NCBI GenBank assembly: GCA_964404175.1 | Contig: CAYOJA010000001.1 | Location: 29,506 to 93,505, forward strand | DNA length: 64,000 nt | Direction of reading: 5' to 3' | Source of the DNA: an uncultured Thiobacillus sp. | GTDB lineage: Bacteria > Pseudomonadota > Gammaproteobacteria > Burkholderiales > Thiobacillaceae | Part shown: positions 1-64,000 of the stretch, in pieces | Position numbering within the stretch: position 1 is the stretch's first letter | How the letters are laid out: every line of letters begins with the position of its first letter | Made by a program: the position numbers and the translations under genes | Notes under the pieces: model-generated | Database searches by the model: none | The model's input: the letters and a program-made list of their open reading frames with translations, nothing else | Told to the model about the DNA's origin: nothing

Positions 1-278
1 CAGTATTGATTGAGCGAGTGTTTTTGATATTTTGATATTTTCGTATTTCATCAAGTTTGCTCCCGAGGGTTTAGGGCACGTGGATTGAGCTCGGTCCTTG
101 AATGACTACTTTTCGACTGCGGATTCAACCGGTGGTTAACGGATACTTTGTATTGTCTGCTCTCTGAAAAATTGAAAGATCGTCCTCGACCCTGAATGGC
201 TACACGTCGTGATCGCTGGTCCAAAAAGGCGTGATCGCTGGTAGCATGAAACGCCCTCAACCAACCCAAGGGGTATTC

Positions 279-575
279 ATGAAAAAATCTGAACTGGTCG
301 AAGCCGCTGCAGCCGATGCAGATGTCAGCAAGGCCGCTGCTGGAAGGGCGCTCGATGCCATCCTCGATGCGGTCGTTAAAGCCGTCGCAAAGGGCGACAC
401 CGTCACTCTCGTAGGTTTTGGCACCTTCAAATCGTCCAAACGAGCTGCTCGCACTGGTCGCAATCCACAGACAGGTGCCGAAATCAAGATTGCAGCTTCG
501 ACTGTGCCGCGCTTCACGGCTGGAGCTGGCTTCAAGGCAGCGGTCGCAGGTAAGAAAGCTGCCAAAAAGAAGTGA
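279..575 (+). CDS. hup: HU family nucleoid-associated protein with short Lys-rich tail
   Basis: [11 protein letters not shown]..., [14 protein letters not shown] and VPRFTAG are HU/IHF motifs; start moved to ATG 279. Confidence 0.95.
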
Positions 576-936
576 TGTAATAAAAGGTGAGCGTGGCGCT
601 GCCCTAAGTGGCGCCACGCCCGCAAGACAGACTGGCTAGTACTTTTCCTTTCCCAGCCCACTGCGCACGTTACCTAGCCCCCTCCAGCCAGAATCGCCCT
701 CTCCGCGCAAATCCTGTGCTGGCAGGTTTCCTGAACCGGCCATGGGCGGCATGTGTCCTCGATTTTTCTATCCCATATCCACGGCATCCTTGCTCAGATA
801 GGGCGCCCATGCCTAGCCTGCTCGTATAGGCTGGTGGTAGCTGGGCAGCCGCCAGCCCGCGTGCGGCCGCTGCGGCTCGTTTATACGAGTCTTTATGCGG
901 CGTTACGGCAAGATCACGTATCTCCGGAGTAGGAAG

Positions 937-3267
937 TCATTGCTCGCTCGCCTGATAGCCCAGCAGGCGCAGCGCGTTGATGACCACGACCACGGTCGAG
1001 CCTTCGTGGATCAACACCGCCAAACCGATGCCGGCCCAGCCGGACAAGGTGGCGGGAATCAGCAAGGCCACCACGCCCAGCGACACATACAGATTCTGCC
1101 GGATGATGCGCCGCGACGCGCGGCTCAAGGCCACGGCGAACGGCAGCTTGCTCAAATCGTCGGCCATCAGCGCCACGTCTGCCGTTTCCAGCGCCACGTC
1201 GGTGCCGGCGCCGCCCATGGCGATGCCAACCGTGGCGCGCGCCATCGCCGGGGCATCGTTGACGCCGTCGCCGACCATGGCTACCTGCCCGTAGCGCTGC
1301 CCGAGTTCCTCCATCGCCGCAACCTTGTCTTCCGGCAGCAGGCCCGCTTGCACTTCGTCGAGCCCCACCGCGTCGGCGATGGCGCGGCCCACGCGCTCGT
1401 TGTCTCCGGTGAGCATGATGGTCTTGCGGATGCCGGTCTGGTGCAGGCGCTCCAGTACCTGCCTGACCCCCTCGCGCGGGGTGTCGGCCAGCGCCACGAC
1501 GCCGAGGAACTGCCCGTCAGTCTGGACCAGCATGAGGCTCTTGCCTTCGCTTCCAAGACGCTCGGTCTGCTGCAGGATGGCTTCGGGGATGGCTTCACCT
1601 TCAAACAATTTGACGTTGCCGATGCTCACTCTTTTTCCGTCGAATTCGGCGCGCAATCCTTTGCCGGTCACGGCTTCGACCTCGCCGGCTTCCCCCCAGC
1701 TTAATCCACGCCGCTTCGCTTCGGTCACCACCGCCTGCGCCAGCGGGTGCGCGCTGCGGCTTTCCACCGCGGCGGCGATTTTCAGCAATTCGTCCTCGCT
1801 TCCGCCGACGGCGACGACGTCGGTTACCTCGGGCTTGCCGACGGTCAGGGTGCCGGTCTTGTCGAAGGCGATGGCGGTGAGCACGCCGAGATTCTCCAGG
1901 TGCGCGCCGCCCTTGATCAGCACGCCGCCGCGCGCGGCGCGGGCGACGCCGGACAGCACCGCAGAGGGCGTGGCGATGGCAAGCGCGCACGGCGAGGCCG
2001 CCACCAGCACCGCCATGGCGCGGTAAAAGGATTCGGCGAAGGGAAAACCGAGCAGCGGCGGCAGCGCGATCAGCAGCGCCGTGCCCACCAGCACCGCCGG
2101 CACGAAGACCCGCTCGAAGCGGTCGGTGAAGCGCTGGGTGGGGGATTTCTGCGTCTGCGCCTCGGCCACCATGGTGACCATGCGCGCCAGCGTGCTCTCC
2201 TGCGCGAGCTTGGTTACCTCGACCGTCAGCACGCCTTCGCCGTTGACCGTGCCGGCAAATACCTTGTCGCCCGGCTGCTTGTCCACCGGCATGGATTCGC
2301 CGGTGACCGGCGCCTGGTCGACCGCCGAGTTGCCCGCTGCCACCTGGCCGTCGGCGGGAATGCGCTGGCCGGGCTTGACGATGACGCGGTCGCCGCGCCG
2401 CAGTTCCTCGACCCGCACCTCGATCTCCGCGCCGTCGCGCTGCACGACGGCGGTCTTGGGCGCCAGGTCCGCCAGCGCTTCGATGGCCTTGCGCGCGCGG
2501 TCCATCGCCATGTGTTCCAGCGCATGGCCGAGGCTGAACAGGAACAGCAGCAGCGCGCCTTCCGCCCAAGCGCCCAGCGCCGCAGCCCCGGCCGCTGCGA
2601 CGATCATCAGGGTGTCGATGTCGAAGCTGCGGCTCTTCACGCTCTGCCAGGCATCGCGCAGGGTATAGAAACCGCCCGCCGCATAGGCGCCCAGCAACAA
2701 GCCGAGCGAGAGCGTACGCGGCGCGCCTGCGAGGCCCGCGAGCCAGCCGGCCAGCAACAGCAGGCCGGCCATGCCGCTGAAAACCAACTCGCGATGCTCG
2801 GCGAGCCATCCGGCCTCATGGCCTTCCTCCAGCACGGCATAACCGAGCGCCTGGATGCGCTGGACGATCGCCGGACGCGCGATTTTTTCGCTGTCGTACT
2901 CCAGGCGCAGGCGCTCCGCGGCGTAGCTCACCGAGGCCTCCAGCACGCCATCCATGCGCGTCAGCGCATGCTCGATCACGGTGGCGCAGGTGGGACAGTC
3001 CATGCCGTCGATGCGCAGGCTTTCGTGGCGATAGCGATTGCCGATCTTCGCGCCGGCCGCCTGCGCCAGTTCGCGCACCCGGCTCACGCTGAATTGCTGC
3101 GGGTCGTAGTGCAGGCACAGGCGGGCGTTGCCGTCCTCGCGGACCAAGTGCACTTTTTCCAGGCCCTCGGCCTGCAGCAAATTAGTCAGCCTCCCTATGC
3201 AGGCGTCGCGCTCGTCGGGGACATCCGGCAAGACCAGGGACAAGTCCAATTTAAGTTTTTCGGCCAT
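937..3267 (-). CDS. czcP: Heavy-metal P1B-4-type ATPase, CzcP-like, with N-terminal metal-binding domains
   Basis: SPC in TM4 (AASPCALAIATP), HEGST in TM6, DKTGT, HPL, GDGVND; GMDCPTC HMA domain; N-terminus resembles CzcP. Confidence 0.85.
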   Translation of the reverse strand: MAEKLKLDLSLVLPDVPDERDACIGRLTNLLQAEGLEKVHLVREDGNARLCLHYDPQQFSVSRVRELAQAAGAKIGNRYRHESLRIDGMDCPTCATVIEHALTRMDGVLEASVSYAAERLRLEYDSEKIARPAIVQRIQALGYAVLEEGHEAGWLAEHRELVFSGMAGLLLLAGWLAGLAGAPRTLSLGLLLGAYAAGGFYTLRDAWQSVKSRSFDIDTLMIVAAAGAAALGAWAEGALLLFLFSLGHALEHMAMDRARKAIEALADLAPKTAVVQRDGAEIEVRVEELRRGDRVIVKPGQRIPADGQVAAGNSAVDQAPVTGESMPVDKQPGDKVFAGTVNGEGVLTVEVTKLAQESTLARMVTMVAEAQTQKSPTQRFTDRFERVFVPAVLVGTALLIALPPLLGFPFAESFYRAMAVLVAASPCALAIATPSAVLSGVARAARGGVLIKGGAHLENLGVLTAIAFDKTGTLTVGKPEVTDVVAVGGSEDELLKIAAAVESRSAHPLAQAVVTEAKRRGLSWGEAGEVEAVTGKGLRAEFDGKRVSIGNVKLFEGEAIPEAILQQTERLGSEGKSLMLVQTDGQFLGVVALADTPREGVRQVLERLHQTGIRKTIMLTGDNERVGRAIADAVGLDEVQAGLLPEDKVAAMEELGQRYGQVAMVGDGVNDAPAMARATVGIAMGGAGTDVALETADVALMADDLSKLPFAVALSRASRRIIRQNLYVSLGVVALLIPATLSGWAGIGLAVLIHEGSTVVVVINALRLLGYQASEQ

Positions 3268-3315
3268 GCTGCCGCTCCTCAGGAATCAAACGATCACAGC
3301 GGGATAGGCGCTGCG

Positions 3316-3618
3316 TTACTGCCGGGGTTTGCCGCATTGGCCGCAGAACTGCGCGCCCGCCGCCAACTCCGCGCCGCAACCGGAACATTTGGCGGCCGCC
3401 AGTGACGCGCCGCATTGCCGGCAGAAGCGCGCGTCGCGCGCATTGGCGCTGCCGCACTTGAGGCAGGCGATTGCCGGGCTGCCGTCTTGCGGATAGCCTG
3501 GATTACCCCCATAGCCGCCATGCCGGGAACCGCCGTGATGGCCGCCCCGGTAGCTGCCGTGGTGGCCGCCGAATTTGCCGCCTATCAAATTCCCGAGCAT
3601 GCGTTCAAGGAATCCCAT
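3316..3618 (-). CDS. Double zinc-ribbon protein with Gly/His-rich N-terminus
   Basis: Four CxxC pairs (CLKC, CRQC, CSGC, CGQC); GGHHGSYRGGHHGGSRHGG; AAGGAG RBS upstream. Confidence 0.8.
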   Translation of the reverse strand: MGFLERMLGNLIGGKFGGHHGSYRGGHHGGSRHGGYGGNPGYPQDGSPAIACLKCGSANARDARFCRQCGASLAAAKCSGCGAELAAGAQFCGQCGKPRQ

Positions 3619-3666
3619 GATTTACTCCTTCAATAGTGGATTGAGATAAAAATCCGATTTCGCTTA

Positions 3667-3707
3667 CTGGGTTCAGGACGTGGGCACAGGCCATCACCTG
3701 AACCCAG
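3667..3707. repeat. 11-bp inverted repeat between PII-like and zinc-ribbon genes
   Basis: CTGGGTTCAGG (3667-3677) / CCTGAACCCAG (3697-3707); function unknown. Confidence 0.4.
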
Positions 3708-3716
3708 GTTCGCTCG

Positions 3717-4055
3717 TTACATGGCCCCGACAGGGATTGCCCTGACAATGTCGATCACGAATATCCACCCTGGATCGGCCTGGCCGGTGCGGGCGGTGCG
3801 CGCGATGATGCCCACCAGTTCGTCCACCTGATGGTCTTCGCAGATCAGTTCCAGCTTGGATTCGTAAATGACCTCCTCGGCCAGTTCGATGGAGTAGTGC
3901 TGCTCCCTCGCGTCCACCGCCTTCAGCAGGCTCTGCACGGGGATGACGGCAAGATTGCGGCAGCCGGCGCTCGCGTTGCATTGCCCCGAGTCCTTGAGGG
4001 CGCGAATCACGTCGCCGATACGGTGGTTGTGGATGTAAGCCTTGATTTCTTTCAT
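3717..4055 (-). CDS. PII-family (GlnB-like) protein associated with heavy-metal RND efflux
   Basis: MKEIKAYI...KLELIC...IIARTARTG..GWIFV PII-fold pattern; 112 aa. Confidence 0.8.
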   Translation of the reverse strand: MKEIKAYIHNHRIGDVIRALKDSGQCNASAGCRNLAVIPVQSLLKAVDAREQHYSIELAEEVIYESKLELICEDHQVDELVGIIARTARTGQADPGWIFVIDIVRAIPVGAM

Positions 4056-4111
4056 GCGTTTTCTCCTGTCTGGTGATTGCGTGCGGCCTGTTCGGGCCGC
4101 ACGTTTCCGGT

Positions 4112-7100
4112 TTACTTCGCTTGCTTGCGTTCGCGGCGGTTCTCAACCCATTCGTACATCAATGGCAACAGCAGCAGGGTCAGCGCGGTAGAGGTGAACA
4201 ACCCGCCCACCACCACGGTCGCCAGCGGTCGCTGGGTCTCGGCACCGACGCCGCTGGAGAGCAGCATCGGCACCAAGCCGAAGATGGCGATGGAGGCCGT
4301 CATCAGCACCGGCCGCAGCCGCAGCGCAGCGCCCTGTTTGACCGCCTCCCTGACCGACAGACCTTGCCGCCGCTGATCGTTGAGGAAGGACACCAGCACG
4401 ATGCCGTTCAGCATCGCCACCCCGAACACGGCGATGAAGCCGATGGCCGACGGCACCGACAGGTACTGCCCGGTGACGGCAAGCCCGATCACGCCGCCGA
4501 TGGTGGCGAAGGGCACGTTGGCGATGATGAGCGTGGCGTAGGTGAGCGAGTTGAACGCGGTGTAGAGCAGGATGAAGATCAGCCCGATGGTGAGTGGCAC
4601 GATCAGCGCCAGCTTGGCCATGGCGCGCTGCTGGTTCTCGAACGCGCCGCCCCATTCGACCCAGTAGCCCGCGGGCATCTTTACCTCGCGCTGGATGCGC
4701 GCCTGCGCCTCCTTCACGAAGCTGTCCACGTCGCGTCCTTTCACGTCCATCTGGATCACGGCATAGCGCTGCAACTGCTCGCGCCGCACGAAGGAGTAGC
4801 CTTCGTCCAGATCCACGGTGGCCACTGCGGACAACGGCACCAGTGCACCCGCCTGGGTGCGGATCGGGATGTTGGCGATGGCTTCCACGCTGTTTCGGAA
4901 ATCGGGCGCGAGCCACACCTGGATGTCGAAGCGCTTGACGCCGTCGATCAGGGTGGAGACCGCCTTGCCGCCGATGCCGGCCTGCACCACCTCCAGGATG
5001 TCGTCGGCGTTCAGCCCCAGGCGCGCCGCCGCTTCGCGGTTGACCTTCACCACGAGTTGCGGCTTGCCCTTGTTGGCTTCCAGCGACAGGTCGGCCACGC
5101 CGGGCACCTTTTCCAGCGTGGACTTGATCTCGGCGGACAGGCGGTCGAGCGTGGCCAGGTCCTCACCGTAGAGCTTCAGGGCCAGCGTGGCGCGCACCCC
5201 GGAAATCAATTCCTCGACGCGCATCTGGATCGGCTGGGTGGCGGCGATGACGGCGGTCGGCACCCGCTTCTCCAGCACCGTTTGCATGTCCTGCGTCAAC
5301 TCCGGAAAGGAAATCGCCTGCGGCCACTGCTCGCGCGGCTTGAGGTCGACCAGGATTTCCATGTAGTTGACGTCGGCTGTCTCGCCTTTCTCCGCGCGCC
5401 CGATCATGGCGACGGCCGATTTCACCTGCGGGAAACGCTTGAGCGCGGTTTCGATGTCTTCGGAGATGCGGATCGACTCCTCCAGCGAGGTGGACGGAAT
5501 GCTGGTGACGCGGAACATGATGCCGCCTTCCTGCAGGGTCGGCATGAACTCCTTGCCGAGGAAGGGAAACAGTGCGAAGGTTCCGATCAACAGGACCGCC
5601 GCGCCGCCGATGACCTTGCGCTTGTTCTCCAGCGCCCAGTCCAGCAGCGGCAGGTAGAGCTGCTTTGCCCAGCGCACCACGAAGGTGTCCTTCTCCTCCT
5701 TGGGCTTGAGGATCAGCGAACTGAGCACGGGCACCAGCGTCATGGTGAGCACCAGCGAGCCGATCATGGCGAAGGTGATGGTGAGCGCCATCGGTTTGAA
5801 CAGCTTGCCCTCCAGCCCAGTCAAGGAAAATAGCGGCAGGAACACCACGATGATGATGAGGATCGCGAAGGCGGTCGGGTTGATCACCTCCCGCGCGGCC
5901 TCCAGGATCACATGGGTCTTGTTGACCGTCTGCCCGACCTTGTGGCTTAACAGACGGAAGCCGTTCTCCACCATCACCACGGCGCCGTCGACCATCATGC
6001 CGATGCCCACGGCAAGCCCAGCCAGCGACATCAGGTTGGCCGACAGGCCCCATTGCTGCATCAGGATGAAACTGATCAGCATGGCCAGCGGCAGCGCCAG
6101 GATCACCACGATCGCGGACCGCACCTCGCCCAGGAACAGGAACAGGATGATCGCCACCAGGATGGAGCCTTCGACGAGGGCGCTTTCCGCCGTTTTGACC
6201 GCTTTTTCAACCAGTTCGGTGCGGTCGTAAATCGGTTTGATCGTCACGCCAGCGGGCAGCGCCTGCTGCACCGTCTTCAGCTTTGCCTTGACGGCGTCCA
6301 CCACGTTCTTGGCGTTCTCGCCAATGCGCTGCAAGGCCATGCCGAGCACGACCTCGCCCCCATCCTTGGTGACCGCACCGCTACGCAATGAAGGCGCTTC
6401 CTTGACCTCGGCCACGTCGCGCACGTAGACGGGCGTGCCTTCCCTTTCGGCAACGACGATGCTGCCGATGTCACGGGTGTTGGCCACCAGACCTAGTCCG
6501 CGCACCAGATACTGCTCCCGGCCCAAGTCGACGTATTGCCCGCCCACCTGGCGGTTGTTGGCGGTCAACGCCTCCATCACTTCCTTGAAGGTCAGCCCAT
6601 ACTTGATCAGCCGCCGCGGATCGATCAGCACCTGATACTGCTTCTCGTCGCCGCCCCAGGACGTCACATCGTCCACCCCGGGCGCGGTGCGCAGCACGAG
6701 CCGCACGCTCCAGTCCTGCAGAGTGCGCAGGTCCATCCCGGAGAGCTTCTTGTCGGCCGATTCGACGGTGTACCAGAACACCTGCCCCAGGCCGGAGCTG
6801 TTGGCGCCCAGCGCCGGTTCGCCATAGCCTTCCGGTATGCGGCCTTTGGCTTCCTGCAGCTTTTCGCTTACCAGGCGGCGCGCGAAGTAGATGTCCACGT
6901 CATCCTTGAAATACACGCTGACATAGGACAGCCCAAACAGCGACACCGAGCGGATTTCCTCGACCCCCGGCAGGCCTGCCATCACGCCCTCCACCGGAAA
7001 AGTGAGCAGCTTCTCCACGTCCTCGGCCGCCAGCCCCGGCGCCTCGGTGTAGATGTTCACCTGCACCGGCGTCACGTCGGGAAAGGCATCCACCGGCACT

Positions 7101-7198
7101 TCGCGCCAGGCCTTCACGCCCAGCATCACCACCAGCAGAAAGGCCACCAGCACCAGCACCTTGTAGCGCAGGGAGAGATCGACAATTTTGTTCAACAT
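4112..7198 (-). CDS. czcA: CusA/CzcA-family heavy-metal efflux RND permease
   Basis: 1028 aa; VPVDAFPDVTPVQV, GMMVDGAVVMVEN, RLRPVLMTA, QRPLATVVVGGL. Confidence 0.95.
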   Translation of the reverse strand: MLNKIVDLSLRYKVLVLVAFLLVVMLGVKAWREVPVDAFPDVTPVQVNIYTEAPGLAAEDVEKLLTFPVEGVMAGLPGVEEIRSVSLFGLSYVSVYFKDDVDIYFARRLVSEKLQEAKGRIPEGYGEPALGANSSGLGQVFWYTVESADKKLSGMDLRTLQDWSVRLVLRTAPGVDDVTSWGGDEKQYQVLIDPRRLIKYGLTFKEVMEALTANNRQVGGQYVDLGREQYLVRGLGLVANTRDIGSIVVAEREGTPVYVRDVAEVKEAPSLRSGAVTKDGGEVVLGMALQRIGENAKNVVDAVKAKLKTVQQALPAGVTIKPIYDRTELVEKAVKTAESALVEGSILVAIILFLFLGEVRSAIVVILALPLAMLISFILMQQWGLSANLMSLAGLAVGIGMMVDGAVVMVENGFRLLSHKVGQTVNKTHVILEAAREVINPTAFAILIIIVVFLPLFSLTGLEGKLFKPMALTITFAMIGSLVLTMTLVPVLSSLILKPKEEKDTFVVRWAKQLYLPLLDWALENKRKVIGGAAVLLIGTFALFPFLGKEFMPTLQEGGIMFRVTSIPSTSLEESIRISEDIETALKRFPQVKSAVAMIGRAEKGETADVNYMEILVDLKPREQWPQAISFPELTQDMQTVLEKRVPTAVIAATQPIQMRVEELISGVRATLALKLYGEDLATLDRLSAEIKSTLEKVPGVADLSLEANKGKPQLVVKVNREAAARLGLNADDILEVVQAGIGGKAVSTLIDGVKRFDIQVWLAPDFRNSVEAIANIPIRTQAGALVPLSAVATVDLDEGYSFVRREQLQRYAVIQMDVKGRDVDSFVKEAQARIQREVKMPAGYWVEWGGAFENQQRAMAKLALIVPLTIGLIFILLYTAFNSLTYATLIIANVPFATIGGVIGLAVTGQYLSVPSAIGFIAVFGVAMLNGIVLVSFLNDQRRQGLSVREAVKQGAALRLRPVLMTASIAIFGLVPMLLSSGVGAETQRPLATVVVGGLFTSTALTLLLLPLMYEWVENRRERKQAK

Positions 7199-7208
7199 GG
7201 CCGCCCCC

Positions 7209-8444
7209 TCAATCCGCGTCGCCGATTTGCGACTTCAGCAATCGGGCTTTCAGCGCGTAGGCGCCGTTCACCACCACCGCCTCGCCCGCCGCGACACCGG
7301 ACCTGATCACGATCCGGCCCTGGGCACGCTCGCCGACTTCCACTGCGCGCGGTGCGAAGGCGAAGCCATCCTTCTCTGCGACGAACACGGTTGGCTGGCC
7401 TTGCACCAGCAACACCGCATCTTCCGGCAGCAGTAGCGCCTTGGCGCCCGAACCCGTCTGGATCGCGGCCGTCGCGAACATTTCCGGCTTCAGCCTGCCG
7501 CCCGGGTTCGGCACCTCCACCCGTGCCTTCACGGTACGGCTGTCCTTGTCCACCACGCTGCTGATGTAAGTGAGTTTTCCCTTGAACGCCTCACCCGGAT
7601 AGGCCGATACGGTGACGCTCGCCTGCATGCCCGGCCTGACCTTGGCCAGGTCTTTCTCGAACAGGTCGGCCTCGATCCACAGGGTGGAAAGGTCGGCCAC
7701 GGTAAACAGCGACTGATCGGGCGGGGCGAGTTCGCCGAGTACCGCTTTCTTCTCGATGATCGTGCCGGCGAAGGGCGCGGTAAGCGGGAAGACGGAACCG
7801 GATTGCCTTTCCGGACTGACGCCCATCATGCGCAGCCTGTCGGCGGCGGCACGCAACGCGGCCCGGGCTTTTTCGTGCTCGGCGCGGGCACGCAGATAGT
7901 CCTTCTCGGGGATGATGCTGTCGGCATTCAGCCGCTGGGCCCGCGCGAAGCCGGCCTGCGCCACCGCCGCCTCGCTTGCCGCCTGCAGATAGGCCGATCG
8001 CGCCTCGCCCAAATCGATGCTGTCGAGCATCGCCAGCGCCTGGCCCGCTTTCACCTTGTCGCCCAGGCTGGCGTTGACCTTGACGACGCGCCCCGGCACG
8101 CGCGGCGCGACGTGCGCAAGTTTGTCCTGGTTGGCCTGGATGGTAGCGGTGACCACGATCTGGTCGGCTAATTCCTGAGGCTCCAGTTTCTGCACCTTGA
8201 TGCCCGCTTGATGAATCTCCGCGTCACTCAGGTCGAGCAGTTTCTCGGCGGCTTTTTCTTCCGTTTTTTCTGGCGGGGATTTTTGCGCGCCCTGGTCTGC
8301 GGGTTCCGTCTTTCCGGAGACGCCTTGCTCCGGCGCCGGTTTGTCGCCGCACCCGGCGAGAAGGCTTGCCGACAGGCTGCCGGCCAGGAGCAGCGAGGCC
8401 AGTCGTTTCAGGCCGCGTTTTTGTGGGCTGTGTGAATTTTTCAT
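7209..8444 (-). CDS. czcB: CzcB/CusB membrane-fusion protein
   Basis: Lipoprotein-like signal (LLAGC), APFAGTIIEK, SRTVKARVEVPNP..LKPEMF; start reset to ATG 8444. Confidence 0.9.
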   Translation of the reverse strand: MKNSHSPQKRGLKRLASLLLAGSLSASLLAGCGDKPAPEQGVSGKTEPADQGAQKSPPEKTEEKAAEKLLDLSDAEIHQAGIKVQKLEPQELADQIVVTATIQANQDKLAHVAPRVPGRVVKVNASLGDKVKAGQALAMLDSIDLGEARSAYLQAASEAAVAQAGFARAQRLNADSIIPEKDYLRARAEHEKARAALRAAADRLRMMGVSPERQSGSVFPLTAPFAGTIIEKKAVLGELAPPDQSLFTVADLSTLWIEADLFEKDLAKVRPGMQASVTVSAYPGEAFKGKLTYISSVVDKDSRTVKARVEVPNPGGRLKPEMFATAAIQTGSGAKALLLPEDAVLLVQGQPTVFVAEKDGFAFAPRAVEVGERAQGRIVIRSGVAAGEAVVVNGAYALKARLLKSQIGDAD

Positions 8445-8476
8445 GTCATGATTTCCTGAATTCTTGAATGTCTTGT

Positions 8477-9787
8477 TCAGCGCATGGCGGGCGTGGACTG
8501 CCAGCCCGCCGCCGCTTCCAGCGCCACTTGGGTCAGGCGCAAGTCGGTGCGGGCGTCGAGCAGGTCGCGCTGTCCGTCCAGCACCTGGCGGTTGACCAGC
8601 AGTAGTTGCAGCAGGCCGATCTCGCCCGCGCGGAAGGAAATGGAGGAGAGGCGCCGGTTTTCCTGCAGGCTGGGCAACACGGACTCTTTGAGCCGATCGA
8701 CGCGCGCCTTGAGGCTGGTGAACCGTTCCCACAGGGCGATCACCTGGGCGCGCACGTCGCGGTTCGTGGCTTCGCGCTCGATCTGGGTCTGGGTGAGTTC
8801 CGTCGTCGCCCGCCCGATGCCGCCCGCGTTCTGGCGAAACAGGGGAAGCGGCAGGGCGACGCTCAAGCCGACGATCTTTTCGCGGGCATCGAACGGTCCC
8901 TCCCGCCCGGTGTTGAGTCCCACCGTGACGTCCGGGTAGCGTGCCGCGCGCTCCAGGTCGAGGCGGCTCTTCGCCGCCTGTTCCCGATGGCCCAGCGCCT
9001 GCAGGACGGGCCGGCCGGCGGCAGCGTTCAGCAGGTCTTCCAGGGAGTAGGGGACGGCTACCGGATCAAGAGCCCCTTGCACCTGCGGCAGTTCGCTGGG
9101 TGGCAGTTGCAGCAAGGCGGCCAGTTCCGCGCGGGCCTGGACGAGCTGCTCGCGCAGCAGGGCTACTTGGTTGCGCGCCCGTTCCGCTTCCACGCGGGCG
9201 AGGTTGCCGTCGAGCCGGCTGTCCTCTCCCACAGCGACCCGCTTGCCGACGGCCTTGGCGGCGTCCTCGATGAGATTGAGCGTCGATTCCTCGGTCTGGA
9301 TGCGCGACTGCAGGCTCAGCACCCGCACGAAGCGGCTCTCCACCTCGCCACGTACCTGCCGCCGGGTTTCCGCGATCACCTTCCGGGTCGCGGCCAGCGA
9401 TTGCTCGGCTGCGACCCGCCGGTCGCCTTGCTGGCCCGCGACCTCGAAGGTCTGGGCGAGTCCTACGTTCCACTCGCGGTTGACCTGGGTGGGATTCGAG
9501 ATCTGCGGGACTTCCTTGCGGCGCCGTTCCATCGAGACCTGCGGGTTGTTCCACAGTGGCGCGCGTGCATCGCGCAGTTCGCCTTCGGCCGCGGGGACGG
9601 CGGCCTGGGCCGCGCGCAGCGTCGGATTGGCCTCCTCGGCGCGCTGCCACGCGGCTTCCAGGGTCAATGCCGGGGGGGCTGCAAACGTGGCAGGGGACAA
9701 TAAAAACCAGAACAACGATGCCACGGTTGCATGGCACGCCGGCCGCAACCCGCTCCGGGCGTTGCGGCATAAAAATGAAAACCTCAT
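8477..9787 (-). CDS. czcC: CzcC/TolC outer-membrane efflux protein
   Basis: LTLEAAWQRAEEANP, YPDVTVG, LPLPLFRQNAG, GEIGLLQLL; adjacent to czcB; start 9787 chosen on AAGGA spacing. Confidence 0.9.
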   Translation of the reverse strand: MRFSFLCRNARSGLRPACHATVASLFWFLLSPATFAAPPALTLEAAWQRAEEANPTLRAAQAAVPAAEGELRDARAPLWNNPQVSMERRRKEVPQISNPTQVNREWNVGLAQTFEVAGQQGDRRVAAEQSLAATRKVIAETRRQVRGEVESRFVRVLSLQSRIQTEESTLNLIEDAAKAVGKRVAVGEDSRLDGNLARVEAERARNQVALLREQLVQARAELAALLQLPPSELPQVQGALDPVAVPYSLEDLLNAAAGRPVLQALGHREQAAKSRLDLERAARYPDVTVGLNTGREGPFDAREKIVGLSVALPLPLFRQNAGGIGRATTELTQTQIEREATNRDVRAQVIALWERFTSLKARVDRLKESVLPSLQENRRLSSISFRAGEIGLLQLLLVNRQVLDGQRDLLDARTDLRLTQVALEAAAGWQSTPAMR

Positions 9788-9869
9788 GCTCATTCCTTTC
9801 CAAGGCGAACACGCCACCCGACCGAAGGCGGGTGCGTCTTCGCAACACAACAATCAATGCGTTTGGAAA

Positions 9870-10232
9870 CTAGGAGATGAGTCGCGGCGGCCGGAAAAGG
9901 CCTTCCGGGGCCGGTTCGGGAATGAACCGGGAGAGGTGGGAGGCGTAGCCTTCGACAGGCTTCGAGGACACGGTTGGCGCCTGGCTGAACAACGCGAGGA
10001 AATGCCCCACTTCGTGGCACCAGTGGGTACATGCGGCCTTGGCTTTAGGAGACTCGCCTTGACCATCATGGCCCGCTTGCAGGGAGGGCTGTACCAGCCC
10101 CGCCGGGCTGCTTTCCGGGCTGGCGAAAAACGCATCCGCCACCGCGTCGCGGTTGAACGTCCAGCCGCCCGCATTGATCAGCAGGGTGACCAGCAGGAAA
10201 TAGAGGAGTCGACGTGCGGCTGCGGGATGCAT
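9870..10232 (-). CDS. CzcI-like/DUF2946-like metal-binding periplasmic protein
   Basis: Signal/TM segment, CTHWCHEVGH, C-terminal RPP; directly upstream of czcC. Confidence 0.6.
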   Translation of the reverse strand: MHPAAARRLLYFLLVTLLINAGGWTFNRDAVADAFFASPESSPAGLVQPSLQAGHDGQGESPKAKAACTHWCHEVGHFLALFSQAPTVSSKPVEGYASHLSRFIPEPAPEGLFRPPRLIS

Positions 10233-10407
10233 ATTGTTATCTTATCTGTTTGCGTTCTTTGTGTGGTTGTTTTCTTGATTGTCCATCGTGCCGTAGGGGG
10301 ATAGGTTGGAATTCTTATGGCGTGCTCGTTCTTGGTAAGTGATGCGCGATCCAGCTGAGGTAGGGGACCAACCCTTCAACACCCGGACCGCCCGAAGCTG
10401 CTTTGGC

Positions 10408-10545
10408 TTAATGCCAGTCCCACATTCCGGGGCCCATCATCATGCCGCACCCATAGCCATGGCAAGGGTAATAGCCTTGCTGCGCAAAAGCCGCGGGGGC
10501 TGTGAGCGAAAGCACGGTCAGACCTGCCAACACGATCTTTTTCAT
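10408..10545 (-). CDS. 45-aa secreted Met/Cys/His-containing peptide (possibly truncated)
   Basis: AAGGAG RBS, signal peptide MKKIVLAGLTVLSLTAPAAFA, then QQGYYPCHGYGCGMMMGPGMWDWH. Confidence 0.5.
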   Translation of the reverse strand: MKKIVLAGLTVLSLTAPAAFAQQGYYPCHGYGCGMMMGPGMWDWH

Positions 10546-10670
10546 GCCGCTTCTCCTTACGGTGATCCAAACGACGCGTAACGCCCACGCAAGCGTGAGC
10601 ACCTAAGGAAGCCCTGAACAAGTCCCCTTCGTTTTAGAATTTCGTCATTCGTATTCGTGCCGCTTTCCCC

Positions 10671-11624
10671 ATGAAACAACTCAGCCTTGCCGCTACCGAT
10701 TTCGTCAAGAAGCCCAAGCAAACCCGACGCGAGAAGTTTCTGTGCGAGATGGAAATCGTCGTGCCCTGGACGCGTCTGCTGGCCGTCATCGACCCCGTCT
10801 ATCCCAAAGCCGGCAACGGCCGCCGCCCCTACGAACTGCCCGTCATGCTGCGTATCCACTTCATGCAGCAGTGGTTCAACTATAGCGACGCCGCCATGGA
10901 AGAAGCCCTGCACGACATCCCCCTTCTGCGGCGCTTCGCCGGACTCGATGCAGGCACCGACACCCTGCCCGACGAAACCACCATCCTCAACTTCCGCCAC
11001 CTGCTCCAGACCCACCGGCTATCCGCCCGGCTGTTTGCCGAAGTCAACGCCTTACTGGCCGAGAAAGGTCTGCTGCTCAGGGAGGGCACCACCGTCGACG
11101 CCACCCTGATCGCCGCGCCGCCCTCGACCAAGAACCAGGACGGCCAGCGCGACCCCGAGATGAGCCAGACCAAGAAGGGCAACCAGTGGTACTTTGGCAT
11201 GAAGGCGCATATTGGCGTGGACGATCAAAGTGGACTGGTACACACCGTCGTCGGCACCACCGCCAAAGTCTCGGACATGTCGCAGTTCGGCGCCCTGCTG
11301 CATGGGGACGAGGCACGCATCAGCGCCGACCGGGGTTACGACTACCCGCAGATTCACGCACAGCTTGAAGAGAAGCTGATCGAAGACTGGGTGGCGAGGA
11401 AGGCGAAGCCGGGCAAGTCGCTGGATGCCTGGACGCGCGGACTGAATCATGCGATTGCCAGGCTGCGCGCGATTGGCGAGCATCCGTTCCGGATACTCAA
11501 GCGGCAGTTTGGTTATACGAAGGTGCGGTATCGCGGATTGGAAAAGAACACGGCGCAACTTGTGACGCTGTTTGCGCTGGGGAACCTGTATCAGGCCAGA
11601 CGGGCGTTATTGGCGACAGGATAA
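10671..11624 (+). CDS. IS5-family DDE transposase
   Basis: GTTVDATLIAAPPSTKN, RDPEM, WYFGMKAHIGVD, ADRGY, EHPFRILKRQFGYTKVRYRGL. Confidence 0.97.
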   Translation: MKQLSLAATDFVKKPKQTRREKFLCEMEIVVPWTRLLAVIDPVYPKAGNGRRPYELPVMLRIHFMQQWFNYSDAAMEEALHDIPLLRRFAGLDAGTDTLPDETTILNFRHLLQTHRLSARLFAEVNALLAEKGLLLREGTTVDATLIAAPPSTKNQDGQRDPEMSQTKKGNQWYFGMKAHIGVDDQSGLVHTVVGTTAKVSDMSQFGALLHGDEARISADRGYDYPQIHAQLEEKLIEDWVARKAKPGKSLDAWTRGLNHAIARLRAIGEHPFRILKRQFGYTKVRYRGLEKNTAQLVTLFALGNLYQARRALLATG

Positions 11625-11640
11625 ATCCGCCTGCCGGCGG

Positions 11641-11669
11641 GCGAATTGCTCAATAAACGAGCAATTCGC
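11641..11669. terminator. 11-bp stem-loop inside IS5 downstream of the transposase
   Basis: GCGAATTGCTC-aataaac-GAGCAATTCGC; no clear U-tract. Confidence 0.45.
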
Positions 11670-11770
11670 GATGAAGCCGGCGAGGACGCGCACACAAGCG
11701 GCATGTCGGGAGGCCGAATTGCACGGTCGGTGGAATGCGAATTTGTAATGGGGACTTGTTCAGGGCTTCC

Positions 11771-12013
11771 CTAACCACGCTTCAAGTCGTCGCGTTTCTT
11801 GAGAAATTCCTCGCGATCGATTTCTCCCCGAGCATATCGTTCTTCCAGCACGTCCAGCGCGCTTTGACTCGCATCGCGGGCGCCCGGGTTCGGACGGTTG
11901 CCACCGCCGAAAAAATATTTGAGCACTACCGCGATGAGGAGGATCGGCACCAGCCAAAACAGCATCATGCCGAACCACCCCCATCCCCAACCCATGCCGT
12001 ATTCCCACATCAT
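11771..12013 (-). CDS. SHOCT-domain small membrane protein
   Basis: MMWEYGMGWGW + TM helix + ALDVLEERYARGEIDREEF; GGAGAG RBS. Confidence 0.9.
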   Translation of the reverse strand: MMWEYGMGWGWGWFGMMLFWLVPILLIAVVLKYFFGGGNRPNPGARDASQSALDVLEERYARGEIDREEFLKKRDDLKRG

Positions 12014-12045
12014 GCCGCTCTCCAAAATTTGTCCCGCCGCACACG

Positions 12046-12729
12046 CTATTGTTGGGCCGCGCTATGCCGCTGCAAGAAATCGACGATCTCATCGGTCATC
12101 GTTTCGTCCGGGACGATTTTCCCCATTGCGGTCATATGGCCGCGCATGCGGGACACGACCGCCGGCCATTCCTGGACGGTGTGCTGTTTGGGGTCCGGCA
12201 GGGCGTGGCACTGCATGCAGGTTGTGCCGAAGGCCCGGCCCGGCGGCGTGTCCAGGTCGGGGTAGGTTGCCGCATCGATCGGTTTCTGGGCATGCCGCTG
12301 CAAATAGCCGAGCAGGATTTTCAACTGCACCGGATCGGGCGCCGCTACGCCCATCATGCCGCCCATCATTCCCCCCATCATCTGCATGCGCATGTTCATC
12401 CGGCCCAGCACCTGCGGCCATTCCGGGGCGGTATGCAGGCCGGGGCCGGGCAGGTTGTGGCATTGCATGCAGAACTGCTGGAGCAGGTGCGCCCCGGACG
12501 AATTGGGCTCGGGCAGGTGGGCGGGGTCGATTCCGGGAGGCAGCGCGCCACCCATCATCCCTTGCATCATGTTTCGGTGCATGCCCATTCCGCCCATCAT
12601 TCCCATCCCGCCCGCCAGGGTCGTCCGTTCACTGGAAACAGGCTCGCCGGCAGATGCCGCAATCGGGGCGGCCAGGCACGCGACGGCTGCGCCCAGCGCC
12701 AGGATCGAAGCCCCTTTGCCTATCTGCAT
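12046..12729 (-). CDS. Secreted dihaem c-type cytochrome with Met-rich segments
   Basis: Signal peptide; two CMQCH haem motifs; GGMGMMGGMGMH and MMGGMMGGMMG. Confidence 0.85.
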   Translation of the reverse strand: MQIGKGASILALGAAVACLAAPIAASAGEPVSSERTTLAGGMGMMGGMGMHRNMMQGMMGGALPPGIDPAHLPEPNSSGAHLLQQFCMQCHNLPGPGLHTAPEWPQVLGRMNMRMQMMGGMMGGMMGVAAPDPVQLKILLGYLQRHAQKPIDAATYPDLDTPPGRAFGTTCMQCHALPDPKQHTVQEWPAVVSRMRGHMTAMGKIVPDETMTDEIVDFLQRHSAAQQ

Positions 12730-12739
12730 GATGTGAGCG

Positions 12740-13132
12740 TTACAGGGCCTGCATGACCCGCTCCAGCTTTTGCCTGACCTCGCTGGCCAATTGATGGACC
12801 TCCGGCTTCGCCACCAAGTCCAGCACCGCATTGGGGTCCATGAACTCCACCTGGACCTTGCCTGCATCGTCCTGGCGCACGACCACGTTGCACGGCAACA
12901 GCAGGCCGATCGACGGTTCCGCTTCCAGCGCCCGATGCGCCAGCGGCGGGTTGCAGGCCCCGAGGATGCGGTAGGGCGGCATGTCCTGATTGAGTTTCTT
13001 CTTCAGGGTCGCCGCCACGTCGATGTCCGTCAGCACGCCGAAGCCTTCCTTTTGCAGTTCCTGAGTGACCTTCTCGATCGCCGCATCGAAAGAAGACGCG
13101 ACCGCCTTGCCGAAACCGTACCGGGTGCTCAT
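12740..13132 (-). CDS. DUF302-domain protein
   Basis: GFGVLTDID, YRILGACNP, IGLLLPCNVVV. Confidence 0.9.
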   Translation of the reverse strand: MSTRYGFGKAVASSFDAAIEKVTQELQKEGFGVLTDIDVAATLKKKLNQDMPPYRILGACNPPLAHRALEAEPSIGLLLPCNVVVRQDDAGKVQVEFMDPNAVLDLVAKPEVHQLASEVRQKLERVMQAL

Positions 13133-13171
13133 GTTGTTGCTCCTTCGTTGATAAAAAAATGTTAGTAGGGA

Positions 13172-15085
13172 TTACGTCCTGAGCATGCGCAGCCCGCTCG
13201 CGATCACCACGAACTCGCTGATCTCGTGCGCGAGGACGGCGATGGGAAGCGTGAAAAATCCGGTCACCGCGCCCGCGACGAGCGAGCCGATCACCACCAC
13301 GGACAGCGCCAGGTTTTGCAGCACCACGCGCCACGTGCGCCGGCTGAAGCGGATGAGGTAAGGCAGGCGCGCCAGGTTGTCGCTCATGAGCGCCACGTCC
13401 GCTGTTTCCAGAGCGACATCGGTGCCGGCGGCGCCCATGGCGATGCCCACGTGGGCGGCGGCGAGCGCCGGCGCGTCGTTGACGCCGTCGCCCACCATCA
13501 GCACCTTGCCGTACCTCGCCTCCAGTTCGGCCACCTTGCGCGTCTTGTCCTCGGGAGAAAGCTCGGCATGGACCTCATCGATCCCAACCTGTTCGGCAAT
13601 GGCGGCGGCGGCCAGGGGATTGTCGCCGGTCAGCATGACCACGCGCTCGATTCCGGCGCGCTTCAGTTCGGCGATGGCGTCCGCCGCCTCGGGGCGCAAG
13701 GGGTCAGCGATGGCAAACAATGCCTGGATCGAGGAATGGGTCCCGAGCATCACCACGGTCTTGCCCTGGCTTTGCAGGTGTTGAACCTTGTCCATCACGT
13801 CGGCAACCGGAACAGCCAGGTCGGCGAATAGCTTTGGACTGCCAATATAAAACTCCCGTCCGCCCACCAATCCCTGGGCGCCTGCGCCGGTGCGCGAGCG
13901 GAAATTCTCGGCGGGTGCCGGTTCGAGGCCGATTGCGTGGGCGCGGCGCACGATGGCCTGGGCCAGGGGATGCTGCGAGCGGGACTCCAGGGCCGCAGCG
14001 GCCTCCAGCACCTCGCGCTCGTCGTGCCCCCAGAACACCAGCACGTCGGTGACCTCGGGGCGTCCTATCGTGAGGGTGCCCGTTTTGTCGAGCGCCACGA
14101 CTTTCACGCGGGCCAGGTTCTCCAGATGGATGCCGCCCTTGATGAGCAGGCCGTTGCGGCCGGCCGTGCCCAGGGCCGCGACCAAGGTGATAGGAATCGA
14201 GATCACCAGGGCGCAGGGCGCCGCAGCCACGACGAAAACCGTCGCGCGGGTCAGCCAATCCTCCCACGGCAGCCCGAACAGCGGCGGCAGCAGACCGATC
14301 AGGATACCGATGCCCAGAACGGCCGGGCTGTAGCGTTTGCCGAAGCGCTCGATGAAGCGCTGGCTGCGCCCCTTGCTGGCCTGCGCCGCTTCCACCAGAT
14401 GGATGATGCGGGACAGGGTGTTGTCCGCAAACGCCTTGGTCGCGCGTACCGTCAGCGCGCCTTCCCCATTGATGCTGGCCGCGAAGACCTTGCCGCCCGG
14501 AGACTTCTCCACCGGAACCGATTCCCCCGTCACCGGCGCCTGGTTGACGGCGGAATGGCCGTCGATCACGTCGCCGTCGGTTGCGACCGATTCCCCGGGC
14601 AGGACGACGAAAATGTCGCCCACCCGCACCTGTTCGACGGGGATGCGCGACTCCTGGCCGTCGCGGCGCACCAGGGCGGTCTTCGGCGCCAGGTCCATGA
14701 GCGCGCGTACAGCGTGTCGCGTGCGCTCGGCCGTATAGCCTTCGGCCGCCTCGGAGATGGAATACAGGAACACCAGCGTGGCGGCTTCCAGCCACTGCCC
14801 CATCGCGCCGGCGACGAGGGCTGCGACGGACATCAGCAGTTCGATGCCAACCGCACGCTCCTTGATCAGTTCCTCCAGCGCCTCGCGACCGAAGTAATAG
14901 CCGCCAATGATGACCGCAACCACATAGAACAGCGTCTCGGCGGCGTGGGACAGGCCCAGGTAGCCGCCGACAAAGCCCAGCGCGAGCAGGACGCCGGAAG
15001 CGGACGAGGTCACGACCTGCGGGTTTTTCCACGGCCGCGGCATTGTCACTGGCAGCGAGGCGGAAACGGAACACGAGCACGCCAT
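13172..15085 (-). CDS. Second heavy-metal P1B ATPase (P1B-4-like; CadA/ZntA annotation class)
   Basis: AAAPCALVISIP, HEISE, DKTGT, HPL, GDGVND; start ATG 15085 (MACSCS), alternative GTG 15196. Confidence 0.9.
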   Translation of the reverse strand: MACSCSVSASLPVTMPRPWKNPQVVTSSASGVLLALGFVGGYLGLSHAAETLFYVVAVIIGGYYFGREALEELIKERAVGIELLMSVAALVAGAMGQWLEAATLVFLYSISEAAEGYTAERTRHAVRALMDLAPKTALVRRDGQESRIPVEQVRVGDIFVVLPGESVATDGDVIDGHSAVNQAPVTGESVPVEKSPGGKVFAASINGEGALTVRATKAFADNTLSRIIHLVEAAQASKGRSQRFIERFGKRYSPAVLGIGILIGLLPPLFGLPWEDWLTRATVFVVAAAPCALVISIPITLVAALGTAGRNGLLIKGGIHLENLARVKVVALDKTGTLTIGRPEVTDVLVFWGHDEREVLEAAAALESRSQHPLAQAIVRRAHAIGLEPAPAENFRSRTGAGAQGLVGGREFYIGSPKLFADLAVPVADVMDKVQHLQSQGKTVVMLGTHSSIQALFAIADPLRPEAADAIAELKRAGIERVVMLTGDNPLAAAAIAEQVGIDEVHAELSPEDKTRKVAELEARYGKVLMVGDGVNDAPALAAAHVGIAMGAAGTDVALETADVALMSDNLARLPYLIRFSRRTWRVVLQNLALSVVVIGSLVAGAVTGFFTLPIAVLAHEISEFVVIASGLRMLRT

Positions 15086-15222
15086 TACTTGTTTTCCGCC
15101 GCCGGTTTGGGTGTCCGGATGTTGGGGCGGCAGGGCCCGCCAACGTCCTGACACATCTTGCGGCAGGGCGGGCCAAGTCTGCCGCGCGTAACGCACCCTG
15201 TCCCGCAGTAATCATCGGCCAT
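15085..15222 (-). CDS. Putative 45-aa Cys-rich leader ORF (not in supplied ORF track)
   Basis: Hand translation MADDYCGTGCVTRGRLGPPCRKMCQDVGGPCRPNIRTPKPAAENK*; its TAA overlaps the ATPase ATG (TAATG). Confidence 0.4.
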   Translation of the reverse strand: MADDYCGTGCVTRGRLGPPCRKMCQDVGGPCRPNIRTPKPAAENK

Positions 15223-15251
15223 TGCAGTCTCAAAGGAAGGAAGAAGGTTCT

Positions 15252-15282
15252 ATTGAAAACCCTGTAGCGACTCCAACGTCAA
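15252..15282 (-). promoter_or_regulatory. MerR-type (CadR/PbrR) promoter/operator driving the ATPase
   Basis: TTGACG-19 bp-TTCAAT with half-site CTACAGGGT, typical of cad/pbr operators. Confidence 0.8.
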
Positions 15283-15319
15283 GCACATATAATCGACGGG
15301 GGCATTGTGGGGGAAAAAC

Positions 15320-15790
15320 ATGCGCATCGGCGAATTAGGGAAGGCGACCGGGGTGGACCGCGAAACCATCCGCTATTACGAGCGGACAGGAATGCTTCCC
15401 GCAGCCGCGCGGCTGGCTAATGGCTACCGGACCTATGGGGCCGTTCATTTGGAACGGCTGGCATTCATTCGCCACTGCCGGGCGCTGGACATGCCGCTGG
15501 TGGACGTGCGGTTGCTGCTGGATTTCCTGGATCGTCCGCGCAACGACTGCGCAGACGTAAACCGGCTGATCGACGCACAGCTGGTGCGCGTGCGCGCACG
15601 GCTCAAGTCGATGCGTGCCTTGGGGCGGCAACTCGAACAACTTCGCGGTCGCTGCAATGCGAAGCACGCCACCACTGATTGCGGCATTCTGCATGAACTG
15701 GTGGCCGCCGCGCAGGGAGAAGCCCGCACTTGCCACGTGGACGCAGCCACAGCCCCTATAGGCATGAAAGGCGCGAGGAAAACACGATGA
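15320..15790 (+). CDS. cadR: Cd(II)/Pb(II)-responsive MerR-family regulator (CadR/PbrR)
   Basis: MRIGEL..ETIRYYE, FIRHCRALDM, three conserved Cys (NDCADV, RCNA, DCGIL); divergent from the ATPase. Confidence 0.9.
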   Translation: MRIGELGKATGVDRETIRYYERTGMLPAAARLANGYRTYGAVHLERLAFIRHCRALDMPLVDVRLLLDFLDRPRNDCADVNRLIDAQLVRVRARLKSMRALGRQLEQLRGRCNAKHATTDCGILHELVAAAQGEARTCHVDAATAPIGMKGARKTR

Positions 15791-16839
15791 CTCACACCCT
15801 GAACACCGGTATGGTCGCGGCGCTGGTTGCTGCCGCGCTGTTCGGCGCGGGAACCCCATTCGCCAAGCTGTTCCTTGCCAATACAAGTCCGTGGCTGTTG
15901 GCGGGTTTACTCTATTTGGGGTCGGGCACAGGGCTGTGGCTGCTCCGACGCCTGCGCCGTGCCAAGAGTGTGCACATGGCCCATACTGAATTGGGTTGGC
16001 TGGCGGGCGCGATTATCTTCGGCGGCATGGTCGGCCCCGTTCTGTTGATGTTCGGATTGTCGACGATGCCGGCCTCGGGAGCTTCCCTGCTGCTTAATGC
16101 TGAAGGCGTGTTCACCGCACTCCTGGCGTGGTTCGCCTTCAAGGAAAGCTTCGACCGCCGCATTGCGCTTGGCATGCTCGCTATCGTCGCCGGGGCGACG
16201 ATGCTAGGTTGGCCGCAGGAGACACGCTTCGCTGGCGCGTGGCCCGCCTTGGCGGTGCTGGGGGCCTGTCTTGCCTGGGCCATCGACAACAACCTGACGC
16301 GCAAGGTGTCTCTTACGGATGCCTCGTTCATCGCCATGATCAAGGGGCTGGTGGCAGGCAGTACCAATCTCGTTCTCGCGCTTGCCACGAATGCGCGATG
16401 GCCTGACGGCGCAACTGTGGCTGGCGCGGCGCTGCTGGGCTTCGTCAGCTATGGGGCAAGTCTAACCCTGTTCGTGATCGGACTACGCCACCTTGGCACC
16501 GCACGTACCGGAGCCTATTTCTCCGTGGCTCCTTTTTTCGGAGCGGTACTGGCGATTGGGCTGCTTGACGAACCGGTCACGATGACGCTAATTGTTGCGG
16601 CACTGCTGATGGCAATCGGCGTCTGGCTCCACCTTATCGAGCGGCACGAGCACGAACACACGCACGAGACACTGGAGCACAGCCATGAACATACCCACGG
16701 CGAAGGCGACGAGCACCACGAGCACAGCCATCACGAGCCCATCGCGCCGGGTACCCGACATATGCATTGGCACCGGCACGAAACGATCACCCACGCGCAT
16801 TCGCATTTCCCGGACATGCACCACCGGCATTCGCACTGA
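15787..16839 (+). CDS. EamA/DMT transporter with His-rich C-terminal tail
   Basis: Two EamA repeats; tail [32 protein letters not shown]...[11 protein letters not shown]; ATGA overlap with cadR stop. Confidence 0.85.
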
Positions 16840-16846
16840 ACGCGCA

Positions 16847-17182
16847 ATGATCGAACTCGCTAAGATTACTGCCTTATTCGCACTCACCGCACTGGCAGAG
16901 ATTGTCGGCTGCTACCTGCCGTGGTTGGTGATCAAGCAGGGCCGGCCGGCATGGCTGCTATTGCCGGCAGCGCTGTCGCTGGGCATATTTGCCTGGCTAC
17001 TGACCTTGCATCCCTCGGCCGCCGGCCGCACCTATGCCGCTTACGGCGGTATGTACATCGCCATGGCGCTGGTCTGGCTCTGGCGGGTGGAGGGCATCGC
17101 CCCCACGCGTTGGGATCTGATCGGCGCGGCGGTGGCGCTCGCAGGCATGGTCATCATTGTCCTGCAACCTGATCGCATCTAG
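16847..17182 (+). CDS. ynfA: YnfA (UPF0060) family SMR-like membrane protein
   Basis: [32 protein letters not shown]. Confidence 0.9.
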
Positions 17183-17201
17183 CGACCTTGGGGATTCCTG
17201 C

Positions 17202-19153
<1,952 letters not shown>

Positions 19154-19165
19154 GACGAGACTCCT

Positions 19166-19519
19166 TTAGTAAAACAGCGGGGCGAGGTAGGGAAAGATCA
19201 GGGCGAGAACGACAAGCACGGCCACCATCCAAAACAGAACCTTATAGATGCGGTTGGTCTGGGGCATGGCGCACAGCGAACCTGGCGTGCAGGCCGCCGC
19301 TGGAGCGCGGTAGATTTTTTTCCAGGCGAAGAACAAAGCAATGATGGCGGCCCCGAGGAAGTAGGGCCGGAACTGCTCCAGCACGGCGAGATTGGCCACC
19401 CAGGCGCCGCCGACGCCGAGCATGACCAGCACCAGCGGGCCGATACAACACAGTGAAGCGGCGATAGCGGCGATGACGCCGCCGATGAGCGGCAAGCGCC
19501 CGGCGTTCTCTTGCAACAT
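19166..19519 (-). CDS. merT: Hg transport protein
   Basis: ASLCCIGPLVL, FRPYF, ACTPGSLCA. Confidence 0.95.
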   Translation of the reverse strand: MLQENAGRLPLIGGVIAAIAASLCCIGPLVLVMLGVGGAWVANLAVLEQFRPYFLGAAIIALFFAWKKIYRAPAAACTPGSLCAMPQTNRIYKVLFWMVAVLVVLALIFPYLAPLFY

Positions 19520-19554
19520 GTTTTCTCCCTTCCGAATCTTGGATGAATAGCGTA

Positions 19555-19585
19555 ACGTTACTTCCGTAGTCATGTACGGAGTCAA
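19555..19585 (-). promoter_or_regulatory. mer PT promoter and MerR operator
   Basis: TTGACT-CCGTACATGACTACGGAAG(19 bp)-TAACGT with TCCGTA/TACGGA dyad. Confidence 0.95.
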
Positions 19586-19590
19586 GCGGT

Positions 19591-20025
19591 ATGGGGATCA
19601 ATCTGGAAAATCTGACCATCGGCGCCTTCGCCAAGGCGGCCGGGGTCAATGTGGAAACCATCCGGTTCTATCAGCGCAAGGGCTTGCTGCCGGAGCCGGA
19701 CAAGCCCTACGGCAGTATTCGCCGATATGGTGAGGCGGATGTGACGCGCGTGCGGTTCGTGAAATCGGCCCAACGGTTGGGTTTCAGCCTGGATGAAATC
19801 GGAGAGTTGCTGCGGCTGGAGGACGGCACCCACTGCGAGGAAGCCAGCCACTTAGCCGAGCACAAGCTCAAAGACGTGCGAGAGAAGTTGGCTGATCTGG
19901 CGAGCATGGAGTCTGTGCTGTCCGAGCTTGTGTGCGCCTGCCACGCGCGGAAGGGGAACGTGTCTTGCCCGCTGATTGCGTCGCTACAAGGGGAGAAAGC
20001 CCTTTCCTACGCTGGCGCGGAGTAG
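19591..20025 (+). CDS. merR: Hg(II)-responsive regulator
   Basis: 144 aa; [44 protein letters not shown]. Confidence 0.97.
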
Positions 20026-20064
20026 TCGAGGATCACCAGTAACAGCGATCGAGGGGTCGATTCC

Positions 20065-20307
20065 ATGGTTGCAACCAACAGGGAAAGACAGGCCGCGTTC
20101 AAGAGGAATATACGGGATGCCGGGCTCGAAGCGCGCTGGAACGAGCTGGATGCACTGGTTGAAGAAATCAATCTGCTCAAAGACAATCTGAAAAAGCGTG
20201 AACTTGAGCTTTTCCGGAAGCCCAAAATGGCCAGCACGGCCGCTCAGGAAGAGATATGCTATCTGCGAATAGCATATGCTCCTGGAACGGATTGGCGATC
20301 TTCATGA
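20065..20307 (+). CDS. Hypothetical 80-aa helical protein
   Basis: Co-oriented ORF between merR and xerC with coiled-coil-like composition; no motif. Confidence 0.35.
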   Translation: MVATNRERQAAFKRNIRDAGLEARWNELDALVEEINLLKDNLKKRELELFRKPKMASTAAQEEICYLRIAYAPGTDWRSS

Positions 20308-20388
20308 TCACGGCCTGGATCTTTGGGTAAACGGTAGTACCCGGGCGGAGATCATCCCCGCCCGGTTGAGAAACTGAGACCATGAGAC

Positions 20389-21360
20389 TTGATGATGTCC
20401 GACACGGACGATAAGGAAGCCACGACGCTTTCCCGGCAACATGTTGCCGCCTACCTCCAGCACCTCGCGGCCGAGAGGCGGCTTTCTCCGAACACGCTTG
20501 AAAGTTACCAGAGGGATCTTCTTTTTTTGCTCCATGCGACTGAAGAAAGCGGGAAAGCACTGGCTGACGCAGTAGCCTCCGATGTGCGGGACACGATCGT
20601 CAAGCTCAGGAAGAAAAGCCTGTCGCCGGCGAGCGTGGCCAGACATATATCAAGCTGGCGAGGATTCTATTCATACGCCATCCAGAGATTCGGGTACCTG
20701 AACAACCCGTGTGTCGGGCAAAAAGGTCCGAAGGTAAAACGGGCCCTTCCCAAGACGCTTTCACCCGATAGTTGCGCCCAGCTCCTCGATGGCAAGAAGG
20801 AGCAGGATATTGACTCAAATGTTTTGCTGGCACGTGACCACGCCATGTTCGAGCTGCTTTATTCATCAGGCTTGCGGGTGTCCGAATTGACGGGCATGGA
20901 CTTCATCGACATTGATCTGAAAGCAGGGGAGGCACGGGTTACCGGCAAGGGCAGCAAAACGCGCGTGGTGCCGGTAGGCAGGCAAGCGTGTAAAGCGATC
21001 AAGACCTGGTTGAGCTGGCGCCAGGCACTCCTTGGCGGTAACGATACTCCGGCATTGTTCCTCAGTCGCTGGGGGAGACGCCTTTCGGTGCGTAGCGTAC
21101 AGATGCGCCTCGATCACTGGGTCTCGCAGTCCGGGCTGGGGCAATCGGTACACCCGCACATGCTCCGCCACGCCTTCGCCAGTCATATGCTTCAATCGTC
21201 AGGTGATCTCCGGGCGGTCCAGGAGATGCTCGGCCACGCCAACATCACCACCACCCAGATCTATACCCACTTGGACTGGCAACACTTGGCGAAGGTATAT
21301 GACTCGGCTCACCCCAGGGCCAAACGCGGGAAACCTGCGGTTGGCACCGAGAACACATAG
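20389..21360 (+). CDS. xerC: XerC-like tyrosine recombinase
   Basis: LSPNTLESYQRDL, ELLYSSGLRVSEL, GKGSKTRVVP, HPHMLRHAFASH, QEMLGHANITTTQIYTHLD..HL..VYD.AHPRA. Confidence 0.9.
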   Translation: MMMSDTDDKEATTLSRQHVAAYLQHLAAERRLSPNTLESYQRDLLFLLHATEESGKALADAVASDVRDTIVKLRKKSLSPASVARHISSWRGFYSYAIQRFGYLNNPCVGQKGPKVKRALPKTLSPDSCAQLLDGKKEQDIDSNVLLARDHAMFELLYSSGLRVSELTGMDFIDIDLKAGEARVTGKGSKTRVVPVGRQACKAIKTWLSWRQALLGGNDTPALFLSRWGRRLSVRSVQMRLDHWVSQSGLGQSVHPHMLRHAFASHMLQSSGDLRAVQEMLGHANITTTQIYTHLDWQHLAKVYDSAHPRAKRGKPAVGTENT

Positions 21361-21560
21361 CCATACGTCGCCGCAATTGCAAAAATGCAATAAAGTAGTT
21401 ACGTGAAAACGTTGTGTTAGCTTTCGAGGTGACATCATGCCCATCGGCATCATCAGCCACGACAACTCGTGCCGCTCCGCGAGCAGATGATGCGTTAGAT
21501 GGGGAGGGTGGTATGCCCTCCTGAGTAACATCGCAGGAGAGCAAGAAAAAGGATAAAAAC

Positions 21561-22067
21561 ATGAAAACTCAAACCCGCCGAATTCTGTTCCCGCTTGCAG
21601 GCGCGGTGCTGGGCATGCTTGCCGGTGCTGGTTTTGGCATGGACAAAGGCATCGCGGCAAGTGCGGCCTTCTTCGGCTTTGTAGGCTTCGGCCTGGGCTA
21701 CGCCCTGCATGACTTCAACTGGAAACGCAACCGCAAAACCGCCTTGGCTCTGCTGCTGGCCTTCCTGACGCCGATCATCGGATTTGCCTGGTTGATGGCT
21801 CCCCATGTATTCGGCCTGGCGGGCATTACGCCCGCCGGCCTGGCGCAAGTTGCTGTGATCGCGCTGACTGTCGGCCCGGCCATCGGCGGTCTGCTCGCGC
21901 TCGTCGTCTACGCTGCTGCAAATACCTTCGGACTGATCGATGAGGCGCAGGGCTGGCAGGGTGGCGGGGTGCTGGACGACGAAGATACATGGCATGAAGA
22001 CAATGGATATACGAATGGCATCTACGGTTTTGGACTTTATTCAAATGGAATGAAGATTGATGAATAA
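21561..22067 (+). CDS. Multi-pass membrane protein with acidic tail, convergent on traG; candidate entry-exclusion protein
   Basis: About four hydrophobic helices, AAGGA RBS, stop 9 bp from traG stop. Confidence 0.55.
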   Translation: MKTQTRRILFPLAGAVLGMLAGAGFGMDKGIAASAAFFGFVGFGLGYALHDFNWKRNRKTALALLLAFLTPIIGFAWLMAPHVFGLAGITPAGLAQVAVIALTVGPAIGGLLALVVYAAANTFGLIDEAQGWQGGGVLDDEDTWHEDNGYTNGIYGFGLYSNGMKIDE

Positions 22068-22076
22068 GACTCCATC

Positions 22077-25000
22077 CTATTTTTTCGTCCCTTCCTTTGC
22101 CCCATCTGGCTGGTAGCCGATCTTCTCCTGGAACTGCTCCAGGGTAGGTTTGGCTCCTGGCACATTGATTCCCGCGGTTTCATTCGGAAGCGTTTGCTGC
22201 AGCGAAAGCTTCATGTCATCGGTAGCGACTTCTTCCGCCGTATTCATGAGTTTGTTGTAAGTCGCCACATTATGCGATTTTGGGGCTGCATCGCCTGCCT
22301 CGCCTTGGTAGCGCAACTCTCCTGATTCCTGCATCGCCTCGTGGTAGTCCATCGCCTTTTGCTGCTTTACTTCGCCTTGGTCGTGATAGTCCTGGGCTTT
22401 ACCCGGTAGATCGCTGTTGGAATTGGCTGCTGCGGATCCGGCGCCTACAGGCGCGCCTGAATTGGGCACATCCCTGAGATGGCCCGCATGCAGGGTGCGT
22501 ATCTGATTTGCCAAAGCCGGGTCGTCCATCATGGCCTGTGCCAGCGCCTGGACTTCCTCAGGTGTGCCACGCACCGCTGTGCCATCCTGGTATGCGGATG
22601 GCAATTGGCCACCCTGATCGTATCCCATGGTCTTTAGGCCATCGAATGCTACTTGGTCGCGTTGTCCGGATGGCGCGGCTTCGACGGCTTCGACCAATGC
22701 CAACGCTGCATTTGTATTTCCCGGATCCTTGAGCGGATCGTAATTGACGCCCACTCCACGGGACGAGCTTTGATTGGCCTGTTGGGTGAGGTCTTCCGCC
22801 TCGCGGAATTCCGCTTGCGCCTGGTCGAGGTGCGTGCGCCGACTGCTAAGTGTCGCCCCTGTCGTTTTACTGTCCGCATCCTGTCCAAGCACCGAATGGC
22901 GGAAATCGCGGTCTTTCTCCAGCCGATCGAAGAATGCCTGCCTCGCCTCGGCATTGCCCAGCACCGCGCTTTTCTCGCCAGTGCTACTTTGCTTCTGAAT
23001 CCCGGCCGCGTATTCCTGCGCAAGATCAATACCTCCGTTAAGGTTTGCCTTGACCGCTGATCTGCCGCTTCTCGACTCCCGTGACTGGATACCCCCGTCA
23101 CCCGCACCCGTATCCTTGCCTGATGCAGTAGTCACGGTTTGGTTGCTGCCAAGCGCAACATCACCACCAGCGTTAGCTCGAACGCTTCCTTTCTGCGAAG
23201 CTTGGTTTCTGGTCGTATAAGATGCGCCGCTGCCAGATTCCTCACCAGAACTCGCGGAGTCACCCAATGATCCTGTGAAATCTCCTCCCGAGTTCGATCT
23301 CCCGCCAAAGCCACTCTGGTTGGTGGTGGCGAGCGACGACAGATGAGCGCGGGCTTTGGACAGAATGGTTTCTTCTGCCTTCCCTGCAGCGATGGTATGG
23401 GCTTGCCCGGCCGATGCATGTTTACCGGCTTGCTGGAGCAGACCGGCGTTCTGACCGGCTGTGATTGAAGCCCCCACCCTCAGGGCATTCATAGGTTGCG
23501 CTGCGGTTGATGTTCCATTTCCATAGGACGACATCACCGTTCCGTCCGCTCCAACAGCCTGGTCTATCGCGGCACCATGCCGGTTCATCGGCGCGGTATT
23601 CCATTGATCCGAGCTTCTATTGTTCGCGCTCCAGTTCCCCATGGTGACATTGCCCCATTGAGTGTTGCCAGCGCTGATATTCCCGGTACCGACCTGCGCG
23701 CCTGCGGTTTGAGCGGAGGAATTTGCCGGGCTCATAACGCCTGATATGACGCTGGTGAAAGATGCCGCGCTGACATTGGTCAGCATGTAGGCGATGACCG
23801 GTACCGAGAGCGTGAGAATACCGGCAACACCCTGATCAGAAATCATGGAGTGCATCAGCGCCTGATGGCTTGCGTAGGAGAGGGGATTCATCCCGTCGAT
23901 GGCAGCCTTGGCACCGAGCGTCGCGTACCAGCTGGTGAAGAAATTCAGCGCTGCGTAAACCGGCGCCCAGAGGTTGATCCATAACAAGGCCATCAGATAG
24001 GTTTTGAGAACCAGGCCACCCTTTGATCCAGCCACAATGATCAGGAGCATGACGATTGGAAACAGCGCCAGAATCACGATATGGATGGCGTTTCGGATCA
24101 GGGGCATGGACGACTCGGCGATCTTGGCCATGGTCCGATAGCTGCTGTTTGCGCTGGCGGATGCCATCGCCGTCGATAGCGCGACCTGCGCCGATGTCGT
24201 ATCACCGATCATCTGTGGCACAAAAACCGTGGAATCCGCGATCAGGTTGATCATCGCCGCCTGCTTGATGGAGTCCTGTGCGGTTTGACTCACCCCGAAA
24301 ATGAAGTTGTCTACGGCAGGTAATTGAGCGGCCACCAGTGCGGAGGCAGCTGCAGAGGTAGGCGAGCTCGGGTTGAGCATCCTGCCCAGGCGGGGCAGGA
24401 TGTCATTTGAAACATGCGGGTTGATCTGGGCATCAATGTAAGACCAGGCCTGATCACAGCCGACGATCTTGTAGATGCCTGCTGCGTTGTCATAAACCTG
24501 AACCAGTAGCCCGGGGTTCATCTGGGGGGCGATGTCTGCCCAGATGTCGCCCGACTTCATGATCTGATCGAAAAAAGGCCCGTTGTTGTTCAGTTCCGGA
24601 TAAACACAATCCTTGGTCAGGTTGGTCAGGGAGCTGACCAGATTGGGATCGTAGAAGCGCACGCTCTGTCTATCCTTGATGGCACGCGATCCGAACATGA
24701 AGCCGGTCTTCTCAAAGGAAATATCGCCAGGAAGCGCAAATACCGTTTCGCTTACTTTGGTGAGCCAATAGCCGATGTGGCTCTCCGCACTGGCAAAAAC
24801 CGCGAGCCCCAGAGGTACGTTGGCCACTGTATACGTACCGGAACCACCAGCCACGTCGACCACAACCACGTCTTTCTTGGGCAAGAAGAGGCCCACATAC
24901 CAGATGGCCAGCATCAGCATATAGATTGCTGCATCCTCGCCGCGTGCCTTCACGAAAGTCGTGGCGACGGCAACGAACAACCCAAATATCGCGAAGACTT

Positions 25001-25100
25001 TCATCAAGCCGGTGTAGTCGCTCATCGAGGTGAGCATCGCTACAGCGTCGAGCACGTACTTGATCTGCTGGGCGTCCCAATAGGCGTAGATTGTATCCAT
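22077..25100 (-). CDS. traG: Mating-pair stabilisation protein TraG
   Basis: 1007 aa; TraG_N-like TM region (VANVPLGLAVFAS, LLWINLWAPVYAALN) and low-complexity C-terminus; follows traH. Confidence 0.9.
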   Translation of the reverse strand: MDTIYAYWDAQQIKYVLDAVAMLTSMSDYTGLMKVFAIFGLFVAVATTFVKARGEDAAIYMLMLAIWYVGLFLPKKDVVVVDVAGGSGTYTVANVPLGLAVFASAESHIGYWLTKVSETVFALPGDISFEKTGFMFGSRAIKDRQSVRFYDPNLVSSLTNLTKDCVYPELNNNGPFFDQIMKSGDIWADIAPQMNPGLLVQVYDNAAGIYKIVGCDQAWSYIDAQINPHVSNDILPRLGRMLNPSSPTSAAASALVAAQLPAVDNFIFGVSQTAQDSIKQAAMINLIADSTVFVPQMIGDTTSAQVALSTAMASASANSSYRTMAKIAESSMPLIRNAIHIVILALFPIVMLLIIVAGSKGGLVLKTYLMALLWINLWAPVYAALNFFTSWYATLGAKAAIDGMNPLSYASHQALMHSMISDQGVAGILTLSVPVIAYMLTNVSAASFTSVISGVMSPANSSAQTAGAQVGTGNISAGNTQWGNVTMGNWSANNRSSDQWNTAPMNRHGAAIDQAVGADGTVMSSYGNGTSTAAQPMNALRVGASITAGQNAGLLQQAGKHASAGQAHTIAAGKAEETILSKARAHLSSLATTNQSGFGGRSNSGGDFTGSLGDSASSGEESGSGASYTTRNQASQKGSVRANAGGDVALGSNQTVTTASGKDTGAGDGGIQSRESRSGRSAVKANLNGGIDLAQEYAAGIQKQSSTGEKSAVLGNAEARQAFFDRLEKDRDFRHSVLGQDADSKTTGATLSSRRTHLDQAQAEFREAEDLTQQANQSSSRGVGVNYDPLKDPGNTNAALALVEAVEAAPSGQRDQVAFDGLKTMGYDQGGQLPSAYQDGTAVRGTPEEVQALAQAMMDDPALANQIRTLHAGHLRDVPNSGAPVGAGSAAANSNSDLPGKAQDYHDQGEVKQQKAMDYHEAMQESGELRYQGEAGDAAPKSHNVATYNKLMNTAEEVATDDMKLSLQQTLPNETAGINVPGAKPTLEQFQEKIGYQPDGAKEGTKK

Positions 25101-25106
25101 GCCTGA

Positions 25107-26576
25107 TCAGCGGCTGCCGAAATCGATATTGGAGGTCAGGCGCGGGCCAAGGCTGGTGTACATCTGACGCTGGAAGTCCATCATCATCGCTACATTGCCC
25201 ATCTTCTTGGAGATGTCTTCCTGCTTGAGACCGTAGATCTTGATGGCCGTGTTCTTGATTTCGGCCAGTTTCCCCTGGAAGTCGTCTATCGCCTTGACAT
25301 CGGCCTTAACCGAAACTGTTTTGGTCTTGTTGAGCGCGTCATCGACCTCGCGGCTGATGTCCTGCATTTGGCGGAAAGCGATTTCAGTAGCGATCGCTTC
25401 CGAGAACCCATCAATGATGCGATCGGCAACTATAGTCGAGCCACGGCCGCTGTGGATGGACTGGGCGATCATCTGATAAATCGGTGTGCTGGTCATGGCG
25501 ATCACCTGTAGCGCTTTCGGGTCCGTCAGCGCTGTTCTAGTGACAATGGCGTCCTTCAACTTATTCAGCTGCTCATACACGATTGCCGTCATCCCTACGG
25601 TTGTACGGGGTGTCCCTTCGTCCGTTGCCGAGGCATAGGGAAGACAATCTGAACCGGACGGGCATTCACGGATCCTCATGGTATGTGTGCCGGACAATGG
25701 CCCCAAAAAATCTTCCCACGTGATGGTTGGCTTGAAATATTCCGTGGTGAAGCCGCTGGCGATGTCGCTGCTGTTCCTGATGAAGGTGATAGTCCCAAAG
25801 AGCGAAATGTACAGTTCGATTTCTTCATTGGAATACCCGCCCGCGCGTTCAAGGGCGTCGTAAACAAGGTTGAAATCCGATTTGAGTACCGGTTTTCCCG
25901 CACTGTCCAGGCAAAGCGCGGCATTCACGGTGCATGCCGCGTCATAGGCGGCCTTCGTGTTCGCCGGACTGGTTTGGGTATCTTCCTTGGCATTGAAGAA
26001 CGATCCATAGGAGCCGGTGAGCGCCGAACCGAAGACCTGGGCACGCTGCTCCATATCCATGTTCCGGGTATCGGGCGCGGTACCGACATACTGTTTGATC
26101 GCCTGGCAACTGCCGATCTGGAATTGGTTGAGCTGATTCATCGTCTTCGACAGATCGGTCAGCAGCCCATCGATCTCGGGAGCCATGGTTTTGAGGGCAA
26201 GCTGGAAGAAGTAGCCCACGGCGTTCTGCCCGATGTTTCGCAGCGCATTAACGAACGCATCCATGTTGACGAAGCCATAGGCTCCGAGCCAGGCGTCAAT
26301 CCCACCACAGCCCGCTTTGTAGCCTGGCGGGGAGAAGCTGAATAGATTGGTGGCGCGCTGCGGCGCGCGGTAAGAAAAACCTCCCAGCGCCATCGTCGTT
26401 TGTCCCTGCGACTCGTACACAGCGGAAGGCGTGACATTCATCGCCGCCCCTGCTGAATTGAAGTAGTCGTTCATCCAGTCCGACCCGGCCGCGATCGATG
26501 TCGTGGCAGGAACGGCCAGTCCCAGGCTCAGGGCCAGCATGGGGGAGACTGCCTTCAGACGTGTGCTGATTTTCAT
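25107..26576 (-). CDS. traH: Pilus assembly protein TraH
   Basis: GGFSYRAP, PPGYKAGCGGIDAWLG, FQLALKTMAPEI. Confidence 0.93.
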   Translation of the reverse strand: MKISTRLKAVSPMLALSLGLAVPATTSIAAGSDWMNDYFNSAGAAMNVTPSAVYESQGQTTMALGGFSYRAPQRATNLFSFSPPGYKAGCGGIDAWLGAYGFVNMDAFVNALRNIGQNAVGYFFQLALKTMAPEIDGLLTDLSKTMNQLNQFQIGSCQAIKQYVGTAPDTRNMDMEQRAQVFGSALTGSYGSFFNAKEDTQTSPANTKAAYDAACTVNAALCLDSAGKPVLKSDFNLVYDALERAGGYSNEEIELYISLFGTITFIRNSSDIASGFTTEYFKPTITWEDFLGPLSGTHTMRIRECPSGSDCLPYASATDEGTPRTTVGMTAIVYEQLNKLKDAIVTRTALTDPKALQVIAMTSTPIYQMIAQSIHSGRGSTIVADRIIDGFSEAIATEIAFRQMQDISREVDDALNKTKTVSVKADVKAIDDFQGKLAEIKNTAIKIYGLKQEDISKKMGNVAMMMDFQRQMYTSLGPRLTSNIDFGSR

Positions 26577-26590
26577 GATGGACTCCTTGT

Positions 26591-27406
26591 TCAGAACTCT
26601 TGGCCGGGCTGCGTGCGGGTCAACACGCGGATCCGCTCGATAATTTCATCAATCGCCAGCGCGCCGCTTCCGATCGGCACGGCCTGCTGGGTTTCCCGGT
26701 GAACCAGAAACAGCGCAGGCACCATCTGGATGCCCTGGCCATTGCTCACGGTCATCGAGATGCCGTTATCGCGCCTGGCATCAGGAAATTGGGGGAGGGT
26801 TCCACCGTCCATGCTGACGCCCATCACGGGCAAGCCATAATTTCGCTCCAGCAGGCGCAACACCGGCGCTTGCTGATGGCAGTAGGGGCAGTCCGATCGG
26901 AAGAAAAACATCAGGCCGTAGTCTCGCGACAGCTCGGCAAGGGTCTGCTCCTGCGCTTCACGCCGCATATCTTTCTTGTTGAGCTGGGCGAAGGTGGCCG
27001 TCGGTGACCGGTTGTTGTAGTCAACCGATGGTGTGGCCCATACCACGCGGCGTGCGGTATCGGCGAAGACCGAACTCTTGTCCATCACATAGGTCTGCGC
27101 TTCAAGATAACTGCGCACGTTCGCTTGTGTGGGCTGCATGATGGCCAGGTCTTTTAGCCTGGCCAACTCCTTCTGCAGATCCTCCATCGTTGTCATTGCC
27201 TTGATGGACTTCGGCTTGGCATCAGCCTTCTTGTCCTTCTTCACCGGCTGTGCGTCCGGCGGATACCAGTTGAACCCGCGCTCCGGGTTTTGCCACGGCG
27301 TATCGTCCCACCAGCCTTTACTTGCAGGGTCCGAGTCGGCGATAGCAAACACTGCCTGGCTTATCAACAGAGCCACTGCAGCAAGCAAGGCAATCGGTCG
27401 CTTCAA
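26591..27406 (-). CDS. traF: Thioredoxin-like pilus assembly protein TraF
   Basis: GFNWY, FFFRSDCPYCHQQAP, VPALFLV; TTG start with GGAG RBS. Confidence 0.9.
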   Translation of the reverse strand: MKRPIALLAAVALLISQAVFAIADSDPASKGWWDDTPWQNPERGFNWYPPDAQPVKKDKKADAKPKSIKAMTTMEDLQKELARLKDLAIMQPTQANVRSYLEAQTYVMDKSSVFADTARRVVWATPSVDYNNRSPTATFAQLNKKDMRREAQEQTLAELSRDYGLMFFFRSDCPYCHQQAPVLRLLERNYGLPVMGVSMDGGTLPQFPDARRDNGISMTVSNGQGIQMVPALFLVHRETQQAVPIGSGALAIDEIIERIRVLTRTQPGQEF

Positions 27407-27807
27407 CGCGCCTCTCCCATCCCGACAGGCGAGACCTGTGGCGGCTGGCCATCCCTGCATAGATTGAGTTCGTAGAACATGCTGAACGGCTCCATCGTGC
27501 CATTCACCGTTCTCATTTTGTGGGTTGGCATGCCGAGCACCAGCCTCAACCGCTTACAGCCGGGCCGGATAACCTGCACAGTCGTTACGGATGCCTTGAC
27601 CCGCGTGTTCGGAGGTGCCTTCGTGTCGTTCTTAAGCTTCTGAGCCATATCACCGATGAGCCAGGATTTGGCGGTCCCGTCCCTTGAGTCAATGGCCGCA
27701 AGTAACAAGCCTCGCACATTGGCTGTCTCAGGTAGCGTCGGAGCAGCCACGGATTCAAGGCTGGATCCAAGAAGAGTTAGAAGCAGCATTACGATTGTCC
27801 GATTCAT
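27403..27807 (-). CDS. Secreted hypothetical protein between traN and traF (position of GGI ycb)
   Basis: Signal peptide, two Cys, TTGA overlap with traF. Confidence 0.7.
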   Translation of the reverse strand: MNRTIVMLLLTLLGSSLESVAAPTLPETANVRGLLLAAIDSRDGTAKSWLIGDMAQKLKNDTKAPPNTRVKASVTTVQVIRPGCKRLRLVLGMPTHKMRTVNGTMEPFSMFYELNLCRDGQPPQVSPVGMGEAR

Positions 27808-27865
27808 GTTCTGAACATGGCTAGTGACAAAGATGAGTTCATGATCGCCTTTCATTCCAATCAAT

Positions 27866-29161
27866 CTAAGGCGTGCCGTAGTAGCTGTTGATCTTTGTCG
27901 TGGCACGGTCGATCGCGTAATCCGGGATTTTGACGCTGGCCTTCACATCCGCCACCACGCTGGAAAAGTCGATCAAGCTGAAGTCGATGCTCTGGAGTTC
28001 GGCAGGGGTTAGGCCACCGCAATCCGGGCTTTGGGGGCTCCCCCAGGATTTGCCAAGCTGAGATCGCCCGGAAGCAGCGATCAATCGTGCGATACGGGAG
28101 TTGAAACAGCAGTGCGATTGCTTCTTCTGCACGCAGACACCAAGGACTTTTTGGGAGCAATAGGTTCCGACATGAACGCAAAGATTCTGCTCGCGCTTCA
28201 TGCCAAGAATTTGCTCTTCTTGTTCGCATGAAACGAGCTCCATAATGATGTAGATCGCGATGGCAATCGCAAACGAAGCGGGATCGAAACCGACGAAGAA
28301 CGTCCCGCTTTCCCCAAGCAGAACGGTCGTACCGGCTGCTGGGGCGCCGTATCCAACGGTCAGACCAAAATAGCTGAACGAAGGACTAAACACCGATGAA
28401 GACCCGCTTCCCCCAAGAATTGACTCCATTCCATTTATCAGGAAATTCGGGGCGTCCGATTGGAACAGCGAATCGTAGACTGCTGTAGACCCTAAATATT
28501 GGATTGATTCAGTCCCGAAACTCTTCACCAGACTCGCGCCCATGCTGGTCATCATGTCGCTGTTGTTCTGATTGCTCCCCATCGAGTTAGTCTTGCAGCA
28601 ACTAAAAATCCCGAGCGTCACCCTGCATTTGCTGTTTTTGCCGTTGAACAGCGTCAGGGTATCCGGGTCCATGTAGTTGCCGGCCTGCCGCAGCGTCTCC
28701 ATGCCGGTGATCGCCAGCGCAAAATCACCGTCCGGCGTGTAGCCCGCATCGAAACACGTGCCATCCACGCAGTAGGTCTGTCCGCCGCAATCCGTGATGG
28801 TTTTAGACTCACCATCTGCCACCTTGCATTGATACGTTTGCTCATAGAGCGAGCACTTTGCTGGATCACCGTCCACATAGTCCACGCAACTTGATCCGAT
28901 CTGCGCACACCCCTGCGCGGCTAGAGGCGCGCAATCGTCCACGTAGTTCTGGGAGATGCAGTCGTACTTGCTTTCGTATTTCCAGCAATCGCGGGTCACC
29001 GGGTAGCCGCTTATCGTGCGCGTTTCCGGCCCCTCGATGCAGACCCTGGAATTCTTTGTGCAGGTGCCATCCCCTGCCAGCACCGGAGACGAGAGCAAGG
29101 GGAACAGGAGTGTGACGATGAGTAGCCGGGCTACCAGCCGCATCAAGGTTAGCGGCATCAT
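27866..29161 (-). CDS. traN: TraN C-terminal part with its own signal peptide
   Basis: CIEGPETRTISGYPVTRDCWKY, LFNGKNSKC, CCFNSRIARLI..GRSQLG, PDCGGLT. Confidence 0.9.
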   Translation of the reverse strand: MMPLTLMRLVARLLIVTLLFPLLSSPVLAGDGTCTKNSRVCIEGPETRTISGYPVTRDCWKYESKYDCISQNYVDDCAPLAAQGCAQIGSSCVDYVDGDPAKCSLYEQTYQCKVADGESKTITDCGGQTYCVDGTCFDAGYTPDGDFALAITGMETLRQAGNYMDPDTLTLFNGKNSKCRVTLGIFSCCKTNSMGSNQNNSDMMTSMGASLVKSFGTESIQYLGSTAVYDSLFQSDAPNFLINGMESILGGSGSSSVFSPSFSYFGLTVGYGAPAAGTTVLLGESGTFFVGFDPASFAIAIAIYIIMELVSCEQEEQILGMKREQNLCVHVGTYCSQKVLGVCVQKKQSHCCFNSRIARLIAASGRSQLGKSWGSPQSPDCGGLTPAELQSIDFSLIDFSSVVADVKASVKIPDYAIDRATTKINSYYGTP

Positions 29162-30243
29162 GGAAGCCTGGCCTCCAGCGCCGTACATTGGTTATCCCAG
29201 AAGTCCGTTTCAGTGACGATTGTCTTTGGCGGCGTGAAACCTGCTGTTGCTACTGCCTGATTTCCCCATCGCCAATCGATAGCGCGGAAGGTATAACTGC
29301 AAGTGTCTCCTGAACAACCCTGAATATATCCCGGCTCGTAGCCAATAAAGTTCTTAACAGTACAAGAACCTTTCCAGTGATTTATGGTTACAACTTCGTA
29401 ATTGAGGTAACCGTACTCATCCCAGCAACCATCGGTGTCGCAGGTGTGGCCGGTAACACCGTATTGCACCCTGTCTGAAACAGTAAATGGTGCCTTCGGA
29501 ACATCCAGGTAGCCGACACTACACACGCCATGCAATTCGTATGGCGTGAAACGAAGCCTGATCATCCCATCCGCACGATTCATGTCACAAAAGATATCTA
29601 CTTGCTGAATCGGGAATGGCAATCTGAATCCGCCGTACCATGTGCCTGGTACGCACGACTCGGATGTCGTAACACTAACCGTCAGGATTTCATTGCAAGA
29701 CTCCTCACCTGCCGTCAGGTATTGATTACAGGTTTCCGTTTGATACTTGTCCGGATCCTTGACCGTCTTCTCTGCGCATCCGGCATAACCCCCGCTCACG
29801 ATCAGGCTGCCGAGATATGTCTCTGCATCGCCCGACACCATGTTGCGTTTGACAACCAGCGGATCGGTTGTGGAGTTGAGCGGGAACATCACGTTCTTCT
29901 TGCCAGGGTCATTCATCAGCATCCTGACGCCTTCGCACTTCCCGTGGGTATGTGGATCGGGATCTGCCGTTCCTGCGGTGGATGTACAGCCAGTGACCCC
30001 CGCCGTGGCTGGCGCTGTCAGGCTACCTGTGCCGCCCATGTAGTAGCTGGAAGCAGGATCGGTGGCCGTATAGTTCGGCACCCCCGTGTTGGCATCGCTC
30101 GCTGTGGTGGTGCTGATCTTGCTTTTGGCTGTTCCGACATTCGCCTTGCCGAAGGTGTTGCCCTCATTGAAGGCATCGTTCGCGGTCATGTCGGCACAGG
30201 TCACACTTGAGACCAGGCACAGTGACAGCAGTAAAGCCTTCAC
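29158..30243 (-). CDS. TraN N-terminal-like protein (position of GGI ybi)
   Basis: Signal peptide, DAFNEGNTFG, Cys-rich, ends WDNQCTALEARLP; ATGA overlap with the next ORF. Confidence 0.75.
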   Translation of the reverse strand: MKALLLSLCLVSSVTCADMTANDAFNEGNTFGKANVGTAKSKISTTTASDANTGVPNYTATDPASSYYMGGTGSLTAPATAGVTGCTSTAGTADPDPHTHGKCEGVRMLMNDPGKKNVMFPLNSTTDPLVVKRNMVSGDAETYLGSLIVSGGYAGCAEKTVKDPDKYQTETCNQYLTAGEESCNEILTVSVTTSESCVPGTWYGGFRLPFPIQQVDIFCDMNRADGMIRLRFTPYELHGVCSVGYLDVPKAPFTVSDRVQYGVTGHTCDTDGCWDEYGYLNYEVVTINHWKGSCTVKNFIGYEPGYIQGCSGDTCSYTFRAIDWRWGNQAVATAGFTPPKTIVTETDFWDNQCTALEARLP

Positions 30244-30938
30244 GGCCGGTACTCCAGCATGGCCAGCCGTGATCGTGCCTCAGCGGCCAGTGGACTGCCG
30301 CCTTGTGCCCAGCGTTCAAGCACGTAATCAAGGGTGACATCGCCGGTCGCGCGCAGGCTCTGGCTGCATTCCTGTCTCAGGTTGTTCAGGCAGGCTTCGC
30401 CCTGCTGTCCTGTCGTCAGGACAAACGTGGGTGCTTGAACAACCTTGTATGCGCGGAATAAATCTGGGTGGATGATGATGGAAGCACCCGTTTCGGCAAT
30501 CGGCCTCAGTGCCTCCATGGCACGCGGCCAGTTTCCCTTGGCGAGCCCTCCCTCGACACCACGCAAGACCAGAACTGCACGGGTGCGCGCGGCTTGTCTG
30601 GCCAGATTTATCAGAGCCTTACCCGGCATGCCCAGGGTGACGAAGATCATGAGATTGTCGTCTTCCGGCTTCTGCGCTGTCTGGTTGTAGCGGGCCGCGA
30701 TCTGGCCGATGTCCACGCCGGAAGATGGAACCTTGATTTTGGGAAAGGCGCGAACCGCGCCATTACGCGCCGCCTGACTGGCAGCATCGATCGCCTGACT
30801 CGACTTCTGCCGCGCCACTGCGTCATCGCCATAGCCATTTATCTCTGGCAGGGTAGGGGGGGTGTCAGCCGCATACCCAGCGGATACGATGGCAGCGAAC
30901 AGAACAAGCAACAGCATTTTCATCACAGGCTTCTTCAT
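30240..30938 (-). CDS. trbC: Type-F pilin assembly protein TrbC
   Basis: MIFVTLGMP, VLVLRG, IHPDLFRAYKVVQAPTFV, GDVTLDYVLE. Confidence 0.9.
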   Translation of the reverse strand: MKKPVMKMLLLVLFAAIVSAGYAADTPPTLPEINGYGDDAVARQKSSQAIDAASQAARNGAVRAFPKIKVPSSGVDIGQIAARYNQTAQKPEDDNLMIFVTLGMPGKALINLARQAARTRAVLVLRGVEGGLAKGNWPRAMEALRPIAETGASIIIHPDLFRAYKVVQAPTFVLTTGQQGEACLNNLRQECSQSLRATGDVTLDYVLERWAQGGSPLAAEARSRLAMLEYRP

Positions 30939-30941
30939 CGA

Positions 30942-31949
30942 TCAGAATCCAAAGGCCCCCTGGCAGCAGTCCCGCTTGCGGAAGAGCATGTAAGCAAAAT
31001 CCTCGCCCTTGTATGGGAACTCCTTCCCTGCGCCTGAAATGACCGTTGTGCGTCCCATGGTTGAACAACATTTGCCATCCTCTTTCTTGGTGTTGGGGAT
31101 GGGGTAGGTCATCTGGGTCTTGTAGGCGCGCTTATCCATGAGCGGTATGGGGTAGTAGCCGCACTGCCCCGACGTTCCGTGCGCGCCCCAGACAAGCAAT
31201 TCGCGGTGCATCTTGTTGGTCATGCGCTGGGCAATGAGTGTCGAGGCCTGCACGGCGCCGACATGGTTGCCCACCCAACCATTGAGCGGGTACATGGATC
31301 CCTGGCAGCCCGCGCACCAGAAAAGCTCGTTCAGGGGAAAGCCCGCCGTGGCAGCCACGCAATCCGCGGCGCACGCACCCTGAGCCAGCGGATTGGCAAA
31401 CAGCACTGCATCAGGATTGAGGATGAAGGTCAGCTCCGAATCCGACCACAGCGGATCAAGCTCGGTGAAATACGCCAGGTCGAAAACATTCTGTTCCAGG
31501 CACGGGTTATCGACGATGACTTCCAGCCAGAACATCAGGGGACTGATGTACCAGTGAGCCTGGTAGAACGATTTACCCCCACGCGCTTGAACATGCGCTG
31601 GCGCCGGCACGCCGGGATCAATGGTGATCCCGCCAAGGGAGGGGAAGCAGTAGGGTTTGCGCACCACCTCGACCAGCCGCGCCGGTTCGTAAAAACTGAT
31701 GCTCAAACCCACCTTGGGCGGACTTGAGCATGCGCACAGCGGGTTGCTCACACCGCTATCAAAATCCTCCTGACCAAAATCCATGATCGTGGTGCCGCCG
31801 ACCTTGAGCGGAAACGCGCACGACCAGCAAATATCCGTGATCGGATTCATGAACTTGCCGGTGCAAGTGGTCGTTGCCGCCCATGAGCTGGGCGAAACCG
31901 CAAAGGCAAGCACCAGAACAGCACGAAGGTTCCGGAGCAGCCAGCCCAT
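30942..31949 (-). CDS. traU: TraU
   Basis: NPITDICWSCAFP, YEPARLVEVV, TELDPLW, CAGCQGSMYPLNG. Confidence 0.95.
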   Translation of the reverse strand: MGWLLRNLRAVLVLAFAVSPSSWAATTTCTGKFMNPITDICWSCAFPLKVGGTTIMDFGQEDFDSGVSNPLCACSSPPKVGLSISFYEPARLVEVVRKPYCFPSLGGITIDPGVPAPAHVQARGGKSFYQAHWYISPLMFWLEVIVDNPCLEQNVFDLAYFTELDPLWSDSELTFILNPDAVLFANPLAQGACAADCVAATAGFPLNELFWCAGCQGSMYPLNGWVGNHVGAVQASTLIAQRMTNKMHRELLVWGAHGTSGQCGYYPIPLMDKRAYKTQMTYPIPNTKKEDGKCCSTMGRTTVISGAGKEFPYKGEDFAYMLFRKRDCCQGAFGF

Positions 31950-32130
31950 CACTTGAACCATCCCAGCATGCCCACGGGCTTCTTTGTCGGCTTGATGATC
32001 AGGGTTTTGCGGCCGGCTGCCGTCCCAAGCCTCGATCCTGGTGCTGCCCCGATGCGGTCTGTGGAATCTGGCCATTCAGCAATTTGCAGAATCAGTCCAG
32101 GACCGGTAATACAGGGAAAAGTATGCACGT

Positions 32131-32754
32131 TCAGTCAGCTTTCATTTCGTCGATGCGCAAGCGCCTTTGCGCTACCTCTTGCGACACCAGCGCAGGAACC
32201 TGCTTGATCCCGAAGCGCCTCACCAGATGCCCGCTCTGGTCGAAGTACACCTGCCTTTTCCACTGACGGGTCAGCGCCAAGGGTTTACCCGCGACCAGAA
32301 TCGGCTTCACCGCTCCTTTGAAGCGCTTGAGAATCTCGGCGGCCTTCTTTACCTGCTTCGGGTCGCTCTGATCGAAAAAAAACAGGTGATTGGAAAGTGG
32401 CACATAGTCGAGCGGATTGACCATGTCACCCGCACGCGCGATGACTTTGCCATCTGGCGTGGTGATGTCGCGCGGGACGCGCCACGATGGATCAAAGTAG
32501 AAGGTGCGCGGCTGGCGCGTCTTAACGATGCCCTTCACTGGGTCCGGCCGCTCGATGCTTTGTTTCGATCGCTCGATGGCTTCTTTCTGAAGTTGGCCGA
32601 GACGACCGTTTTTTTCCATGGACTTGAGCTTGTCCTGTATCGCTTCAAGCATGTCCGGTTCGGTGATGGGATAGGACGGCCCCAAGATCTCCTGAGCCCA
32701 GGCCGGATACATGATCAACCCACACAGAATCATCGCCAGAGCCTTCTTGATCAT
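32131..32754 (-). CDS. traW: TraW
   Basis: GPSYPITEPDML, FYFDPS, VNPLDYV, VYFDQSG..FGIKQVPALV. Confidence 0.93.
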   Translation of the reverse strand: MIKKALAMILCGLIMYPAWAQEILGPSYPITEPDMLEAIQDKLKSMEKNGRLGQLQKEAIERSKQSIERPDPVKGIVKTRQPRTFYFDPSWRVPRDITTPDGKVIARAGDMVNPLDYVPLSNHLFFFDQSDPKQVKKAAEILKRFKGAVKPILVAGKPLALTRQWKRQVYFDQSGHLVRRFGIKQVPALVSQEVAQRRLRIDEMKAD

Positions 32755-32755
32755 G

Positions 32756-33301
32756 TCAAAACAGTGGGATCGCGCGCCCGGAGACACGCTCAAGCGGAAT
32801 CCAGCCCGTCAGCGCAAAGCGCGAATCCAACGAATCCTTGTGGGGTGCGTAAACATAGAAATGGTTGGCCGGAATCACGCCGGTCGGGCCAAGCGCCAAC
32901 GGTTCGCCTGTCCGGGTGCGCGGCTTGGCCGTGCTCATGTACTCGCCGTTCACGTAGAAATCCCGACCCTCTGTGGTCACTGTGTCGCCCTGCATGCCAC
33001 GCACCTGTTTCACGAACGAAAGTCCGGCCTTGTACGGCCCACCGCCCGCCCAGCGCCAGGCAATGTAATCGCCGCGCTTGATATTCAGGTCGCCTTTGAT
33101 CACCACAAACACCCGGTACGGCAGGCTTTCCGTGACCGTAATCGCCAACGTGAAGAACGCATTGAAGAGTAGGATGGCGCCCACCAACCCGCCCCAAAAC
33201 ATCCAGTTGCGGCGGAGATGGGGAATCATCTCGGTATGCCAGTAAACCAGCCAACGATTCCATAAGTTGCCCGCGCCTGGGGCGACTACGGTCTTCATCA
33301 T
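32756..33301 (-). CDS. trhF: Conjugative S26 signal peptidase (TrhF-type)
   Basis: TESLP, FVKQVRG, SLDSRF..GWI. Confidence 0.88.
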   Translation of the reverse strand: MMKTVVAPGAGNLWNRWLVYWHTEMIPHLRRNWMFWGGLVGAILLFNAFFTLAITVTESLPYRVFVVIKGDLNIKRGDYIAWRWAGGGPYKAGLSFVKQVRGMQGDTVTTEGRDFYVNGEYMSTAKPRTRTGEPLALGPTGVIPANHFYVYAPHKDSLDSRFALTGWIPLERVSGRAIPLF

Positions 33302-33780
33302 GGTTTCACTCCGCCGCCTTGAGCCTCAGTACCCGGCGACATACCGAGCATCGCTTTCAAACGCGGCGTCAGATCCTCGGCCGGCCCCGCGATCACCGCC
33401 GACTTCACCACGATGGTGCAGCCGCATTCCTTCTCCAACCTGTCCACTGCGTGTTCGATCGCAGGGCCGATCCGGCTGACCATCAGATAAGCAGCCTTCC
33501 GGTCCTCGTCGCTGACATTCGGCCGGGAGAGCAAAGTGGTGAATTCGGTTTCCTTGATTTTGACGATACTGGCGAGGTCTACCACCGCGAATCCAGCGGT
33601 CGGTTTCGCTAGCCAGAAGTGGTATGCCGCAAGCGTCACTGTTGAGACGAGCAATGCCATCAACAACGAAATCCAGCTCACCATAAGAAAATCACCCCCC
33701 ATCTCAGGCTGAGCCCCGGCCAGATCTTCCGTAGCCGGAACTTCTGCAGAATTACTCTCGGCCCTTGTTATCTCGGTCAT
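33298..33780 (-). CDS. trbI: TrbI-like protein
   Basis: Single TM, VVDL, AVIAG..DLT; position after traC. Confidence 0.6.
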   Translation of the reverse strand: MTEITRAESNSAEVPATEDLAGAQPEMGGDFLMVSWISLLMALLVSTVTLAAYHFWLAKPTAGFAVVDLASIVKIKETEFTTLLSRPNVSDEDRKAAYLMVSRIGPAIEHAVDRLEKECGCTIVVKSAVIAGPAEDLTPRLKAMLGMSPGTEAQGGGVKP

Positions 33781-36353
33781 ATCGCCGCCTTCCGTTCCCG
33801 CAGCACGGCATCGACCGCATCAGCCATGGACAAGCCAGTTTCAAGCTTCTGCCGTACCGCTGAAAAATCGCGTGCATTGGCCGATCCCATGAGTTGGGAG
33901 TAGGGGTCAAGCAGGAGCATCCCGACCCCGTAACCAGCCTGGCCACAGGAGACGAACACTTCCGAATAGTTGCCCTGTTCAGTACGCAAGCTGCTAACTA
34001 GGTGAGCCATGTGCGGCGTGAAGGCCAGCTTCTCTTCGAGCTTGGCAATGGATTCCTGCTTCTGCCGGAGCATGAACAGCCAGTCAGCGTTTTCCAGTGC
34101 GGCCTGCGAGGCTGCGCTACGGTAGTAGTCGTTGATGCCCTGTGTGCCCGTCAGGAAGGCACCGCCGTATTTCCGGGCGCGGCGGTAGCCCGCCTCGATG
34201 AAGTCACCCGTCTGCCCGCCCGTGAGCAGATCCCAGGCTTCATCCAGGATCACCACTTTGGGCTGTTCACGCGGCGCCAGGTACATTTCCTGGGTGATGC
34301 GATACATCAGGATGAATAGGGCGACCGCCTGCAGGTCTTTCTTCGATTTCAATTCCTCCAGCTCCAGGACCACCAGATTGGAATTGAAATTGACCGTGTG
34401 CTGACCTTCAAAGTAATGGCCGTAGCTGCCCAGCGAGGTGTAGGAAGTCAGTTGCACCGCCAGATCGCGGATGCGCGGATCGCAGGCCTCTTCCTCGCCA
34501 TGCTCAAGCGTGCCGCCATCGTGACAGGCGAGCTTCAGCTTCTCCGCCAGAAGGTCGATACTCGATCGCGGCCCGCGCTCTTCCCAAAGACCTCGAATCG
34601 CCAGTTCGAGCTGGGACAGTTCGTAATCTGACAGTCGGCGTCCAGGGGAGATCATCTGGGCGATCAACGGCTTCAACATTTCCATGTCTTCGTCGATGTC
34701 GTTCACCATGGTGAACGGATTGAGGACAACATTCGCTTCCTTGGTGAACTCGATGTATTGACCCCCGAGCGCGTGGCAAAGCTTCTCGTAGGAACGGCCC
34801 ACGTCGATAATCCAGACCTTCGCCCCCATCGCCAGATAGCGTTCGGCAAGCTCGTTCAGGAATGCGGATTTGCCAGACCCGGACGTTCCCACCACGCAAC
34901 CGTTGTAGTTGCCAGACGGGTTGTCGAACAGATTCACGCCTATGGTCTGGCCATTACGCCCAGTGAAGGTCAGCACCGGAGCCCCGACACCACGCCATTC
35001 ACCCAGAACAGGCGACAGATTGGCCGCGTTGGCGGTCGTTTTGGTGGAAAACCGCTGCGCGATCTTGATGTCGCGTTGCAGGGTGGGCCCGAGTGCCATC
35101 GGCAGCGAGGACATCAGCGCCTGGGTCTGCATATAGGTGTCAGGGCTCAATGCGAAGCCCATGCTGCGCCAGATGGCTCTGGCCGCTTCATCCGCCTCGG
35201 CTACGGCATCCGGGCTGGGGAAAAGCAGCACCTGATGGTAAAGACGCAATGCACCTCCCCCCTCGTCGTAGGCGTTCTGCAACAATTTCCAGTCCGCAGC
35301 TCGCTTACTCACGTCCGGCAGCGCTTTCCCCATCGGGCTTTCCGAAACCTGAATCGCCCGAGCCGTTTTCATTTGCGTAAGATTCTTGTGCTCGTCGTAA
35401 TTCAGAATCTGCGCCCCCATGGTGATGAGGAAGGGGCAGGGGTAGCCCATGGATCCCTTATTGGCGTCTCCCAGCATGCTGGCGACTTGATGCAGATCGA
35501 ACTGCTTCGGATAACCTTGCGCCGAATGCGCACGCACGCAGACCGCAACCCCGTCTGGCGAGCGCAGGGTGGTGCCGAGCCTGCCCACCGATGCCACGGT
35601 GTCACGGGTAATCATCTGGTAGCGCAATGGCTGTCCGTCGTCATAGCAGACCGGATCGGCTGAATGTTGTGCGGGATTCAACATGGTGCGCACCCAGGAC
35701 ATGAGATCTTCCGCCTCCCAGACCCGCTCGAACTGGTAATACGTCTTGAGTTTGGATACCTGGGCATCGCGCAGGGCGATGATGCGTTCCAGGGTTCGGT
35801 ATTCCACATCCTTCACCGGCATCGCGACAGACAGCAGCACCCGGTAGCGACGCATCACGCTGGGGCGCAAGCTGACGGGCGGAACGAGGGATGCCTTCCT
35901 GTAATGGGCGTAACGCTCGGCCGTCATGCGCGCGATCAATGACCGCTGGGCGTCGTCCTGTAGCAATTCGGGGCGCACCATCTTCTTAAAATCGTTCAGG
36001 AAGGCATCAATGTCCGGGCTCCCCCACAACTGAACCTGCACCCCGGCTCCGGCTGGCATGTCCCGGTAGATTTCCTGAATCAAGCGCGCCATGTCGTCTG
36101 TAGCGCCTGTCTGCGGGTTCATTTCGATGGCGTAGCCAATTGCCTCGATGCTGCCTTCTGCCTCGCCCTCAATGGCGAATAATTTCTCGGTCTCCCAATA
36201 CCCCGTCCAGGGCAAGAGATCAGAGAAGCGGTTGTAGTCCTGCCGCGTGGTGAAGTGGTTCTCGTCCGCCACGGGGGATGGCGTCGCAAGTTCGTCCTCG
36301 CGCGTCAGCCACGTTTTGAGCGAAACAAATGGTTGCGCCAGCGCGGACATCAT
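33777..36353 (-). CDS. traC: VirB4-family ATPase TraC
   Basis: GTSGSGKS, IDVGRSY, ILDEAW, RRARKYGG. Confidence 0.96.
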   Translation of the reverse strand: MMSALAQPFVSLKTWLTREDELATPSPVADENHFTTRQDYNRFSDLLPWTGYWETEKLFAIEGEAEGSIEAIGYAIEMNPQTGATDDMARLIQEIYRDMPAGAGVQVQLWGSPDIDAFLNDFKKMVRPELLQDDAQRSLIARMTAERYAHYRKASLVPPVSLRPSVMRRYRVLLSVAMPVKDVEYRTLERIIALRDAQVSKLKTYYQFERVWEAEDLMSWVRTMLNPAQHSADPVCYDDGQPLRYQMITRDTVASVGRLGTTLRSPDGVAVCVRAHSAQGYPKQFDLHQVASMLGDANKGSMGYPCPFLITMGAQILNYDEHKNLTQMKTARAIQVSESPMGKALPDVSKRAADWKLLQNAYDEGGGALRLYHQVLLFPSPDAVAEADEAARAIWRSMGFALSPDTYMQTQALMSSLPMALGPTLQRDIKIAQRFSTKTTANAANLSPVLGEWRGVGAPVLTFTGRNGQTIGVNLFDNPSGNYNGCVVGTSGSGKSAFLNELAERYLAMGAKVWIIDVGRSYEKLCHALGGQYIEFTKEANVVLNPFTMVNDIDEDMEMLKPLIAQMISPGRRLSDYELSQLELAIRGLWEERGPRSSIDLLAEKLKLACHDGGTLEHGEEEACDPRIRDLAVQLTSYTSLGSYGHYFEGQHTVNFNSNLVVLELEELKSKKDLQAVALFILMYRITQEMYLAPREQPKVVILDEAWDLLTGGQTGDFIEAGYRRARKYGGAFLTGTQGINDYYRSAASQAALENADWLFMLRQKQESIAKLEEKLAFTPHMAHLVSSLRTEQGNYSEVFVSCGQAGYGVGMLLLDPYSQLMGSANARDFSAVRQKLETGLSMADAVDAVLRERKAAI

Positions 36354-36910
36354 GGATTGCCGGCCCTCTGACCCGATATGCCGGGCATCGCGTCATCTGC
36401 AACCGGACGTTCCTCTTCGGGCTTATCCTTACCCCTGAGCGGGAACACCGGCTTGTACGCGTCACGAATCTGCTGCTGGTTGGTTTCGATCAACCACTTA
36501 CCCTGGTGGACCACGGTGTAGAGATAGTGCTGATCGTGCAGATCACCATCCGTATCCTCCCAAGGAGCGATCCATACCCGCAGCACCAACGGCGCCATGC
36601 GAATCGGATCGCCGCTGTTCGGCGTCGCCAGGTCGCGTGGGGAGAAATAGCCAGGAGGCGGCATCGTCTCGCCATCCTTTGAATCCTTGCTGCCAGCATC
36701 CTGCGAAGGTTTATCCTGGGGTTTCGGTTGTTGCTGCCCCGGCAAGGCCTCGGCCAGGGAGTTCGCGTAAATGCCGGAAACCGACGTGCAGATCACCCCA
36801 TCGGGGGCCTTGCAAGCCAGTTCCGATTTCGAGCCAGAGAGTCCGGAGAATGAAGAACAACCCGCGCTCATCAAGGTCACGGCGGCGAGCGACAGATACC
36901 CGACCTTCAT
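36350..36910 (-). CDS. traV: Lipoprotein TraV
   Basis: SAGC lipobox, CKAPDGVICTSV, LRVWIAPWEDTDGDLH. Confidence 0.92.
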   Translation of the reverse strand: MKVGYLSLAAVTLMSAGCSSFSGLSGSKSELACKAPDGVICTSVSGIYANSLAEALPGQQQPKPQDKPSQDAGSKDSKDGETMPPPGYFSPRDLATPNSGDPIRMAPLVLRVWIAPWEDTDGDLHDQHYLYTVVHQGKWLIETNQQQIRDAYKPVFPLRGKDKPEEERPVADDAMPGISGQRAGNP

Positions 36911-37776
36911 TGTGTGCCTCCCTGAACATTGGCTGCGACAGGCTTCTTCACGGCATCTAGCCAAGCGGAAATCCGCTCGGCAGCCGCAGCTCCCGGCATG
37001 GTTCGGCCATCACTCGCCACCAGGAAAGGTGTACCGCTAACCCCCAACTTCTCAGCCAGAGGCAGAACCGCTTGATGCGGCGCTTCACAGCCCTTGGTCT
37101 TTTTGGGAACCTTGCCCTCAAGCATCAGGGCGGACCAGGCGGCCGAGCGATCCTTGCTGCACCAGACCGCATCGGCCTTCGCGCGCGAATCAGGATGAAG
37201 CTGCTCCAGTGGCATGAGGAAGGTGTAGACCGTCACGTCATCCACTTTCGCCAGCTCCTGCTCCAGCTTCTTGCAGTACGGACAGTCCGGATCCGAGAAC
37301 ACGGCGAGCGTCCGCCGACCCTGGCCATGCACGCTCTTGATCGCGTGTTGCAGCGGGAGTGAGGCGAAATCGACAGCAGGTGACGCCGGCTGCGCAGCCT
37401 CGGCTCCGGAGGTGATGTCCTCCTGCTTCTCCATGTCGAACATGCGCCCGAAAATGAAATACCGCCCCGACTCTTCCACGAAAGCGACATTGCGGCCCAT
37501 CACGACTTCGTAGATACCCGGCAGCGGGGTGGGGGAAATTGTTCCGAAGCGTGTCTTCGGGTACATCAACCGCAGATTGCGCTGGACTGCGATCTGATCG
37601 TTTGCACGTGCAGCACCACCGGCATCCATCACGGCCGCATCTGCGGCCACAATATTCACGTTTTGAGGCGCCAGAACAGTGTTTCCTTTCACATCCTGAG
37701 CTAGCGCAAATCCCGGCATGCAGGACAGAATCAGCAGTTGGGGCAACAGGGTTTTCATTCTGGTTTGGTGTCTCAT
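36907..37776 (-). CDS. dsbC: DsbC-family disulfide isomerase
   Basis: VFSDPDCPYCKKL, GVSGTP. Confidence 0.92.
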   Translation of the reverse strand: MRHQTRMKTLLPQLLILSCMPGFALAQDVKGNTVLAPQNVNIVAADAAVMDAGGAARANDQIAVQRNLRLMYPKTRFGTISPTPLPGIYEVVMGRNVAFVEESGRYFIFGRMFDMEKQEDITSGAEAAQPASPAVDFASLPLQHAIKSVHGQGRRTLAVFSDPDCPYCKKLEQELAKVDDVTVYTFLMPLEQLHPDSRAKADAVWCSKDRSAAWSALMLEGKVPKKTKGCEAPHQAVLPLAEKLGVSGTPFLVASDGRTMPGAAAAERISAWLDAVKKPVAANVQGGTQ

Positions 37777-37781
37777 GTTCT

Positions 37782-39041
37782 TTACCTTCTCTCGATGCTC
37801 TGGCCGCGCGTCAGCACCACGTCGACCACGCGGCCGCCGTCCACTTCAATCACCGGAAAAACCTGTTCGGCCAGCTTGATGTAATACTTCGAGAGCTGTG
37901 ACATCGCGCTTCCAACGCCGGATGCCAGTCCAGCCTGCAACTCCTTGCCGTCAGTCACCGTGCTGGTGGAACCCAGCGGTGAGGTAGATACAGTGCTCGA
38001 AGATTCCTTGAACGCTTGCCCGATGCCTGAGCCAATCCCCGCGAGGAAGGCATTCGCCAGCGCCTGACCCTGCTTGGAAACCAGTCTTCCGCGCATCCCG
38101 GCCTTGCCATCCTCACCGGCTACATACCCTTTAAGCGATACGTCGACCGCCCCACCTTTCTGGTCGATGCACGACAGCCGATCCGTCCTGATATAAGCAC
38201 GCTCAGAAGATATGTCGCCGTAGCCATTGGCCGTGACCACGCAATCCTTCATGTCGGCCATGTAGCGATTGGGCAACTGGGCTGGATCAAGCACCCGCAT
38301 CAAAATCGGATGCGGATTGTTTTGTGCCTGTCCACCCGTCGGCGCATCCAGACCCGCCAGTAACACCACGCGCATGAACGTCCCGGCAGGAAGATAGTTC
38401 TCAGCCGATGTCTTCTCTTCCTTGGATGGGGCGGACGACATGCCGGCGGCTTGTGGCTGCGCCTGCGGGGCTGCAGGCGCAGCCACCGTCGAATCGGAAA
38501 CTTCGAGCGTGAACGCGCGCTTCACCACGGGCTGCATCGGCGCATTCGGATCCATGCCAGACTGTGCGAACTGCCCAGGCCTTCCAGGAGGCGGTGGGGG
38601 AGGGGGCGGCAATGCCGCTGAACCCATGGGTTGCAGCGGGCGTAAATTGCCTCCGGGCTGAATTACCGCTGCCGGGGGAGGCATCGGCACTTCGTTGATT
38701 CCCGCTCCGGCGGTGCCTTGCATGGCTCCGCCACTACTTTGTGGGCTATTCACCATGTTCTGCTTGATCGCGGCGATTTCCTTGTTCAGCGCCTCGATCT
38801 TTGATGCTTCGTTCGCCCGCCAAACATCCTTGTCGTTCAGTTGCTGACCCGGAACAGCCAAGTTGAGGCTGACCTGCTCCGGCTTGTCCACAGGAGCCTG
38901 ATCGGATTTATTGCTCCCGGAGTCGGCGAACCATGCCGCAGCCAAGGCCACCCCGACAATCATGGCGCCGACGCCGCCCGCCATCATGAGTTGCTTCTTG
39001 CGGGCGGGCGAAGCCTTGAGGGTGGGTATGATTCTCGCCAT
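37782..39041 (-). CDS. traB: TraB (VirB10-like)
   Basis: Pro-rich linker, GLDAPT, GDISSERAYIR, GKAGMRG. Confidence 0.93.
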   Translation of the reverse strand: MARIIPTLKASPARKKQLMMAGGVGAMIVGVALAAAWFADSGSNKSDQAPVDKPEQVSLNLAVPGQQLNDKDVWRANEASKIEALNKEIAAIKQNMVNSPQSSGGAMQGTAGAGINEVPMPPPAAVIQPGGNLRPLQPMGSAALPPPPPPPPGRPGQFAQSGMDPNAPMQPVVKRAFTLEVSDSTVAAPAAPQAQPQAAGMSSAPSKEEKTSAENYLPAGTFMRVVLLAGLDAPTGGQAQNNPHPILMRVLDPAQLPNRYMADMKDCVVTANGYGDISSERAYIRTDRLSCIDQKGGAVDVSLKGYVAGEDGKAGMRGRLVSKQGQALANAFLAGIGSGIGQAFKESSSTVSTSPLGSTSTVTDGKELQAGLASGVGSAMSQLSKYYIKLAEQVFPVIEVDGGRVVDVVLTRGQSIERR

Positions 39042-39766
39042 TACCTCACCCCTTCGTTCCGTTTCACCACAAAGACCTGGGTGCTGCGACCCGGCTCAAC
39101 GGTCAAGTCGCGCACCGACACAGCCAGTACGCCTTTTTTGTAGAACTCCTGTTCGGCGACCCGAACCGGGGCGTCGCCGACGTTGAACAGGCGATACTGT
39201 TCACCCACCAGTGAATGTCCGGTTAGAACATGCTCCAGCGCAAAACGGGAGCCTTCCCAGAGGCGGATTTCCTCCCAGGTTTTCTTCACCTCCAGACCCT
39301 CCGGCAAACCTTCGCCTGCCAATGCCTGAATCATTTTCTTGATCGCCTGCTGGTAACTGGCGGCACGTTCAATCTCGCCAGGCTTGGCTGCAACAGAAGC
39401 AGGGACGGCCGCTTCCTTGATCACGATGGTTTCCCCTGGGATATCCTGGGGCTGCAACACCAGCGTGTAGGTTCTCCCGCTTTGGCTGAACACAAACACT
39501 CCGAACGGATCCTTGGCCAATGGCTGAATCAGGGCCTGCCCGGTGGTGGCGTCCGCACTGCCAGTGAGCATTCCGTCGTCGGCGGACTTGACCAGGCGAA
39601 CCCGGCCTCCCTCGATCGAGATGCGGTTCAAGTCTCTCAGACTCACCTTGACGAACAGGGTCTTGCCCTCGACGCCTTCCACTACCTGCAGAGCATGAGA
39701 GGATGGGACGGCAAATAAGCAAAAAAGGCTAAGGAGCAGTGATTTCTTCAAACGGTCGGGCAGCAT
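39041..39766 (-). CDS. traK: TraK secretin-like protein
   Basis: DLNRISIEGG, GRTYTLVL, EQEFY..VLAV. Confidence 0.88.
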   Translation of the reverse strand: MLPDRLKKSLLLSLFCLFAVPSSHALQVVEGVEGKTLFVKVSLRDLNRISIEGGRVRLVKSADDGMLTGSADATTGQALIQPLAKDPFGVFVFSQSGRTYTLVLQPQDIPGETIVIKEAAVPASVAAKPGEIERAASYQQAIKKMIQALAGEGLPEGLEVKKTWEEIRLWEGSRFALEHVLTGHSLVGEQYRLFNVGDAPVRVAEQEFYKKGVLAVSVRDLTVEPGRSTQVFVVKRNEGVR

Positions 39767-40319
39767 TCTTACCTTCTCTCATACCGGTCAGCAGCACACG
39801 GCCGCCGCGTTGGGCAAACTGAAATACGTAGGTTTTGTTCACCTGTGATGTTCTGCTGTCTCCCAGATAGGTGTTGAGCACACCCTGAACAGCGATACGT
39901 TGTTTTGCCTCGTCCGGCATGACCATCGCGATCGCCATGAAAGTGCTGGCGTTATCTGCCTTGATCTTTTGGGCATAAGCGCCGGCTTCGATTTCTAGCT
40001 TCCCGTAGAAGCGGGGGTCGATATAGGACTTGAGTGTGCGGTGATTAAAGTCCACGTTCTGTGGCGTCACATCGAAATAGAGCTGGGCCAGAAACACGCC
40101 CATCTCGATCAGATATTCTTTGGAAACCTTGTCATCCTCGACCCAGAATGTTGCGTGGATCGTCGGTGGAACCAGTGTTTCTCGATGTGTGTCGCCTCGC
40201 GTCAGGAAGGCGATCAACATCAAAAGCAATGCGATCTGCGACAGGGCGAACATCATCACAGCCCATCTGCGCACACCGAGAGTGACGGCCACTTGGCCGC
40301 TCAGTTTGTCTATTCTCAT
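39729..40319 (-). CDS. traE: TraE
   Basis: TLVPPTI..FWV, YL.EMG, DVTPQNV; start reset to 40319. Confidence 0.88.
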   Translation of the reverse strand: MRIDKLSGQVAVTLGVRRWAVMMFALSQIALLLMLIAFLTRGDTHRETLVPPTIHATFWVEDDKVSKEYLIEMGVFLAQLYFDVTPQNVDFNHRTLKSYIDPRFYGKLEIEAGAYAQKIKADNASTFMAIAMVMPDEAKQRIAVQGVLNTYLGDSRTSQVNKTYVFQFAQRGGRVLLTGMREGKNAARPFEEITAP

Positions 40320-40609
40320 CAGCCGATGAACTCTCGTATGCTCGAAGGCGGTGTTGCCTTCATTCCCAGATTGACGGGTAGATGCCAATACAGCAGGTGC
40401 ATGCCATAAGCTCTGTGCTGGCCGAATTTGGCTTTGCGGTAAAGCCAGGCCATCACCAACCCAAACACCGTGAAGCTCACGAGCCAGCCTGTAATGAGAC
40501 CGAATACGAAGAAGGACATGAACAGCATGGCCACGTCGAAATCCCACCACATGAACTTGGGAGGGTCGTCCAGGCGGGTCGGGATCGTTGGCGAATCTTG
40601 ATTGACCAT
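40319..40609 (-). CDS. traL: TraL
   Basis: IPTRLDDPPKFMWW, LLYWHLP. Confidence 0.92.
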   Translation of the reverse strand: MVNQDSPTIPTRLDDPPKFMWWDFDVAMLFMSFFVFGLITGWLVSFTVFGLVMAWLYRKAKFGQHRAYGMHLLYWHLPVNLGMKATPPSSIREFIG

Positions 40610-40634
40610 GCTGTTCAGTCCGGTGATGCTTCGC

Positions 40635-40952
40635 TTAAATCACAGCGGCGAACATGCCGTTGATGATCGTCGGGCCAAGGCCGAACACGATGGCGAAGAC
40701 GATGCCAACCAGCGCCGGCATGGCGGTAGACTTGGCGAAGCCAATGAGTGCACCGACAACGAACGCGGCGATCGCCAGCGCTTTGCCCAGATAGCCTTCG
40801 GCCCAACCCACCAGCATGTCGAACAGGGCTTGGAATTCTGTACCGGTCACACCACCGCCGGCGGTGGTGGCCCATGCCGAGCTGATCATCAGAGCGGAAA
40901 GAAGCCCACCGACAACGACCTGTTTTTTGCTGAACATTTTCATGAAATTCAT
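40635..40952 (-). CDS. traA: F-type pilin TraA
   Basis: Long leader, GTEFQALFDML..W, two hydrophobic segments. Confidence 0.85.
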   Translation of the reverse strand: MNFMKMFSKKQVVVGGLLSALMISSAWATTAGGGVTGTEFQALFDMLVGWAEGYLGKALAIAAFVVGALIGFAKSTAMPALVGIVFAIVFGLGPTIINGMFAAVI

Positions 40953-40989
40953 TTGATTCTCCTTGAGCGTGTGTATCGAAAGATTGGTT

Positions 40990-41235
40990 TCATGGTCCCG
41001 GTGTCTCAGCAGTCTCAAGGTCTCGCATCACGATGTGGCGCACCAAATCCAGCATGGCTTGCCTCGCTGTACCATCGTTCAGACAGTATTCAATGGCGGC
41101 TGTGGCCAGCCGCCTTTCCAAGAAAAGGTTCCTGTTGGGAAGGGCTCTCCCAAGCTCCTGCAGCTTGAGTTTGGTTTCCTCGCGCACAAGGACGGCCTTG
41201 TATCCCGGTTCGGTAGTGTTTTTTGTCATTCCCAA
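40990..41235 (-). CDS. Small hypothetical, ribbon-helix-helix-like
   Basis: YKAVLVREETKLKLQELG strand-helix pattern. Confidence 0.45.
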   Translation of the reverse strand: MGMTKNTTEPGYKAVLVREETKLKLQELGRALPNRNLFLERRLATAAIEYCLNDGTARQAMLDLVRHIVMRDLETAETPGP

Positions 41236-41238
41236 TCC

Positions 41239-41760
41239 CTATTCGTTAAGGCTGATCACCGCACGTCTTGCGCCAGGGTTCGTGCTGGGCGGATGCTCGA
41301 TGCAGCATCGCGAATCGACTTTGATATTCCGTTTCGGGATTCCATTGGCGCGCATATAAACCGCGACCGCCATCCCGCGCTTGTACGCTAGGGTTTCGTT
41401 AAATCGCTTCTTGCCTATCTGATCCGTGCTGCCAAGAATCAGAAAACGTCTAGCGCCACGATGTCGTTCTAGGAATGCCTTGAGCTTGGCTTTCTCGGTC
41501 TGACTGAGCCGGGCCGAAGCCAACGCAAAACGAACTGAAGTAGAGGAATGCACGGTGACCGGCTTAGCAGCGCTATCCGGTACCCTCGCGGGCATGGGAA
41601 CGGCTACAGGCAGGTCAAGCACCTTCGCCGTTCTTACAGGGCAATCTCCTTGATGACACATGACATAAGCGCTAATGGAATCGGACTGCATCACTTGCCA
41701 GTCGGCACCCATCGACGAACCTGCCCAGACCAGGGCAAGCAATGTGAACATGCGTTTCAT
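41239..41760 (-). CDS. OmpA-family peptidoglycan-binding protein (position of GGI yag)
   Basis: VRFALASARL, GSTDQIG..NETLAYKRG..V. Confidence 0.85.
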   Translation of the reverse strand: MKRMFTLLALVWAGSSMGADWQVMQSDSISAYVMCHQGDCPVRTAKVLDLPVAVPMPARVPDSAAKPVTVHSSTSVRFALASARLSQTEKAKLKAFLERHRGARRFLILGSTDQIGKKRFNETLAYKRGMAVAVYMRANGIPKRNIKVDSRCCIEHPPSTNPGARRAVISLNE

Positions 41761-42188
41761 GAGGATTTCCTCATTGCCCGGTAGACTTTCCAGGCATAGC
41801 CATTTCGTGCACGGCGGCACGCATCGCCTTTAAGTCGCGTGCATGCCGCGTTGTACGCACCGACCGCTTCCCACGAAGCGCCATATCGAGTGAAGTTGTT
41901 AGCCAGCACCCAGGCACCCAGCTTGACGCTGGTACAGGGATCATAGAGGTGGGCCTCGGTGTATCCGAGCGACTTGATAGGGTTCCTCCGCAGCCACCGG
42001 GTATTGATCTGCATCAGCCCAATGTCCTGAGACTGCGTACTCGCTGTGTGAGTGCTGTTAACCACATGCGGTCTCATATTCGACTCAACTTGGGCCACTG
42101 CCTTCAGCAATAGTGGTGAGACCCCATACATCTCCCCCGCCTCATCAAAACAGAAGGCGTGGGCTTGGGTATAAAAAAGGGCCGTCAT
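41757..42188 (-). CDS. Lytic transglycosylase (position of GGI ltgX)
   Basis: AHAFCFDEAG, AVAQVESN, DIGLMQIN, AVGAYNA; start 42188 or 42221. Confidence 0.9.
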   Translation of the reverse strand: MTALFYTQAHAFCFDEAGEMYGVSPLLLKAVAQVESNMRPHVVNSTHTASTQSQDIGLMQINTRWLRRNPIKSLGYTEAHLYDPCTSVKLGAWVLANNFTRYGASWEAVGAYNAACTRLKGDACRRARNGYAWKVYRAMRKSS

Positions 42189-42228
42189 GAGGACAACCCA
42201 AGGGGAGGAGAGGGAAACCATGGGGCGA

Positions 42229-42296
42229 ATGCTATGGATGCGCTCATCCCGCTTCCAGCGGAAATCAAAAGAATGTTTTTTTGATTGATTGCTGAA
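42229..42296 (-). promoter_or_regulatory. tra promoter A: 22-bp box + 36 bp + TCCATAGCAT
   Basis: Minus strand TTCAGCAATCAATCAAAAAAAC (42296-42275) and TCCATAGCAT (42238-42229); both match 57608-57675. Confidence 0.7.
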
Positions 42297-42753
42297 AACA
42301 AAATCAGAAATGGATAAAATGATCGGTTGCCCAAAAAAAGAAAACCCAATAAGGGACAAGGGACTTACCCGAAAGGGCTTGTTCGCTTGAATAGACGCGA
42401 ACACAAAGGAATACGGGGGCTTAAGGGAAACGGCTTACTGGTTAAGGGCTAAAAATGGCTGGACAAAGAGCGCCCACCAGCGTGCGTCCTAGCGGAAATC
42501 ACCAAAAAAGTTTTTGAGAGTAAAGGCTCAGACTTGACCTGACAAACAGTGAAAGTACGGGTCACCCCTGCGTTACTGGGTGGCCGGTGTAGGACAGCAA
42601 GCGGTCGGTCGTGAAACCAGCGCGTACTTCTGCTGATCGGCCTTTGCTGCCGGTGGCGTTGGCTGAGTTGAATGGCCGGTGTCGCGCAGATTGCCGACGT
42701 TGACGCGATAGGCTGCGTGAACGGCCGCTTTCGTCAGTGGGAAGGGACAGCAC

Positions 42754-43647
42754 TCAACTCTCTTCCAGCCACTTACGCAACTCCAATGATGCCAAGTCGA
42801 CGAATGCCCGCAGCTTGGGCGGCATGAAGCGCTGGCGAGGGTAGACGAGGTGGATCGGGTCGGCCTTCGCATGCCACTCGGGCAGCACGCGCACTAGCCT
42901 GTCACCATCGCTTTCATGTCGGCAGAGGTAGAGCGGCAACAGGGCAACGCCTTCACTGGCCAGCGCCATCGAGCGGATCACGCCGATGTCGTTCACCATC
43001 ACCTGGCCGGACATGGGTATGGTAACGCTGTCACGCTTGTTGCTCAGCGTCCAGGCCTCCTTGCCTAGCGGCGTGAACTGCAGGCAGCTGTGCTGGGAAA
43101 GCGCCTGCGGCGTAGTTAGCTTCGGAGCTGATTTCAGATAGCCCGGGCTGGCAAAGGGTGCCCAGCGCGCGATGCCGACGTTCTTGGCGACCAGCGTTGA
43201 GTCCTTCAGGCTGCCTGTCCGGATGGCCACATCGACGCCCTCGGCGATGAGATCCACATAGCGGTTCATCAGTACCATCTCGATACTGACCTTGGAGCAA
43301 TGGTGCCGCATCTGGTTGATGATCTCGGCCAAGATGAGGTCGCCGACGTCCGCAGGCGCCGTCACTCGCAACAGTCCTTTCGGTTCGCCAGCCGATTCGG
43401 TCACTGCGGCTTCCGCATCGAGCATGTGGCCCAGCCCGGTCGACGCGTGCTGGTAGTACAACTCGCCGGCTTCGGTCAGGTGCAGGCGGCGCGTGGTCCG
43501 CTGCAAGAGAGTGACCCCCAAACGCCTTTCCAGGCGCGCAACGCGGGTGCTAACCGTCGAGGTCGGCAGGCCAAGCAGTCGGGCCGCCGCGCTGAAACTC
43601 CCGGCTTCAACTACCTTGACGAAAACTGCAGCTTCGTTGAGATCCAT
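42754..43647 (-). CDS. LysR-family regulator (CrgA/DmlR-like)
   Basis: FVKVVEAGSFSAAA..L HTH, LLQRTTRRLHLTEAG, PPKLRAFVD. Confidence 0.95.
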   Translation of the reverse strand: MDLNEAAVFVKVVEAGSFSAAARLLGLPTSTVSTRVARLERRLGVTLLQRTTRRLHLTEAGELYYQHASTGLGHMLDAEAAVTESAGEPKGLLRVTAPADVGDLILAEIINQMRHHCSKVSIEMVLMNRYVDLIAEGVDVAIRTGSLKDSTLVAKNVGIARWAPFASPGYLKSAPKLTTPQALSQHSCLQFTPLGKEAWTLSNKRDSVTIPMSGQVMVNDIGVIRSMALASEGVALLPLYLCRHESDGDRLVRVLPEWHAKADPIHLVYPRQRFMPPKLRAFVDLASLELRKWLEES

Positions 43648-43743
43648 TTTTCATTTAATTGAAAAGTATTTCCATATTTAACCATCTAGTCGAGGAAATG
43701 TCTGCCCTCTACAGTACGAACCATCAACCCAAGGAGAGCAGTC

Positions 43744-44610
43744 ATGAAAAAACTCGCATTCATCAAACGCAGCAACGGCAGCCACTGGGTCGGCGACGGA
43801 TTCCCGGTGAGGAGCATCTTTTCCTATAACGATATCGCAGAGGAATTGTCGCCCTTCCTGCTGATGGACTACGCCGGCCCGACCGATTTCCCGCCGACCA
43901 CGCACAAGCTCGGCGTTGGCCAGCACCCGCATCGTGGCTTCGAGACGGTAACCATCGTCTACGAAGGCGGCGTTTCGCACCGTGACTCGTCGGGCGGCGG
44001 CGGCGCCATCGGCCCGGGTGATGTTCAGTGGATGACGGCTGCGTCCGGGCTGATCCATGAGGAATACCACAGCCCGGCTTTCGCCGAAAAAGGCGGAACT
44101 TTCGAGATGATCCAGCTCTGGGTCAATCTGCCTGCCAAGGACAAGATGTCGTCCCCCGGCTACCAGGGCATCACCACCGACCAGATTCCGGAAGTCGAGC
44201 TGCCCGGCCAGGCCGGCATAGCACGCATCATCGCAGGCCGTTACGGCGATGTGAGCGGCCCGGCGCGCACCTTCACCCCAATGAACGTCTGGGATCTGCA
44301 GTTGAAGGCCGGCCACCGCGTATCGCTCGACCTTCCCGAGGGCTATACAACGGCGCTCTTCGTGTTGCGCGGCGCCATTCGCACGAAGGACCACTACACC
44401 GTGCGCACTGCCGAACTGGCAGTCATGCAGCGCGCCGAAAGCCGCCTCGAGTTTGACGTGGCCGAAGACACGACGCTGCTGCTGCTGAACGGCGAGCCGT
44501 TGAACGAGCCTGTCGTCGGCCATGGTCCCTTCGTGATGAATACCCGCGAGGAAATCGTGCAGGCGATCAACGATTACAACAGTGGCCGCTTCGGACAAAT
44601 CGGCCATTGA
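43744..44610 (+). CDS. Pirin-family protein
   Basis: PFLLMDY, HPHRGFETVT, WMTAASGLIHEE, QLWVNLP. Confidence 0.95.
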   Translation: MKKLAFIKRSNGSHWVGDGFPVRSIFSYNDIAEELSPFLLMDYAGPTDFPPTTHKLGVGQHPHRGFETVTIVYEGGVSHRDSSGGGGAIGPGDVQWMTAASGLIHEEYHSPAFAEKGGTFEMIQLWVNLPAKDKMSSPGYQGITTDQIPEVELPGQAGIARIIAGRYGDVSGPARTFTPMNVWDLQLKAGHRVSLDLPEGYTTALFVLRGAIRTKDHYTVRTAELAVMQRAESRLEFDVAEDTTLLLLNGEPLNEPVVGHGPFVMNTREEIVQAINDYNSGRFGQIGH

Positions 44611-44645
44611 CCCAGCAGTCCCATCAACCCAAAAGGAGAATACCA

Positions 44646-45059
44646 ATGAGCAACACCGTCTTTGATCGAAATGATTTCGGCCATCTGGCAGGCCGTATTC
44701 TGATGGCAGTGATCTTCGTGGCCGCCGGAATTGGCAAGCTGACCGCCTTTCAAGGCACTGTCGGCTATATCGCAAGCCAAGGGGTACCGCTGCCAAGCCT
44801 GGCCGCAGTCGCGACCATTTGTCTGGAAATCGGTGGCGGCATGATGCTGATCCTGGGTTTCAAGGCACGCTGGGCCGCCGCTGCTTTAGGCCTGTTCACC
44901 ATCGTTGCCGGTCTGATATTCCACAACTTCTGGGCCGCCTCACCTGACCAGTTCCAGAATCAGTTGATCCACTTCCAAAAGAATCTGGCGATGGCAGGCG
45001 GGTTGCTTTACCTGGTTCTGCACGGCAGCGGGCGTTACAGCCTGGGAAAGCGTGGATGA
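44646..45059 (+). CDS. DoxX-family membrane protein
   Basis: GRILMAVIF..GIGK, EIGGG, FQKNLAMAGGLL. Confidence 0.92.
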   Translation: MSNTVFDRNDFGHLAGRILMAVIFVAAGIGKLTAFQGTVGYIASQGVPLPSLAAVATICLEIGGGMMLILGFKARWAAAALGLFTIVAGLIFHNFWAASPDQFQNQLIHFQKNLAMAGGLLYLVLHGSGRYSLGKRG

Positions 45060-45229
45060 ACTGATACCTAGATTTTCCCGACCTACCTGTTGCTGATCGA
45101 GAGTTACGGCAAGGAGAGGTCGTGAAAAACCGCGAAGTGCTGGATTCCCAGCGCTAATCGGTAACGGATTTCACTGCCGATTTAGCGGAGGAATCCATGT
45201 TTGAAACCTAACTTGAGAAGGAGAGAATC

Positions 45230-45871
45230 ATGGCAAGTGAGCCTATTCGTGATCAAAAGAACGATCAACTGCTGACACCGCAAAACGCCGCTTTCATCGT
45301 CATCGACTACCAGCCGGTCCAGGTGAATTCGATCGCCTCGATGGATCGTCAGCTGCTGGTCAACAATATTGTCGGCACGGCAAAGGCTGCTGTGGCCTAC
45401 GGCCTGCCGATCGTGCATTCCACGGTTAACGTCAAGACTGGCCTCAACAAGCCGCCCATCGCGCAGTTGCGCAAAGTGCTCGATAAATTTCCCACTGTTG
45501 ACCGTACCACGATCAACTCGTGGGAGGACGTGGAGTTTCGCAAGGCTGTTGAGGCCACCGGCCGAAAGAAACTCATCATGACAGCACTCTGGACCGAGGC
45601 CTGCCTGACGTTCCCGGCGCTGGATGCGCTCGCGGCAGGTTACGAGGTTTATGTCGTTGCTGATGCCGTCGGCGGTACGTCGGTGACAGCCCACGAGATG
45701 GCCCTGCGCCGGATCGAACAGGCAGGCGGCAAGATGATCAGTGTGCCGCAGTTGTTCTGTGAACTTCAGCGCGACTGGCAACGCAAAGAAACCGTACCGG
45801 CCTTCATGAACCTGTTCATCGAAACAGGTGGAACCGCCGGCCTCCAGTTTGGATATGACAAATACGAGTAA
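45230..45871 (+). CDS. Isochorismatase-family hydrolase (YcaC-like)
   Basis: IDYQP, RTTINSWED, ALWTEACLTFPALDA. Confidence 0.92.
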   Translation: MASEPIRDQKNDQLLTPQNAAFIVIDYQPVQVNSIASMDRQLLVNNIVGTAKAAVAYGLPIVHSTVNVKTGLNKPPIAQLRKVLDKFPTVDRTTINSWEDVEFRKAVEATGRKKLIMTALWTEACLTFPALDALAAGYEVYVVADAVGGTSVTAHEMALRRIEQAGGKMISVPQLFCELQRDWQRKETVPAFMNLFIETGGTAGLQFGYDKYE

Positions 45872-45932
45872 TCGTCCGACGCTCCCACCCGCAAGGGTCG
45901 GGGCGCCTCGCTTTCACCGAAAGAGAATTCCC

Positions 45933-46541
45933 ATGTGCAAACTACTGCAACTCAAGACCAGTCTTTTCTCCAGCGGCGGACAGTCTAGCCAACTCTCTGA
46001 CGCCTTCGTCGCCGCCTGGCGTGCCAGCCACCCCGGAGCCAAGATCGTGACTCGCGACTTCGCCATCGATCCTGTGCCGCATCTCGACGGGGCGTGCTTC
46101 CAGGCATTTCTCGCCAAACCGGAGGAGCGCAGCGCAGAGCAGCAGGCCAGGGTCGCTTACTCTGACGCGCTGATCGAAGAAGTGAAGGCTGCCGATGTCC
46201 TCGTCATTGGTTTGCCGATGTACAACCTTGGCATGCCATCGATGCTGAAAGCTTATTTCGACCACATTGCCCGCGCTGGCATCACCTTCCGCTATACCGA
46301 GAATGGTCCGGAAGGATTGCTCTCTGGCAAGAAGGTTTATGTCTTTGCGGCGCGCGGCGGTCGCTATGTTGGAACGCCTTTCGATGTCCAGACCGGGTAT
46401 GTACGCAACTTTCTCGGCTTCATCGGCATTACCGATGTCGAGTTCGTCTATGCCGAGGGGCTGAACATGGGCGAAGAGAGCAAGGCTGCCGGGTTGAATA
46501 CCGCACACGCAGAGCTGGTGCGCATCGCTGCCTGGGCGTAA
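45933..46541 (+). CDS. azoR: FMN-dependent NADH-azoreductase
   Basis: PMYNLGMPSMLKAYFDHIARAG.TF.Y, ARGG, FIGITDV. Confidence 0.92.
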   Translation: MCKLLQLKTSLFSSGGQSSQLSDAFVAAWRASHPGAKIVTRDFAIDPVPHLDGACFQAFLAKPEERSAEQQARVAYSDALIEEVKAADVLVIGLPMYNLGMPSMLKAYFDHIARAGITFRYTENGPEGLLSGKKVYVFAARGGRYVGTPFDVQTGYVRNFLGFIGITDVEFVYAEGLNMGEESKAAGLNTAHAELVRIAAWA

Positions 46542-46595
46542 ATTGCACCGTTAGCAAACCAGGTGTTTAGGCACACCAGAGCCGACGAGAATCCT

Positions 46596-47180
46596 ATGGG
46601 AAAGAACCGACTGGAAGCTTTCAGCGACGGCGTGCTGGCCATCATCATCACGATCATGGTGCTGGAGATGAAGGTGCCGCACGGCGAGACCCTGACGGTC
46701 TTGGCGCTGGTAGCACCCGTGTTTCTCAGCTATATCCTGAGCTTTGTCTACATTGGCATCTACTGGAACAACCATCATCACCTGTTGCACACAGTGAAGC
46801 GGGTTTCGGGCCCCATTCTGTGGGCCAATCTGCATTTGCTGTTTTGGCTTTCGCTGTTTCCTTTCGCGACGGGATGGATGGGGGAGAACCATTTTGCGCC
46901 GCTACCCACCGCACTTTATGGAGTCGTCTTGCTCATGGCATCGCTAGGCTATCTGATATTGCAGTGGCTAATCGTTTCTAATGAGGGTGAACGATCCTTG
47001 CTCAAGCGAGCCATTGGGCACGACTGGAAAGGGAAGGTTTCCGTGCTTTTCTACATTACAGCCATCGGCGCCGCGTTTTGGCTACCCAGGATAGCGCAAT
47101 TGCTCTACATCGTTGTTGCGTTAATGTGGTTGTTTCCTGACCGTCGCATCGAGCGGATCCTTCATCAAGAAGAAGACTGA
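46596..47180 (+). CDS. TMEM175/DUF1211-family K+ channel
   Basis: RLEAFSDGVLAIIITIMVLE, YWNNHH. Confidence 0.9.
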   Translation: MGKNRLEAFSDGVLAIIITIMVLEMKVPHGETLTVLALVAPVFLSYILSFVYIGIYWNNHHHLLHTVKRVSGPILWANLHLLFWLSLFPFATGWMGENHFAPLPTALYGVVLLMASLGYLILQWLIVSNEGERSLLKRAIGHDWKGKVSVLFYITAIGAAFWLPRIAQLLYIVVALMWLFPDRRIERILHQEED

Positions 47181-47488
47181 CGAATAGAAGTCCCATGTTC
47201 GCGATCGCCAAAATCGCATCACGCAGGCCAAGTGGGAAGCAGACGTTTGATGTGACGGACTAGCTTTCGACCGCTCTGGAGACGTGAGCGGACATAATTG
47301 ACTGGCTAGGCCGAAGTCGGCTTCGGCCGACGACCCGCCTGTCTGAGAGAGCCTCCCACCGTCGCTTCTTCGGGGCCAAAGCGGTCACACGAAGTGGGCC
47401 CACGGAACGCAGTGTGGGGCAACTCCCTAGTTACAGGGTTGGCTGGCCAGGGGTCTTTTGCTGCAAGGTTCCATGTTATAAGAATTTA

Positions 47489-47512
47489 TATGTTATATTT
47501 TTCTATAACATA
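47489..47512. promoter_or_regulatory. Palindromic operator upstream of the WYL gene
   Basis: TATGTTATA-TTTTTC-TATAACATA, 5 bp before ATG 47518; extra half-site ATGTTATA at 47473-47480. Confidence 0.75.
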
Positions 47513-47517
47513 CGGAA

Positions 47518-48384
47518 ATGTACATGGACCAACGGAACGACAGCCCGCAACAACGCCTTACCCTTCTGGAGCTTTTGCTGGTTTGGGAAGGGCGTATTTA
47601 CCGTTCGCGGGTATGCGAGCTGTTCGGTATTGGTTTGCCACGGGCCAGCCAATGGATCAAGGAAATCCGCGACCTGAACCCCACCTGGATGCAATGGGAC
47701 AGCAAGTCCAGGAGCTACTTCGCTACGCCTGATTTCTATAAGCGGTACACCAAGGCTACTCAGGCAAACATTTCCGAATCGCTTTCCCGCTACCTGTCCA
47801 TGGTCGGGCTTCCCTATGCGTCGGCCATGGAAGAAGGCGGTTCAGTGGCCTGGTCGGCGACACCAAGCATCACCGCCCCGGCACCCAAAACATTTGCAAG
47901 CCTCGGGAATGCGATCAGACAGGCAAAGGCCGTCGAAATCGAATACATGTCGATGAGCGAACCGGCTCCTCATCGCCGCACGATCTATCCGCACAGCCTG
48001 GTTCTCGCCGGCCGCAGGTGGCATGTGCGCGCCTACAGCGAAGCGCATCAGGAATTCCGGGATTACGCACTGGGGCGAATCCTCGAGGTGAAGCCTTTAG
48101 CGCGTCCCGCGGATCGCACCCGATTCGATGACTCCGACTGGTACACCAAGGTCAAGGTACGCCTGGTCGCCCACCCTGACCTTTCTCCAGCACAGGCCAG
48201 AGTGATCCAGGCCGAATACTTCAACGGGACAGCGAGCCGCGTCGAAACCTGCCGCGCGGCGCTGGTCCCCTATTTCATTCAGGACATACACGCTGCGACG
48301 GACACGAAGATCCAGCATGCGCCCGAGTACCTAATCGCCGTTGAAAACGCACGGGAGGTATCCAAGTGGCTTTTCAACCGCTAG
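47518..48384 (+). CDS. wHTH-WYL transcriptional regulator, CapW/BrxR-like
   Basis: RLTLLELLLVWEGRIYRS..LFGI wHTH; IEYMSMS, IYPHSLV.AGRRWHVRAY, FRDYALGRI WYL domain. Confidence 0.9.
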   Translation: MYMDQRNDSPQQRLTLLELLLVWEGRIYRSRVCELFGIGLPRASQWIKEIRDLNPTWMQWDSKSRSYFATPDFYKRYTKATQANISESLSRYLSMVGLPYASAMEEGGSVAWSATPSITAPAPKTFASLGNAIRQAKAVEIEYMSMSEPAPHRRTIYPHSLVLAGRRWHVRAYSEAHQEFRDYALGRILEVKPLARPADRTRFDDSDWYTKVKVRLVAHPDLSPAQARVIQAEYFNGTASRVETCRAALVPYFIQDIHAATDTKIQHAPEYLIAVENAREVSKWLFNR

Positions 48385-48502
48385 GCGCTGGCGGCGCTGC
48401 CGCCTCCCTTCTGTTCAAGAATCTGACTTCAGCAAGAGAGGCAATGCAAGAAGTGCTAAGAAAACGCGGCGATTTATTAACCAACGTACCAGCGTGCCAG
48501 TG

Positions 48503-49867
48503 ATGGAGTGGATTCCCCTAATAGCATCTACTCTGAGGCTGGTCGATCTGCACGACAGCGATCGCGCCTACGGTAGCCCACCCAACTTCACGCGTGAATC
48601 AAGGACAGGCAACTCTGACGGGATTTATCTCGATATTGCCTTTAACATTATCCATCGCCTGAAGTTGCTTGATCAAAGTACAAGCCAGGACTACCTCCCA
48701 TTCTCGGTCATCCTGAACGCCGTCAAGGAAGAGCGCCCTGAGACGGCTGATGCTGACGTTCAGTACGTCCTCAATGTACTGCGGCGGCCCTCTGAACTTT
48801 TCTATCTAACAAGCGTTGTCGGCCAACGGACAAAGGTCTGCCACTCGGAGAGACGCGAGACAGCACTTATCGAGAAAACCGATTACGCTGACGAATACAG
48901 GCTGTCGGCATCCGGCCGGCTGCTCCTGTCCTTGGCGAACGTGGCCCGAGATGCCACGTACTTGCGAGGCGATGCCTACAACCTACTGCATGCCATCGAA
49001 TTCAACGATTTCCCGAAGATCCTGACTTTCGCGGATGGCATCGTTGCTCAGCTACGAAACGAGATTCTGGAAGTGCGGTCCGCCCTGGAACGTGTCGGAC
49101 GAACAGAAACGGTAGACAAGTACCTGGACCGGCTTGATCAATACAAGCAGGTCGTCGAAGAAACCATCGGCATCGCCCAGCAAGCTGAATCCAGGCTGGA
49201 GCAAAGCGACGTTCTGGATGCATTCGAGCGCTGGCAGGAGGCGGCCGACATGGACCTCACCTTCGATTACCTGCGCAACCAGATCAACCATGTCCGCCAG
49301 GTCCTGCTGATTTTCAACCGTCTCCTCTCAGAGCTAGTGAGCCTGGCGTTGCAGGGGGAGCGTTCGGCGGTGCCGCCGCCCTCGTTCATCGAAACCGCGG
49401 CGCAATTCATTCGTTCCCCGCTCACGCCAGAGAAAGAGAGTTTCCTGCTCAACCAGTGGGGGGCAATGATTCTGGAAACACCATTTCACTCGGCTCTCGA
49501 TGGGCTCGGCGCAATCAAGCTGCGTACGATGGCTGAAGCCGTCCAGCCCATGGCCTTCCTGGACGAAACAGTCGAGACCGTTTCCGAGTTGGGCAAGGCG
49601 AGGTTCCTGGCGATGCATGGTCCAGAGATTGCCGCTGCGCTCAAGTCCGGACCACTACGCCTGTCCGACGCAATCGAGCGCGGCTGGTTCATGGTGGAAC
49701 AAGAGATGATGCTGGGAGATCTCGTTGGGATATTCGTTGCGCCAAACAGCATCCCTATTGCCGGCAACATCATGATCGGCGTCAGCACAACGCTCGACAG
49801 CAGAGTAGCTGGAGGCGGTGAATTCCTGTTCACCGACATCGAAATCACCGCAGTGGAGGAATCATGA
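48503..49867 (+). CDS. Putative kleisin-like subunit (JetA/MksF-like)
   Basis: YRLSASGRLLL wHTH-like end followed by a long helical region; position and size in the operon; inference only. Confidence 0.55.
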   Translation: MEWIPLIASTLRLVDLHDSDRAYGSPPNFTRESRTGNSDGIYLDIAFNIIHRLKLLDQSTSQDYLPFSVILNAVKEERPETADADVQYVLNVLRRPSELFYLTSVVGQRTKVCHSERRETALIEKTDYADEYRLSASGRLLLSLANVARDATYLRGDAYNLLHAIEFNDFPKILTFADGIVAQLRNEILEVRSALERVGRTETVDKYLDRLDQYKQVVEETIGIAQQAESRLEQSDVLDAFERWQEAADMDLTFDYLRNQINHVRQVLLIFNRLLSELVSLALQGERSAVPPPSFIETAAQFIRSPLTPEKESFLLNQWGAMILETPFHSALDGLGAIKLRTMAEAVQPMAFLDETVETVSELGKARFLAMHGPEIAAALKSGPLRLSDAIERGWFMVEQEMMLGDLVGIFVAPNSIPIAGNIMIGVSTTLDSRVAGGGEFLFTDIEITAVEES

Positions 49868-50646
49868 ACAACTCGGATATGGGCCGCGTCCACGCCTGGC
49901 TGTTACGCCATCGCATCGCCGAAACGAAGTCGAGCCGGCGAGCCATCAGCAAGGAGGAGCGCGAGATCGCCGGCCTGCTGCTCAACGCAGATCCCGCCCT
50001 GCGCATGCAGTTCGAGGAGATGCTGGAGGGTCAGGGATTGCAGTTAGTCTCTCTCACGTCATTCGATGCGAAGGGCATAGCGTCCGGCAGCACCGTGTTT
50101 ATGCTTGCCAGGAATCCCGACGCCGCCCCCCCTTTCTGGGGAACCGACCGTCTCGTGAGCCGCATGCTTCTCGTGAAAGGCATCGACACCGACGCGGAAG
50201 CCAAGACCTGGTTCACCCAGCTATGGTTCGTTTTGCTTGATTTGCTATACACGCGCAGAAACCGTGGCCCCAATGCCATGCAGGACTGGGTGGATACCGC
50301 TTTCTCCAAGGAAATCTTCATTGATTCCGTCAGGGACTATCTGAATGATCGCGTCAGAAAGATCGACCCATCCACGTTAGAAACCGACCGGGTGCACAAG
50401 ACCATGACCGGCCTAAAGGAAGGCGCGATCGCCCAGGCCTGCTACGCCTTTATCGAGTTGATGGTTGACGCCGGGCTGCTAGAAGAAATCGACAAGGACA
50501 TTTTCAGGCAAAGCCTGCTCTTTGCGTACGAGATGAAGTGCAATTTTGATCGACAACTCAAGACGCTGCTGCCCGAACAGGACAAGTTCCAGGCCGCAAG
50601 CGAGATACTGGTCGAGCACACCGACGAAGAAACGGAGGCTAAGTAA
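49864..50646 (+). CDS. Putative KITE/winged-helix subunit (JetB/MksE-like)
   Basis: 260 aa, C-terminal wHTH-like FIELMVDAGLLEE...FRQS; ATGA and TAATG coupling to neighbours; inference only. Confidence 0.55.
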   Translation: MNNSDMGRVHAWLLRHRIAETKSSRRAISKEEREIAGLLLNADPALRMQFEEMLEGQGLQLVSLTSFDAKGIASGSTVFMLARNPDAAPPFWGTDRLVSRMLLVKGIDTDAEAKTWFTQLWFVLLDLLYTRRNRGPNAMQDWVDTAFSKEIFIDSVRDYLNDRVRKIDPSTLETDRVHKTMTGLKEGAIAQACYAFIELMVDAGLLEEIDKDIFRQSLLFAYEMKCNFDRQLKTLLPEQDKFQAASEILVEHTDEETEAK

Positions 50647-53600
50647 TGGCTGCGATATCACGGATCCAGGTCGCCAATTTCCTCACCGAGGGATACATGA
50701 CGGGAAAGGAATGGGCCCCGCTCTATCGTGGCGAGACCTTCCGTCTGTTCGGACAGCCCACCGCCATGCAGATCGACAATGGCGGCGGCAAGACGAGTCT
50801 GACCGAGGCTTGCCTGTATGCACTGACCCGACATCGCCAACTGAAATCCAGGGTAGAGGATCGGGTTGCGCCACCCGACAAAGGCTGGACCCACATACGC
50901 TTTGAGTTCGTCGAAAAATCGCATGAGGAGGATATCCTGCAGACGGAACTGATCACACTGGATCCCGAGGACATTCCTGGCATCACTTATGTCGTAGGCA
51001 TGTGCTGGAGCCGCACCAAGGATCCCAGCTTCTATTCCTACCAAGGGACTCTGGAGGATGCCCCTTGCTATATCCGGGAACAGAACAAGCTTGCCCTCAT
51101 CGCCAACGACGTCTTCCGAAAGTCTGTGGAGGGCATGCCGGGCGCCAGATGGAATCGTTGGCGCAATCAGGCAGAGTGGCTGGAGGAGATCAGGCAGTTC
51201 ACCAACATCGAGGTGCTGCTTCAGAACGTGGAGTTCCAGCTGGAGGGTGCTGGTGACTACTCGGCCATGATCACCAAAGTGAAGCCGGAAGGCGCTGAAA
51301 CCTACGATACCGCTTTCTTCCGGCAATTTGTCGCCCCTGAGCTGCTCAAGCATGCCATGGGCGCGGAAGGTGATCCAGACGAACTCGGATTCGAGGACAC
51401 CATCCTCAAGACGCTGAAGCCGGCGGCCGACGCCTTGTTAGATATCAACAGGCGCCAGCTTGAACTAGAGCAGACGAAGGAGGCCCTCCGGAAATTCGAA
51501 CCGGTGCTGCAGAAGGCAAGTGAGGTCGTAACCGCCAACGCAGAGTACCAGCGCGAGATGAACGCGCTCGCACGAAACGCGGCCATCGTCCACTCCCTGT
51601 CCATGGCGTCGCCGTTGCCGGGCATTCCCGTTATTCCGCCGGGAACCCAGTGGGCAAGTGACAAGCGCGTAATGACCGCCCTCGGGCACATGGTCATCGA
51701 CAAGAAGCATGGAACGGTGATCACAGACGAGGGTCTGGCCGCGTTGATCGGTGTGCCTACCAATGAAATCAACAAGCGCTCTGATACCAGCAACATCGTT
51801 ATGCTCGACTCCGAAACGATTGGACTCAGCGAGCATCTCAAATCGACCAAGCCTAGTGAGCCATCCGGAGGGGAGGGGCAAGAGGAAGCACAACCCTTTG
51901 AAAATAAACAGCATCTCAAAAGATTTGGACGCGGAGGTCGACGCTATTACACCAAGTGCTATCCGCTGAAGCCGGCCCTTTCTATCAGTTCCGCGTGTTC
52001 AAACCTTGCCGGCGCGAAAACTTCAGGACTTACCGACGTCCTTACCCGCGCCTTCGGTATCGCCGCAGACGAGATCGACACCAATCCCTACCGGCATCGG
52101 CTGCGCAAACTTACGTTGAGCCTGGACGAAGCCAGAGGTCGCCAACGCACGGCTCAAGGTGACTGCGACCGTTACCAGGCTTCATACGAAAAATTGCTCA
52201 CCGAGAGCCGGGATGCCAAGGAAAACCAGGCCGCCTATGAAGGTTTCATGGCGAGAAAACATGAATTCCCCGAGGAATACTGGAGCACCCCACTCGCTGC
52301 GCAAGAGTGGGCAGAAGCCGCCGCAAAGAAAGCCGAGGAGGAACGCACTGAGCATGTCACCCTCAGCGCCAAACGCCAAAGCGGCTACGGCTTGTGGCAG
52401 AAACTGGCCGAGAAGCATGGGCAAACTTCGCTGCAGGAGGCGCTGGCAACCCTGAGCGAACTGCATGCTAAAGCGGTGGAGGCCAAATCCACGGCCGAGG
52501 GCGACCTCGGTCAGACCAATGCACAACTTCGTAACAAGCGCACGGAACTGGAAAGGGATGAAAGAAATCTTGGCGTTGCCACAAAGCGCCTGGAGAAGCT
52601 GAGTGGACTTGCGGCCTACCGACCCAAATTCATAGAGATCTTCGGTGACGTTGACCCGCTGGGCCTGAGCCCTCAGGCCGAGATGCAACGCGTACAAGGC
52701 GACAAATCGAAAAATGACGGTCAGCTGCAGGATGCCGATACCAAGAAGCAGGAGCTGCTGGGCCTGCAACCCATGGCGAAGCTGTTTCTTGAGATGTTTG
52801 GCGACGCCGGTCCCGATGGCCTAGACCCAGTGGGGGATCTGCAAAGCCACTTGGAAGCCATCGCTACTGAAGATGGTGTCGTGGCGGATCATCAGCCTTT
52901 GGTCGAGGCTTTGACCTACTTCAGAGAGCAGCTCCCTGGCATTTCGCCAGATGACTGGCTCGCCCACGCGTCGGATCAGCGCCGAATGCTCATCGAGGAG
53001 CGTGGTAGCAATCAGAACAATATCCGCGACCTCACGGGTGAATTGGAGGACCTGGACTCATTCGGGGCTGCCGATGACCGCGTCTACGCCAAAGCCCTGA
53101 AAGTCCTGGCCGACAATGGCATCAGATTTGACCGGCTGCACGACCTTGCTTCGAGAACCGTGTCAGGCGACCGCCTGGAGACCTGTCTGTCCCTCTTCTC
53201 TGCTGCTTTGTCAGCCCCGGCTATCGCATCCGTGGAGGAGGCCGCGAACGCTGCACGCTTGTTGGAGCAGTCCGAGCTGACGGTGCCGATTTTCCTCAAG
53301 CCAGCCCTGGAATCGTTCATTCTGGACGGAGAAATTCATCAGTCCGGTGAAACAGCCCACGCATTGTGGGTTGGCCGTCGCACGCGGCAGGTCGACATCA
53401 TTCTGGACCCCGCCCTCATCGCGGAGGAGAAGAGGCGGATCGAGGAACAGATCGGAAATCTTACCCGGCGCAACGAACAGATCGGCGAACTTGTCGCGGA
53501 TATTTCCGAGGACAGCGCCGCCGTCAAGACGGCGCTGAGTGCGAAAGAAGCGATCCGCCGTGATTCCGAGCGCATTCATGACGAGGCCGCCAGAAAACGA

Positions 53601-55649
53601 GACGCCCTCCAGGCGAAGAAGACCTGGTTTGAAGAGAGGGCGTCGACCAGAGCTCTTGAGGCGATCTCTTCCATGAAGCGTTACATCAAGGCCGGTGGTG
53701 AGATCCGGTATTTGGAACTCGTGGAAACCATCATCCCCGGCCTGGAAAACGAGAAAAAAAGCATCAGCGAACGGCTTGCCGACCTGCGCGCGCAAACGGA
53801 GGAAGACGCACTTCGAGCCCTGCACGCGGCTAAGGATTTTCAACGCGAAGGCGGCGAGGATGCGCTGGCCGCAGCTAAGACAGCGGCCACGGATCTCTCG
53901 TTAAAGGTGAAGTCGCTCAAGTACGCAGTGGATGAACTGCAGGGCAAGGTGGACAACGAACTGAGGGAGGCTTTCAACAAAGCGGCCGAAATTCTTTCCG
54001 AGATCAGCAAGACTTTCCCAATCGACAAGCGCGACCTTGAAGTCTCGATCCTGTTCGAAGAGGAAGGTTTCGTCGAGTTCATGAAGACCACCGATTCGAA
54101 AAGACAGCGGCTCGAAGCTGAACTGGTGACGGCCCAGAAGCGACTGCAAGGCATAGCCTTCGACCGCGCAGCACGGTATATCGACGCTACTCGATCGGGT
54201 GAACGCAGCATCGCCGACCGTATCGCTGACGCCCAGGAAAAAAGAGACGAGGCGGATGAGGCCGCGAAGAACGCGGGCCGCGACATCACCCAAATCGAAG
54301 GCGAGATGGCCACCATGACGCCTTTCATGGAGACGATGCACGAGATGGTTTCCTCGATTCGGGTTCAGTACGCCAAAGTCTCGCTGTTTTCCGAGGACAT
54401 CCTCCGTCTCATGCAGGCTTCACCGTTCTCCGATCCCGAGATCCTGGTTCATGCAGAAACAATTCGTATCGCCTGTACGGGTGAGATTCCGAGCACCGCC
54501 CAGGATATCAAGATCGCCATGCTCAACCTGAGACAGTGCGTCGAGGAACTTGAGATCAACACCGACGAGCTCCGGAGGTTTGGCGAAGATAAGCGGAGGC
54601 GGTTGAGCGAATACATCCAGCGTCGTGATGAATTCTGTGACCGTGCAAGGTCCGGTGAGATCCGCGGCTTGAACCAGTTGGAGATCTCGGCCATCGCAGA
54701 AGCGAAGACTATTGAGCAGCTGCAGCGCATTCAGGAAACCCAGGACGCAATCCAAGCCCAGATCACCGAAAGCGAAGCCAGTCTGGCCAAGATCCGCGAG
54801 GCCATGGAAGCCAACAAGGAGGCTTCCATCGACAATCTGGCCAAATTCGCTCGAGACGCCAAGTTGAGCCTCGACATCCTGGAACGGGTCATGAAAAAGA
54901 CCCCCAATGCCAGGTTCTACATCGAGGCTCCCGTCGCGGACGAAAGCGAGATTGGGCGAATCATCGCCGAACTTCTTGAACAGATCGAGGACAAGGAGCG
55001 CGTCGTGCGCGAGCGGGGCGTCATTCTCCTCAACGATGAGATCGAACGCAAGACGGCAGATTACAAGCGGCTGATCCACGACACCATCTACAAACGGATC
55101 TTCTCCGCTCGGGACAAGGACGAAAACTCCATCGTTCCACGAGTCTATTTCACCCACGCATCGATTCGTGGCAAGGACAAGGTGCCCTTCACTGACCGTG
55201 GCCTTTCAACGGGGCAACGAACAGCGCTGGCGATGATGTGGTTGATCAAGCAGGCGGAATTTGCCATCGCCCGAGCAGCATCGCTCTACGGCACCCGGAA
55301 GGAACGGAAGGCGGCGCTGAAGGGCGCGCAGCGGATCATGTTCTTCGACGGTCTGTTCTCCAACCTGTCCAACGAGGACTACATCAATGACGCATTCCAG
55401 GGATTGCGCGGCGTCGGCGACAACTTTCAGCTTATCGGCCTGATCCACAATCCCTATTACGTGAACAACAAGGACATCTTCCCCGTGCATCTGGTCGGCA
55501 GGAAGAAAGTCGCCAACAAGGGTGATCCTGGGCGGGAGCGCGTGTTTGTCTCTGTTGAGCCCTGGCAGGACAGCAACGGGGTGATTCTCTACACCAGCGC
55601 CTACAAGCACAAAGCCCATATGGCCGGCGAGGAGACCGTGAATGCCTGA
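50646..55649 (+). CDS. SMC/MukB-like ATPase (JetC/MksB-like), 1667 aa
   Basis: ISRIQVANF, Walker A DNGGGKTS, long heptad-rich arms around a central hinge-like region, signature LSTGQ, Walker B-like IMFFDGLFSN, FQLIGLIH. Confidence 0.85.
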   Translation: MAAISRIQVANFLTEGYMTGKEWAPLYRGETFRLFGQPTAMQIDNGGGKTSLTEACLYALTRHRQLKSRVEDRVAPPDKGWTHIRFEFVEKSHEEDILQTELITLDPEDIPGITYVVGMCWSRTKDPSFYSYQGTLEDAPCYIREQNKLALIANDVFRKSVEGMPGARWNRWRNQAEWLEEIRQFTNIEVLLQNVEFQLEGAGDYSAMITKVKPEGAETYDTAFFRQFVAPELLKHAMGAEGDPDELGFEDTILKTLKPAADALLDINRRQLELEQTKEALRKFEPVLQKASEVVTANAEYQREMNALARNAAIVHSLSMASPLPGIPVIPPGTQWASDKRVMTALGHMVIDKKHGTVITDEGLAALIGVPTNEINKRSDTSNIVMLDSETIGLSEHLKSTKPSEPSGGEGQEEAQPFENKQHLKRFGRGGRRYYTKCYPLKPALSISSACSNLAGAKTSGLTDVLTRAFGIAADEIDTNPYRHRLRKLTLSLDEARGRQRTAQGDCDRYQASYEKLLTESRDAKENQAAYEGFMARKHEFPEEYWSTPLAAQEWAEAAAKKAEEERTEHVTLSAKRQSGYGLWQKLAEKHGQTSLQEALATLSELHAKAVEAKSTAEGDLGQTNAQLRNKRTELERDERNLGVATKRLEKLSGLAAYRPKFIEIFGDVDPLGLSPQAEMQRVQGDKSKNDGQLQDADTKKQELLGLQPMAKLFLEMFGDAGPDGLDPVGDLQSHLEAIATEDGVVADHQPLVEALTYFREQLPGISPDDWLAHASDQRRMLIEERGSNQNNIRDLTGELEDLDSFGAADDRVYAKALKVLADNGIRFDRLHDLASRTVSGDRLETCLSLFSAALSAPAIASVEEAANAARLLEQSELTVPIFLKPALESFILDGEIHQSGETAHALWVGRRTRQVDIILDPALIAEEKRRIEEQIGNLTRRNEQIGELVADISEDSAAVKTALSAKEAIRRDSERIHDEAARKRDALQAKKTWFEERASTRALEAISSMKRYIKAGGEIRYLELVETIIPGLENEKKSISERLADLRAQTEEDALRALHAAKDFQREGGEDALAAAKTAATDLSLKVKSLKYAVDELQGKVDNELREAFNKAAEILSEISKTFPIDKRDLEVSILFEEEGFVEFMKTTDSKRQRLEAELVTAQKRLQGIAFDRAARYIDATRSGERSIADRIADAQEKRDEADEAAKNAGRDITQIEGEMATMTPFMETMHEMVSSIRVQYAKVSLFSEDILRLMQASPFSDPEILVHAETIRIACTGEIPSTAQDIKIAMLNLRQCVEELEINTDELRRFGEDKRRRLSEYIQRRDEFCDRARSGEIRGLNQLEISAIAEAKTIEQLQRIQETQDAIQAQITESEASLAKIREAMEANKEASIDNLAKFARDAKLSLDILERVMKKTPNARFYIEAPVADESEIGRIIAELLEQIEDKERVVRERGVILLNDEIERKTADYKRLIHDTIYKRIFSARDKDENSIVPRVYFTHASIRGKDKVPFTDRGLSTGQRTALAMMWLIKQAEFAIARAASLYGTRKERKAALKGAQRIMFFDGLFSNLSNEDYINDAFQGLRGVGDNFQLIGLIHNPYYVNNKDIFPVHLVGRKKVANKGDPGRERVFVSVEPWQDSNGVILYTSAYKHKAHMAGEETVNA

Positions 55650-56826
55650 ATTCGAGGAGCGAATTCAGCAATGGTTTCTTAAACGAACCAAGGGCAGCGT
55701 CACGGGCAAAGTTCTCACGAAAGGAGTCGTCGCGAGGTTGCGCTCCGAGGTGATCAATGACCCCGTCGCGATCAGAAAAGCACTGCTGCTTCTGCGAGAC
55801 GAGGGTCATCTGGTGTTCAGCGCAGACGAGCGTGGCACGCCCGTTAGTAGCTATATTTCGGTAATAAAGCCGACAGCGGATGTCGAGGAACATCTCCAAC
55901 GCTGGTCTCTTGTCCTTGAGGAAAAGGGCATTAGTCAGGCTGATGCCGGTGCGCTATTATCCGTGGCAGATGCCATCAAGGATCTTCCGAAGGACGACAT
56001 GAGGCTTCTGCTGGATGGGCTAGTAAAGCTTCGCCATGATCAACTCCATTTGCTCGGCCAGCCAGCCTATATTGTGAGCGCGAAGTATTTGCTTGGCTCC
56101 TCGAAGATGCTCACCCGTATCCCGAGACGTTCTCTCAAGGCGTACGGCATCGAGCCTCGGCAATTTCCCTCCCACCCGCTCTATGTTGTCGTCGCGGGTT
56201 GCGCCTCCCCCGAAACGGTGGTTCTAGTGGAAAATCCTGCCGCGTTCGAATTGGCGATAAGCACGCAAGCGGTGAATCGATGTGCCTTCATCGCGACGTT
56301 CGGGTTTGGTCTGAGCAAGTCAGAAGAAGACTGCGGGAACCAGCTCACAAAGATGGTCGAGGCACGGTTTTCCGGTGCGATCACACTGACACGTGAGGGG
56401 TCCATGTGCCCGACGGCGAAAGAGCTTCTGAGTCACCCCAAAATCACCTTCTGGGGTGACCTTGATGTCGCGGGGCTCGAGATCTATCTGCGACTCAGGA
56501 AAGCCATCCCGCACCTTCAACTCAGTGCACTCTATAAACCAATGGTTGCTTCAGTCGACAAGCCAGCAGCATCGCATCCATACGTTGCATTGGCAGGTAA
56601 GGAACGACAGCCAACGATGCCAAGGTCAGGTAAGAAAGACGATCCCGTGCTTGCCAGGCTTCTTGATATCTGCGTCTCCCGAGGCGTTGATCAGGAGCAG
56701 GTTTCGCCCTCGGACGTCGAGTCTCTGTCACCGTTTGGACTTGATGCGAGGCACTTTGAAGAACCCGTGTACAACGTGTCTATCCCGACATTGGTAAAGA
56801 CACTCGAAGCGGGCGATTGTGCATGA
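55642..56826 (+). CDS. Toprim nuclease (JetD/MksG, DUF2220/DUF2399-like)
   Basis: VSAKYLLGSSK, VLVEN, FWGDLDVAGLEIY, VDQEQV. Confidence 0.85.
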   Translation: MPEFEERIQQWFLKRTKGSVTGKVLTKGVVARLRSEVINDPVAIRKALLLLRDEGHLVFSADERGTPVSSYISVIKPTADVEEHLQRWSLVLEEKGISQADAGALLSVADAIKDLPKDDMRLLLDGLVKLRHDQLHLLGQPAYIVSAKYLLGSSKMLTRIPRRSLKAYGIEPRQFPSHPLYVVVAGCASPETVVLVENPAAFELAISTQAVNRCAFIATFGFGLSKSEEDCGNQLTKMVEARFSGAITLTREGSMCPTAKELLSHPKITFWGDLDVAGLEIYLRLRKAIPHLQLSALYKPMVASVDKPAASHPYVALAGKERQPTMPRSGKKDDPVLARLLDICVSRGVDQEQVSPSDVESLSPFGLDARHFEEPVYNVSIPTLVKTLEAGDCA

Positions 56827-56840
56827 GTCGTTGAAATCCA

Positions 56841-57407
56841 ATGGCATCAACGTCGGAAACGATTGAAACACTGCGGGGCGCACTTGCCACGTACACCGAT
56901 GAGCGCAAGCTTCTTGAACTCATCGACGAGAGTCTTTCCCTACTTCGTTCCCGCTATCGGCAATTCAAGGCCGAATTTACCGACGAGTCCATTCAATTCC
57001 TGAAGTCGCTTACCGTCGTTCGAGATGCCCTACGTGAATTTATCGAAGCCGTCGAGGACAAAGCCTGGGTTCATTCCCGCGATGATGCTCAGGAACTCGC
57101 CTGTACATTCGGTGAACTCGGTGAGCGGCTTACTCCGCACTTCGTCGCAAAACGCGCAGCAAAGGAAACGCGTGAGCTCCTCGCGACGGCCCAGTCGCTG
57201 CCGTTCGCGGCGGTCAATGTAGGCCAGAATGATTTCCGCCGACGTATTTCCCAGCTTGAAGCAGCTGGCAAGAAATGCCAGAAGTGCGGATCCAAATTGG
57301 CGCTACGAGAAAGCCAGCACGGTTACTTTTGGGGGTGTAGCACTTTTCCCCAGTGTTTTGGGAGGCAGCGGCTTTCCAGGGAAGAATCCCAACTGCTCGA
57401 TCAATGA
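56841..57407 (+). CDS. Helical protein with C-terminal topoisomerase-IA-type C4 zinc ribbon
   Basis: CQKCGSKLALRESQHGYFWGCSTFPQC. Confidence 0.8.
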   Translation: MASTSETIETLRGALATYTDERKLLELIDESLSLLRSRYRQFKAEFTDESIQFLKSLTVVRDALREFIEAVEDKAWVHSRDDAQELACTFGELGERLTPHFVAKRAAKETRELLATAQSLPFAAVNVGQNDFRRRISQLEAAGKKCQKCGSKLALRESQHGYFWGCSTFPQCFGRQRLSREESQLLDQ

Positions 57408-57607
57408 GATTGCGAGTCACGCGACACTGGCAGACGGCTTACACATCTAAAAATTCTTCGTTGCTTGCCCCTTTAGCGATAGCGCATTGGGTTCAAACCA
57501 CGACACCCGACGCGCGAACCGCAATACCACGCCGGGTAGTTAGGGCCATGTCTTCTACGCTTCAAGCGTCTCCTCCATAAAAACGCGTACCACAAAACAA
57601 AATACAC

Positions 57608-57675
57608 TTCAGCAATCAATCAAAAAAACTTTGTTTGAATTATCTGCTGCAAAGCCAAGGCCGAGTCCATAGCAT
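57608..57675 (+). promoter_or_regulatory. tra promoter B: 22-bp box + 36 bp + TCCATAGCAT
   Basis: TTCAGCAATCAATCAAAAAAAC (57608-57629) and TCCATAGCAT (57666-57675), as in promoter A. Confidence 0.7.
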
Positions 57676-57704
57676 CACGGGCATTTCCACTACTCGCGCA
57701 AAGA

Positions 57705-58145
57705 GTGCCCGTGGCCTCCATAGAAGAACCCAACAATCAGGATCATCCTGTCACGCTCTTCGCACACATTGCGACACGATTCGAACAAATCGAACTGTCC
57801 CACTGGACGGCCGTTGTGTTTGCATGGCTTGCCCGTTATGACGGGATCGATCGATGCTATTTTGAAGACGAAGAGGAATCCCCAGCCCATGAGGTGCTTC
57901 ATTGCATCGCCGAACTGGATCATGGGACTACAGACGACGAAGTAGCCCACGCGCTATCTCATCTTGAATTCCTTACTTGGCGTGTCCGCCATCCCGAAAC
58001 CGCGGAGTGCTGGGATCCGCTCTCACTATCCCTCAGTGATTTCATCGGCGGGGATTTATCGCCCAATTGCTGGAAATGGGAAGGGACCTTCCCGGATTCA
58101 CCCGTAATTGCCTCATGGCTCATCGAACAGCTCCCACACCGCTGA
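57705..58145 (+). CDS. Acidic hypothetical protein coupled to traI (position of GGI yaf)
   Basis: GTG start downstream of promoter B; TGA overlaps the traI ATG (TGATG). Confidence 0.65.
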   Translation: MPVASIEEPNNQDHPVTLFAHIATRFEQIELSHWTAVVFAWLARYDGIDRCYFEDEEESPAHEVLHCIAELDHGTTDDEVAHALSHLEFLTWRVRHPETAECWDPLSLSLSDFIGGDLSPNCWKWEGTFPDSPVIASWLIEQLPHR

Positions 58146-60217
58146 TGTCCGGTGATTGGCTGCTCATTGCCGCTGGAGCCTTGGGAGTAGGCGGCGTATG
58201 GGTCGTTTGGCGTATTGCCCGCCACACCGACCACGCGGCGTCCGACCATTCAACTCCATCCGGTAGCGATTCAAGGGCAGCCAACCATATTAAGGTTCTC
58301 CCTGGCAAAGCCGTCCTGGATCAACTCAACCTTCAAGCCCTGGTCGACGGATGTCGTGACCGCATGGGCTTCGACTACACCCTGTTCCACCAAGACTGCA
58401 TGCCCGTCATCGAGCGGGCTGCGGAATGGACTCAACTGCTACCAGCCTCGGAATCGCATCATCACGCGCAGCCCGGTGGCCTCATGACCCATATGATGGA
58501 GTCGGCAGCACACGCGCTACGCTTCCGGCAGGGCTATCTGCTTCCGGTCGGAGCAGCCCCCGAGGAAATCCCGGCTCGCAAGCACCGCTGGACTTACGCG
58601 GTGTTCCTTGCCGCGCTACTGCATGACATTGGAAGGCCTATGGCCGATATCAACGTCCAAGTTCTCCGATCGAGAAAACCCTGTGGCAAGTGGCAGCCTC
58701 TTGCTGGCTCGATGCTGGATCAGGGGTTGACGCATTACACGTTGAATTTCGAGATTACGCGGGATTACGATCTGCACAAGAAACTGCCCATCGTGCTGTT
58801 CCAGCGGCTCGTTCCTTCCCATGTTCTCGCTTGGCTTGCCGATGACGTACAGCTCATGGGTGATTTGACGAGCTACCTTTCGGGGGACGATCAAGACAAG
58901 GGTGTGTTGCGAGAGATCGTCGCACGCGCCGACTCCGAGTCGGTCAAGAACAACCTGATGCAGGGACCGCGCACTCGCTTTGCCTCCGCCCGGTCGGTGC
59001 CATTGATCGAACGCCTGATGCAAGCCTTGCGCCTGATGCTGGAAGAAGGGCGACTGAGCTTGAATAGGGCGGGGTCCCATGGTTGGGTTTACGACGGAAA
59101 AATCTGGTTCGTGTCCAAGCGGCTGGCCGACGAGGTACGCCAGTTCCTGACCGATCGCGAAAGCGGGGAGGGCATACCTGGCAAGGATAAGAACGATCGC
59201 CTTTTCGATACCTGGCAAGAGTACGGTGCCTTGATCCCAACCAGTGAGAACCGTGCTGTGTGGCAGGTCATGGTCAGTCTCGATGAAGGGTGGGAACAAA
59301 AGCTGACCGTGCTGTGCTTCTCGCTCGACAAACTGTTCCAGTCCCCGGTTCTTTACCCGGAAATCATGAGAGGCAAGATCATTGCCGGAAAACAGGATGC
59401 CTCATACATCCAACCGCTCGATTCGGAATCCGACCTAACTATTGGTTCCATGAGTGATTCTGGCGTTGAGCCAGCCACCAACCCATTAGAGGATCCGGCC
59501 AACCAGCTGTCACTCGTCATACCGCAGCCAGATCCTACCCCCTCGCCGAACCCCGAAGAACAGCCGAAGCGAGCCAGCACGGCTCTCCCTCCCATTCGCC
59601 CGCTGGCACAGCCCAGAGCGGCCGCTCTATCTGAACCTGGGGGCGCGGCTGAGGACGCAGGCTTTCTCGATGAAGATGACGCCGCGATCAAACATTCACC
59701 AAAACCCAAGCCCCCTACTGCAGCAGCATTGAAGCCGGTTGCACCTGCAGGGCAGACAGCGGCCAGGCCCAAGTCTGGCTCGAAAAAGAAGGAACCCTCT
59801 GGTGCAGCCATGCGGTTCATGCGCTGGGTTCAGGAAGGCCTCTCGGAAGGCAGCATGCCGTACAACCGCGCGGACGCCATGATTCACTTCGTTGACGAAG
59901 GAATGATGCTGGTTTCCCCAGTGATCTTTCGCAAGTTCGCCGAACTGTTCGGAGAGGAGGGCGATGGCACACCATCGGATCGAGCGGGGAGCAAGCTGGG
60001 GACCGGCATCCAGCGCCAGGTTACCAATGCTGGCTGGAATCTGGTTACCGGAGAGAAGAAGAGCAACATCCAGCGTTACATGGTGATCGGCGCCGATGGC
60101 GAGGGCAAGAAACTGATCTCTGGCGTGGTCATACTGGATCCTGTTCGATTCGTGAATCCACTTCCGCCGAATAATCCCTGCATTGTCAGGTTCGACAAAC
60201 CCATCGAACACGTCTGA
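58145..60217 (+). CDS. traI: MOBH HD-domain relaxase TraI
   Basis: PASESHHHAQPGGL..H, LLHDIG, N-terminal hydrophobic helix, Pro-rich linker, C-terminal HFVDEG..LVSP.IF. Confidence 0.92.
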   Translation: MSGDWLLIAAGALGVGGVWVVWRIARHTDHAASDHSTPSGSDSRAANHIKVLPGKAVLDQLNLQALVDGCRDRMGFDYTLFHQDCMPVIERAAEWTQLLPASESHHHAQPGGLMTHMMESAAHALRFRQGYLLPVGAAPEEIPARKHRWTYAVFLAALLHDIGRPMADINVQVLRSRKPCGKWQPLAGSMLDQGLTHYTLNFEITRDYDLHKKLPIVLFQRLVPSHVLAWLADDVQLMGDLTSYLSGDDQDKGVLREIVARADSESVKNNLMQGPRTRFASARSVPLIERLMQALRLMLEEGRLSLNRAGSHGWVYDGKIWFVSKRLADEVRQFLTDRESGEGIPGKDKNDRLFDTWQEYGALIPTSENRAVWQVMVSLDEGWEQKLTVLCFSLDKLFQSPVLYPEIMRGKIIAGKQDASYIQPLDSESDLTIGSMSDSGVEPATNPLEDPANQLSLVIPQPDPTPSPNPEEQPKRASTALPPIRPLAQPRAAALSEPGGAAEDAGFLDEDDAAIKHSPKPKPPTAAALKPVAPAGQTAARPKSGSKKKEPSGAAMRFMRWVQEGLSEGSMPYNRADAMIHFVDEGMMLVSPVIFRKFAELFGEEGDGTPSDRAGSKLGTGIQRQVTNAGWNLVTGEKKSNIQRYMVIGADGEGKKLISGVVILDPVRFVNPLPPNNPCIVRFDKPIEHV

Positions 60218-60218
60218 C

Positions 60219-62279
60219 ATGAGCTATCCCATCGAAAATCTATTCAGGCCCGCGGTCGAATACGTGCCGGCCTTTGCCTCGTTGTCCGGTGCCATTCTCC
60301 TGATGAGCGCTCACGAGTGGTTTTTCCTGCCAAAGGAACTGATCGTGACAGCCGCTGCCGGCATGGTCCTGCATGCCGGCGTGCGACTGAGACAGGGTAT
60401 TCGGGTATCCCGATTTCAGCGCAACCTTACTAGGCTGCCTAAGTACGTCATTCCTACCAGCGAAATTCCCGTATCGAAAAGCCGCCTTTTCCTCGGTCTT
60501 GGGTTCAAGTGGGATCAGCGCCATACCCAGCGCCTGGCGCTGGCGCGCGATCCCAAGAATCGTCGCTACATCACCCAAACCGGCCTGTATACCTGGGCGC
60601 GTCGTTTCGAGTTCCGTCACGAAGGACGCGGCGGCGCCTCGGGCTGGATGGCGCGACAGACCAGGAAGGAAACCTGGTGGAATCCGGTTACGCCATTGCC
60701 GCCTGTCGGCGGCGATCCGATCATTCACGGTTTGGAGCCGGACGAAACTGAAATCAGCATGGATCTGGTCGAGCGGCCCGGTCACATGGTTGTTCTTGGC
60801 ACCACACGGGTCGGCAAATCACGCCTCGCCGAGGTGCTCATCACACAGGACATTCGGCGCGGCGACGTGGTGATCGTATTCGACCCCAAGGGCGATGCCG
60901 GTCTGATGACCCGCTGCTACATCGAGGCGGCTATGGCCGGGCGCGAGTTCTTCATGTTTCACTTGGGCTACCCCGACCAGTCTGCACGATATAACCCGAT
61001 TGGAAATTTTGCCCGAACCACCGAGGTCAGCACCCGTATCGCTGGGCAGCTCCCGGGCGAAGGACAGTCTGCCGCGTTCAAGGAATTTGTCTGGCGCTTC
61101 GTGAACGTGATCGCGCGCGCGCGCACAACCCTCGGCTACCGTCCGGATTACCGCATGATTTATGAGGATGCGGTCAATATCGATGCCTTGGCGCTGGAAT
61201 ACTTACGCTTCTGGCTTGACCGGGAACAGCCCGGCTGGAATGAGGCGGTTGATGCCATTGAGATGGATAAGACCCAGATTCAGCAGGCAATGAAATCCGG
61301 GCGGACGATGGATGCCATGAAAATCCTGCTGTTCGTCCGCGAGAATAATCTGCATGACCCTATCGCGGACGGCCTGGCATCCATCCTGTCAAATGACCGC
61401 AGCTATTTCGAGAAACTGGTGTCCAGTCTTTATCCCTTGCTGGAAAAACTTACCACCGGCAAAACCGCGCAGATACTGTCTCCTCAGTACGACGACCCGA
61501 CTGATCCAAGGCCGATCTTCGACTGGATGAGCGTCATCGAACGCGGCGCGGTGGTTTACGTCGGGCTCGATTCGCTCTCTGATTACGAAGTGGCTGGCGC
61601 AGTGGGCAACGCCATGTTCGCCGACCTAACCTCGATCGCCGGCCAGACCTACAAGTTCGAGCAAGGCTACGGGCTGTCCACGGCCATCCCCAAGCGCAAA
61701 CTGTCCATCCATGCAGACGAGTTCAACGAGTTGATCGGCGACGAATTCATCCCGCTGCTGAACAAGGCCGGTGGTGCGGGATTCCAAGTTGCGGTCTATA
61801 CCCAGACCTGGGCCGACGTGGAGGCCCGCATTGGCAACAAGGCGAAGGCATCCCAGATTGGCGGCAACCTTAATACCCTGATCATGCTAAGGGTCAAGAA
61901 CAAGGAAACCGCCGAAATTCTCACCGACCAGCTCCCTGATGTGCAACTGGTCACATCGATTCAGGCCAGTGCTGCCACGGACAGTTCAGATGATCGTGAG
62001 GTGTTGTCTTTCACCACACGGAACGAAGATCGGATCAGCACCCAGGAAGCCCCCATGTTGTCGCCTGCTGATCTGGTGCAGTTGCCCAAGGGGCAGGCTT
62101 TTGCGCTTATCGAAGGCGGCCAACTCTACAAAATCAGACTCCCTCTGTTCGACCCCGACGAAGTGCACCCCATTCCTGCATCGTTGGAAGACATTGCCGC
62201 GAGCATGCGTCAGAAATACGACACGCACGGCACCGAGACGGAAAATCTGGTCGTTGAAGGGAAGGGCAGTGGCTTCTAG
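60219..62279 (+). CDS. traD: Type IV coupling protein TraD (PFGI-1/SXT-like class)
   Basis: IENLFRPAVE, LGTTRVGKS, FDPKGD, HADEFNEL, NKAGGAG. Confidence 0.95.
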   Translation: MSYPIENLFRPAVEYVPAFASLSGAILLMSAHEWFFLPKELIVTAAAGMVLHAGVRLRQGIRVSRFQRNLTRLPKYVIPTSEIPVSKSRLFLGLGFKWDQRHTQRLALARDPKNRRYITQTGLYTWARRFEFRHEGRGGASGWMARQTRKETWWNPVTPLPPVGGDPIIHGLEPDETEISMDLVERPGHMVVLGTTRVGKSRLAEVLITQDIRRGDVVIVFDPKGDAGLMTRCYIEAAMAGREFFMFHLGYPDQSARYNPIGNFARTTEVSTRIAGQLPGEGQSAAFKEFVWRFVNVIARARTTLGYRPDYRMIYEDAVNIDALALEYLRFWLDREQPGWNEAVDAIEMDKTQIQQAMKSGRTMDAMKILLFVRENNLHDPIADGLASILSNDRSYFEKLVSSLYPLLEKLTTGKTAQILSPQYDDPTDPRPIFDWMSVIERGAVVYVGLDSLSDYEVAGAVGNAMFADLTSIAGQTYKFEQGYGLSTAIPKRKLSIHADEFNELIGDEFIPLLNKAGGAGFQVAVYTQTWADVEARIGNKAKASQIGGNLNTLIMLRVKNKETAEILTDQLPDVQLVTSIQASAATDSSDDREVLSFTTRNEDRISTQEAPMLSPADLVQLPKGQAFALIEGGQLYKIRLPLFDPDEVHPIPASLEDIAASMRQKYDTHGTETENLVVEGKGSGF

Positions 62280-62994
62280 GAATCCCGGTCTCTACGACAG
62301 CAATGTGGCAGTCGCCTTTCTGTGGCCATTGAAATGGCTTTTTGGGACGCTCTCGCTATATGTCATGCTTGGCCTGATCGCCCTCACCGCGGCTTTCCTG
62401 TTTGCCAAATATCAATGGCTGGATCCTGTGCAAGCTGCCGACGCTTTGCTCCAGTCGGAAACCGTTCGCGTCAAAGAGCTTGTACGGCCAGGAAGCCACA
62501 CTGCAGGCCTTTCCACGCTTACTGAGAAGACCCAACAGTGGACTTACTGGCTTTTTTTCAAGGCGACATCACTCCATGAAGCCACCTATGCCTATTTCTC
62601 CGCGTATCCGGTCAACGAGGTTGACCGGATGTACCTCAGCCAGTTCGTTGCGCGCAATGCACGGGAAATCTACCTGGCGATGAACGTGATTCAGGTCTAC
62701 GGAATCAGGATTGGCTTCGTACTGGCTGCGAGCCCTTTGTTTTTCCTGTTGTATGTCTTGGCTGGCGTAGACGGTCTGACCGAGCGTTATATCCGCCGCG
62801 CGTGCGCAGGACGCGAATCGGCGGATCTGCACAAAATTGGGCGCCTAGCGAAGCTGATGTTCTTCGCATCCGGGGTCACGTTATATCTCTGCCTGCCGGT
62901 TGCACTGAGCCCGTTTTGGATCATTGCACCCTTAGCGCTTGTTTTTGCGGTGTCCACACGGGTTCAGTGGCAGTTTTACAAAAAATATTTTTAA
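62269..62994 (+). CDS. DUF4400-like conjugation membrane protein
   Basis: DGLTERYIRRACAGRESA; TM helices; follows traD; GTG start. Confidence 0.75.
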   Translation: MASRNPGLYDSNVAVAFLWPLKWLFGTLSLYVMLGLIALTAAFLFAKYQWLDPVQAADALLQSETVRVKELVRPGSHTAGLSTLTEKTQQWTYWLFFKATSLHEATYAYFSAYPVNEVDRMYLSQFVARNAREIYLAMNVIQVYGIRIGFVLAASPLFFLLYVLAGVDGLTERYIRRACAGRESADLHKIGRLAKLMFFASGVTLYLCLPVALSPFWIIAPLALVFAVSTRVQWQFYKKYF

Positions 62995-63128
62995 GAGGAC
63001 CAGGCGTGAATGTTGACAAGTCTAAATAATTTGTGTCTGATGGTGACCTAGTAGGGTCAGGGATGTGGCCAGACGAGTCTACTTGAGCAATGCGAACGCC
63101 CCTTAGGGGCTTTATCAAGACCCGATAA

Positions 63129-63156
63129 TATTCACATAATGTATATTATGTTAAAT
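63129..63156 (+). other. dif: dif-like XerCD recombination site
   Basis: TATTCACATAA-TGTATA-TTATGTTAAAT: canonical XerD arm and 6-bp spacer, variant XerC arm. Confidence 0.92.
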
Positions 63157-63566
63157 AATGATGGTCTACAGGTTTTACTGGTGCGTCTGTTTATTGATAC
63201 AAGCTAACCCCGCTAACTATGCAGGCTAAGGCTGCTAACCAGTACAAGTTAAGGTTGCTAACTCGACATTTCAGCAACTGACCTAAAAATTCTGGTAACT
63301 GTACCCCGAGATTTTGCGCCGTATTCGTATCTCGTCCAGGTTGAATCCCTTCTAAGATTTCAACAGATTGCAGTTTGGTCAATGACACCCGTGTACGTGG
63401 TGTTACAGACATCTCAGGCATTGGGGCAGTTCAGATGCCCCTGGCTAAACATTCCACTCTACATGCCGAGTACTCAATTAATTGCATCTTTCATGGCTCC
63501 GGCCCGTATCTCCGGCTGGGGTGTGTAAAAGAGACTGGAAGGCCCTCTGCAAAAGGAAATCAAGGG

Positions 63567-63932
63567 ATGAAAACTAACGCGCATCATTGGGCGGCAAGCA
63601 CTTTTTTTGCCATCGGGCTGTCACTTGCATTACCCATCACGGCAAGTGAAACAGCATGGTCATGCTGGTACCAGGATACCAATATTCATTGCGTGCCTGC
63701 CTTTACCCCGTCTCCCGAGGAAATCGAGAGCCCCTATCAGCGGGCGTTGAACGATTCCCGCCATGTGGACTTTCAGGACAATGGAAAATGGATCGTCATT
63801 CCCTTGCACACAGAGCCCAGAAACTGGAGCCGTGTGCAGATGCTGGTTGAGTCTGTCATGTGCGACGGCAGGCCGGGTTGCACCATAGAGCTGAATCAAA
63901 CGCCTTTAAAAGCCGCCCGGCTTGATAGATGA
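63567..63932 (+). CDS. Secreted hypothetical protein with four Cys
   Basis: AAGGA/AAGGG RBS, signal peptide, WSCWY..HC and CDGRPGC. Confidence 0.6.
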   Translation: MKTNAHHWAASTFFAIGLSLALPITASETAWSCWYQDTNIHCVPAFTPSPEEIESPYQRALNDSRHVDFQDNGKWIVIPLHTEPRNWSRVQMLVESVMCDGRPGCTIELNQTPLKAARLDR

Positions 63933-64000
63933 CGGCCTGTTGGATGAGTGGGCTGGCTTGAAGAGGCTGCCTTCTATTCTTTTTCCTTCGATTCAATCAC

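Follow-up and report, generated by a model that had tools for sequence, protein, structure and literature searches.

In the IncP plasmid RP4 and the IncW plasmid R388 (TrwA), oriT lies between or beside promoters whose operators bind small relaxosome accessory proteins; these proteins are repressors, and the arrangement couples DNA processing to transfer-gene expression, a comparable case reportedly being MobC of RA3. In the F plasmid, TraY stimulates the tra operon promoter. RHH accessory proteins such as F TraY are known to bind sites beside oriT (PMC12117103), and in the GGI oriT is located between the divergent yaf and ltgX operons (PMC6736028, PMC4207684). A further group comprises the SXT/R391 ICEs and IncA/C plasmids, which combine a MOBH relaxase with an F-type T4SS and whose SetCD/AcaCD activators use a conserved 19-bp box at transfer promoters lacking a good -35 element; in SXT, the boxes bound by SetCD coincide with or adjoin the -35 position, including at back-to-back divergent promoters (PMC4344509).

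The 64-kb stretch of DNA analyzed here (the window) carries, as judged from its sequence, a GGI-like conjugative element (MPF_F T4SS plus MOBH relaxase) of a Thiobacillus-type betaproteobacterium. It has an F-type T4SS operon (from slt through to traG) and, facing it, a yaf-like/MOBH traI-traD-DUF4400 operon. Pfam and NCBIfam matches on the minus strand, from 42221 down to 22077, revealed the MPF_F order ltgX/slt, traA, traL, E, K, B, dsbC, V, C, trbI, W, U, trbC, N, F, H, G, which is also that of the GGI (lytic transglycosylase, pilin, traL-E-K-B, dsbC, traV-C ... traG). The first gene, slt (41757..42221, minus strand; Pfam SLT), encodes the lytic transglycosylase. As in the GGI, the divergent second operon consists of a small ORF, MOBH traI, traD and yaa: the yaf-position ORF (57711..58145, plus strand; 144 aa, conserved GTG start) is followed by the genes for the TraI relaxase, the TraD coupling protein and a small Yaa/DUF4400-like membrane protein (58142..62994, plus strand; Pfam TraI_2, TraI_2_C, TraG-D_C, DUF4400). 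The two elements differ in several respects. The yaf-position protein here belongs to a different, widely conserved acidic family (39 loci by HMM), TraI is at most 43-44% identical to the plasmid relatives found, the intergenic region is split by cargo, and no box or palindrome of the kind reported below appears in the GGI descriptions consulted, the comparison being one of descriptions rather than of sequences. A XerC/D-like tyrosine recombinase gene (20389-21360) adjoins traG, no att/dif repeats shared by the 18.5-22.1 kb and 62.9-64 kb regions were found, and no contigs encoding an ORF at 63375-63932 are on record; insertion at dif by host XerCD is a property of the Neisseria GGI alone.

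The two operons share an unusual repeat. A 22-bp box, TTCAGCAATCAATCAAAAAAAC, followed after 36 nt by TCCATAGCAT, occurs in exactly two copies in the window, one on the minus strand before slt (42296-42229) and one on the plus strand before the traI operon (57608-57675), with the TCCATAGCAT block at 42238-42229 and 57666-57675, respectively. When up to three mismatches were allowed, the same two copies alone were recovered, and none arose by chance in 100 dinucleotide-preserving shuffles. The 36-nt spacers of the two copies are strongly divergent, so the identity is limited to the box and the -10 block. This repeat, with its identical spacing before both tra promoters, had been pointed out in the initial annotation, whose coordinates agree with ours, and the Pfam assignments confirm that both sites precede transfer operons. 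An 8-mer, TTCAGCAA, at 63270 was considered as a further box and rejected, being near chance expectation and missed by the module profile. Neither promoter region had a blastn match among 72,556 plasmids.

The box had been described as an isolated upstream element, which does not hold: it is one arm of a palindrome of about 44 bp, whose other arm overlaps the -35 region. On the slt side, the box (42275..42296, minus strand; exact match, about -74 to -53) forms the left arm of a putative operator, and a degenerate right arm, ATTCTTTTGATTTCCGCTGGAA (42253..42274, minus strand), is complementary to it at 13/22 positions. On the traI side, the corresponding features are the box at 57608..57629 (plus strand; exact match) and the right arm TTTGTTTGAATTATCTGCTGCAA (57630..57652, plus strand), where 14/22 positions are complementary, a value reached in 14 of 3000 shuffles. 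The palindrome is centered at box nucleotide 22-22.5 on both sides; its left arm is centered near -63.5 and its degenerate right arm near -41.5, and the whole dyad spans -74 to -30. Most copies have 13-19 complementary pairs out of 22 around this center (19/22 in L025), and the pairing of 7 of 12 copies is reached by few or no shuffles, that of L020_p, L020_m, L036_m and L025_b being not above shuffles. In addition, the nhmmer profile of the module matches its own reverse strand. The repeated 22-bp box is real, and on this evidence each copy forms the conserved arm of a palindrome of 44 bp, a putative control site before each transfer operon.

Downstream of each dyad lies a predicted sigma-70-type promoter of poor quality. 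The -10 hexamer TAGCAT (42229..42234 on the minus strand; 57670..57675 on the plus strand) has a TAnnAT core at constant spacing in relatives, as determined by alignment of four lineages and by eye in L023, L025 and L029. The -35-like hexamers, CTGGAA (42258-42253, minus strand; 18-nt spacer) and CTGCAA (57647-57652, plus strand; 17-nt spacer), match TTGACA at 3/6 positions each, so that the -10 and -35 hexamers of both promoters together agree with the consensus at 7/12. A sigma-70 scan called neither site, which suggests that the promoters are intrinsically weak. The earlier remark that no obvious -35 is present therefore stands as regards quality, but a conserved GCTG(C/G)AA occupies the -35 position at both sites. 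Within TCCATAGCAT, TAGCAT alone is conserved in relatives and natural variants, the preceding TCCA being variable (TCCC-, TCAA-, TAAA- and GAAA-TAGCAT; TAGTAT and TACGAT also occur). Other promoter types fared worse on inspection by eye. A sigma-54 promoter was rejected for a GG/GC spacing one off and a lack of conservation on the traI side, and a sigma-32 promoter (CTTGAAA-N13-CCCCAT) because natural variants differ in the CC before TAGCAT but not in TAGCAT itself. A hairpin just 3' of the traI-side -10 (CACGGGCA...TGCCCGTG) was dropped for want of covariation support, and an Rfam search of 40-60 kb of the window returned nothing relevant.

Transcription would start at about 42221 and 57682, close to the positions predicted earlier (near 42222 and 57682). 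The slt start codon (ATG, 42221) follows the -10 hexamer at a distance of 7 nt, and this distance is 6-7 nt in five lineages (the window, L017, L020, L036 and L029); the in-frame N-terminus is conserved and no Shine-Dalgarno sequence is present. The slt mRNA is therefore predicted to be leaderless, with transcription starting on the A of the ATG. Public metatranscriptome contigs cross both promoters, including DNA-like 12-kb contigs, and place no start; one contig begins at about 57678/9 with zero coverage upstream, a weak hint of the traI-side start.

The module is widely conserved among relatives. Relatives at 76, 65 and 52-56% TraI identity carry it before both operons and keep the 36-nt spacing, and column conservation in the alignment is 0.91 for the box, 0.81 for TAGCAT, 0.60 for the spacer and 0.52-0.56 for the flanks. 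The slt-side box is kept in L014, L015, L017, L020 and L036 and in about 30 metagenome copies, and the traI-side box in 20 related loci and about 30 metagenome copies. Such strong purifying selection on the box, together with its fixed distance to the -10 hexamer, fits a shared protein-binding site, as had been proposed. Among 116 metagenome stretches containing the 18-mer, all true modules precede slt or a yaf-like gene and the other matches are unrelated; a wide regulon is contradicted by the restriction of the module to these two promoter contexts in the window, the related loci and the metagenome stretches. Metagenomes from sludge, soil, sediment and bioanodes contain the element repeatedly, and Thiobacillus denitrificans DSM 12475, with a 96% relative (L011), is an available cultured carrier.

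With moderate confidence, we interpret the two sites as promoter-operator modules of the GGI-like element, through which a dimeric or tetrameric, likely element-encoded binder would couple both transfer operons. A sequence-specific DNA-binding protein of this kind would bind both palindromes and thereby tie the mating-pore operon to the relaxase/coupling-protein operon. Promoter activity and start sites, as well as binding by a protein, its identity and its sign of control, are inferred from sequence; of the two possible signs, activation appears somewhat more likely than repression because the promoters match the consensus at only 7 of 12 positions and the proximal arm occupies a class-II position. 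It is unlikely, by comparison, that the sites serve no dedicated regulator and that UP-element-like A/T tracts (about -59 to -42, contacted by alpha-CTD) and/or a host nucleoid protein such as IHF or Fis simply boost two weak, constitutive promoters. The palindrome center (AAAAAAAC TTTGTTTGAAT) does fit, by eye, about 10 of the 14 specified positions of the UP consensus, the ATCAA cores are similar to one half of the IHF consensus, the hosts of the related elements are all betaproteobacteria, and the dedicated binder is so far represented by candidates only. However, the strongest conservation falls on the outer TTCAGCAATCAA at -74 to -63, beyond the UP region, the full IHF consensus WATCAANNNNTTR is met on neither strand (by eye), and the retention of outer CAGC/GCTG motifs in both arms of the dyad suggests a binder that is symmetric and specific.

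The putative promoter-operator modules also stand in a defined relation to oriT. A nick-region motif, GGACTTACCCGAAAGGGC, followed by a hairpin (42361..42403, plus strand; hairpin TGTTCGC-N10-GCGAACA at 42380-42403) matches the GGI oriT in position and anatomy (PMC6736028), including a hairpin 3' of the putative nick site and a placement between the operons (PMC6736028, PMC4207684). A GGCTTACCCAAAGGGC motif with a hairpin after it was found in 10 lineages, the arm sequences differing between lineages and their complementarity being kept, which makes this region, lying between the modules, a well-supported oriT candidate. The compact relatives L020 and L036 have the oriT signature enclosed by back-to-back modules separated by 244-264 bp; the suggestion that the two promoters were once adjacent around oriT is thereby borne out, and the cargo of the window sits between once-adjacent promoters. 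Ancestrally, the two modules would have stood back to back around oriT, and about 15 kb of cargo would later have entered between oriT and the traI-side module. This variable segment (approximately 42480..57574) includes genes for LysR, pirin, DoxX, isochorismatase, flavodoxin-like, TMEM175, WYL, JetABCD-like and Zn-ribbon proteins. Homology to the compact relatives stops at about 42476 and restarts at about 57580, variant contigs diverge at 57541, 57575 and 42420-42757, and natural variants have 4-15 kb of cargo separating oriT from the traI-side box. Cargo thus recurs in the interval from oriT to the relaxase promoter, a slot that probably lies in the leading region if the hairpin is located 3' of the nick, as it is in the GGI.

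Since the boxes are inverted and bracket the cargo, they might be taken for terminal inverted repeats of the 15-kb segment or for sites at which it recombines, but this is extremely improbable: cargo boundaries (about 42477-42757 and 57541-57575) lie away from the boxes, no transposase is found at the segment ends, and the idea of transposon ends was rejected because cargo-free compact relatives retain both boxes. Slightly less remote, though still very unlikely, is a purely architectural role, in which the boxes would be relaxosome sites where an oriT accessory factor binds or bends the DNA, required for nicking and transfer and having no part in transcription. The symmetric flanking of oriT by the boxes at about 100-150 bp in the compact relatives speaks for such a role, and in F the TraY and TraM sites flank nic (PMC12117103). 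Natural variants, however, tolerate 4-15 kb of cargo separating the traI-side box from oriT, which implies that cooperation of the two sites at oriT is dispensable, and each box keeps an exact distance from a -10 hexamer and a first gene, including the leaderless ATG. Relaxosome and transcription roles are, moreover, mutually compatible.

If the palindromes are operators, the nature of their binder becomes the main question, and the initial annotation favored an activator of the SetCD/AcaCD (FlhDC) type encoded outside the window and acting in a class-II-like manner at both promoters. The poor -35 elements, the extension of the conserved site into the -35 region and the precedent of SXT agree with this view. 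Furthermore, in a sister GGI-like lineage (Sulfuricystis plasmid AP018719.1 and Accumulibacter contigs), FlhD- and FlhC-like genes lie directly before traI, making the FlhDC analogy a reasonable lead, and FlhC homologues at the yaf position were noted by Pachulec et al. Against it, tblastn with the sister FlhD/FlhC-like pair gave no match in the 64-kb window or, within 10 kb of traI, in any of 78 related loci, Pfam shows no FlhC or FlhD domain on the scanned window ORFs, and the entire conserved backbone is apparently inside the window. In the FlhDC-bearing relatives, a search of 14 kb revealed nothing resembling the box. The architecture is different as well: two promoters are involved here as opposed to regulons in which about 8 or more promoters for transfer, excision and recombination share the box, a 44-bp dyad replaces a 19-bp box at -35, and oriT lies between the promoters. 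An activator of this type is therefore considered quite unlikely. Of the original proposal, the shared site and the back-to-back ancestry survive; an isolated box, an flhDC-like gene in the window or near traI in the relatives, and a wide regulon are not supported.

Within the element, the lead candidate for the binder would be a 79-aa conserved hypothetical protein encoded directly upstream of the pilin gene (40990..41229, minus strand), between the ompA-like and traA genes. This is the position of traY in F, where the small protein is likewise encoded directly upstream of traA-traL-traE-traK-traB, and as in F (PMC12117103) the candidate sites are beside oriT. The protein is a called gene family of 59 clusters, every one unnamed, and no match was obtained in Pfam (including TraY), NCBIfam, PHROGs or PDB sequence searches. 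Its AF2 model (pLDDT 78.6) has an extended N-terminus, helices at 19-30 and 37-53 and a third helix, and Foldseek returned weak matches, all with E > 1, to RHH proteins (SegB, Reg576) and also to MazE; a ribbon-helix-helix fold is tentatively suggested, the assignment falling short of significance. The protein is present in 9/9 box-bearing lineages with the slt-pilin region covered, including the yaf-less L017. It is also present in the Sulfuricystis/Accumulibacter lineage, where no box was seen in the 14 kb examined, and its co-occurrence with the box is confounded by shared ancestry. The parallel with F has limits: the 79-aa protein shows no similarity to Pfam TraY, the relaxase is MOBH rather than MOBF, and the site is a long dyad at two promoters, unlike the TraY sites sbyA/sbyC of F, which are located at oriT and at the traY promoter. 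Likewise, RP4 and R388 have other relaxase and T4SS families and unrelated sequences. The yaf-position protein is disfavored as the binder. It has a net charge of -20, lacks a Pfam match and, despite an AF2 model of pLDDT 87.5, any PDB sequence match or fold neighbor, is unlike FlhD/FlhC-like proteins, and is missing in L017, which keeps both modules. It is possible, albeit doubtful, that the 79-aa protein acts through both dyads as a master transcriptional switch as well as a relaxosome factor, with P(slt) giving rise to a leaderless gene.

The switch delineated here is of an ordinary kind and the circuit of an expected type, involving no new principle; this particular example is new and uncharacterized. 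GGI-like conjugative units are common in betaproteobacteria, the present one carrying metal-resistance and defence cargo. The analysis supplies a precisely delimited putative operator, a pair of predicted promoters, an oriT with good support and a few candidate binders; with these parts and a cultured carrier the control circuit becomes directly testable. If the 79-aa protein proved to be the switch, it would fill the role that FlhDC-like activators have in the sister lineage and would constitute, together with the dyads, a new regulator-operator pair in a conjugative family widespread in wastewater and soil betaproteobacteria.

A 22-bp box (TTCAGCAATCAATCAAAAAAAC) occurs as two exact matches in the window, one on the minus strand ahead of slt (42296-42275) and the other on the plus strand ahead of the traI operon (57608-57629), and a spacer of exactly 36 nt separates each copy from a downstream TCCATAGCAT, which bears out the claim of the initial annotation that both promoters carry the same box and -10 at equal spacing. 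No third copy was found in the 64-kb window at ≤3 mismatches, and shuffled sequences predict no copy at all. The two 36-nt spacers are mostly dissimilar; box and -10 block alone are identical, and this is therefore not a recent duplication of a whole segment. The feature is real and well delimited.

The slt gene, encoding a lytic transglycosylase, has its ATG 7 nt downstream of the minus-strand module (box, degenerate right arm and -10) and is the first gene of an unbroken F-type T4SS operon running from 42221 down to 22077, whose distal genes include trbI-like, S26 peptidase, traW, traU, trbC, traN, traF, traH, and traG. The plus-strand module is followed by genes for a 144-aa acidic protein, a MOBH relaxase (TraI_2 and TraI_2_C), TraD, and a DUF4400 protein. 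This organization is the one seen in the gonococcal genetic island (GGI) and "GGI-like T4SSs", in which oriT lies between divergent yaf-traI-traD-yaa and ltgX-... operons (PMC6736028, PMC4207684), and the system belongs structurally to the GGI-like family. The nearest TraI relatives (95-98% identity) were found in Thiobacillus genomes and MAGs and remoter ones in Hydrogenophilales, Methylophilaceae, and other betaproteobacteria, and plasmid databases contained no relative closer than 44%. Four GCTAAC repeats, which may be iterons or recombinase sites, were observed at 63203-63262, in an intergenic stretch of low GC (48%) that follows the DUF4400 gene and is close to what is probably the right end of the element. 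Searches for tRNA genes and for att-like direct repeats were negative.

Of 78 loci retrieved by way of TraI, 20 have the box (≤4 mismatches) ahead of the traI operon, and the box also stands ahead of slt wherever that side was covered. It is kept in elements whose TraI identity is 76% (L017), 65% (L020 and L036), and 52% (L025), and a profile search revealed weaker versions of the module in L023, L029, and L070. Column conservation, averaged over both sides of four diverged elements, was 0.91 for the box, with TTCAGCAATCAA as its invariant core, 0.81 for TAGCAT, 0.60 for the spacer, and 0.52-0.56 for the flanks. The distance from box to -10 (36 + 4 nt) is constant in nearly all copies, including those of Methylophilaceae-type elements, in which the -10 reads TACTAT, TACATT, TAAGCT, or TATCAT. 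Natural variants alter the TCCA before the hexamer (TCCC, TCAA, TAAA, GAAA) and leave TAGCAT unchanged, a pattern expected of a sigma-70 -10 element (T1, A2, T6) and not of a longer protein-binding site. When 241 million metagenome records were scanned with the first 18 nt of the box, 116 stretches were returned; all those with a full module lie ahead of slt or a yaf-like gene, and the others share nothing beyond the 18-mer. No third module context was seen in the window, the fetched loci, or the metagenome scan, and it is to these three sets that the statement of only two copies refers. In two metagenome contigs (L110 and L188), the traI-side module is cut exactly after the 36-nt spacer, with unrelated sequence beyond, so that box and right arm are kept and the -10 is lost; the promoter in this variant seems to have undergone insertion or rearrangement. 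At 42455-42530 (minus strand), 234 nt inward of the real slt-side module, lies a partial, degenerate version of it (AGCGGAAATCACCAAAAAAGTTTTT ... TCCAGCCAT), which lacks the TTCAGCAATCAA core, is kept in L015, L014, and L017, and could be either a relic or a second, weak site.

In the compact relatives L020 and L036, which have no cargo between the modules, the boxes face apart with 244 and 264 bp between them. In this interval, a hairpin (GTGTTCGC-N10-GCGAACAC) comes directly after the motif GGCTTACCCAAAGGGC, and there is also a series of GGCTTAA/GGG repeats. Ten lineages, Paraburkholderia, Pandoraea, and Achromobacter among them, have this motif and a hairpin between slt and traI, the hairpin arms differing in sequence from lineage to lineage and remaining complementary. 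Motif and hairpin fit the rule for the GGI oriT, i.e., an inverted repeat 3' of nic and a few specific bases 5' of it, and the putative oriT core in the window (42361-42403) adjoins the slt-side module. Homology to the compact interval stops near 42476 and restarts near 57580. The right boundary is sharp and recurrent, many metagenome contigs diverging from the window at 57541 or 57575, and the left one is variable (42420-42757); the cargo thus lies with oriT on one side and the traI-side module on the other. That the promoters once stood back to back around oriT before cargo entered, as initially proposed, is supported by these boundaries and by the arrangement in L020 and L036. The boxes themselves were ruled out as cargo ends, since the boundaries lie elsewhere. 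The cargo comprises a LysR/pirin/DoxX/isochorismatase/flavodoxin-like/TMEM175 cassette and a WYL, JetABCD-like, and Zn-ribbon cluster, and in the window a Wadjet-like defence cluster occupies the slot between oriT and the relaxase promoter; in other Thiobacillus variants this slot is filled by a different cargo, 4.0-5.6 kb long. If the hairpin lies 3' of nic as in the GGI, the slot would be in the leading region. In two metatranscriptome assemblies (X30 and X36), the summed contig depth over 42364-42620 (oriT hairpin, GGCTTAA repeats, and the next ~200 nt) was 5-20x that of slt and comparable to that of the pilin gene region (40900-41080), which could reflect an abundant small RNA from the oriT region or simply many related elements summed.

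Downstream of each box lies a degenerate inverted copy of it, the two arms being TTCAGCAATCAATCAAAAAAAC and TTTGTTTGAATTATCTGCTGCAA on the traI side and TTCAGCAATCAATCAAAAAAAC and ATTCTTTTGATTTCCGCTGGAA on the slt side. Almost all copies are most symmetric about box nt 22-22.5, shuffles were exceeded in 7 of the 12 copies tested, and at nearly all loci the module profile gave a match to the reverse strand of the module as well. With the TSS assumed to lie 7 nt beyond TAGCAT, the arms extend over about -74 to -53 (left; centre -63.5) and about -52 to -30 (right; centre -41.5), and GCTG(C/G)AA, the outer motif of the right arm, falls on the -35 position. The hexamer there, CTGCAA or CTGGAA, matches TTGACA in three of six positions, with spacers of 17-18 nt. 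The earlier remark that neither promoter has an obvious -35 thus needs amending, in that a weak -35 sits inside the operator arm. A consensus scan called neither site, which indicates intrinsically poor promoters. In the window, L017, L020, L036, and L029, 6-7 nt separate the -10 from the slt ATG, the encoded signal-peptide N-terminus is conserved, and no Shine-Dalgarno sequence was seen ahead of this ATG; hence a leaderless slt mRNA is predicted. On the traI side, an alignment of four lineages conserves the GTG at 57711, giving a leader of ~29 nt from the predicted TSS. Contigs assembled from public RNA data cross both promoters, some being clearly DNA-like, and just one starts near the predicted traI-side TSS. 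In L025, the dyad is nearly perfect (19/22 pairs), and the palindrome is flanked on either side by a -10-like hexamer at canonical distance (3861-3935), TAAATT towards slt and TATAAT towards oriT, which suggests bidirectional firing from one operator. Remoter GGI-like loci (L077, 9650-9700; L059, 9620-9670) have another AT-rich dyad (GGAAATTCG-N12-CGGAATTTCC) just ahead of the yaf-like gene, suggesting that operators at this position are lineage-specific.

With regard to the binding protein, the SetCD/AcaCD-type activator first offered as an analogy was not borne out: two defining features of such regulons were looked for, in the window and the related loci, and neither was found, so the system is not one of them. 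A sister lineage with all transfer genes collinear (Sulfuricystis multivorans plasmid AP018719.1 and Accumulibacter contigs; order traI-traD-orf-DtrJ-slt-ompA-small ORF-pilin-traL...) has FlhD-like and Zn-ribbon FlhC-like genes directly ahead of traI (L199, 2797-3904; L200, 2733-3852), which fits the report of FlhC at the yaf position in some GGI-like systems (PMC4207684). A two-component system was also observed upstream in this lineage. The flhDC-like genes for which the initial annotation had proposed a search were sought by tblastn with the sister-lineage proteins, which matched nothing in the window or the 78 loci, and no box was seen in the 14 kb examined of the FlhDC-bearing relatives. 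The yaf-position protein (57711-58145; 144 aa) belongs to a broad family found ahead of traI in 39 loci, and its confident AF2 model (pLDDT 87.5, pTM 0.81) has no structural neighbour in the PDB. It is unlikely to bind the operator, given its net charge of -20, the lack of any profile match, and its absence from L017, which keeps both modules; it could be a relaxosome adaptor or DNA mimic.

A 79-aa ORF between the ompA-like and pilin genes (40990-41229, minus strand), from a called, unnamed gene family, is a lead as operator binder. It sits where traY does in the tra operon of F, and every box-bearing lineage with that region covered has it, L017 and the distant L070 among them. The segment conserved best is basic (GYKAVLVREETKxKLQ), and the AF2 model has an extended N-terminus followed by helices. 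The weak Foldseek matches (all E > 1) include the RHH DNA-binding proteins SegB and Reg576, and also MazE. The traY promoter of F is stimulated by TraY, and this behaviour would be the closest functional analogue. RHH accessory proteins such as F TraY bind beside oriT (PMC12117103). The 79-aa protein also occurs in the FlhDC lineage, where no box is visible, and its link to the box is therefore a lead, not a result.

In the proposed mechanism, a symmetric DNA-binding protein would occupy the distal arm with high affinity and cooperatively fill the weaker proximal arm, over the -35, at both promoters. Activation is somewhat ahead as the sign of control because the promoters are intrinsically poor and the proximal arm is centred at -41.5; autorepression of both promoters, common for oriT-flanking promoters in IncP and IncW plasmids, ranks behind it. 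Since the traI-side site tolerates separation from oriT by 4-15 kb of cargo, each module has to serve its own promoter and cannot depend on one fixed oriT nucleoprotein structure, and the slt-side site may have a secondary relaxosome role as well. In the literature consulted, no description was found of the motif, its dyad form, the promoter of the predicted leaderless slt mRNA, or the candidate binder. The system would work like other transfer-gene operator/promoter pairs next to oriT, and whether by activation or by autorepression, occupancy at both promoters would couple expression of the mating pore to that of the relaxase.

What the first reader, a model, noticed from the sequence alone, without database searches (positions are those of the whole stretch)
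47518..57407. WYL-controlled, divergent Wadjet/Mks-like SMC-nuclease operon with a fifth gene, carried on a conjugative element
Seen: WYL regulator, then four translationally coupled genes (454, 260, 1667, 394 aa) and a zinc-ribbon gene 14 bp later. SMC and Toprim motifs are clear; the first two genes have no motif I recognise and are assigned by position and wHTH-like ends. Known: Wadjet JetABCD extrudes DNA loops and cleaves small circular plasmids; the SMC N-terminus (ISRIQVAN..NGGGKT) resembles type III JetC as I recall it. Inference: a distinct subtype (very long SMC, inserted DNA-binding-like domain, altered Walker B, extra gene, inducible control) that a large mobile element uses against competing plasmids or phages while avoiding cutting its own circle. 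Best candidate for an undescribed system in this window.
Basis: partly seen in the sequence, partly recalled or inferred. Interest (0 to 1): 0.85.

Follow-up and report, generated by a model that had tools for sequence, protein, structure and literature searches.

The report
Unannotated Wadjet-like SMC–nuclease defence operon
A conjugative element carries a conserved four-gene operon that has the parts of the anti-plasmid system Wadjet, but three of the four proteins escape current annotation models and the motor protein lacks the residue that normally splits ATP.

Summary
A BrxR-type WYL regulator (47518-48384) precedes four overlapping genes of 454, 260, 1667 and 394 aa, and a zinc-ribbon gene follows 14 bp later. 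A-B-C-D is conserved in order and size in every locus long enough to show it: 18 genome loci, two remote metagenome loci and a Burkholderia conjugative plasmid. D is a clear JetD homologue with its Toprim residues intact (PADLOC 9e-18; hhalign 98.7 %). A and B have no sequence match to anything annotated. Their AlphaFold models match JetA/MukF kleisins and JetB/MukE KITE proteins first in the PDB. C is an SMC-like ABC ATPase of 1500-1900 aa. It has a conserved insert and a central hinge-like domain. Two 52-aa arm segments are gained or lost together, as expected of an antiparallel coiled coil. The C superfamily has 188 clusters and no Pfam or PADLOC coverage. In nearly all members checked the Walker B reads hhhhD-G-x-F-S, so the catalytic Glu that canonical JetC needs is missing. 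The WYL regulator is common but not universal, and such regulators are already known beside Wadjet. The fifth gene is restricted to one clade and also occurs next to unrelated defence genes, so it is not core. Verdict: an undescribed fourth Wadjet-like type whose ATPase chemistry questions loop extrusion. Its function has not been tested.

The parts
47473..47512 (+). Candidate BrxR operator. It is an AT-rich stretch with ATGTTATA twice in direct orientation (47473, 47490) and the inverted repeat TATGTTATA-N6-TATAACATA (47489-47512), ending 6 bp before the WYL start codon.
   Evidence: the repeat finder. The same repeat is conserved upstream of the WYL gene in T. denitrificans DSM 12475 (L014) and partly in L009; other clades have their own AT-rich inverted repeats. 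Arm length and spacing resemble published BrxR operators (PMC9122601). Binding was not tested.
47518..48384 (+). BrxR/CapW-family wHTH-WYL-WCX transcriptional regulator, a probable repressor. It carries the RWHVR ssDNA-contact motif (GRRWHVRAY).
   Evidence: Pfam WYL 3e-16 and PADLOC WYL 4e-18. Orthologues in L001, L003 and L034 carry PF26109 WHD_BrxR + PF13280 + PF26107 BrxR_CTD. The motif can be read in the translation; its role comes from PMC11662680.
48503..49867 (+). Gene A, 454 aa: kleisin-like subunit with a MukF/JetA-type fold (N-terminal winged helix, helical bundle, disordered linker, C-terminal winged helix).
   Evidence: AF2 model, pLDDT 76. The top five Foldseek PDB hits are all kleisins: Wadjet-II JetA 9qe0_E (E 1.4e-5, prob 1.0), 9qe1_E, MukF 7nz2, JetA 8q72_E and MukF 3euh. 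There is no sequence-level match in Pfam, PADLOC, NCBIfam, a PDB profile search or hhalign.
49864..50646 (+). Gene B, 260 aa: KITE-like subunit with tandem winged helices (MukE/JetB-type fold).
   Evidence: AF2 model, pLDDT 85, pTM 0.79. The top six Foldseek hits are JetB 8as8_C (E 4e-3, prob 1.0), MukE 3rpu chains, JetB 8dk1_E/F and MukE 7nyw_F. There is no sequence-level match.
50646..55649 (+). Gene C, 1667 aa: SMC-like ABC ATPase. Proposed layout: N-head (aa 1-260), coil, conserved insert (aa 320-480), long arm, hinge-like domain (aa ~800-920), long arm, C-head (aa ~1490-1667).
   Evidence: Motifs and conservation. PADLOC JetC3 hit to aa 1-69 only, E 5e-4. hhalign to canonical JetC covers the P-loop only. 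No Pfam hit and no PDB sequence hit. No 3D model was made.
50775..50798 (+). C Walker A, DNGGGKTS (K49).
   Evidence: N45, G46, G48, K49 and S51 are invariant in alignment A1; N45, G46, G48 and K49 are also invariant across the superfamily sample (A9).
51603..52085 (+). C insert, aa 320-480. It is not coiled coil and contains the basic patch KRFGRGGRRYY. It sits about 60 residues above the N-head. Function unknown.
   Evidence: Low coiled-coil score with many Pro/Gly. It is present in all 30 superfamily representatives aligned, except for the linker at aa 400-417.
52560..52715 (+). C N-arm segment, aa 639-690 (holds one FGDxxPxxLxP motif). It is the partner of aa 1029-1080.
   Evidence: Among the 30 aligned sequences it is present together with aa 1029-1080 in 16 (the window's protein included), absent together with it in 14, and never alone.
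53043..53405 (+). C hinge-like central domain, aa ~800-920. It is the most conserved part of C outside the heads.
   Evidence: Conservation profile. The midpoint of the paired indels falls at residue ~860.
53730..53885 (+). C C-arm segment, aa 1029-1080 (holds a GGE motif). It is the partner of aa 639-690.
55203..55217 (+). C ABC signature motif, LSTGQ (aa 1520-1524).
   Evidence: S1521, G1523 and Q1524 are invariant. The superfamily consensus is SxG[QE].
55332..55370 (+). C Walker B and D-loop region, RIMFFDGLFSNLS (aa 1563-1575). Gly replaces the catalytic Glu, and Ser replaces the D-loop Asp.
   Evidence: D1568 and G1569 are invariant. Gly follows the Asp in 90 of the 96 superfamily representatives where a motif search located a Walker B (107 full-length sequences scanned), and in pMSMB43. 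Canonical JetC here reads LLVNDESFSKMD.
55642..56826 (+). Gene D, 394 aa: JetD-type Toprim nuclease.
   Evidence: PADLOC JetD1 9.4e-18 over aa 80-358. Pfam JetD_C 4.6e-7. hhalign to canonical JetD: 98.7 %, E 3e-16, 271 columns. RefSeq names the orthologues 'Wadjet anti-phage system protein JetD domain-containing protein'.
56230..56232 (+). D Toprim glutamate, E197 (in VENP).
   Evidence: Invariant in 17 sequences and kept in the remote D proteins of L033, L034 and L041. Equivalent to JetD E248 (10.1101/2022.10.04.510915).
56458..56466 (+). D Toprim DxD, D273-L-D275 (in WGDLD).
   Evidence: Invariant and kept in the remote members.
56841..57407 (+). Gene E, 188 aa: helical N-terminal part plus a topoisomerase-I-type C4 zinc ribbon. 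It is a neighbour, not a core component.
   Evidence: Pfam Zn_ribbon_Top1 2.9e-9. Present only in the Thiobacillus/Hydrogenophilales clade. Homologues occur without A-D next to AbiGi, HEPN-AbiU2 and an SF1-helicase-PLD gene.

Best explanation
Genes A-D encode a defence complex built like Wadjet. C is an SMC-like ATPase, probably a dimer. A is a MukF/JetA-type kleisin that would bridge the C heads and probably pairs two such units. B is a MukE/JetB-type KITE protein that would sit on the kleisin. D is a JetD-type Toprim nuclease that the complex would license to cut DNA it has recognised as foreign, most likely plasmids or other incoming circular DNA. A BrxR-type WYL repressor probably binds the palindrome just upstream of its own gene. 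By analogy with CapW, it would keep expression low until ssDNA or DNA damage releases it. What is shown: the gene set and its strict synteny; D's homology and intact catalytic residues; the folds of A and B; C's split ABC motifs and folded-back arms; and the location in defence islands and mobile elements. What is inferred: assembly of the complex, the target, and the mode of recognition. Every family member checked has Gly in place of the Walker B catalytic Glu. I therefore expect ATP hydrolysis to be slow or absent, so that C acts more as an ATP-gated DNA clamp or sensor than as a fast loop extruder. This last step is the least certain.
For: Gene order, overlaps and sizes. A-B-C-D synteny: 18 genome loci, P. 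stutzeri and Gallionella loci, remote subfamilies with C of 1515 and 1739 aa, and a Burkholderia conjugative plasmid. D: PADLOC 9e-18, hhalign 98.7 %, invariant E197 and D273xD275. A and B: Foldseek ranks JetA/MukF and JetB/MukE first among 350,542 PDB chains. C: Walker A, signature motif and H-loop are conserved. Two 52-aa arm segments equidistant from residue ~860 are gained or lost together in 30 of 30 sequences. hhalign matches the JetC P-loop at 70 %, E 4e-5. Defence context: DISARM next door; SIR2-HerA and Tn7 TnsE; HEPN/RES and Prok-E2/JAB/ThiF; a BrxR regulator in most loci. Regulator: RWHVR motif and a conserved palindrome (PMC11662680, PMC9122601). Divergent Walker B with slow hydrolysis has a precedent in the SMC-like sensor LmuB of Lamassu (PMC10586767, PMC12663957).
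Against: No experiment bears on function. A, B and C show no significant sequence homology to canonical Jet proteins: hhalign gives A-JetA 6-20 %, B-JetB under 1 %, and C-JetC the P-loop only, while a negative control (B against JetA) gives 7.8 %. TM-scores for A are low (0.13-0.21), as expected for an extended multidomain protein but still weak. No structure of C was obtained, so the head fold, the hinge and the insert are inferred from sequence. Canonical Wadjet needs the Walker B Glu (JetC E1022Q is dead; 10.1101/2022.10.04.510915), so the canonical mechanism may not carry over. Metatranscriptome contigs cover the operon, but DNA carry-over cannot be excluded.
Confidence: 0.7

Rival explanations
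1. It is an ordinary Wadjet that has only drifted in sequence. It extrudes DNA loops by ATP hydrolysis and cuts small circular DNA exactly as type I JetABCD does, with another residue taking over the role of the Walker B glutamate.
For: The four-part architecture and gene order are the same. D is a true JetD homologue. A and B have kleisin and KITE folds. Walker A Lys, a Q-loop-like Gln, the signature motif and the H-loop His are all under strong conservation, which argues that nucleotide chemistry still matters. A near-invariant Asp (D204, in GxGD.SA) lies close to the Q-loop-like Gln in the sequence.
Against: Gly follows the Walker B Asp in nearly all superfamily members checked, and the D-loop Asp is also lost. 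In type I JetC the E-to-Q change abolishes ATPase activity, DNA cleavage and plasmid restriction (10.1101/2022.10.04.510915). C is 35-50 % longer than JetC and carries an extra conserved domain. The type I-III HMMs miss A and B entirely, even at E <= 1, in 40 and 37 homologues.
Confidence: 0.25
2. It is a Lamassu-like abortive-infection sensor. The SMC-like protein detects a phage or plasmid DNA structure such as DNA ends, then releases or activates the nuclease to degrade DNA indiscriminately, killing or arresting the cell.
For: Non-canonical Walker B motifs are typical of LmuB, not of JetC (PMC10586767, PMC12663957). The system lies in defence islands next to abortive-type systems. Tight BrxR repression would suit a toxic effector.
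Against: No LmuA, LmuB or LmuC model matches. The partners are a MukF-type kleisin and a KITE protein, which Lamassu lacks. The effector is a JetD-type Toprim, not a Cap4, Mrr or lipase effector. No zinc-hook CxxC motif was noted in the centre of C, which instead holds a conserved globular domain; this was not searched for systematically.
Confidence: 0.12
3. It is a condensin-like maintenance or partition system (MksBEF-like) that the conjugative element uses to organise or segregate its own DNA, and not a defence system.
For: It is carried on large conjugative elements in the window and on pMSMB43. MksBEF complexes without a defence role are known (10.1101/2025.03.10.642339, introduction).
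Against: A nuclease gene with intact catalytic residues is always present. Many loci are chromosomal and sit among defence genes or Tn7 cargo, not in replication or partition modules. The distribution is rare and patchy. A BrxR-type regulator is typical of defence islands (PMC9122601). Copies are decaying: truncated by Tn3 on pPUV-6 and truncated in Pseudomonas sp. FEN.
Confidence: 0.05

Closest known systems
Wadjet / JetABCD (MksBEFG, EptABCD), types I-III
   Same: Four-gene operon in the order kleisin, KITE, SMC, Toprim nuclease, with overlapping genes. D is homologous to JetD over about 270 residues and keeps the E and DxD residues. A and B fold like JetA/MukF and JetB/MukE. B is a single KITE of 260 aa, as in type I (242 aa), not the tandem KITE of type II (388 aa; 10.1101/2025.03.10.642339). 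It is often accompanied by a BrxR/CapW regulator and is found in defence islands and on plasmids.
   Different: A, B and C are not detected by the PADLOC type I-III models, Pfam or NCBIfam, nor by profile-profile comparison with a canonical clade. C has 1500-1900 aa against about 1100-1230 for JetC, and it has a conserved 160-aa insert near the head. Its Walker B reads D-G-x-F-S-x-L-S/T in place of D-E-[AS]-F-S-K-M-D. The C family has a sharp boundary: 180 of its 188 clusters score below 1e-10, and no protein of canonical JetC length appears among the 150 listed hits.
MukBEF
   Same: The fold-level matches of A to MukF and of B to MukE rank just behind the Jet proteins. The SMC subunit is very long (MukB has about 1480 aa, from my own knowledge).
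   Different: MukBEF has no nuclease and is a housekeeping chromosome organiser. A profile of C finds no MukB chain in the PDB. MukB has a canonical Walker B Glu (from my own knowledge; not tested here).
Lamassu (LmuABC / DdmABC)
   Same: It is a defence system built on an SMC-like ATPase whose Walker B naturally lacks the canonical Glu (hhhhDD or hhhhD[Q/S/T/E]) and which is thought to hydrolyse ATP slowly and act as a DNA sensor (PMC10586767, PMC12663957).
   Different: LmuB is short (about 650 aa), related to Rad50/SbcC, and often has a zinc hook. Its partners LmuA and LmuC are unrelated to kleisin/KITE and to JetD. No Lamassu model matches here.
BrxR / CapW WYL repressors
   Same: WYL domain with the RWHVR motif. 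Orthologues carry WHD_BrxR and BrxR_CTD. A palindromic AT-rich site lies just upstream. The gene is placed either co-directionally or divergently at the head of a defence operon.
   Different: Nothing notable. This is an ordinary member, and its association with Wadjet has already been reported (PMC11662680, PMC9122601).

Membership tests
Wadjet (JetABCD) | Operon of four genes in the order kleisin, KITE, SMC, Toprim nuclease. | tested here: met
   Order, sizes and overlaps. Conserved in every locus long enough to show it.
Wadjet (JetABCD) | JetD: Toprim nuclease homologous to JetD/MksG, with the catalytic Glu and DxD. | tested here: met
   PADLOC JetD1 9.4e-18. Pfam JetD_C above its gathering score. 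hhalign 98.7 %, E 3e-16. E197 and D273xD275 are invariant.
Wadjet (JetABCD) | JetA: MukF-type kleisin, judged by fold. | tested here: met
   The top five Foldseek hits are JetA or MukF chains; the best has E 1.4e-5 and prob 1.0. TM-scores are low because the protein is extended.
Wadjet (JetABCD) | JetA and JetB recognisable by the family's sequence models (PADLOC JetA/JetB types I-III; Pfam). | tested here: not met
   No hit for the window proteins. None of 40 A or 37 B homologues hits a Jet model at E <= 1. hhalign to canonical profiles gives 6-20 % and under 1 %, no better than the control.
Wadjet (JetABCD) | JetB: KITE protein with tandem winged helices, judged by fold. | tested here: met
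   The top six Foldseek hits are JetB or MukE chains, prob 0.84-1.0. The model has pLDDT 85.
Wadjet (JetABCD) | JetC: SMC architecture (split ABC head, antiparallel coiled-coil arm, central hinge). | tested here: inconclusive
   Walker A, signature, Walker B Asp and H-loop lie at the two termini. Paired 52-aa indels are symmetric about residue ~860. Conserved central domain. No 3D model, no significant match to any solved SMC, and only a P-loop match to JetC.
Wadjet (JetABCD) | JetC Walker B catalytic glutamate, required for ATP hydrolysis, DNA cleavage and restriction. | tested here: not met
   D1568-G1569 is invariant. Gly follows the Asp in 90 of the 96 superfamily representatives where the motif search located a Walker B, and in pMSMB43. 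Canonical JetC reads NDESFSKMD. The requirement is shown in 10.1101/2022.10.04.510915.
Wadjet (JetABCD) | Restricts small circular DNA and cleaves it in an ATP-dependent way. | not testable with these tools
   Needs transformation or conjugation assays and biochemistry.
BrxR/CapW WYL repressors | wHTH-WYL-WCX architecture with the RWHVR motif. | tested here: met
   WYL domain at 3e-16. 'RRWHVRA' is in the translation. Orthologues carry PF26109 + PF13280 + PF26107. The window protein itself reached threshold only for the WYL domain.
BrxR/CapW WYL repressors | Palindromic operator upstream of its own gene. | tested here: inconclusive
   A 9-bp inverted repeat with a 6-bp spacer ends 6 bp before the start codon and is conserved in L014. 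Binding was not tested.
Lamassu | LmuB (short Rad50-like SMC) with an LmuA effector and usually LmuC. | tested here: not met
   No Lamassu model in PADLOC matches any of the six proteins. The partners have kleisin/KITE folds and the effector is JetD-like.
MukBEF/MksBEF condensins (no nuclease) | Three-gene SMC-kleisin-KITE set without a nuclease, with a housekeeping role. | tested here: not met
   A JetD-type gene is present in all 18 genome loci, the two remote metagenome loci and the pMSMB43 plasmid locus. The distribution is rare, patchy and linked to defence islands.

The most novel reading that the evidence does not exclude
This is a fourth, deep-branching class of Wadjet-like systems in which the SMC subunit has permanently lost the catalytic Walker B glutamate. 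Recognition of foreign DNA and licensing of the JetD-type nuclease would then work through ATP binding and head engagement, with or without very slow hydrolysis, and not through processive loop extrusion. That would make it a natural 'EQ-like' SMC complex that still restricts DNA.
Probability: 0.3. Interest if true: 0.85.

Novelty: new variant of a known kind. Interest (0 to 1): 0.66.

Why it matters
Wadjet is the main example of an SMC motor used for immunity. The current model says that ATP-driven loop extrusion measures the size and topology of DNA before JetD cuts it. This family keeps the kleisin, the KITE protein and the nuclease but lacks the catalytic glutamate in every member checked. 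That gives a natural test of how much of the model depends on hydrolysis. Either a different residue does the chemistry, or recognition works without a fast motor. The family is also invisible to PADLOC, Pfam and NCBIfam for three of its four proteins, so defence-system censuses miss it. It lies on conjugative plasmids or ICEs and on Tn7-like elements that also carry metal resistance, so it may influence which plasmids can coexist in those hosts. Cultured carriers exist and make experiments possible: Thiobacillus denitrificans DSM 12475, Pseudomonas stutzeri, Undibacterium sp. Ji49W and Burkholderia humptydooensis MSMB43 (plasmid pMSMB43).

Tried and rejected
1. Single-sequence and profile searches of A, B, C and D against PDB sequences. 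These gave only coiled-coil noise for C, nothing for A or B, JetD at E = 1.4 for D, and marginal Smc-head hits (E 0.26-1.5) at Walker A.

2. Profile-profile comparison with a canonical Wadjet clade that I assembled from Variovorax, Cupriavidus and Ralstonia plasmids. Only D is significant. An appealing shared motif between A and JetA (RGDAYNLL against RGDAYDLV) scores no better than a negative control (B against JetA, 7.8 %), so I do not use it.

3. The idea that this is the PbeABCD or Dnd-linked ABC system. Rejected: those systems have CxC zinc-hook ATPases with DndE and a helicase-HKD protein (PMC10853773).

4. The idea that gene E is a fifth subunit. Rejected on its distribution.

5. The idea that WYL control defines the subtype. 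Rejected: it is known for canonical Wadjet and is absent from some family loci.

6. Literature searches for 'type IV Wadjet', 'Wadjet-like', 'JetD-like', 'MksG-like' and BrxR with Wadjet. None describes this family. Krishnan et al. 2020 on ABC ATPases (recalled from memory) could not be read.

7. megablast of the 9.9-kb region against plasmids found no match.

8. The promoter and terminator consensus scans gave counts at or below the shuffled background and were not used.

9. RNA evidence. Metatranscriptome contigs cover the operon, but contig depth and possible DNA carry-over make this weak.

Full report
**1. What is there**

On the + strand, the ORF listing shows a 288-aa ORF at 47518-48384. 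A 118-bp gap follows. Then come four overlapping ORFs: A (48503-49867, 454 aa from the ATG from which all homologues align), B (49864-50646, 260 aa), C (50646-55649, 1667 aa) and D (55642-56826, 394 aa). The overlaps are 4, 1 and 8 nt. ORF E (56841-57407, 188 aa) starts 14 nt after D.

Family scans give the following:
- First ORF: WYL, Pfam 3e-16.
- D: JetD, PADLOC JetD1 9.4e-18 over aa 80-358, and Pfam JetD_C.
- E: topoisomerase-I-type zinc ribbon, 2.9e-9.
- C: one marginal hit, PADLOC JetC3 at E 5e-4, on residues 1-69 only.
- A and B: nothing in Pfam, PADLOC or NCBIfam.

**2. Context**

Positions 20-64 kb of the window are a conjugative element. It carries:
- a tyrosine recombinase (20389-21360);
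- an F-type mating-pair apparatus on the minus strand (TraG, TraH, TraF, TraN, TrbC, TraU, TraC, DsbC, TrbI, TraK; 22-40 kb);
- a small cargo block (LysR, pirin, isochorismatase, flavodoxin-like, TMEM175; 42.7-47.2 kb);
- the operon studied here;
- a TraI_2 (MOBH-type) relaxase and a TraD coupling protein (58-62 kb).

Positions 1-19 kb are richer in G+C (about 64 % against about 57 %). They carry metal-resistance genes: two P-type ATPases, a three-gene RND efflux system, and MerA.

The exact 10-kb operon occurs at 98-100 % of sampled words in at least 20 metagenome runs from at least 9 studies (sludge, sediment, soil, bioanode).

**3. The gene set is a conserved unit**

C has 132 close clusters, all about 1650 aa, all named 'hypothetical' and all without Pfam domains. 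A has 102 and B has 69, and both sets are equally closed.

A scan of one genome per species found 18 loci. They come from Hydrogenophilales/Thiobacillus, Nitrotoga, Gallionella, Rhodocyclaceae, Undibacterium, Burkholderiaceae, Pseudomonas and Methylococcaceae, plus one Zixibacteria MAG. Every locus long enough to show them has A, B, C and D in the same order and with the same sizes.

A profile of the C N-head, searched against 1.84 billion representative proteins, found 188 clusters. Of these, 180 score below 1e-10, so the family edge is sharp. Full-length members have about 1490-1920 aa, and no protein of canonical JetC length (about 1100-1230 aa) appears among the 150 hits listed. Five remote members have no Pfam or PADLOC hit.

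The loci of two of these remote members show the same layout:
- L033 shows B-C-D; the contig ends where A would lie. It sits next to HEPN/RES, Prok-E2/JAB/ThiF and Tn7 TnsA genes.
- L034 has a divergent BrxR-WYL gene plus A-B-C-D. It sits next to SIR2-HerA and TnsE.

In P. stutzeri the operon abuts a DISARM system. On the 305-kb conjugative plasmid pMSMB43 of Burkholderia humptydooensis, RefSeq calls A, B and C 'hypothetical' and D a 'JetD domain-containing protein'.

**4. What each protein is**

*D.* It is a true JetD homologue. hhalign against a canonical JetD profile gives 98.7 %, E 3e-16, over 271 columns. The Toprim residues E197 and D273xD275 are invariant, including in remote members.

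*B.* The AF2 model has pLDDT 85. Its first six PDB matches are JetB (8as8_C, 8dk1_E/F) and MukE (3rpu, 7nyw).

*A.* The AF2 model has pLDDT 76. Its layout is winged helix, helical bundle, disordered linker, winged helix. Its first five matches are Wadjet-II JetA (9qe0_E, E 1.4e-5; 9qe1_E), MukF (7nz2, 3euh) and E. coli JetA (8q72_E).

At the sequence level neither A nor B can be linked to Jet proteins. None of 40 A or 37 B homologues hits a PADLOC Jet model at E <= 1. hhalign against canonical profiles stays at the level of a negative control.

The sequence evidence is as follows:
- Walker A (DNGGGKTS) lies at the N-terminus. A signature motif (LSTGQ), a Walker-B-like strand and an H-loop His lie at the C-terminus.
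- The stretch between them scores as coiled coil over most of its length, with several breaks.
- The central region, aa ~800-920, is the best-conserved part outside the heads.
- Two 52-aa segments (aa 639-690 and aa 1029-1080), equidistant from residue ~860, are both present in 16 of the 30 aligned superfamily sequences (the window's protein included) and both absent in the other 14. None has only one. This is what an arm that folds back on itself at a hinge near residue 860 predicts.
- A conserved 160-aa segment that is not coiled coil (aa 320-480, with a basic patch) sits about 60 residues above the N-head. Its function is unknown.

**5. The unusual feature**

The Walker B region reads RIMFFDGLFSNLS, and D1568-G1569 is invariant. 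I scanned 107 full-length representatives of the superfamily, which differ by at least 50 % from each other. A motif search located a Walker B in 96 of them. In 90 of those 96, Gly follows the Asp, and the pattern is D-G-[LIM]-F-S-x-L-[ST]. pMSMB43 has D-G-A-F-S-H-L-S.

A canonical JetC that I retrieved reads LLVNDESFSKMD. The family therefore keeps the D-x-x-F-S-x-[LM] frame but has lost both the catalytic Glu and the D-loop Asp.

In type I Wadjet the E1022Q change abolishes ATP hydrolysis, DNA cleavage and plasmid restriction (10.1101/2022.10.04.510915). The only precedent I found for a defence SMC-like ATPase with a naturally divergent Walker B is LmuB of Lamassu, which is thought to hydrolyse slowly and to act as a sensor (PMC10586767, PMC12663957).

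**6. Regulator and fifth gene**

The WYL protein has the RWHVR motif that contacts ssDNA in CapW (PMC11662680). Its orthologues carry the BrxR wHTH and C-terminal domains.

An AT-rich inverted repeat, TATGTTATA-N6-TATAACATA, ends 6 bp before the start codon. It is conserved in T. denitrificans DSM 12475, and other clades have their own palindromes.

The regulator gene is co-directional with the operon in some loci and divergent in others. In at least two loci (L006, L007) other genes take its place. BrxR/CapW regulators are already reported with canonical Wadjet, so this feature is ordinary.

Gene E occurs only in the Thiobacillus/Hydrogenophilales clade. In L006 an ISL3 element separates it from D. 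Its homologues lie next to AbiGi, HEPN-AbiU2 and an SF1-helicase-PLD gene on contigs without A-D. It is a neighbour that travels with defence genes, not a subunit.

**7. Mechanism**

The best-supported reading has confidence about 0.7. A, B and C form a Wadjet-like SMC-kleisin-KITE complex that recognises foreign DNA and licenses the JetD-type nuclease D, and BrxR represses expression.

Whether recognition uses processive loop extrusion is open. Because of the Walker B, I favour slow or no hydrolysis, with the complex acting as an ATP-gated clamp or sensor. The strong conservation of the other nucleotide-binding motifs keeps the ordinary-motor rival alive, with a substitute catalytic residue (0.25).

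A Lamassu-like abortive mode (0.12) and a condensin role for the element itself (0.05) are less likely, for the reasons given under the rival explanations.

**8. Novelty**

In architecture this is a Wadjet. Its membership fails on two tested features: recognition of A, B and C by the family's sequence models, and the catalytic Walker B Glu. It is also longer and carries an extra conserved domain.

I found no description of it in the searchable literature. I could not check the newest DefenseFinder models or the 2020 ABC-ATPase survey.

I classify it as a new variant of a known kind: a candidate fourth Wadjet-like type. Its function is untested.

Noticed in passing
window 47316-47320 and 48415-48417: Contigs from several runs labelled as RNA (three metatranscriptomes and one RNA-Seq library) match the operon but diverge from the window to the left of ~47316-47320, inside the hairpin GGCCGAAG/CTTCGGCC, and they continue into at least three different flanks. 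Other contigs carry a WYL gene about 95 % identical, at much higher depth, and diverge just after its stop (~48417). This suggests that the cassette has a discrete left end, and that the BrxR gene with its promoter is shuffled between different downstream cargos.
   Followed up: partly
window 1-19000: A block richer in G+C (about 64 % against about 57 %) carries metal-resistance genes: two P-type ATPases (937-3267, 13172-15196), a CzcCBA/Cus-like RND efflux system (4112-9853), a DDE transposase (10671-11624) and MerA (17202-18827).
   Followed up: partly
window 20389-47180 and 58067-62994: The element has an F-type T4SS and a MOBH-type TraI_2 relaxase with TraD, followed by a DUF4400 gene. This layout is reminiscent of SXT/R391-like ICEs and related plasmids (a comparison from my own knowledge). 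The defence operon sits between the transfer operon with its cargo block and traI. ORF 29158-30243 in the tra operon has no Pfam match.
   Followed up: partly
L025:2739-3296, L027:931-1494, L028:5154-5606: Homologues of the zinc-ribbon gene E (57-62 % identity) lie immediately after or beside unrelated defence genes: AbiGi, HEPN-AbiU2, and an 1193-aa SF1 helicase-PLD protein. It may be a small accessory protein that goes with many defence islands.
   Followed up: partly
L006:16060-17472 and L041:12084-13478: An ISL3-family transposase sits directly downstream of gene D in two unrelated family loci: a T. denitrificans MAG and Burkholderia plasmid pMSMB43.
   Followed up: no
L035:10283-13050; L018:10001-14302; L019:9179-10532: Several copies are decaying or disrupted. 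On P. aeruginosa megaplasmid pPUV-6 only the C-terminal ~280 aa of C and gene D remain, next to a Tn3 transposase. C is truncated to 1433 aa in Pseudomonas sp. FEN. L019 has about 1.35 kb inserted between C and D.
   Followed up: partly
window 52638-52676 and 52794-52835 (C aa 665-677, 717-730); 53694-53702 and 53850-53858 (C aa 1017-1019, 1069-1071): The N-arm of C contains the motif E[IM]FGDxxPxxLxP twice, and the C-arm contains 'GGE' twice at roughly mirrored positions. One motif pair lies in the 52-aa segments that are missing together in the ~1520-aa class. These are probably conserved breaks in the coiled coil (elbow or joint).
   Followed up: partly
window 47450-57420: The 10-kb operon is present at 98-100 % of sampled words in at least 20 public metagenome runs from at least 9 studies (sludge, activated sludge, sediment, soil, bioanode), so this exact allele is widely disseminated.
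   Followed up: partly

Follow-up and report, generated by a model that had tools for sequence, protein, structure and literature searches.

A folded domain with remote similarity to ORF6N in the coiled-coil arm of a predicted Wadjet-like SMC ATPase

In the window (the whole stretch of DNA that was analysed, 64,000 nucleotides from an uncultured Thiobacillus sp.; all of the features given below lie on its + strand), an SMC-like (JetC-like) ATPase of 1667 aa (50646..55649) carries a domain that is folded and real and that breaks the helix of its coiled-coil arm. The closest detectable relative of this domain is the ORF6N and KilA-N/Bro-N group, a relationship that is supported as remote homology. 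Our preferred reading, to which we assign a probability of about 0.5, is that it is an ORF6N-like arm domain of a Wadjet-like SMC ATPase and would make an extra DNA contact above the head clamp.

The ATPase is encoded by the third gene of a cassette, and the order of the genes is conserved (BrxR/WYL regulator, 454-aa protein, 260-aa protein, SMC-like ATPase, and JetD Toprim nuclease). The BrxR/WYL-type transcriptional regulator (47518..48384; Pfam WYL, 3.3e-16) lies upstream of the cassette, and its position is taken in the homologous loci by genes with WHD_BrxR, WYL, and BrxR_CTD. The first cassette gene (48503..49867; the start was assigned from the alignment with homologues) encodes 454 aa at the JetA (kleisin) position and is kept, with 454-464 aa, in all loci examined; the second (49864..50646) encodes 260 aa at the JetB (KITE) position, and a gene of 260-264 aa was likewise found there in all loci examined. 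For the 454-aa and 260-aa proteins, no match was obtained in Pfam, PADLOC, NCBIfam, or PDB, profile searches included, and no sequence similarity to JetA or JetB was detectable. The JetD-like Toprim nuclease (394 aa; 55642..56826) matched Pfam JetD_C with 29.8 bits (cut-off, 22) and PADLOC JetD1 with 9.4e-18, and its WGDLD motif gave weak PDB profile matches to MksG and to JetD. Downstream lies a gene for a protein of 188 aa that has a C4 zinc ribbon of the topoisomerase type (56841..57407; Pfam Zn_ribbon_Top1, 2.9e-9). A 200-aa Zn_ribbon_Top1 gene is also located downstream of the cassette in the P0003 locus, past an ISL3 insertion, and such a gene is absent from the P. stutzeri and Gallionella loci; the zinc-ribbon protein is possibly a fifth cassette-associated gene in the close subfamily. 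The cassette itself is conserved in P. stutzeri, Gallionella, one metagenome contig, and a 22%-identical relative. It is located in defence islands and mobile elements (in the window, on a conjugative element), with DISARM-like genes, an OLD-family nuclease, and toxin-antitoxin genes as neighbours at the conserved loci. Neither the operon nor the domain had a BLAST match among PLSDB plasmids or phage genomes.

These features were compared with those of Wadjet, or JetABCD (MksBEFG, EptABCD; types I-III). The gene order and the sizes fit A-B-C-D, a JetD Toprim nuclease gene follows the SMC gene, and the ATPase appears to be of the SMC type, with a probably MukB-like head, long arms, and a central, hinge-like conserved region; its length is comparable to that of type III JetC, for which the PADLOC profiles have about 1470 positions. 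In contrast to Wadjet, the first two proteins of the cassette are without detectable JetA or JetB similarity, the arm contains a globular domain, and a BrxR/WYL regulator is attached to the cassette. Among the passages of the type II structure paper retrieved by keyword search, and in the other literature found, there was no mention of a globular domain in the arm of JetC. We infer that the cassette is a strongly diverged Wadjet-like system, for which Wadjet-like activity is predicted.

Three ATPase motifs were read from the translation of the SMC gene, and all of them are invariant in the family: Walker A, NGGGKTS (aa 45-51, 50778-50798), the signature, LSTGQ (aa 1520-1524, 55203-55217), and the Walker B/D-loop, IMFFDGLFSNLS (aa 1564-1575, 55335-55370). 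PADLOC gave a weak JetC3 match at aa 1-69 (E 5e-4), and weak JetC3 matches were also obtained for the distant family members (six members scanned); the JetC models cover just the first 50-70 residues or the coiled coil of the protein. The full-length family profile, when compared with the PDB sequences, gave coiled-coil noise only and no real match. Confidence was low in an AF2 model of aa 1-540 (pLDDT 60), from which only the secondary structure and the general nature of the Foldseek matches were taken; the top matches were the heads of MukB, Smc5/6, Rad50, and JetC (E of at least 0.004). Long helices were assigned by the AF2 secondary structure to aa 247-282, 285-321, and 481 to at least 539. 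About 75 residues of head-proximal arm helices (aa 247-321; 51384..51608), whose three-dimensional arrangement is of low confidence, lie between the ATPase head and the domain. On the C-terminal side, the alignment of 93 homologues contained a conserved arm segment (aa 1327-1360; 54624..54725) with the invariant residues R1327, F1330, G1341, L1342, E1346, and I1350, unlike the surrounding arm. This segment precedes the C-terminal head lobe by about 65-90 residues and mirrors the N-terminal position of the domain, and from this position it is a candidate partner of the ORF6N-like domain on the opposite arm helix.

The first-pass annotation had described a break of the coiled coil at residues of about 355-449. 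The peptide quoted there is the exact translation of 51708..51992 (aa 355-449 of the 1667-aa open reading frame), and the break was borne out by the AF2 secondary structure, in which an alpha/beta unit lies between long helices; the borders, however, had been drawn too narrowly, and the conservation together with the AF2 model places the folded unit at about aa 322-486, with the segment first noted as its core. The full ORF6N/KilA-N-like domain (about 165 residues; 51609..52103) runs from an invariant PLPGxP entry motif to an invariant, family-specific DTNPYR exit motif. In the AF2 model of aa 315-500 (pLDDT 77, pTM 0.71), two strands and two helices are followed by further strands, then by a disordered loop (aa 400-432), one more strand, and finally three helices. 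A variable, low-complexity, disordered linker within the domain (aa 399-424; 51840..51917; pLDDT below 50) differs among close homologues and is flanked by a duplicated short motif (ETIGLSEHLK/QPFENKQHLK); it is missing in the distant family members, which have one SQVIDxxCDL motif instead. This disordered loop of about 30 residues with its duplicated motif distinguishes the domain of the window's subfamily from ORF6N. The part from aa 425 to 486 has a net charge of +7 with conserved basic columns, and the rest of the protein is acidic; the conserved basic residues of the domain are K425, R429, R432, R433, R468, and R483.

The domain was present at the same position in every homologue found, namely, in 132 proteins retrieved with E <= 0.001 and in some 50 distant ones, the homologues being 1500-1923 aa in length and down to about 20% identical; of the 132, the 120 matches listed were 40-100% identical to the protein in the window. 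The residues G356, Y439, F470, D478, N480, Y482, and R483 of the domain are invariant across the homologues. The earlier description of the segment as an added module therefore did not survive, on one of its own criteria, the comparison of presence and absence in these 132 plus about 50 proteins: in all homologous arms found, the segment belongs to the normal, conserved make-up, and only against the general SMC/JetC ground plan can the domain be called an insertion. Within the sequences compared, the domain is a fixed feature by which the whole SMC-like protein family can be recognised. A recent horizontal insertion of the domain was also considered and was rejected because the domain is family-wide and no anomaly in GC content was found over the segment.

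The place of the domain in the arm resembles that of the SMC joint, an interruption of the coiled coil near the head that tolerates insertions (PMC5526789). Like the joints of Smc, cohesin, and MukB, the discontinuity of the arm would lie a few tens of residues above the head; it starts here about 75 residues past the head lobe. The known joints consist of short helices and loops, mostly in the C-terminal strand, whereas a folded domain of 165 residues is found here in the N-terminal strand. Judging from its position, the location of the domain would be equivalent to that of the joint.

For the function, we propose that the domain is a permanent part of the N-terminal arm helix in this very long ATPase, which is MukB/JetC-like, and that its most likely role would be an extra DNA contact near the head-proximal joint. 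The complex would act like Wadjet: it would load on DNA and extrude it via ATP-driven movements of the head and the arms, and JetD then would cut the foreign circular DNA. The conserved basic face (the six lysine and arginine residues listed above) would contact DNA just above the head clamp, and this contact would help to hold or anchor a DNA segment between the arms. Binding of DNA by the domain is plausible given these conserved basic residues. The same fold could instead serve, without binding DNA, as a structural or protein-docking module at the joint, which would set the geometry of the arm or transmit a cleavage signal and which might dock onto the 454-aa (kleisin-position) subunit in its N-terminal part, onto the JetD nuclease, or onto a partner arm; we regard this as rather unlikely, though the first of the alternatives to be weighed. 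Kleisin binds the SMC neck, and AcpP binds the MukB joint. Several of the strongest invariants of the domain (PLPGxP, G356, Y439, F470, and DTNPY) are hydrophobic, aromatic, or structural, not basic, and the conserved C-terminal arm segment at aa 1327-1360 could pack against the domain; moreover, the head-proximal neck and joint of SMC proteins bind proteins and set geometry (for the joint, PMC5526789). Docking without DNA contact is opposed by the conserved basic columns and the net charge of +7 in the C-terminal half of the domain, within an acidic protein, and by the annotation of the relatives of the fold, retrieved with Foldseek from BFVD, as DNA-binding proteins.

ORF6N belongs to the KilA-N/Bro-N/APSES group, the DNA-binding domains of phages and large DNA viruses; for ORF6N itself, we know of no experimental demonstration of DNA binding, and the papers listed as mentioning it seem to touch on it only briefly. 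The segment gave no match to Pfam at E <= 10, and the NCBIfam scan of the segment alone gave none either. When 54 homologous segments were compared with Pfam, ORF6N was the sole recurring family, with sub-threshold matches in seven of them (best E, 0.0036) that map aa 349-378 to positions 3-32 of the 86 positions of the ORF6N profile; its gathering threshold (PF10543; 27.8 bits) was reached by no homologue, the best having 14 bits. For the profile-profile comparison with hhalign, diverse ORF6N sequences were taken from IMG/VR, and the related proteins were confirmed with Pfam. An ORF6N consensus served only as bait for fetching real sequences, and a first set of ORF6N proteins was dropped as a source of the profile, its members being 83-99% identical to one another.

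With 42 Pfam-type ORF6N sequences, hhalign aligned the domain at a probability of 84% (P 7.6e-6, 123 columns), and with 93 ORF6N sequences the probability was 88%; when only the distant family members were used, with the window's subfamily excluded, it was 90% (P 1.6e-6) in the same register. Overall, the probabilities were 84-91% and the scores were 39.5-41.7 over 106-125 aligned columns, with P-values of 1.1e-6 to 7.6e-6 that hold for a single planned comparison and would correspond to an E of about 0.03-0.2 against all of Pfam. Among the controls, the highest scores were 14.6 for non-overlapping stretches of the same protein and 19.6 for 30 column-shuffled ORF6N alignments, and the reversed ORF6N alignment scored 16.5. 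Thus, at the level of sequence profiles, the resemblance of the segment to ORF6N exceeds chance, with hhalign scores of about 40 against controls of 20 or less. The alignment pairs ITDEGLAxLxGxxTxxLN with MLDxDLAxxYxVxTxxLN and RGGRRY with GGxRxxPYAF, in a register identical to that proposed in the first-pass annotation. In the domain, VLITDEGLAxLxGxETxRLN, in which I359, D361, L364, L367, and N376 are invariant or near-invariant, and RGGRRY...Y439 align with the conserved ORF6N motifs, hydrophobic-LD-x-DLA-x-x-Y/G-V-x-T-x-x-LN and GGxR with an aromatic strand after it. The order of the elements is colinear with that of ORF6N (PF10543): a strand pair precedes the helix-turn-helix-like LAxLxGxxTxxLN motif, and a G-G-R-R motif leads later into a strand, followed by a helix carrying RAF. 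The middle of the domain aligned poorly. ORF6N occupies the N-terminal end of small proteins from phages or conjugative transposons, whereas the domain described here is inside a coiled-coil arm.

With Foldseek against BFVD, nearly all of the top 50 matches of the domain model were Bro-N, KilA-N, antirepressor, or repressor-domain proteins, with probabilities up to 0.99, E of 0.02-0.7, and TM of 0.3-0.48. Against PDB, no match was significant (none below E 4); the best of these non-significant matches included the APSES domain of Mbp1 (TM 0.45, normalised to the target), which we take to be a KilA-N relative. In PHROGs, the weak top matches were BstA and anti-repressor, that to BstA being found for five of the 54 segments (best E, 0.095, far from significant). 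BstA, which acts in abortive infection encoded by prophages and has its KilA-N domain at the N-terminus, would resemble the present ATPase as a defence protein with a KilA-N-type domain; it differs from the ATPase as a small stand-alone protein without an ATPase. When 1.84 billion proteins were searched with the HMMER profile of the domain, only the SMC-like family was retrieved and no stand-alone ORF6N or KilA-N protein; short multi-stretch matches in this search came from leucine-rich-repeat proteins and were discarded as false positives. Of the ORF6N identity originally suggested, then, remote homology at the profile level stands (hhalign, the sub-threshold Pfam matches, and the Foldseek list), but formal Pfam membership does not, the segment in the window having no match.

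The lack of any match above a curated Pfam threshold, the failure of the HMMER profile to retrieve an ORF6N protein, the Foldseek values against BFVD (E of at least 0.02, TM below 0.5), and the low confidence of the alignment in the central part of the domain would all fit a convergent or generic likeness, in which two short motifs are shared with ORF6N by chance and the domain is an unrelated insert of helix-turn-helix or winged-helix-like type, or else a fold specific to this family. This seems improbable to us, since ORF6N is matched colinearly, over 109-125 columns and in one register, by two family profiles that are largely independent of each other, with scores about twice those of any control, since the Foldseek list consists almost purely of Bro-N, KilA-N, and antirepressor proteins instead of mixed folds, and since ORF6N is the only recurrent Pfam family. 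That the domain is a sensor or decoy which mimics a phage antirepressor-type domain and by which the system would be switched on or off when an invader protein binds is very improbable: ORF6N/KilA-N domains are indeed common in phage antirepressors and occur in BstA, and the cassette lies in defence islands with its own BrxR-type regulator, but the surface of the domain, for which rapid diversification would be expected, is well conserved down to about 20% identity except for one disordered loop, the segment has no detectable tblastn match to phage or plasmid records, and no ligand is indicated by the data.

Present annotation tools recognise the cassette through the JetD gene alone, and surveys of anti-plasmid systems therefore under-count the SMC-like family. 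Its location on a conjugative element also raises the question of how an anti-plasmid system would spare its own carrier.

In the current models of SMC motors, the arms are passive rods with few hinges, and DNA is bound at the heads, the hinge, and accessory subunits; to our knowledge, no DNA-binding domain close to the head is present in the known SMC arms. We suggest, tentatively and as somewhat doubtful in this full form, that the family represents an undescribed branch of Wadjet-like SMC defence, in which the motor arm has its own KilA-N/ORF6N-type DNA-binding domain at the joint. If this is true, the domain would be a third DNA-contact site of the complex, besides the head and the hinge, and the site in the arm could serve as an anchor for one DNA strand of the loop or recognise a feature of the DNA; the measuring of DNA by the motor, or the discrimination between foreign and self DNA, would then be altered. 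In this case the family would also serve as a natural experiment, showing what can be passed between the arms of an SMC motor. A domain that is folded and probably binds DNA, fixed in the arm just above the heads throughout a large family, would test how much room and which contacts the path of the DNA needs, and it may be a handle for taking apart the clamping of DNA by a nuclease system of the Wadjet type.

The 1667-aa SMC-like protein encoded at 50646-55649 (+) carries, in its head-proximal arm, a conserved fold that resembles ORF6N, and a JetD nuclease gene adjoins its gene. The stretch 51708-51992 (+) is translated as aa 355-449 of this ORF, and the peptide quoted for it by the first-pass annotation matched the translation exactly. 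Walker A (NGGGKTS; aa 45-51), the signature motif (LSTGQ; aa 1520-1524), and Walker B/D-loop (IMFFDGLFSNLS; aa 1564-1575) were invariant or almost invariant across 93 homologues; ~1200 largely helical residues separate these ABC/SMC motifs, and the conserved centre (~aa 840-930) looks like a hinge. The match to JetC models was confined to the first ~70 residues (E 5e-4), and distant family members matched these models weakly. With an N-terminal model of low confidence, Foldseek gave no match at E <= 0.001; Smc5/6, MukB (probability 0.96-0.97), Rad50, and Wadjet-II JetC were among its top matches. The N-terminal arm also contains a tandem repeat (52575-52688 and 52731-52844; aa 644-681 and 696-733) with two copies of the motif FxExFGDxxPxGLxP ~52 residues apart (local alignment score 68 vs 23 +/- 4.6 in shuffles). 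Both copies are kept in the family consensus (FGDVDPxxLNPQ and FGxxDPxxLNP), and the region aa 644-733 may be a further arm discontinuity, e.g. an elbow.

The SMC-like ORF comes third in a run of overlapping genes on one strand: it follows genes for a 454-aa protein (48503-49867, +) and a 260-aa protein (49864-50646, +), neither of which had a match in Pfam, PADLOC, NCBIfam, or PDB sequences, and precedes the JetD-like nuclease gene (55642-56826, +; Pfam JetD_C, 29.8 bits with a cut-off of 22; PADLOC JetD1, 9.4e-18). A WYL regulator gene (47518-48384, +; Pfam WYL, 3.3e-16) lies upstream. The mechanical ORF of the first cassette gene, from TTG at 48341, would encode 508 aa and overlap the regulator gene; in alignments, its homologues (454-464 aa) begin at the Met encoded at 48503, and this more probable start was used here. 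Because of the JetD-like gene, the JetC/SMC-type matches, and the conserved cassette, we read the cassette as a strongly diverged Wadjet-like system, membership being demonstrated in part only.

The fold was predicted with AlphaFold2 for aa 315-500, with 54 homologous segments as input, and the model was confident (pLDDT 77, pTM 0.71). Its first helices (~aa 335-347) are followed by two strands (aa 349-360) and two more helices (aa 361-378). A strand pair comes next (~aa 385-393), and beyond a disordered loop (aa 400-432) lie a single strand (aa 437-439) and three helices (aa 441-499). A model of aa 1-540 had low three-dimensional confidence (pLDDT 60), and its secondary structure was consistent with that of the shorter model: the head lobe extends up to ~aa 233, long helices follow at aa 247-282 and 285-321, and a long helix starts at aa 481 after the domain. 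Thus, the segment does interrupt the arm in the predicted secondary structure, as had been proposed, and from the order of the elements the domain is placed ~75 helical residues above the head. The borders aa 355-449 were too narrow: the unit that folds extends over about aa 322-486 (51609-52103), with the invariant motifs PLPGxP (entry side) and DTNPYR as its bounds. Inside the domain, a disordered, low-complexity loop (aa 399-424; 51840-51917) has a duplicated motif of ~10 residues on either side (ETIGLSEHLK and QPFENKQHLK). In the 34-member alignment described below, the ~30-residue loop and the duplicated flanking motif were found in the window's subfamily only; a single motif copy without the loop is present in distant relatives and two close homologues. 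The arrangement resembles a short tandem duplication inside the domain.

In SMC proteins the arm is interrupted near the heads at the joint, which sets the orientation of the heads and accepts insertions (PMC5526789), and the position of the domain may be equated with this joint. One alternative is that the domain is a protein-docking or structural module there. At the mirror position, aa 1327-1360 of the C-terminal arm are conserved and rich in invariant residues, and this segment may pack against the ORF6N-like domain. The C-terminal half of the domain (aa 425-486) has a net charge of +7 and the rest of the protein is acidic; conserved basic positions in the domain are 340, 341, 353, 354, 399, 425, 429, 432, 433, 468, and 483. 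In our preferred reading, the ORF6N-like domain would touch DNA just above the head clamp.

The Pfam scan of the window segment returned nothing, even at E <= 10. When the 54 homologous segments were scanned singly, ORF6N (PF10543) was the sole recurrent family (seven members, best E 0.0036), every other Pfam family being matched by one or two members each. The ORF6N matches placed aa 349-378 on profile positions 3-32 and scored 14 bits, the cut-off being 27.8. For comparison, an ORF6N set was prepared with a bait consensus that led to a real ORF6N protein, whose relatives carry PF10543; 80 loci were then collected from IMG/VR and yielded 42 unique sequences. The hhalign probability against this set was 84% for the 54-sequence segment (P 7.6e-6, score 39.5, 123 columns), 88% for a 93-sequence version (P 3.4e-6, score 41.5, 125 columns), and 90% for 29 distant members with the window's subfamily excluded (P 1.6e-6, score 41.1, 109 columns); such P-values apply to a single planned comparison and, in a search of all Pfam, would be of marginal significance. 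The alignment spans the entire ORF6N domain and the next helix, and the register proposed in the first-pass annotation was recovered identically in all three comparisons. A second alternative is a generic fold with a convergent similarity only. As controls, 186-residue stretches taken from elsewhere in the protein, with no overlap with the segment, scored <= 14.6, the reversed ORF6N alignment 16.5, and 30 column-shuffled ORF6N alignments <= 19.6. Foldseek of the domain model against the PDB gave nothing significant; among the non-significant top matches were the N-domain of a baculovirus Orf22 and the APSES domain of Mbp1. Against BFVD, 153 matches were obtained at E <= 10, of which the best 50 were almost all Bro-N, KilA-N, antirepressor, or 'repressor domain' proteins (E 0.02-0.7, probability up to 0.99, TM-scores 0.3-0.48); PHROGs gave weak matches only, led by BstA and anti-repressor. 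Together, the sequence and structure comparisons support the domain as a remote homologue of ORF6N and the KilA-N/Bro-N group, and in this sense the label 'ORF6N-like' stands; the domain is short of formal membership of the Pfam family. As a third alternative, also suggested at first, the domain might sense invader proteins or act as a decoy for them.

The full-protein search gave 132 proteins at E <= 0.001. The 120 matches listed were 40-100% identical to the window protein, had no precomputed Pfam domains, and were 1626-1684 aa long except for P0086 (1130 aa, an apparent fragment). The segment was present and conserved in every homologue aligned, the invariant domain residues including G356, Y439, F470, D478, N480, Y482, and R483. 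Among 1.84 billion representative proteins, 80 were matched by a HMMER profile built from the segment; the genuine ones were either SMC-like proteins, 1500-1923 aa long, whose domain lies at the same place (~aa 315-500), or fragments of these, and short multi-stretch matches were rejected as leucine-rich-repeat proteins (false positives). The domain was universal in an alignment of 34 diverse family members (identity down to ~20%), and GC content over the segment showed no anomaly. Since it is universal at the same position, the domain is regarded as an ancient, fixed family feature and not a recent addition, and the earlier description as an inserted or added module was abandoned, the segment being a normal part of every homologous arm aligned. 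The ORF6N-like domain still falls outside the usual SMC ground plan. In the distant member P0129, the PADLOC model 'mad8', component 8 of a methylation-associated defence system, matched the neck helix and first domain half (aa 259-408, E 1.2e-4); this may reflect either coiled-coil similarity or a module in common.

The cassette was also found in Pseudomonas stutzeri (locus L082), in Gallionella (L084), on the metagenome contig carrying the 71%-identical homologue P0003 (L086), and with the 22%-identical relative P0162 (L087). In P. stutzeri it adjoins DISARM-like genes (PLD nuclease, helicase, and DrmE_C; L082 14199-20953), and beside P0162 are an OLD-family nuclease gene (Toprim ATPase; L087 13959-15779) and several toxin-antitoxin pairs. 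Defence islands, those of BREX among them, are known to carry BrxR-type WYL regulators. One is present beside the cassette in the window, P. stutzeri (L082 4995-5855), and Gallionella (L084 4793-5653, in divergent orientation), with WHD_BrxR, WYL, and BrxR_CTD in the homologous loci; none was seen beside the cassette in the P0003 and P0162 loci. After the JetD-like gene, 56841-57407 (+) encodes a 188-aa protein with a topoisomerase-type C4 zinc ribbon. A similar 200-aa gene (L086 17479-18081) follows the P0003 cassette beyond an ISL3 transposase insertion; neither the P. stutzeri locus nor the Gallionella locus has one. In the close subfamily, the zinc-ribbon gene may be an accessory.

The literature search found no link between Wadjet, JetC, or SMC proteins and ORF6N, an earlier mention in an ABC-ATPase classification being possible. 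Keyword searching in the paper on the type II Wadjet structure returned no mention of an insertion, joint, or extra domain for JetC, and the few ORF6N papers, as far as their accessible text goes, apparently contain passing mentions only. What appears new here, judged from sequence, is a Wadjet-like SMC system with a KilA-N/ORF6N-type domain in its arm, in a family that present tools recognise through JetD only. The window belongs to a conjugative element, with F-type type IV secretion genes (TraG_N, TraH, TraF, TraN, TraU, TraC, and TrbI-like; 22077-39041, -), a TraI_2 relaxase (58067-60217, +), a coupling protein (60183-62279, +), and a DUF4400 protein (61939-62994, +). The transfer genes are separated from the cassette by ordinary cargo-like genes (42754-47180), namely those for a LysR regulator (42754-43647, -), an isochorismatase-family protein (45230-45871), a flavodoxin-like/FMN reductase (45828-46541), and a TMEM175-type potassium channel homologue (46563-47180). 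An anti-plasmid-type system is thus found amid the transfer genes of a mobile element, which raises the question of how such a system would spare its own conjugative carrier.
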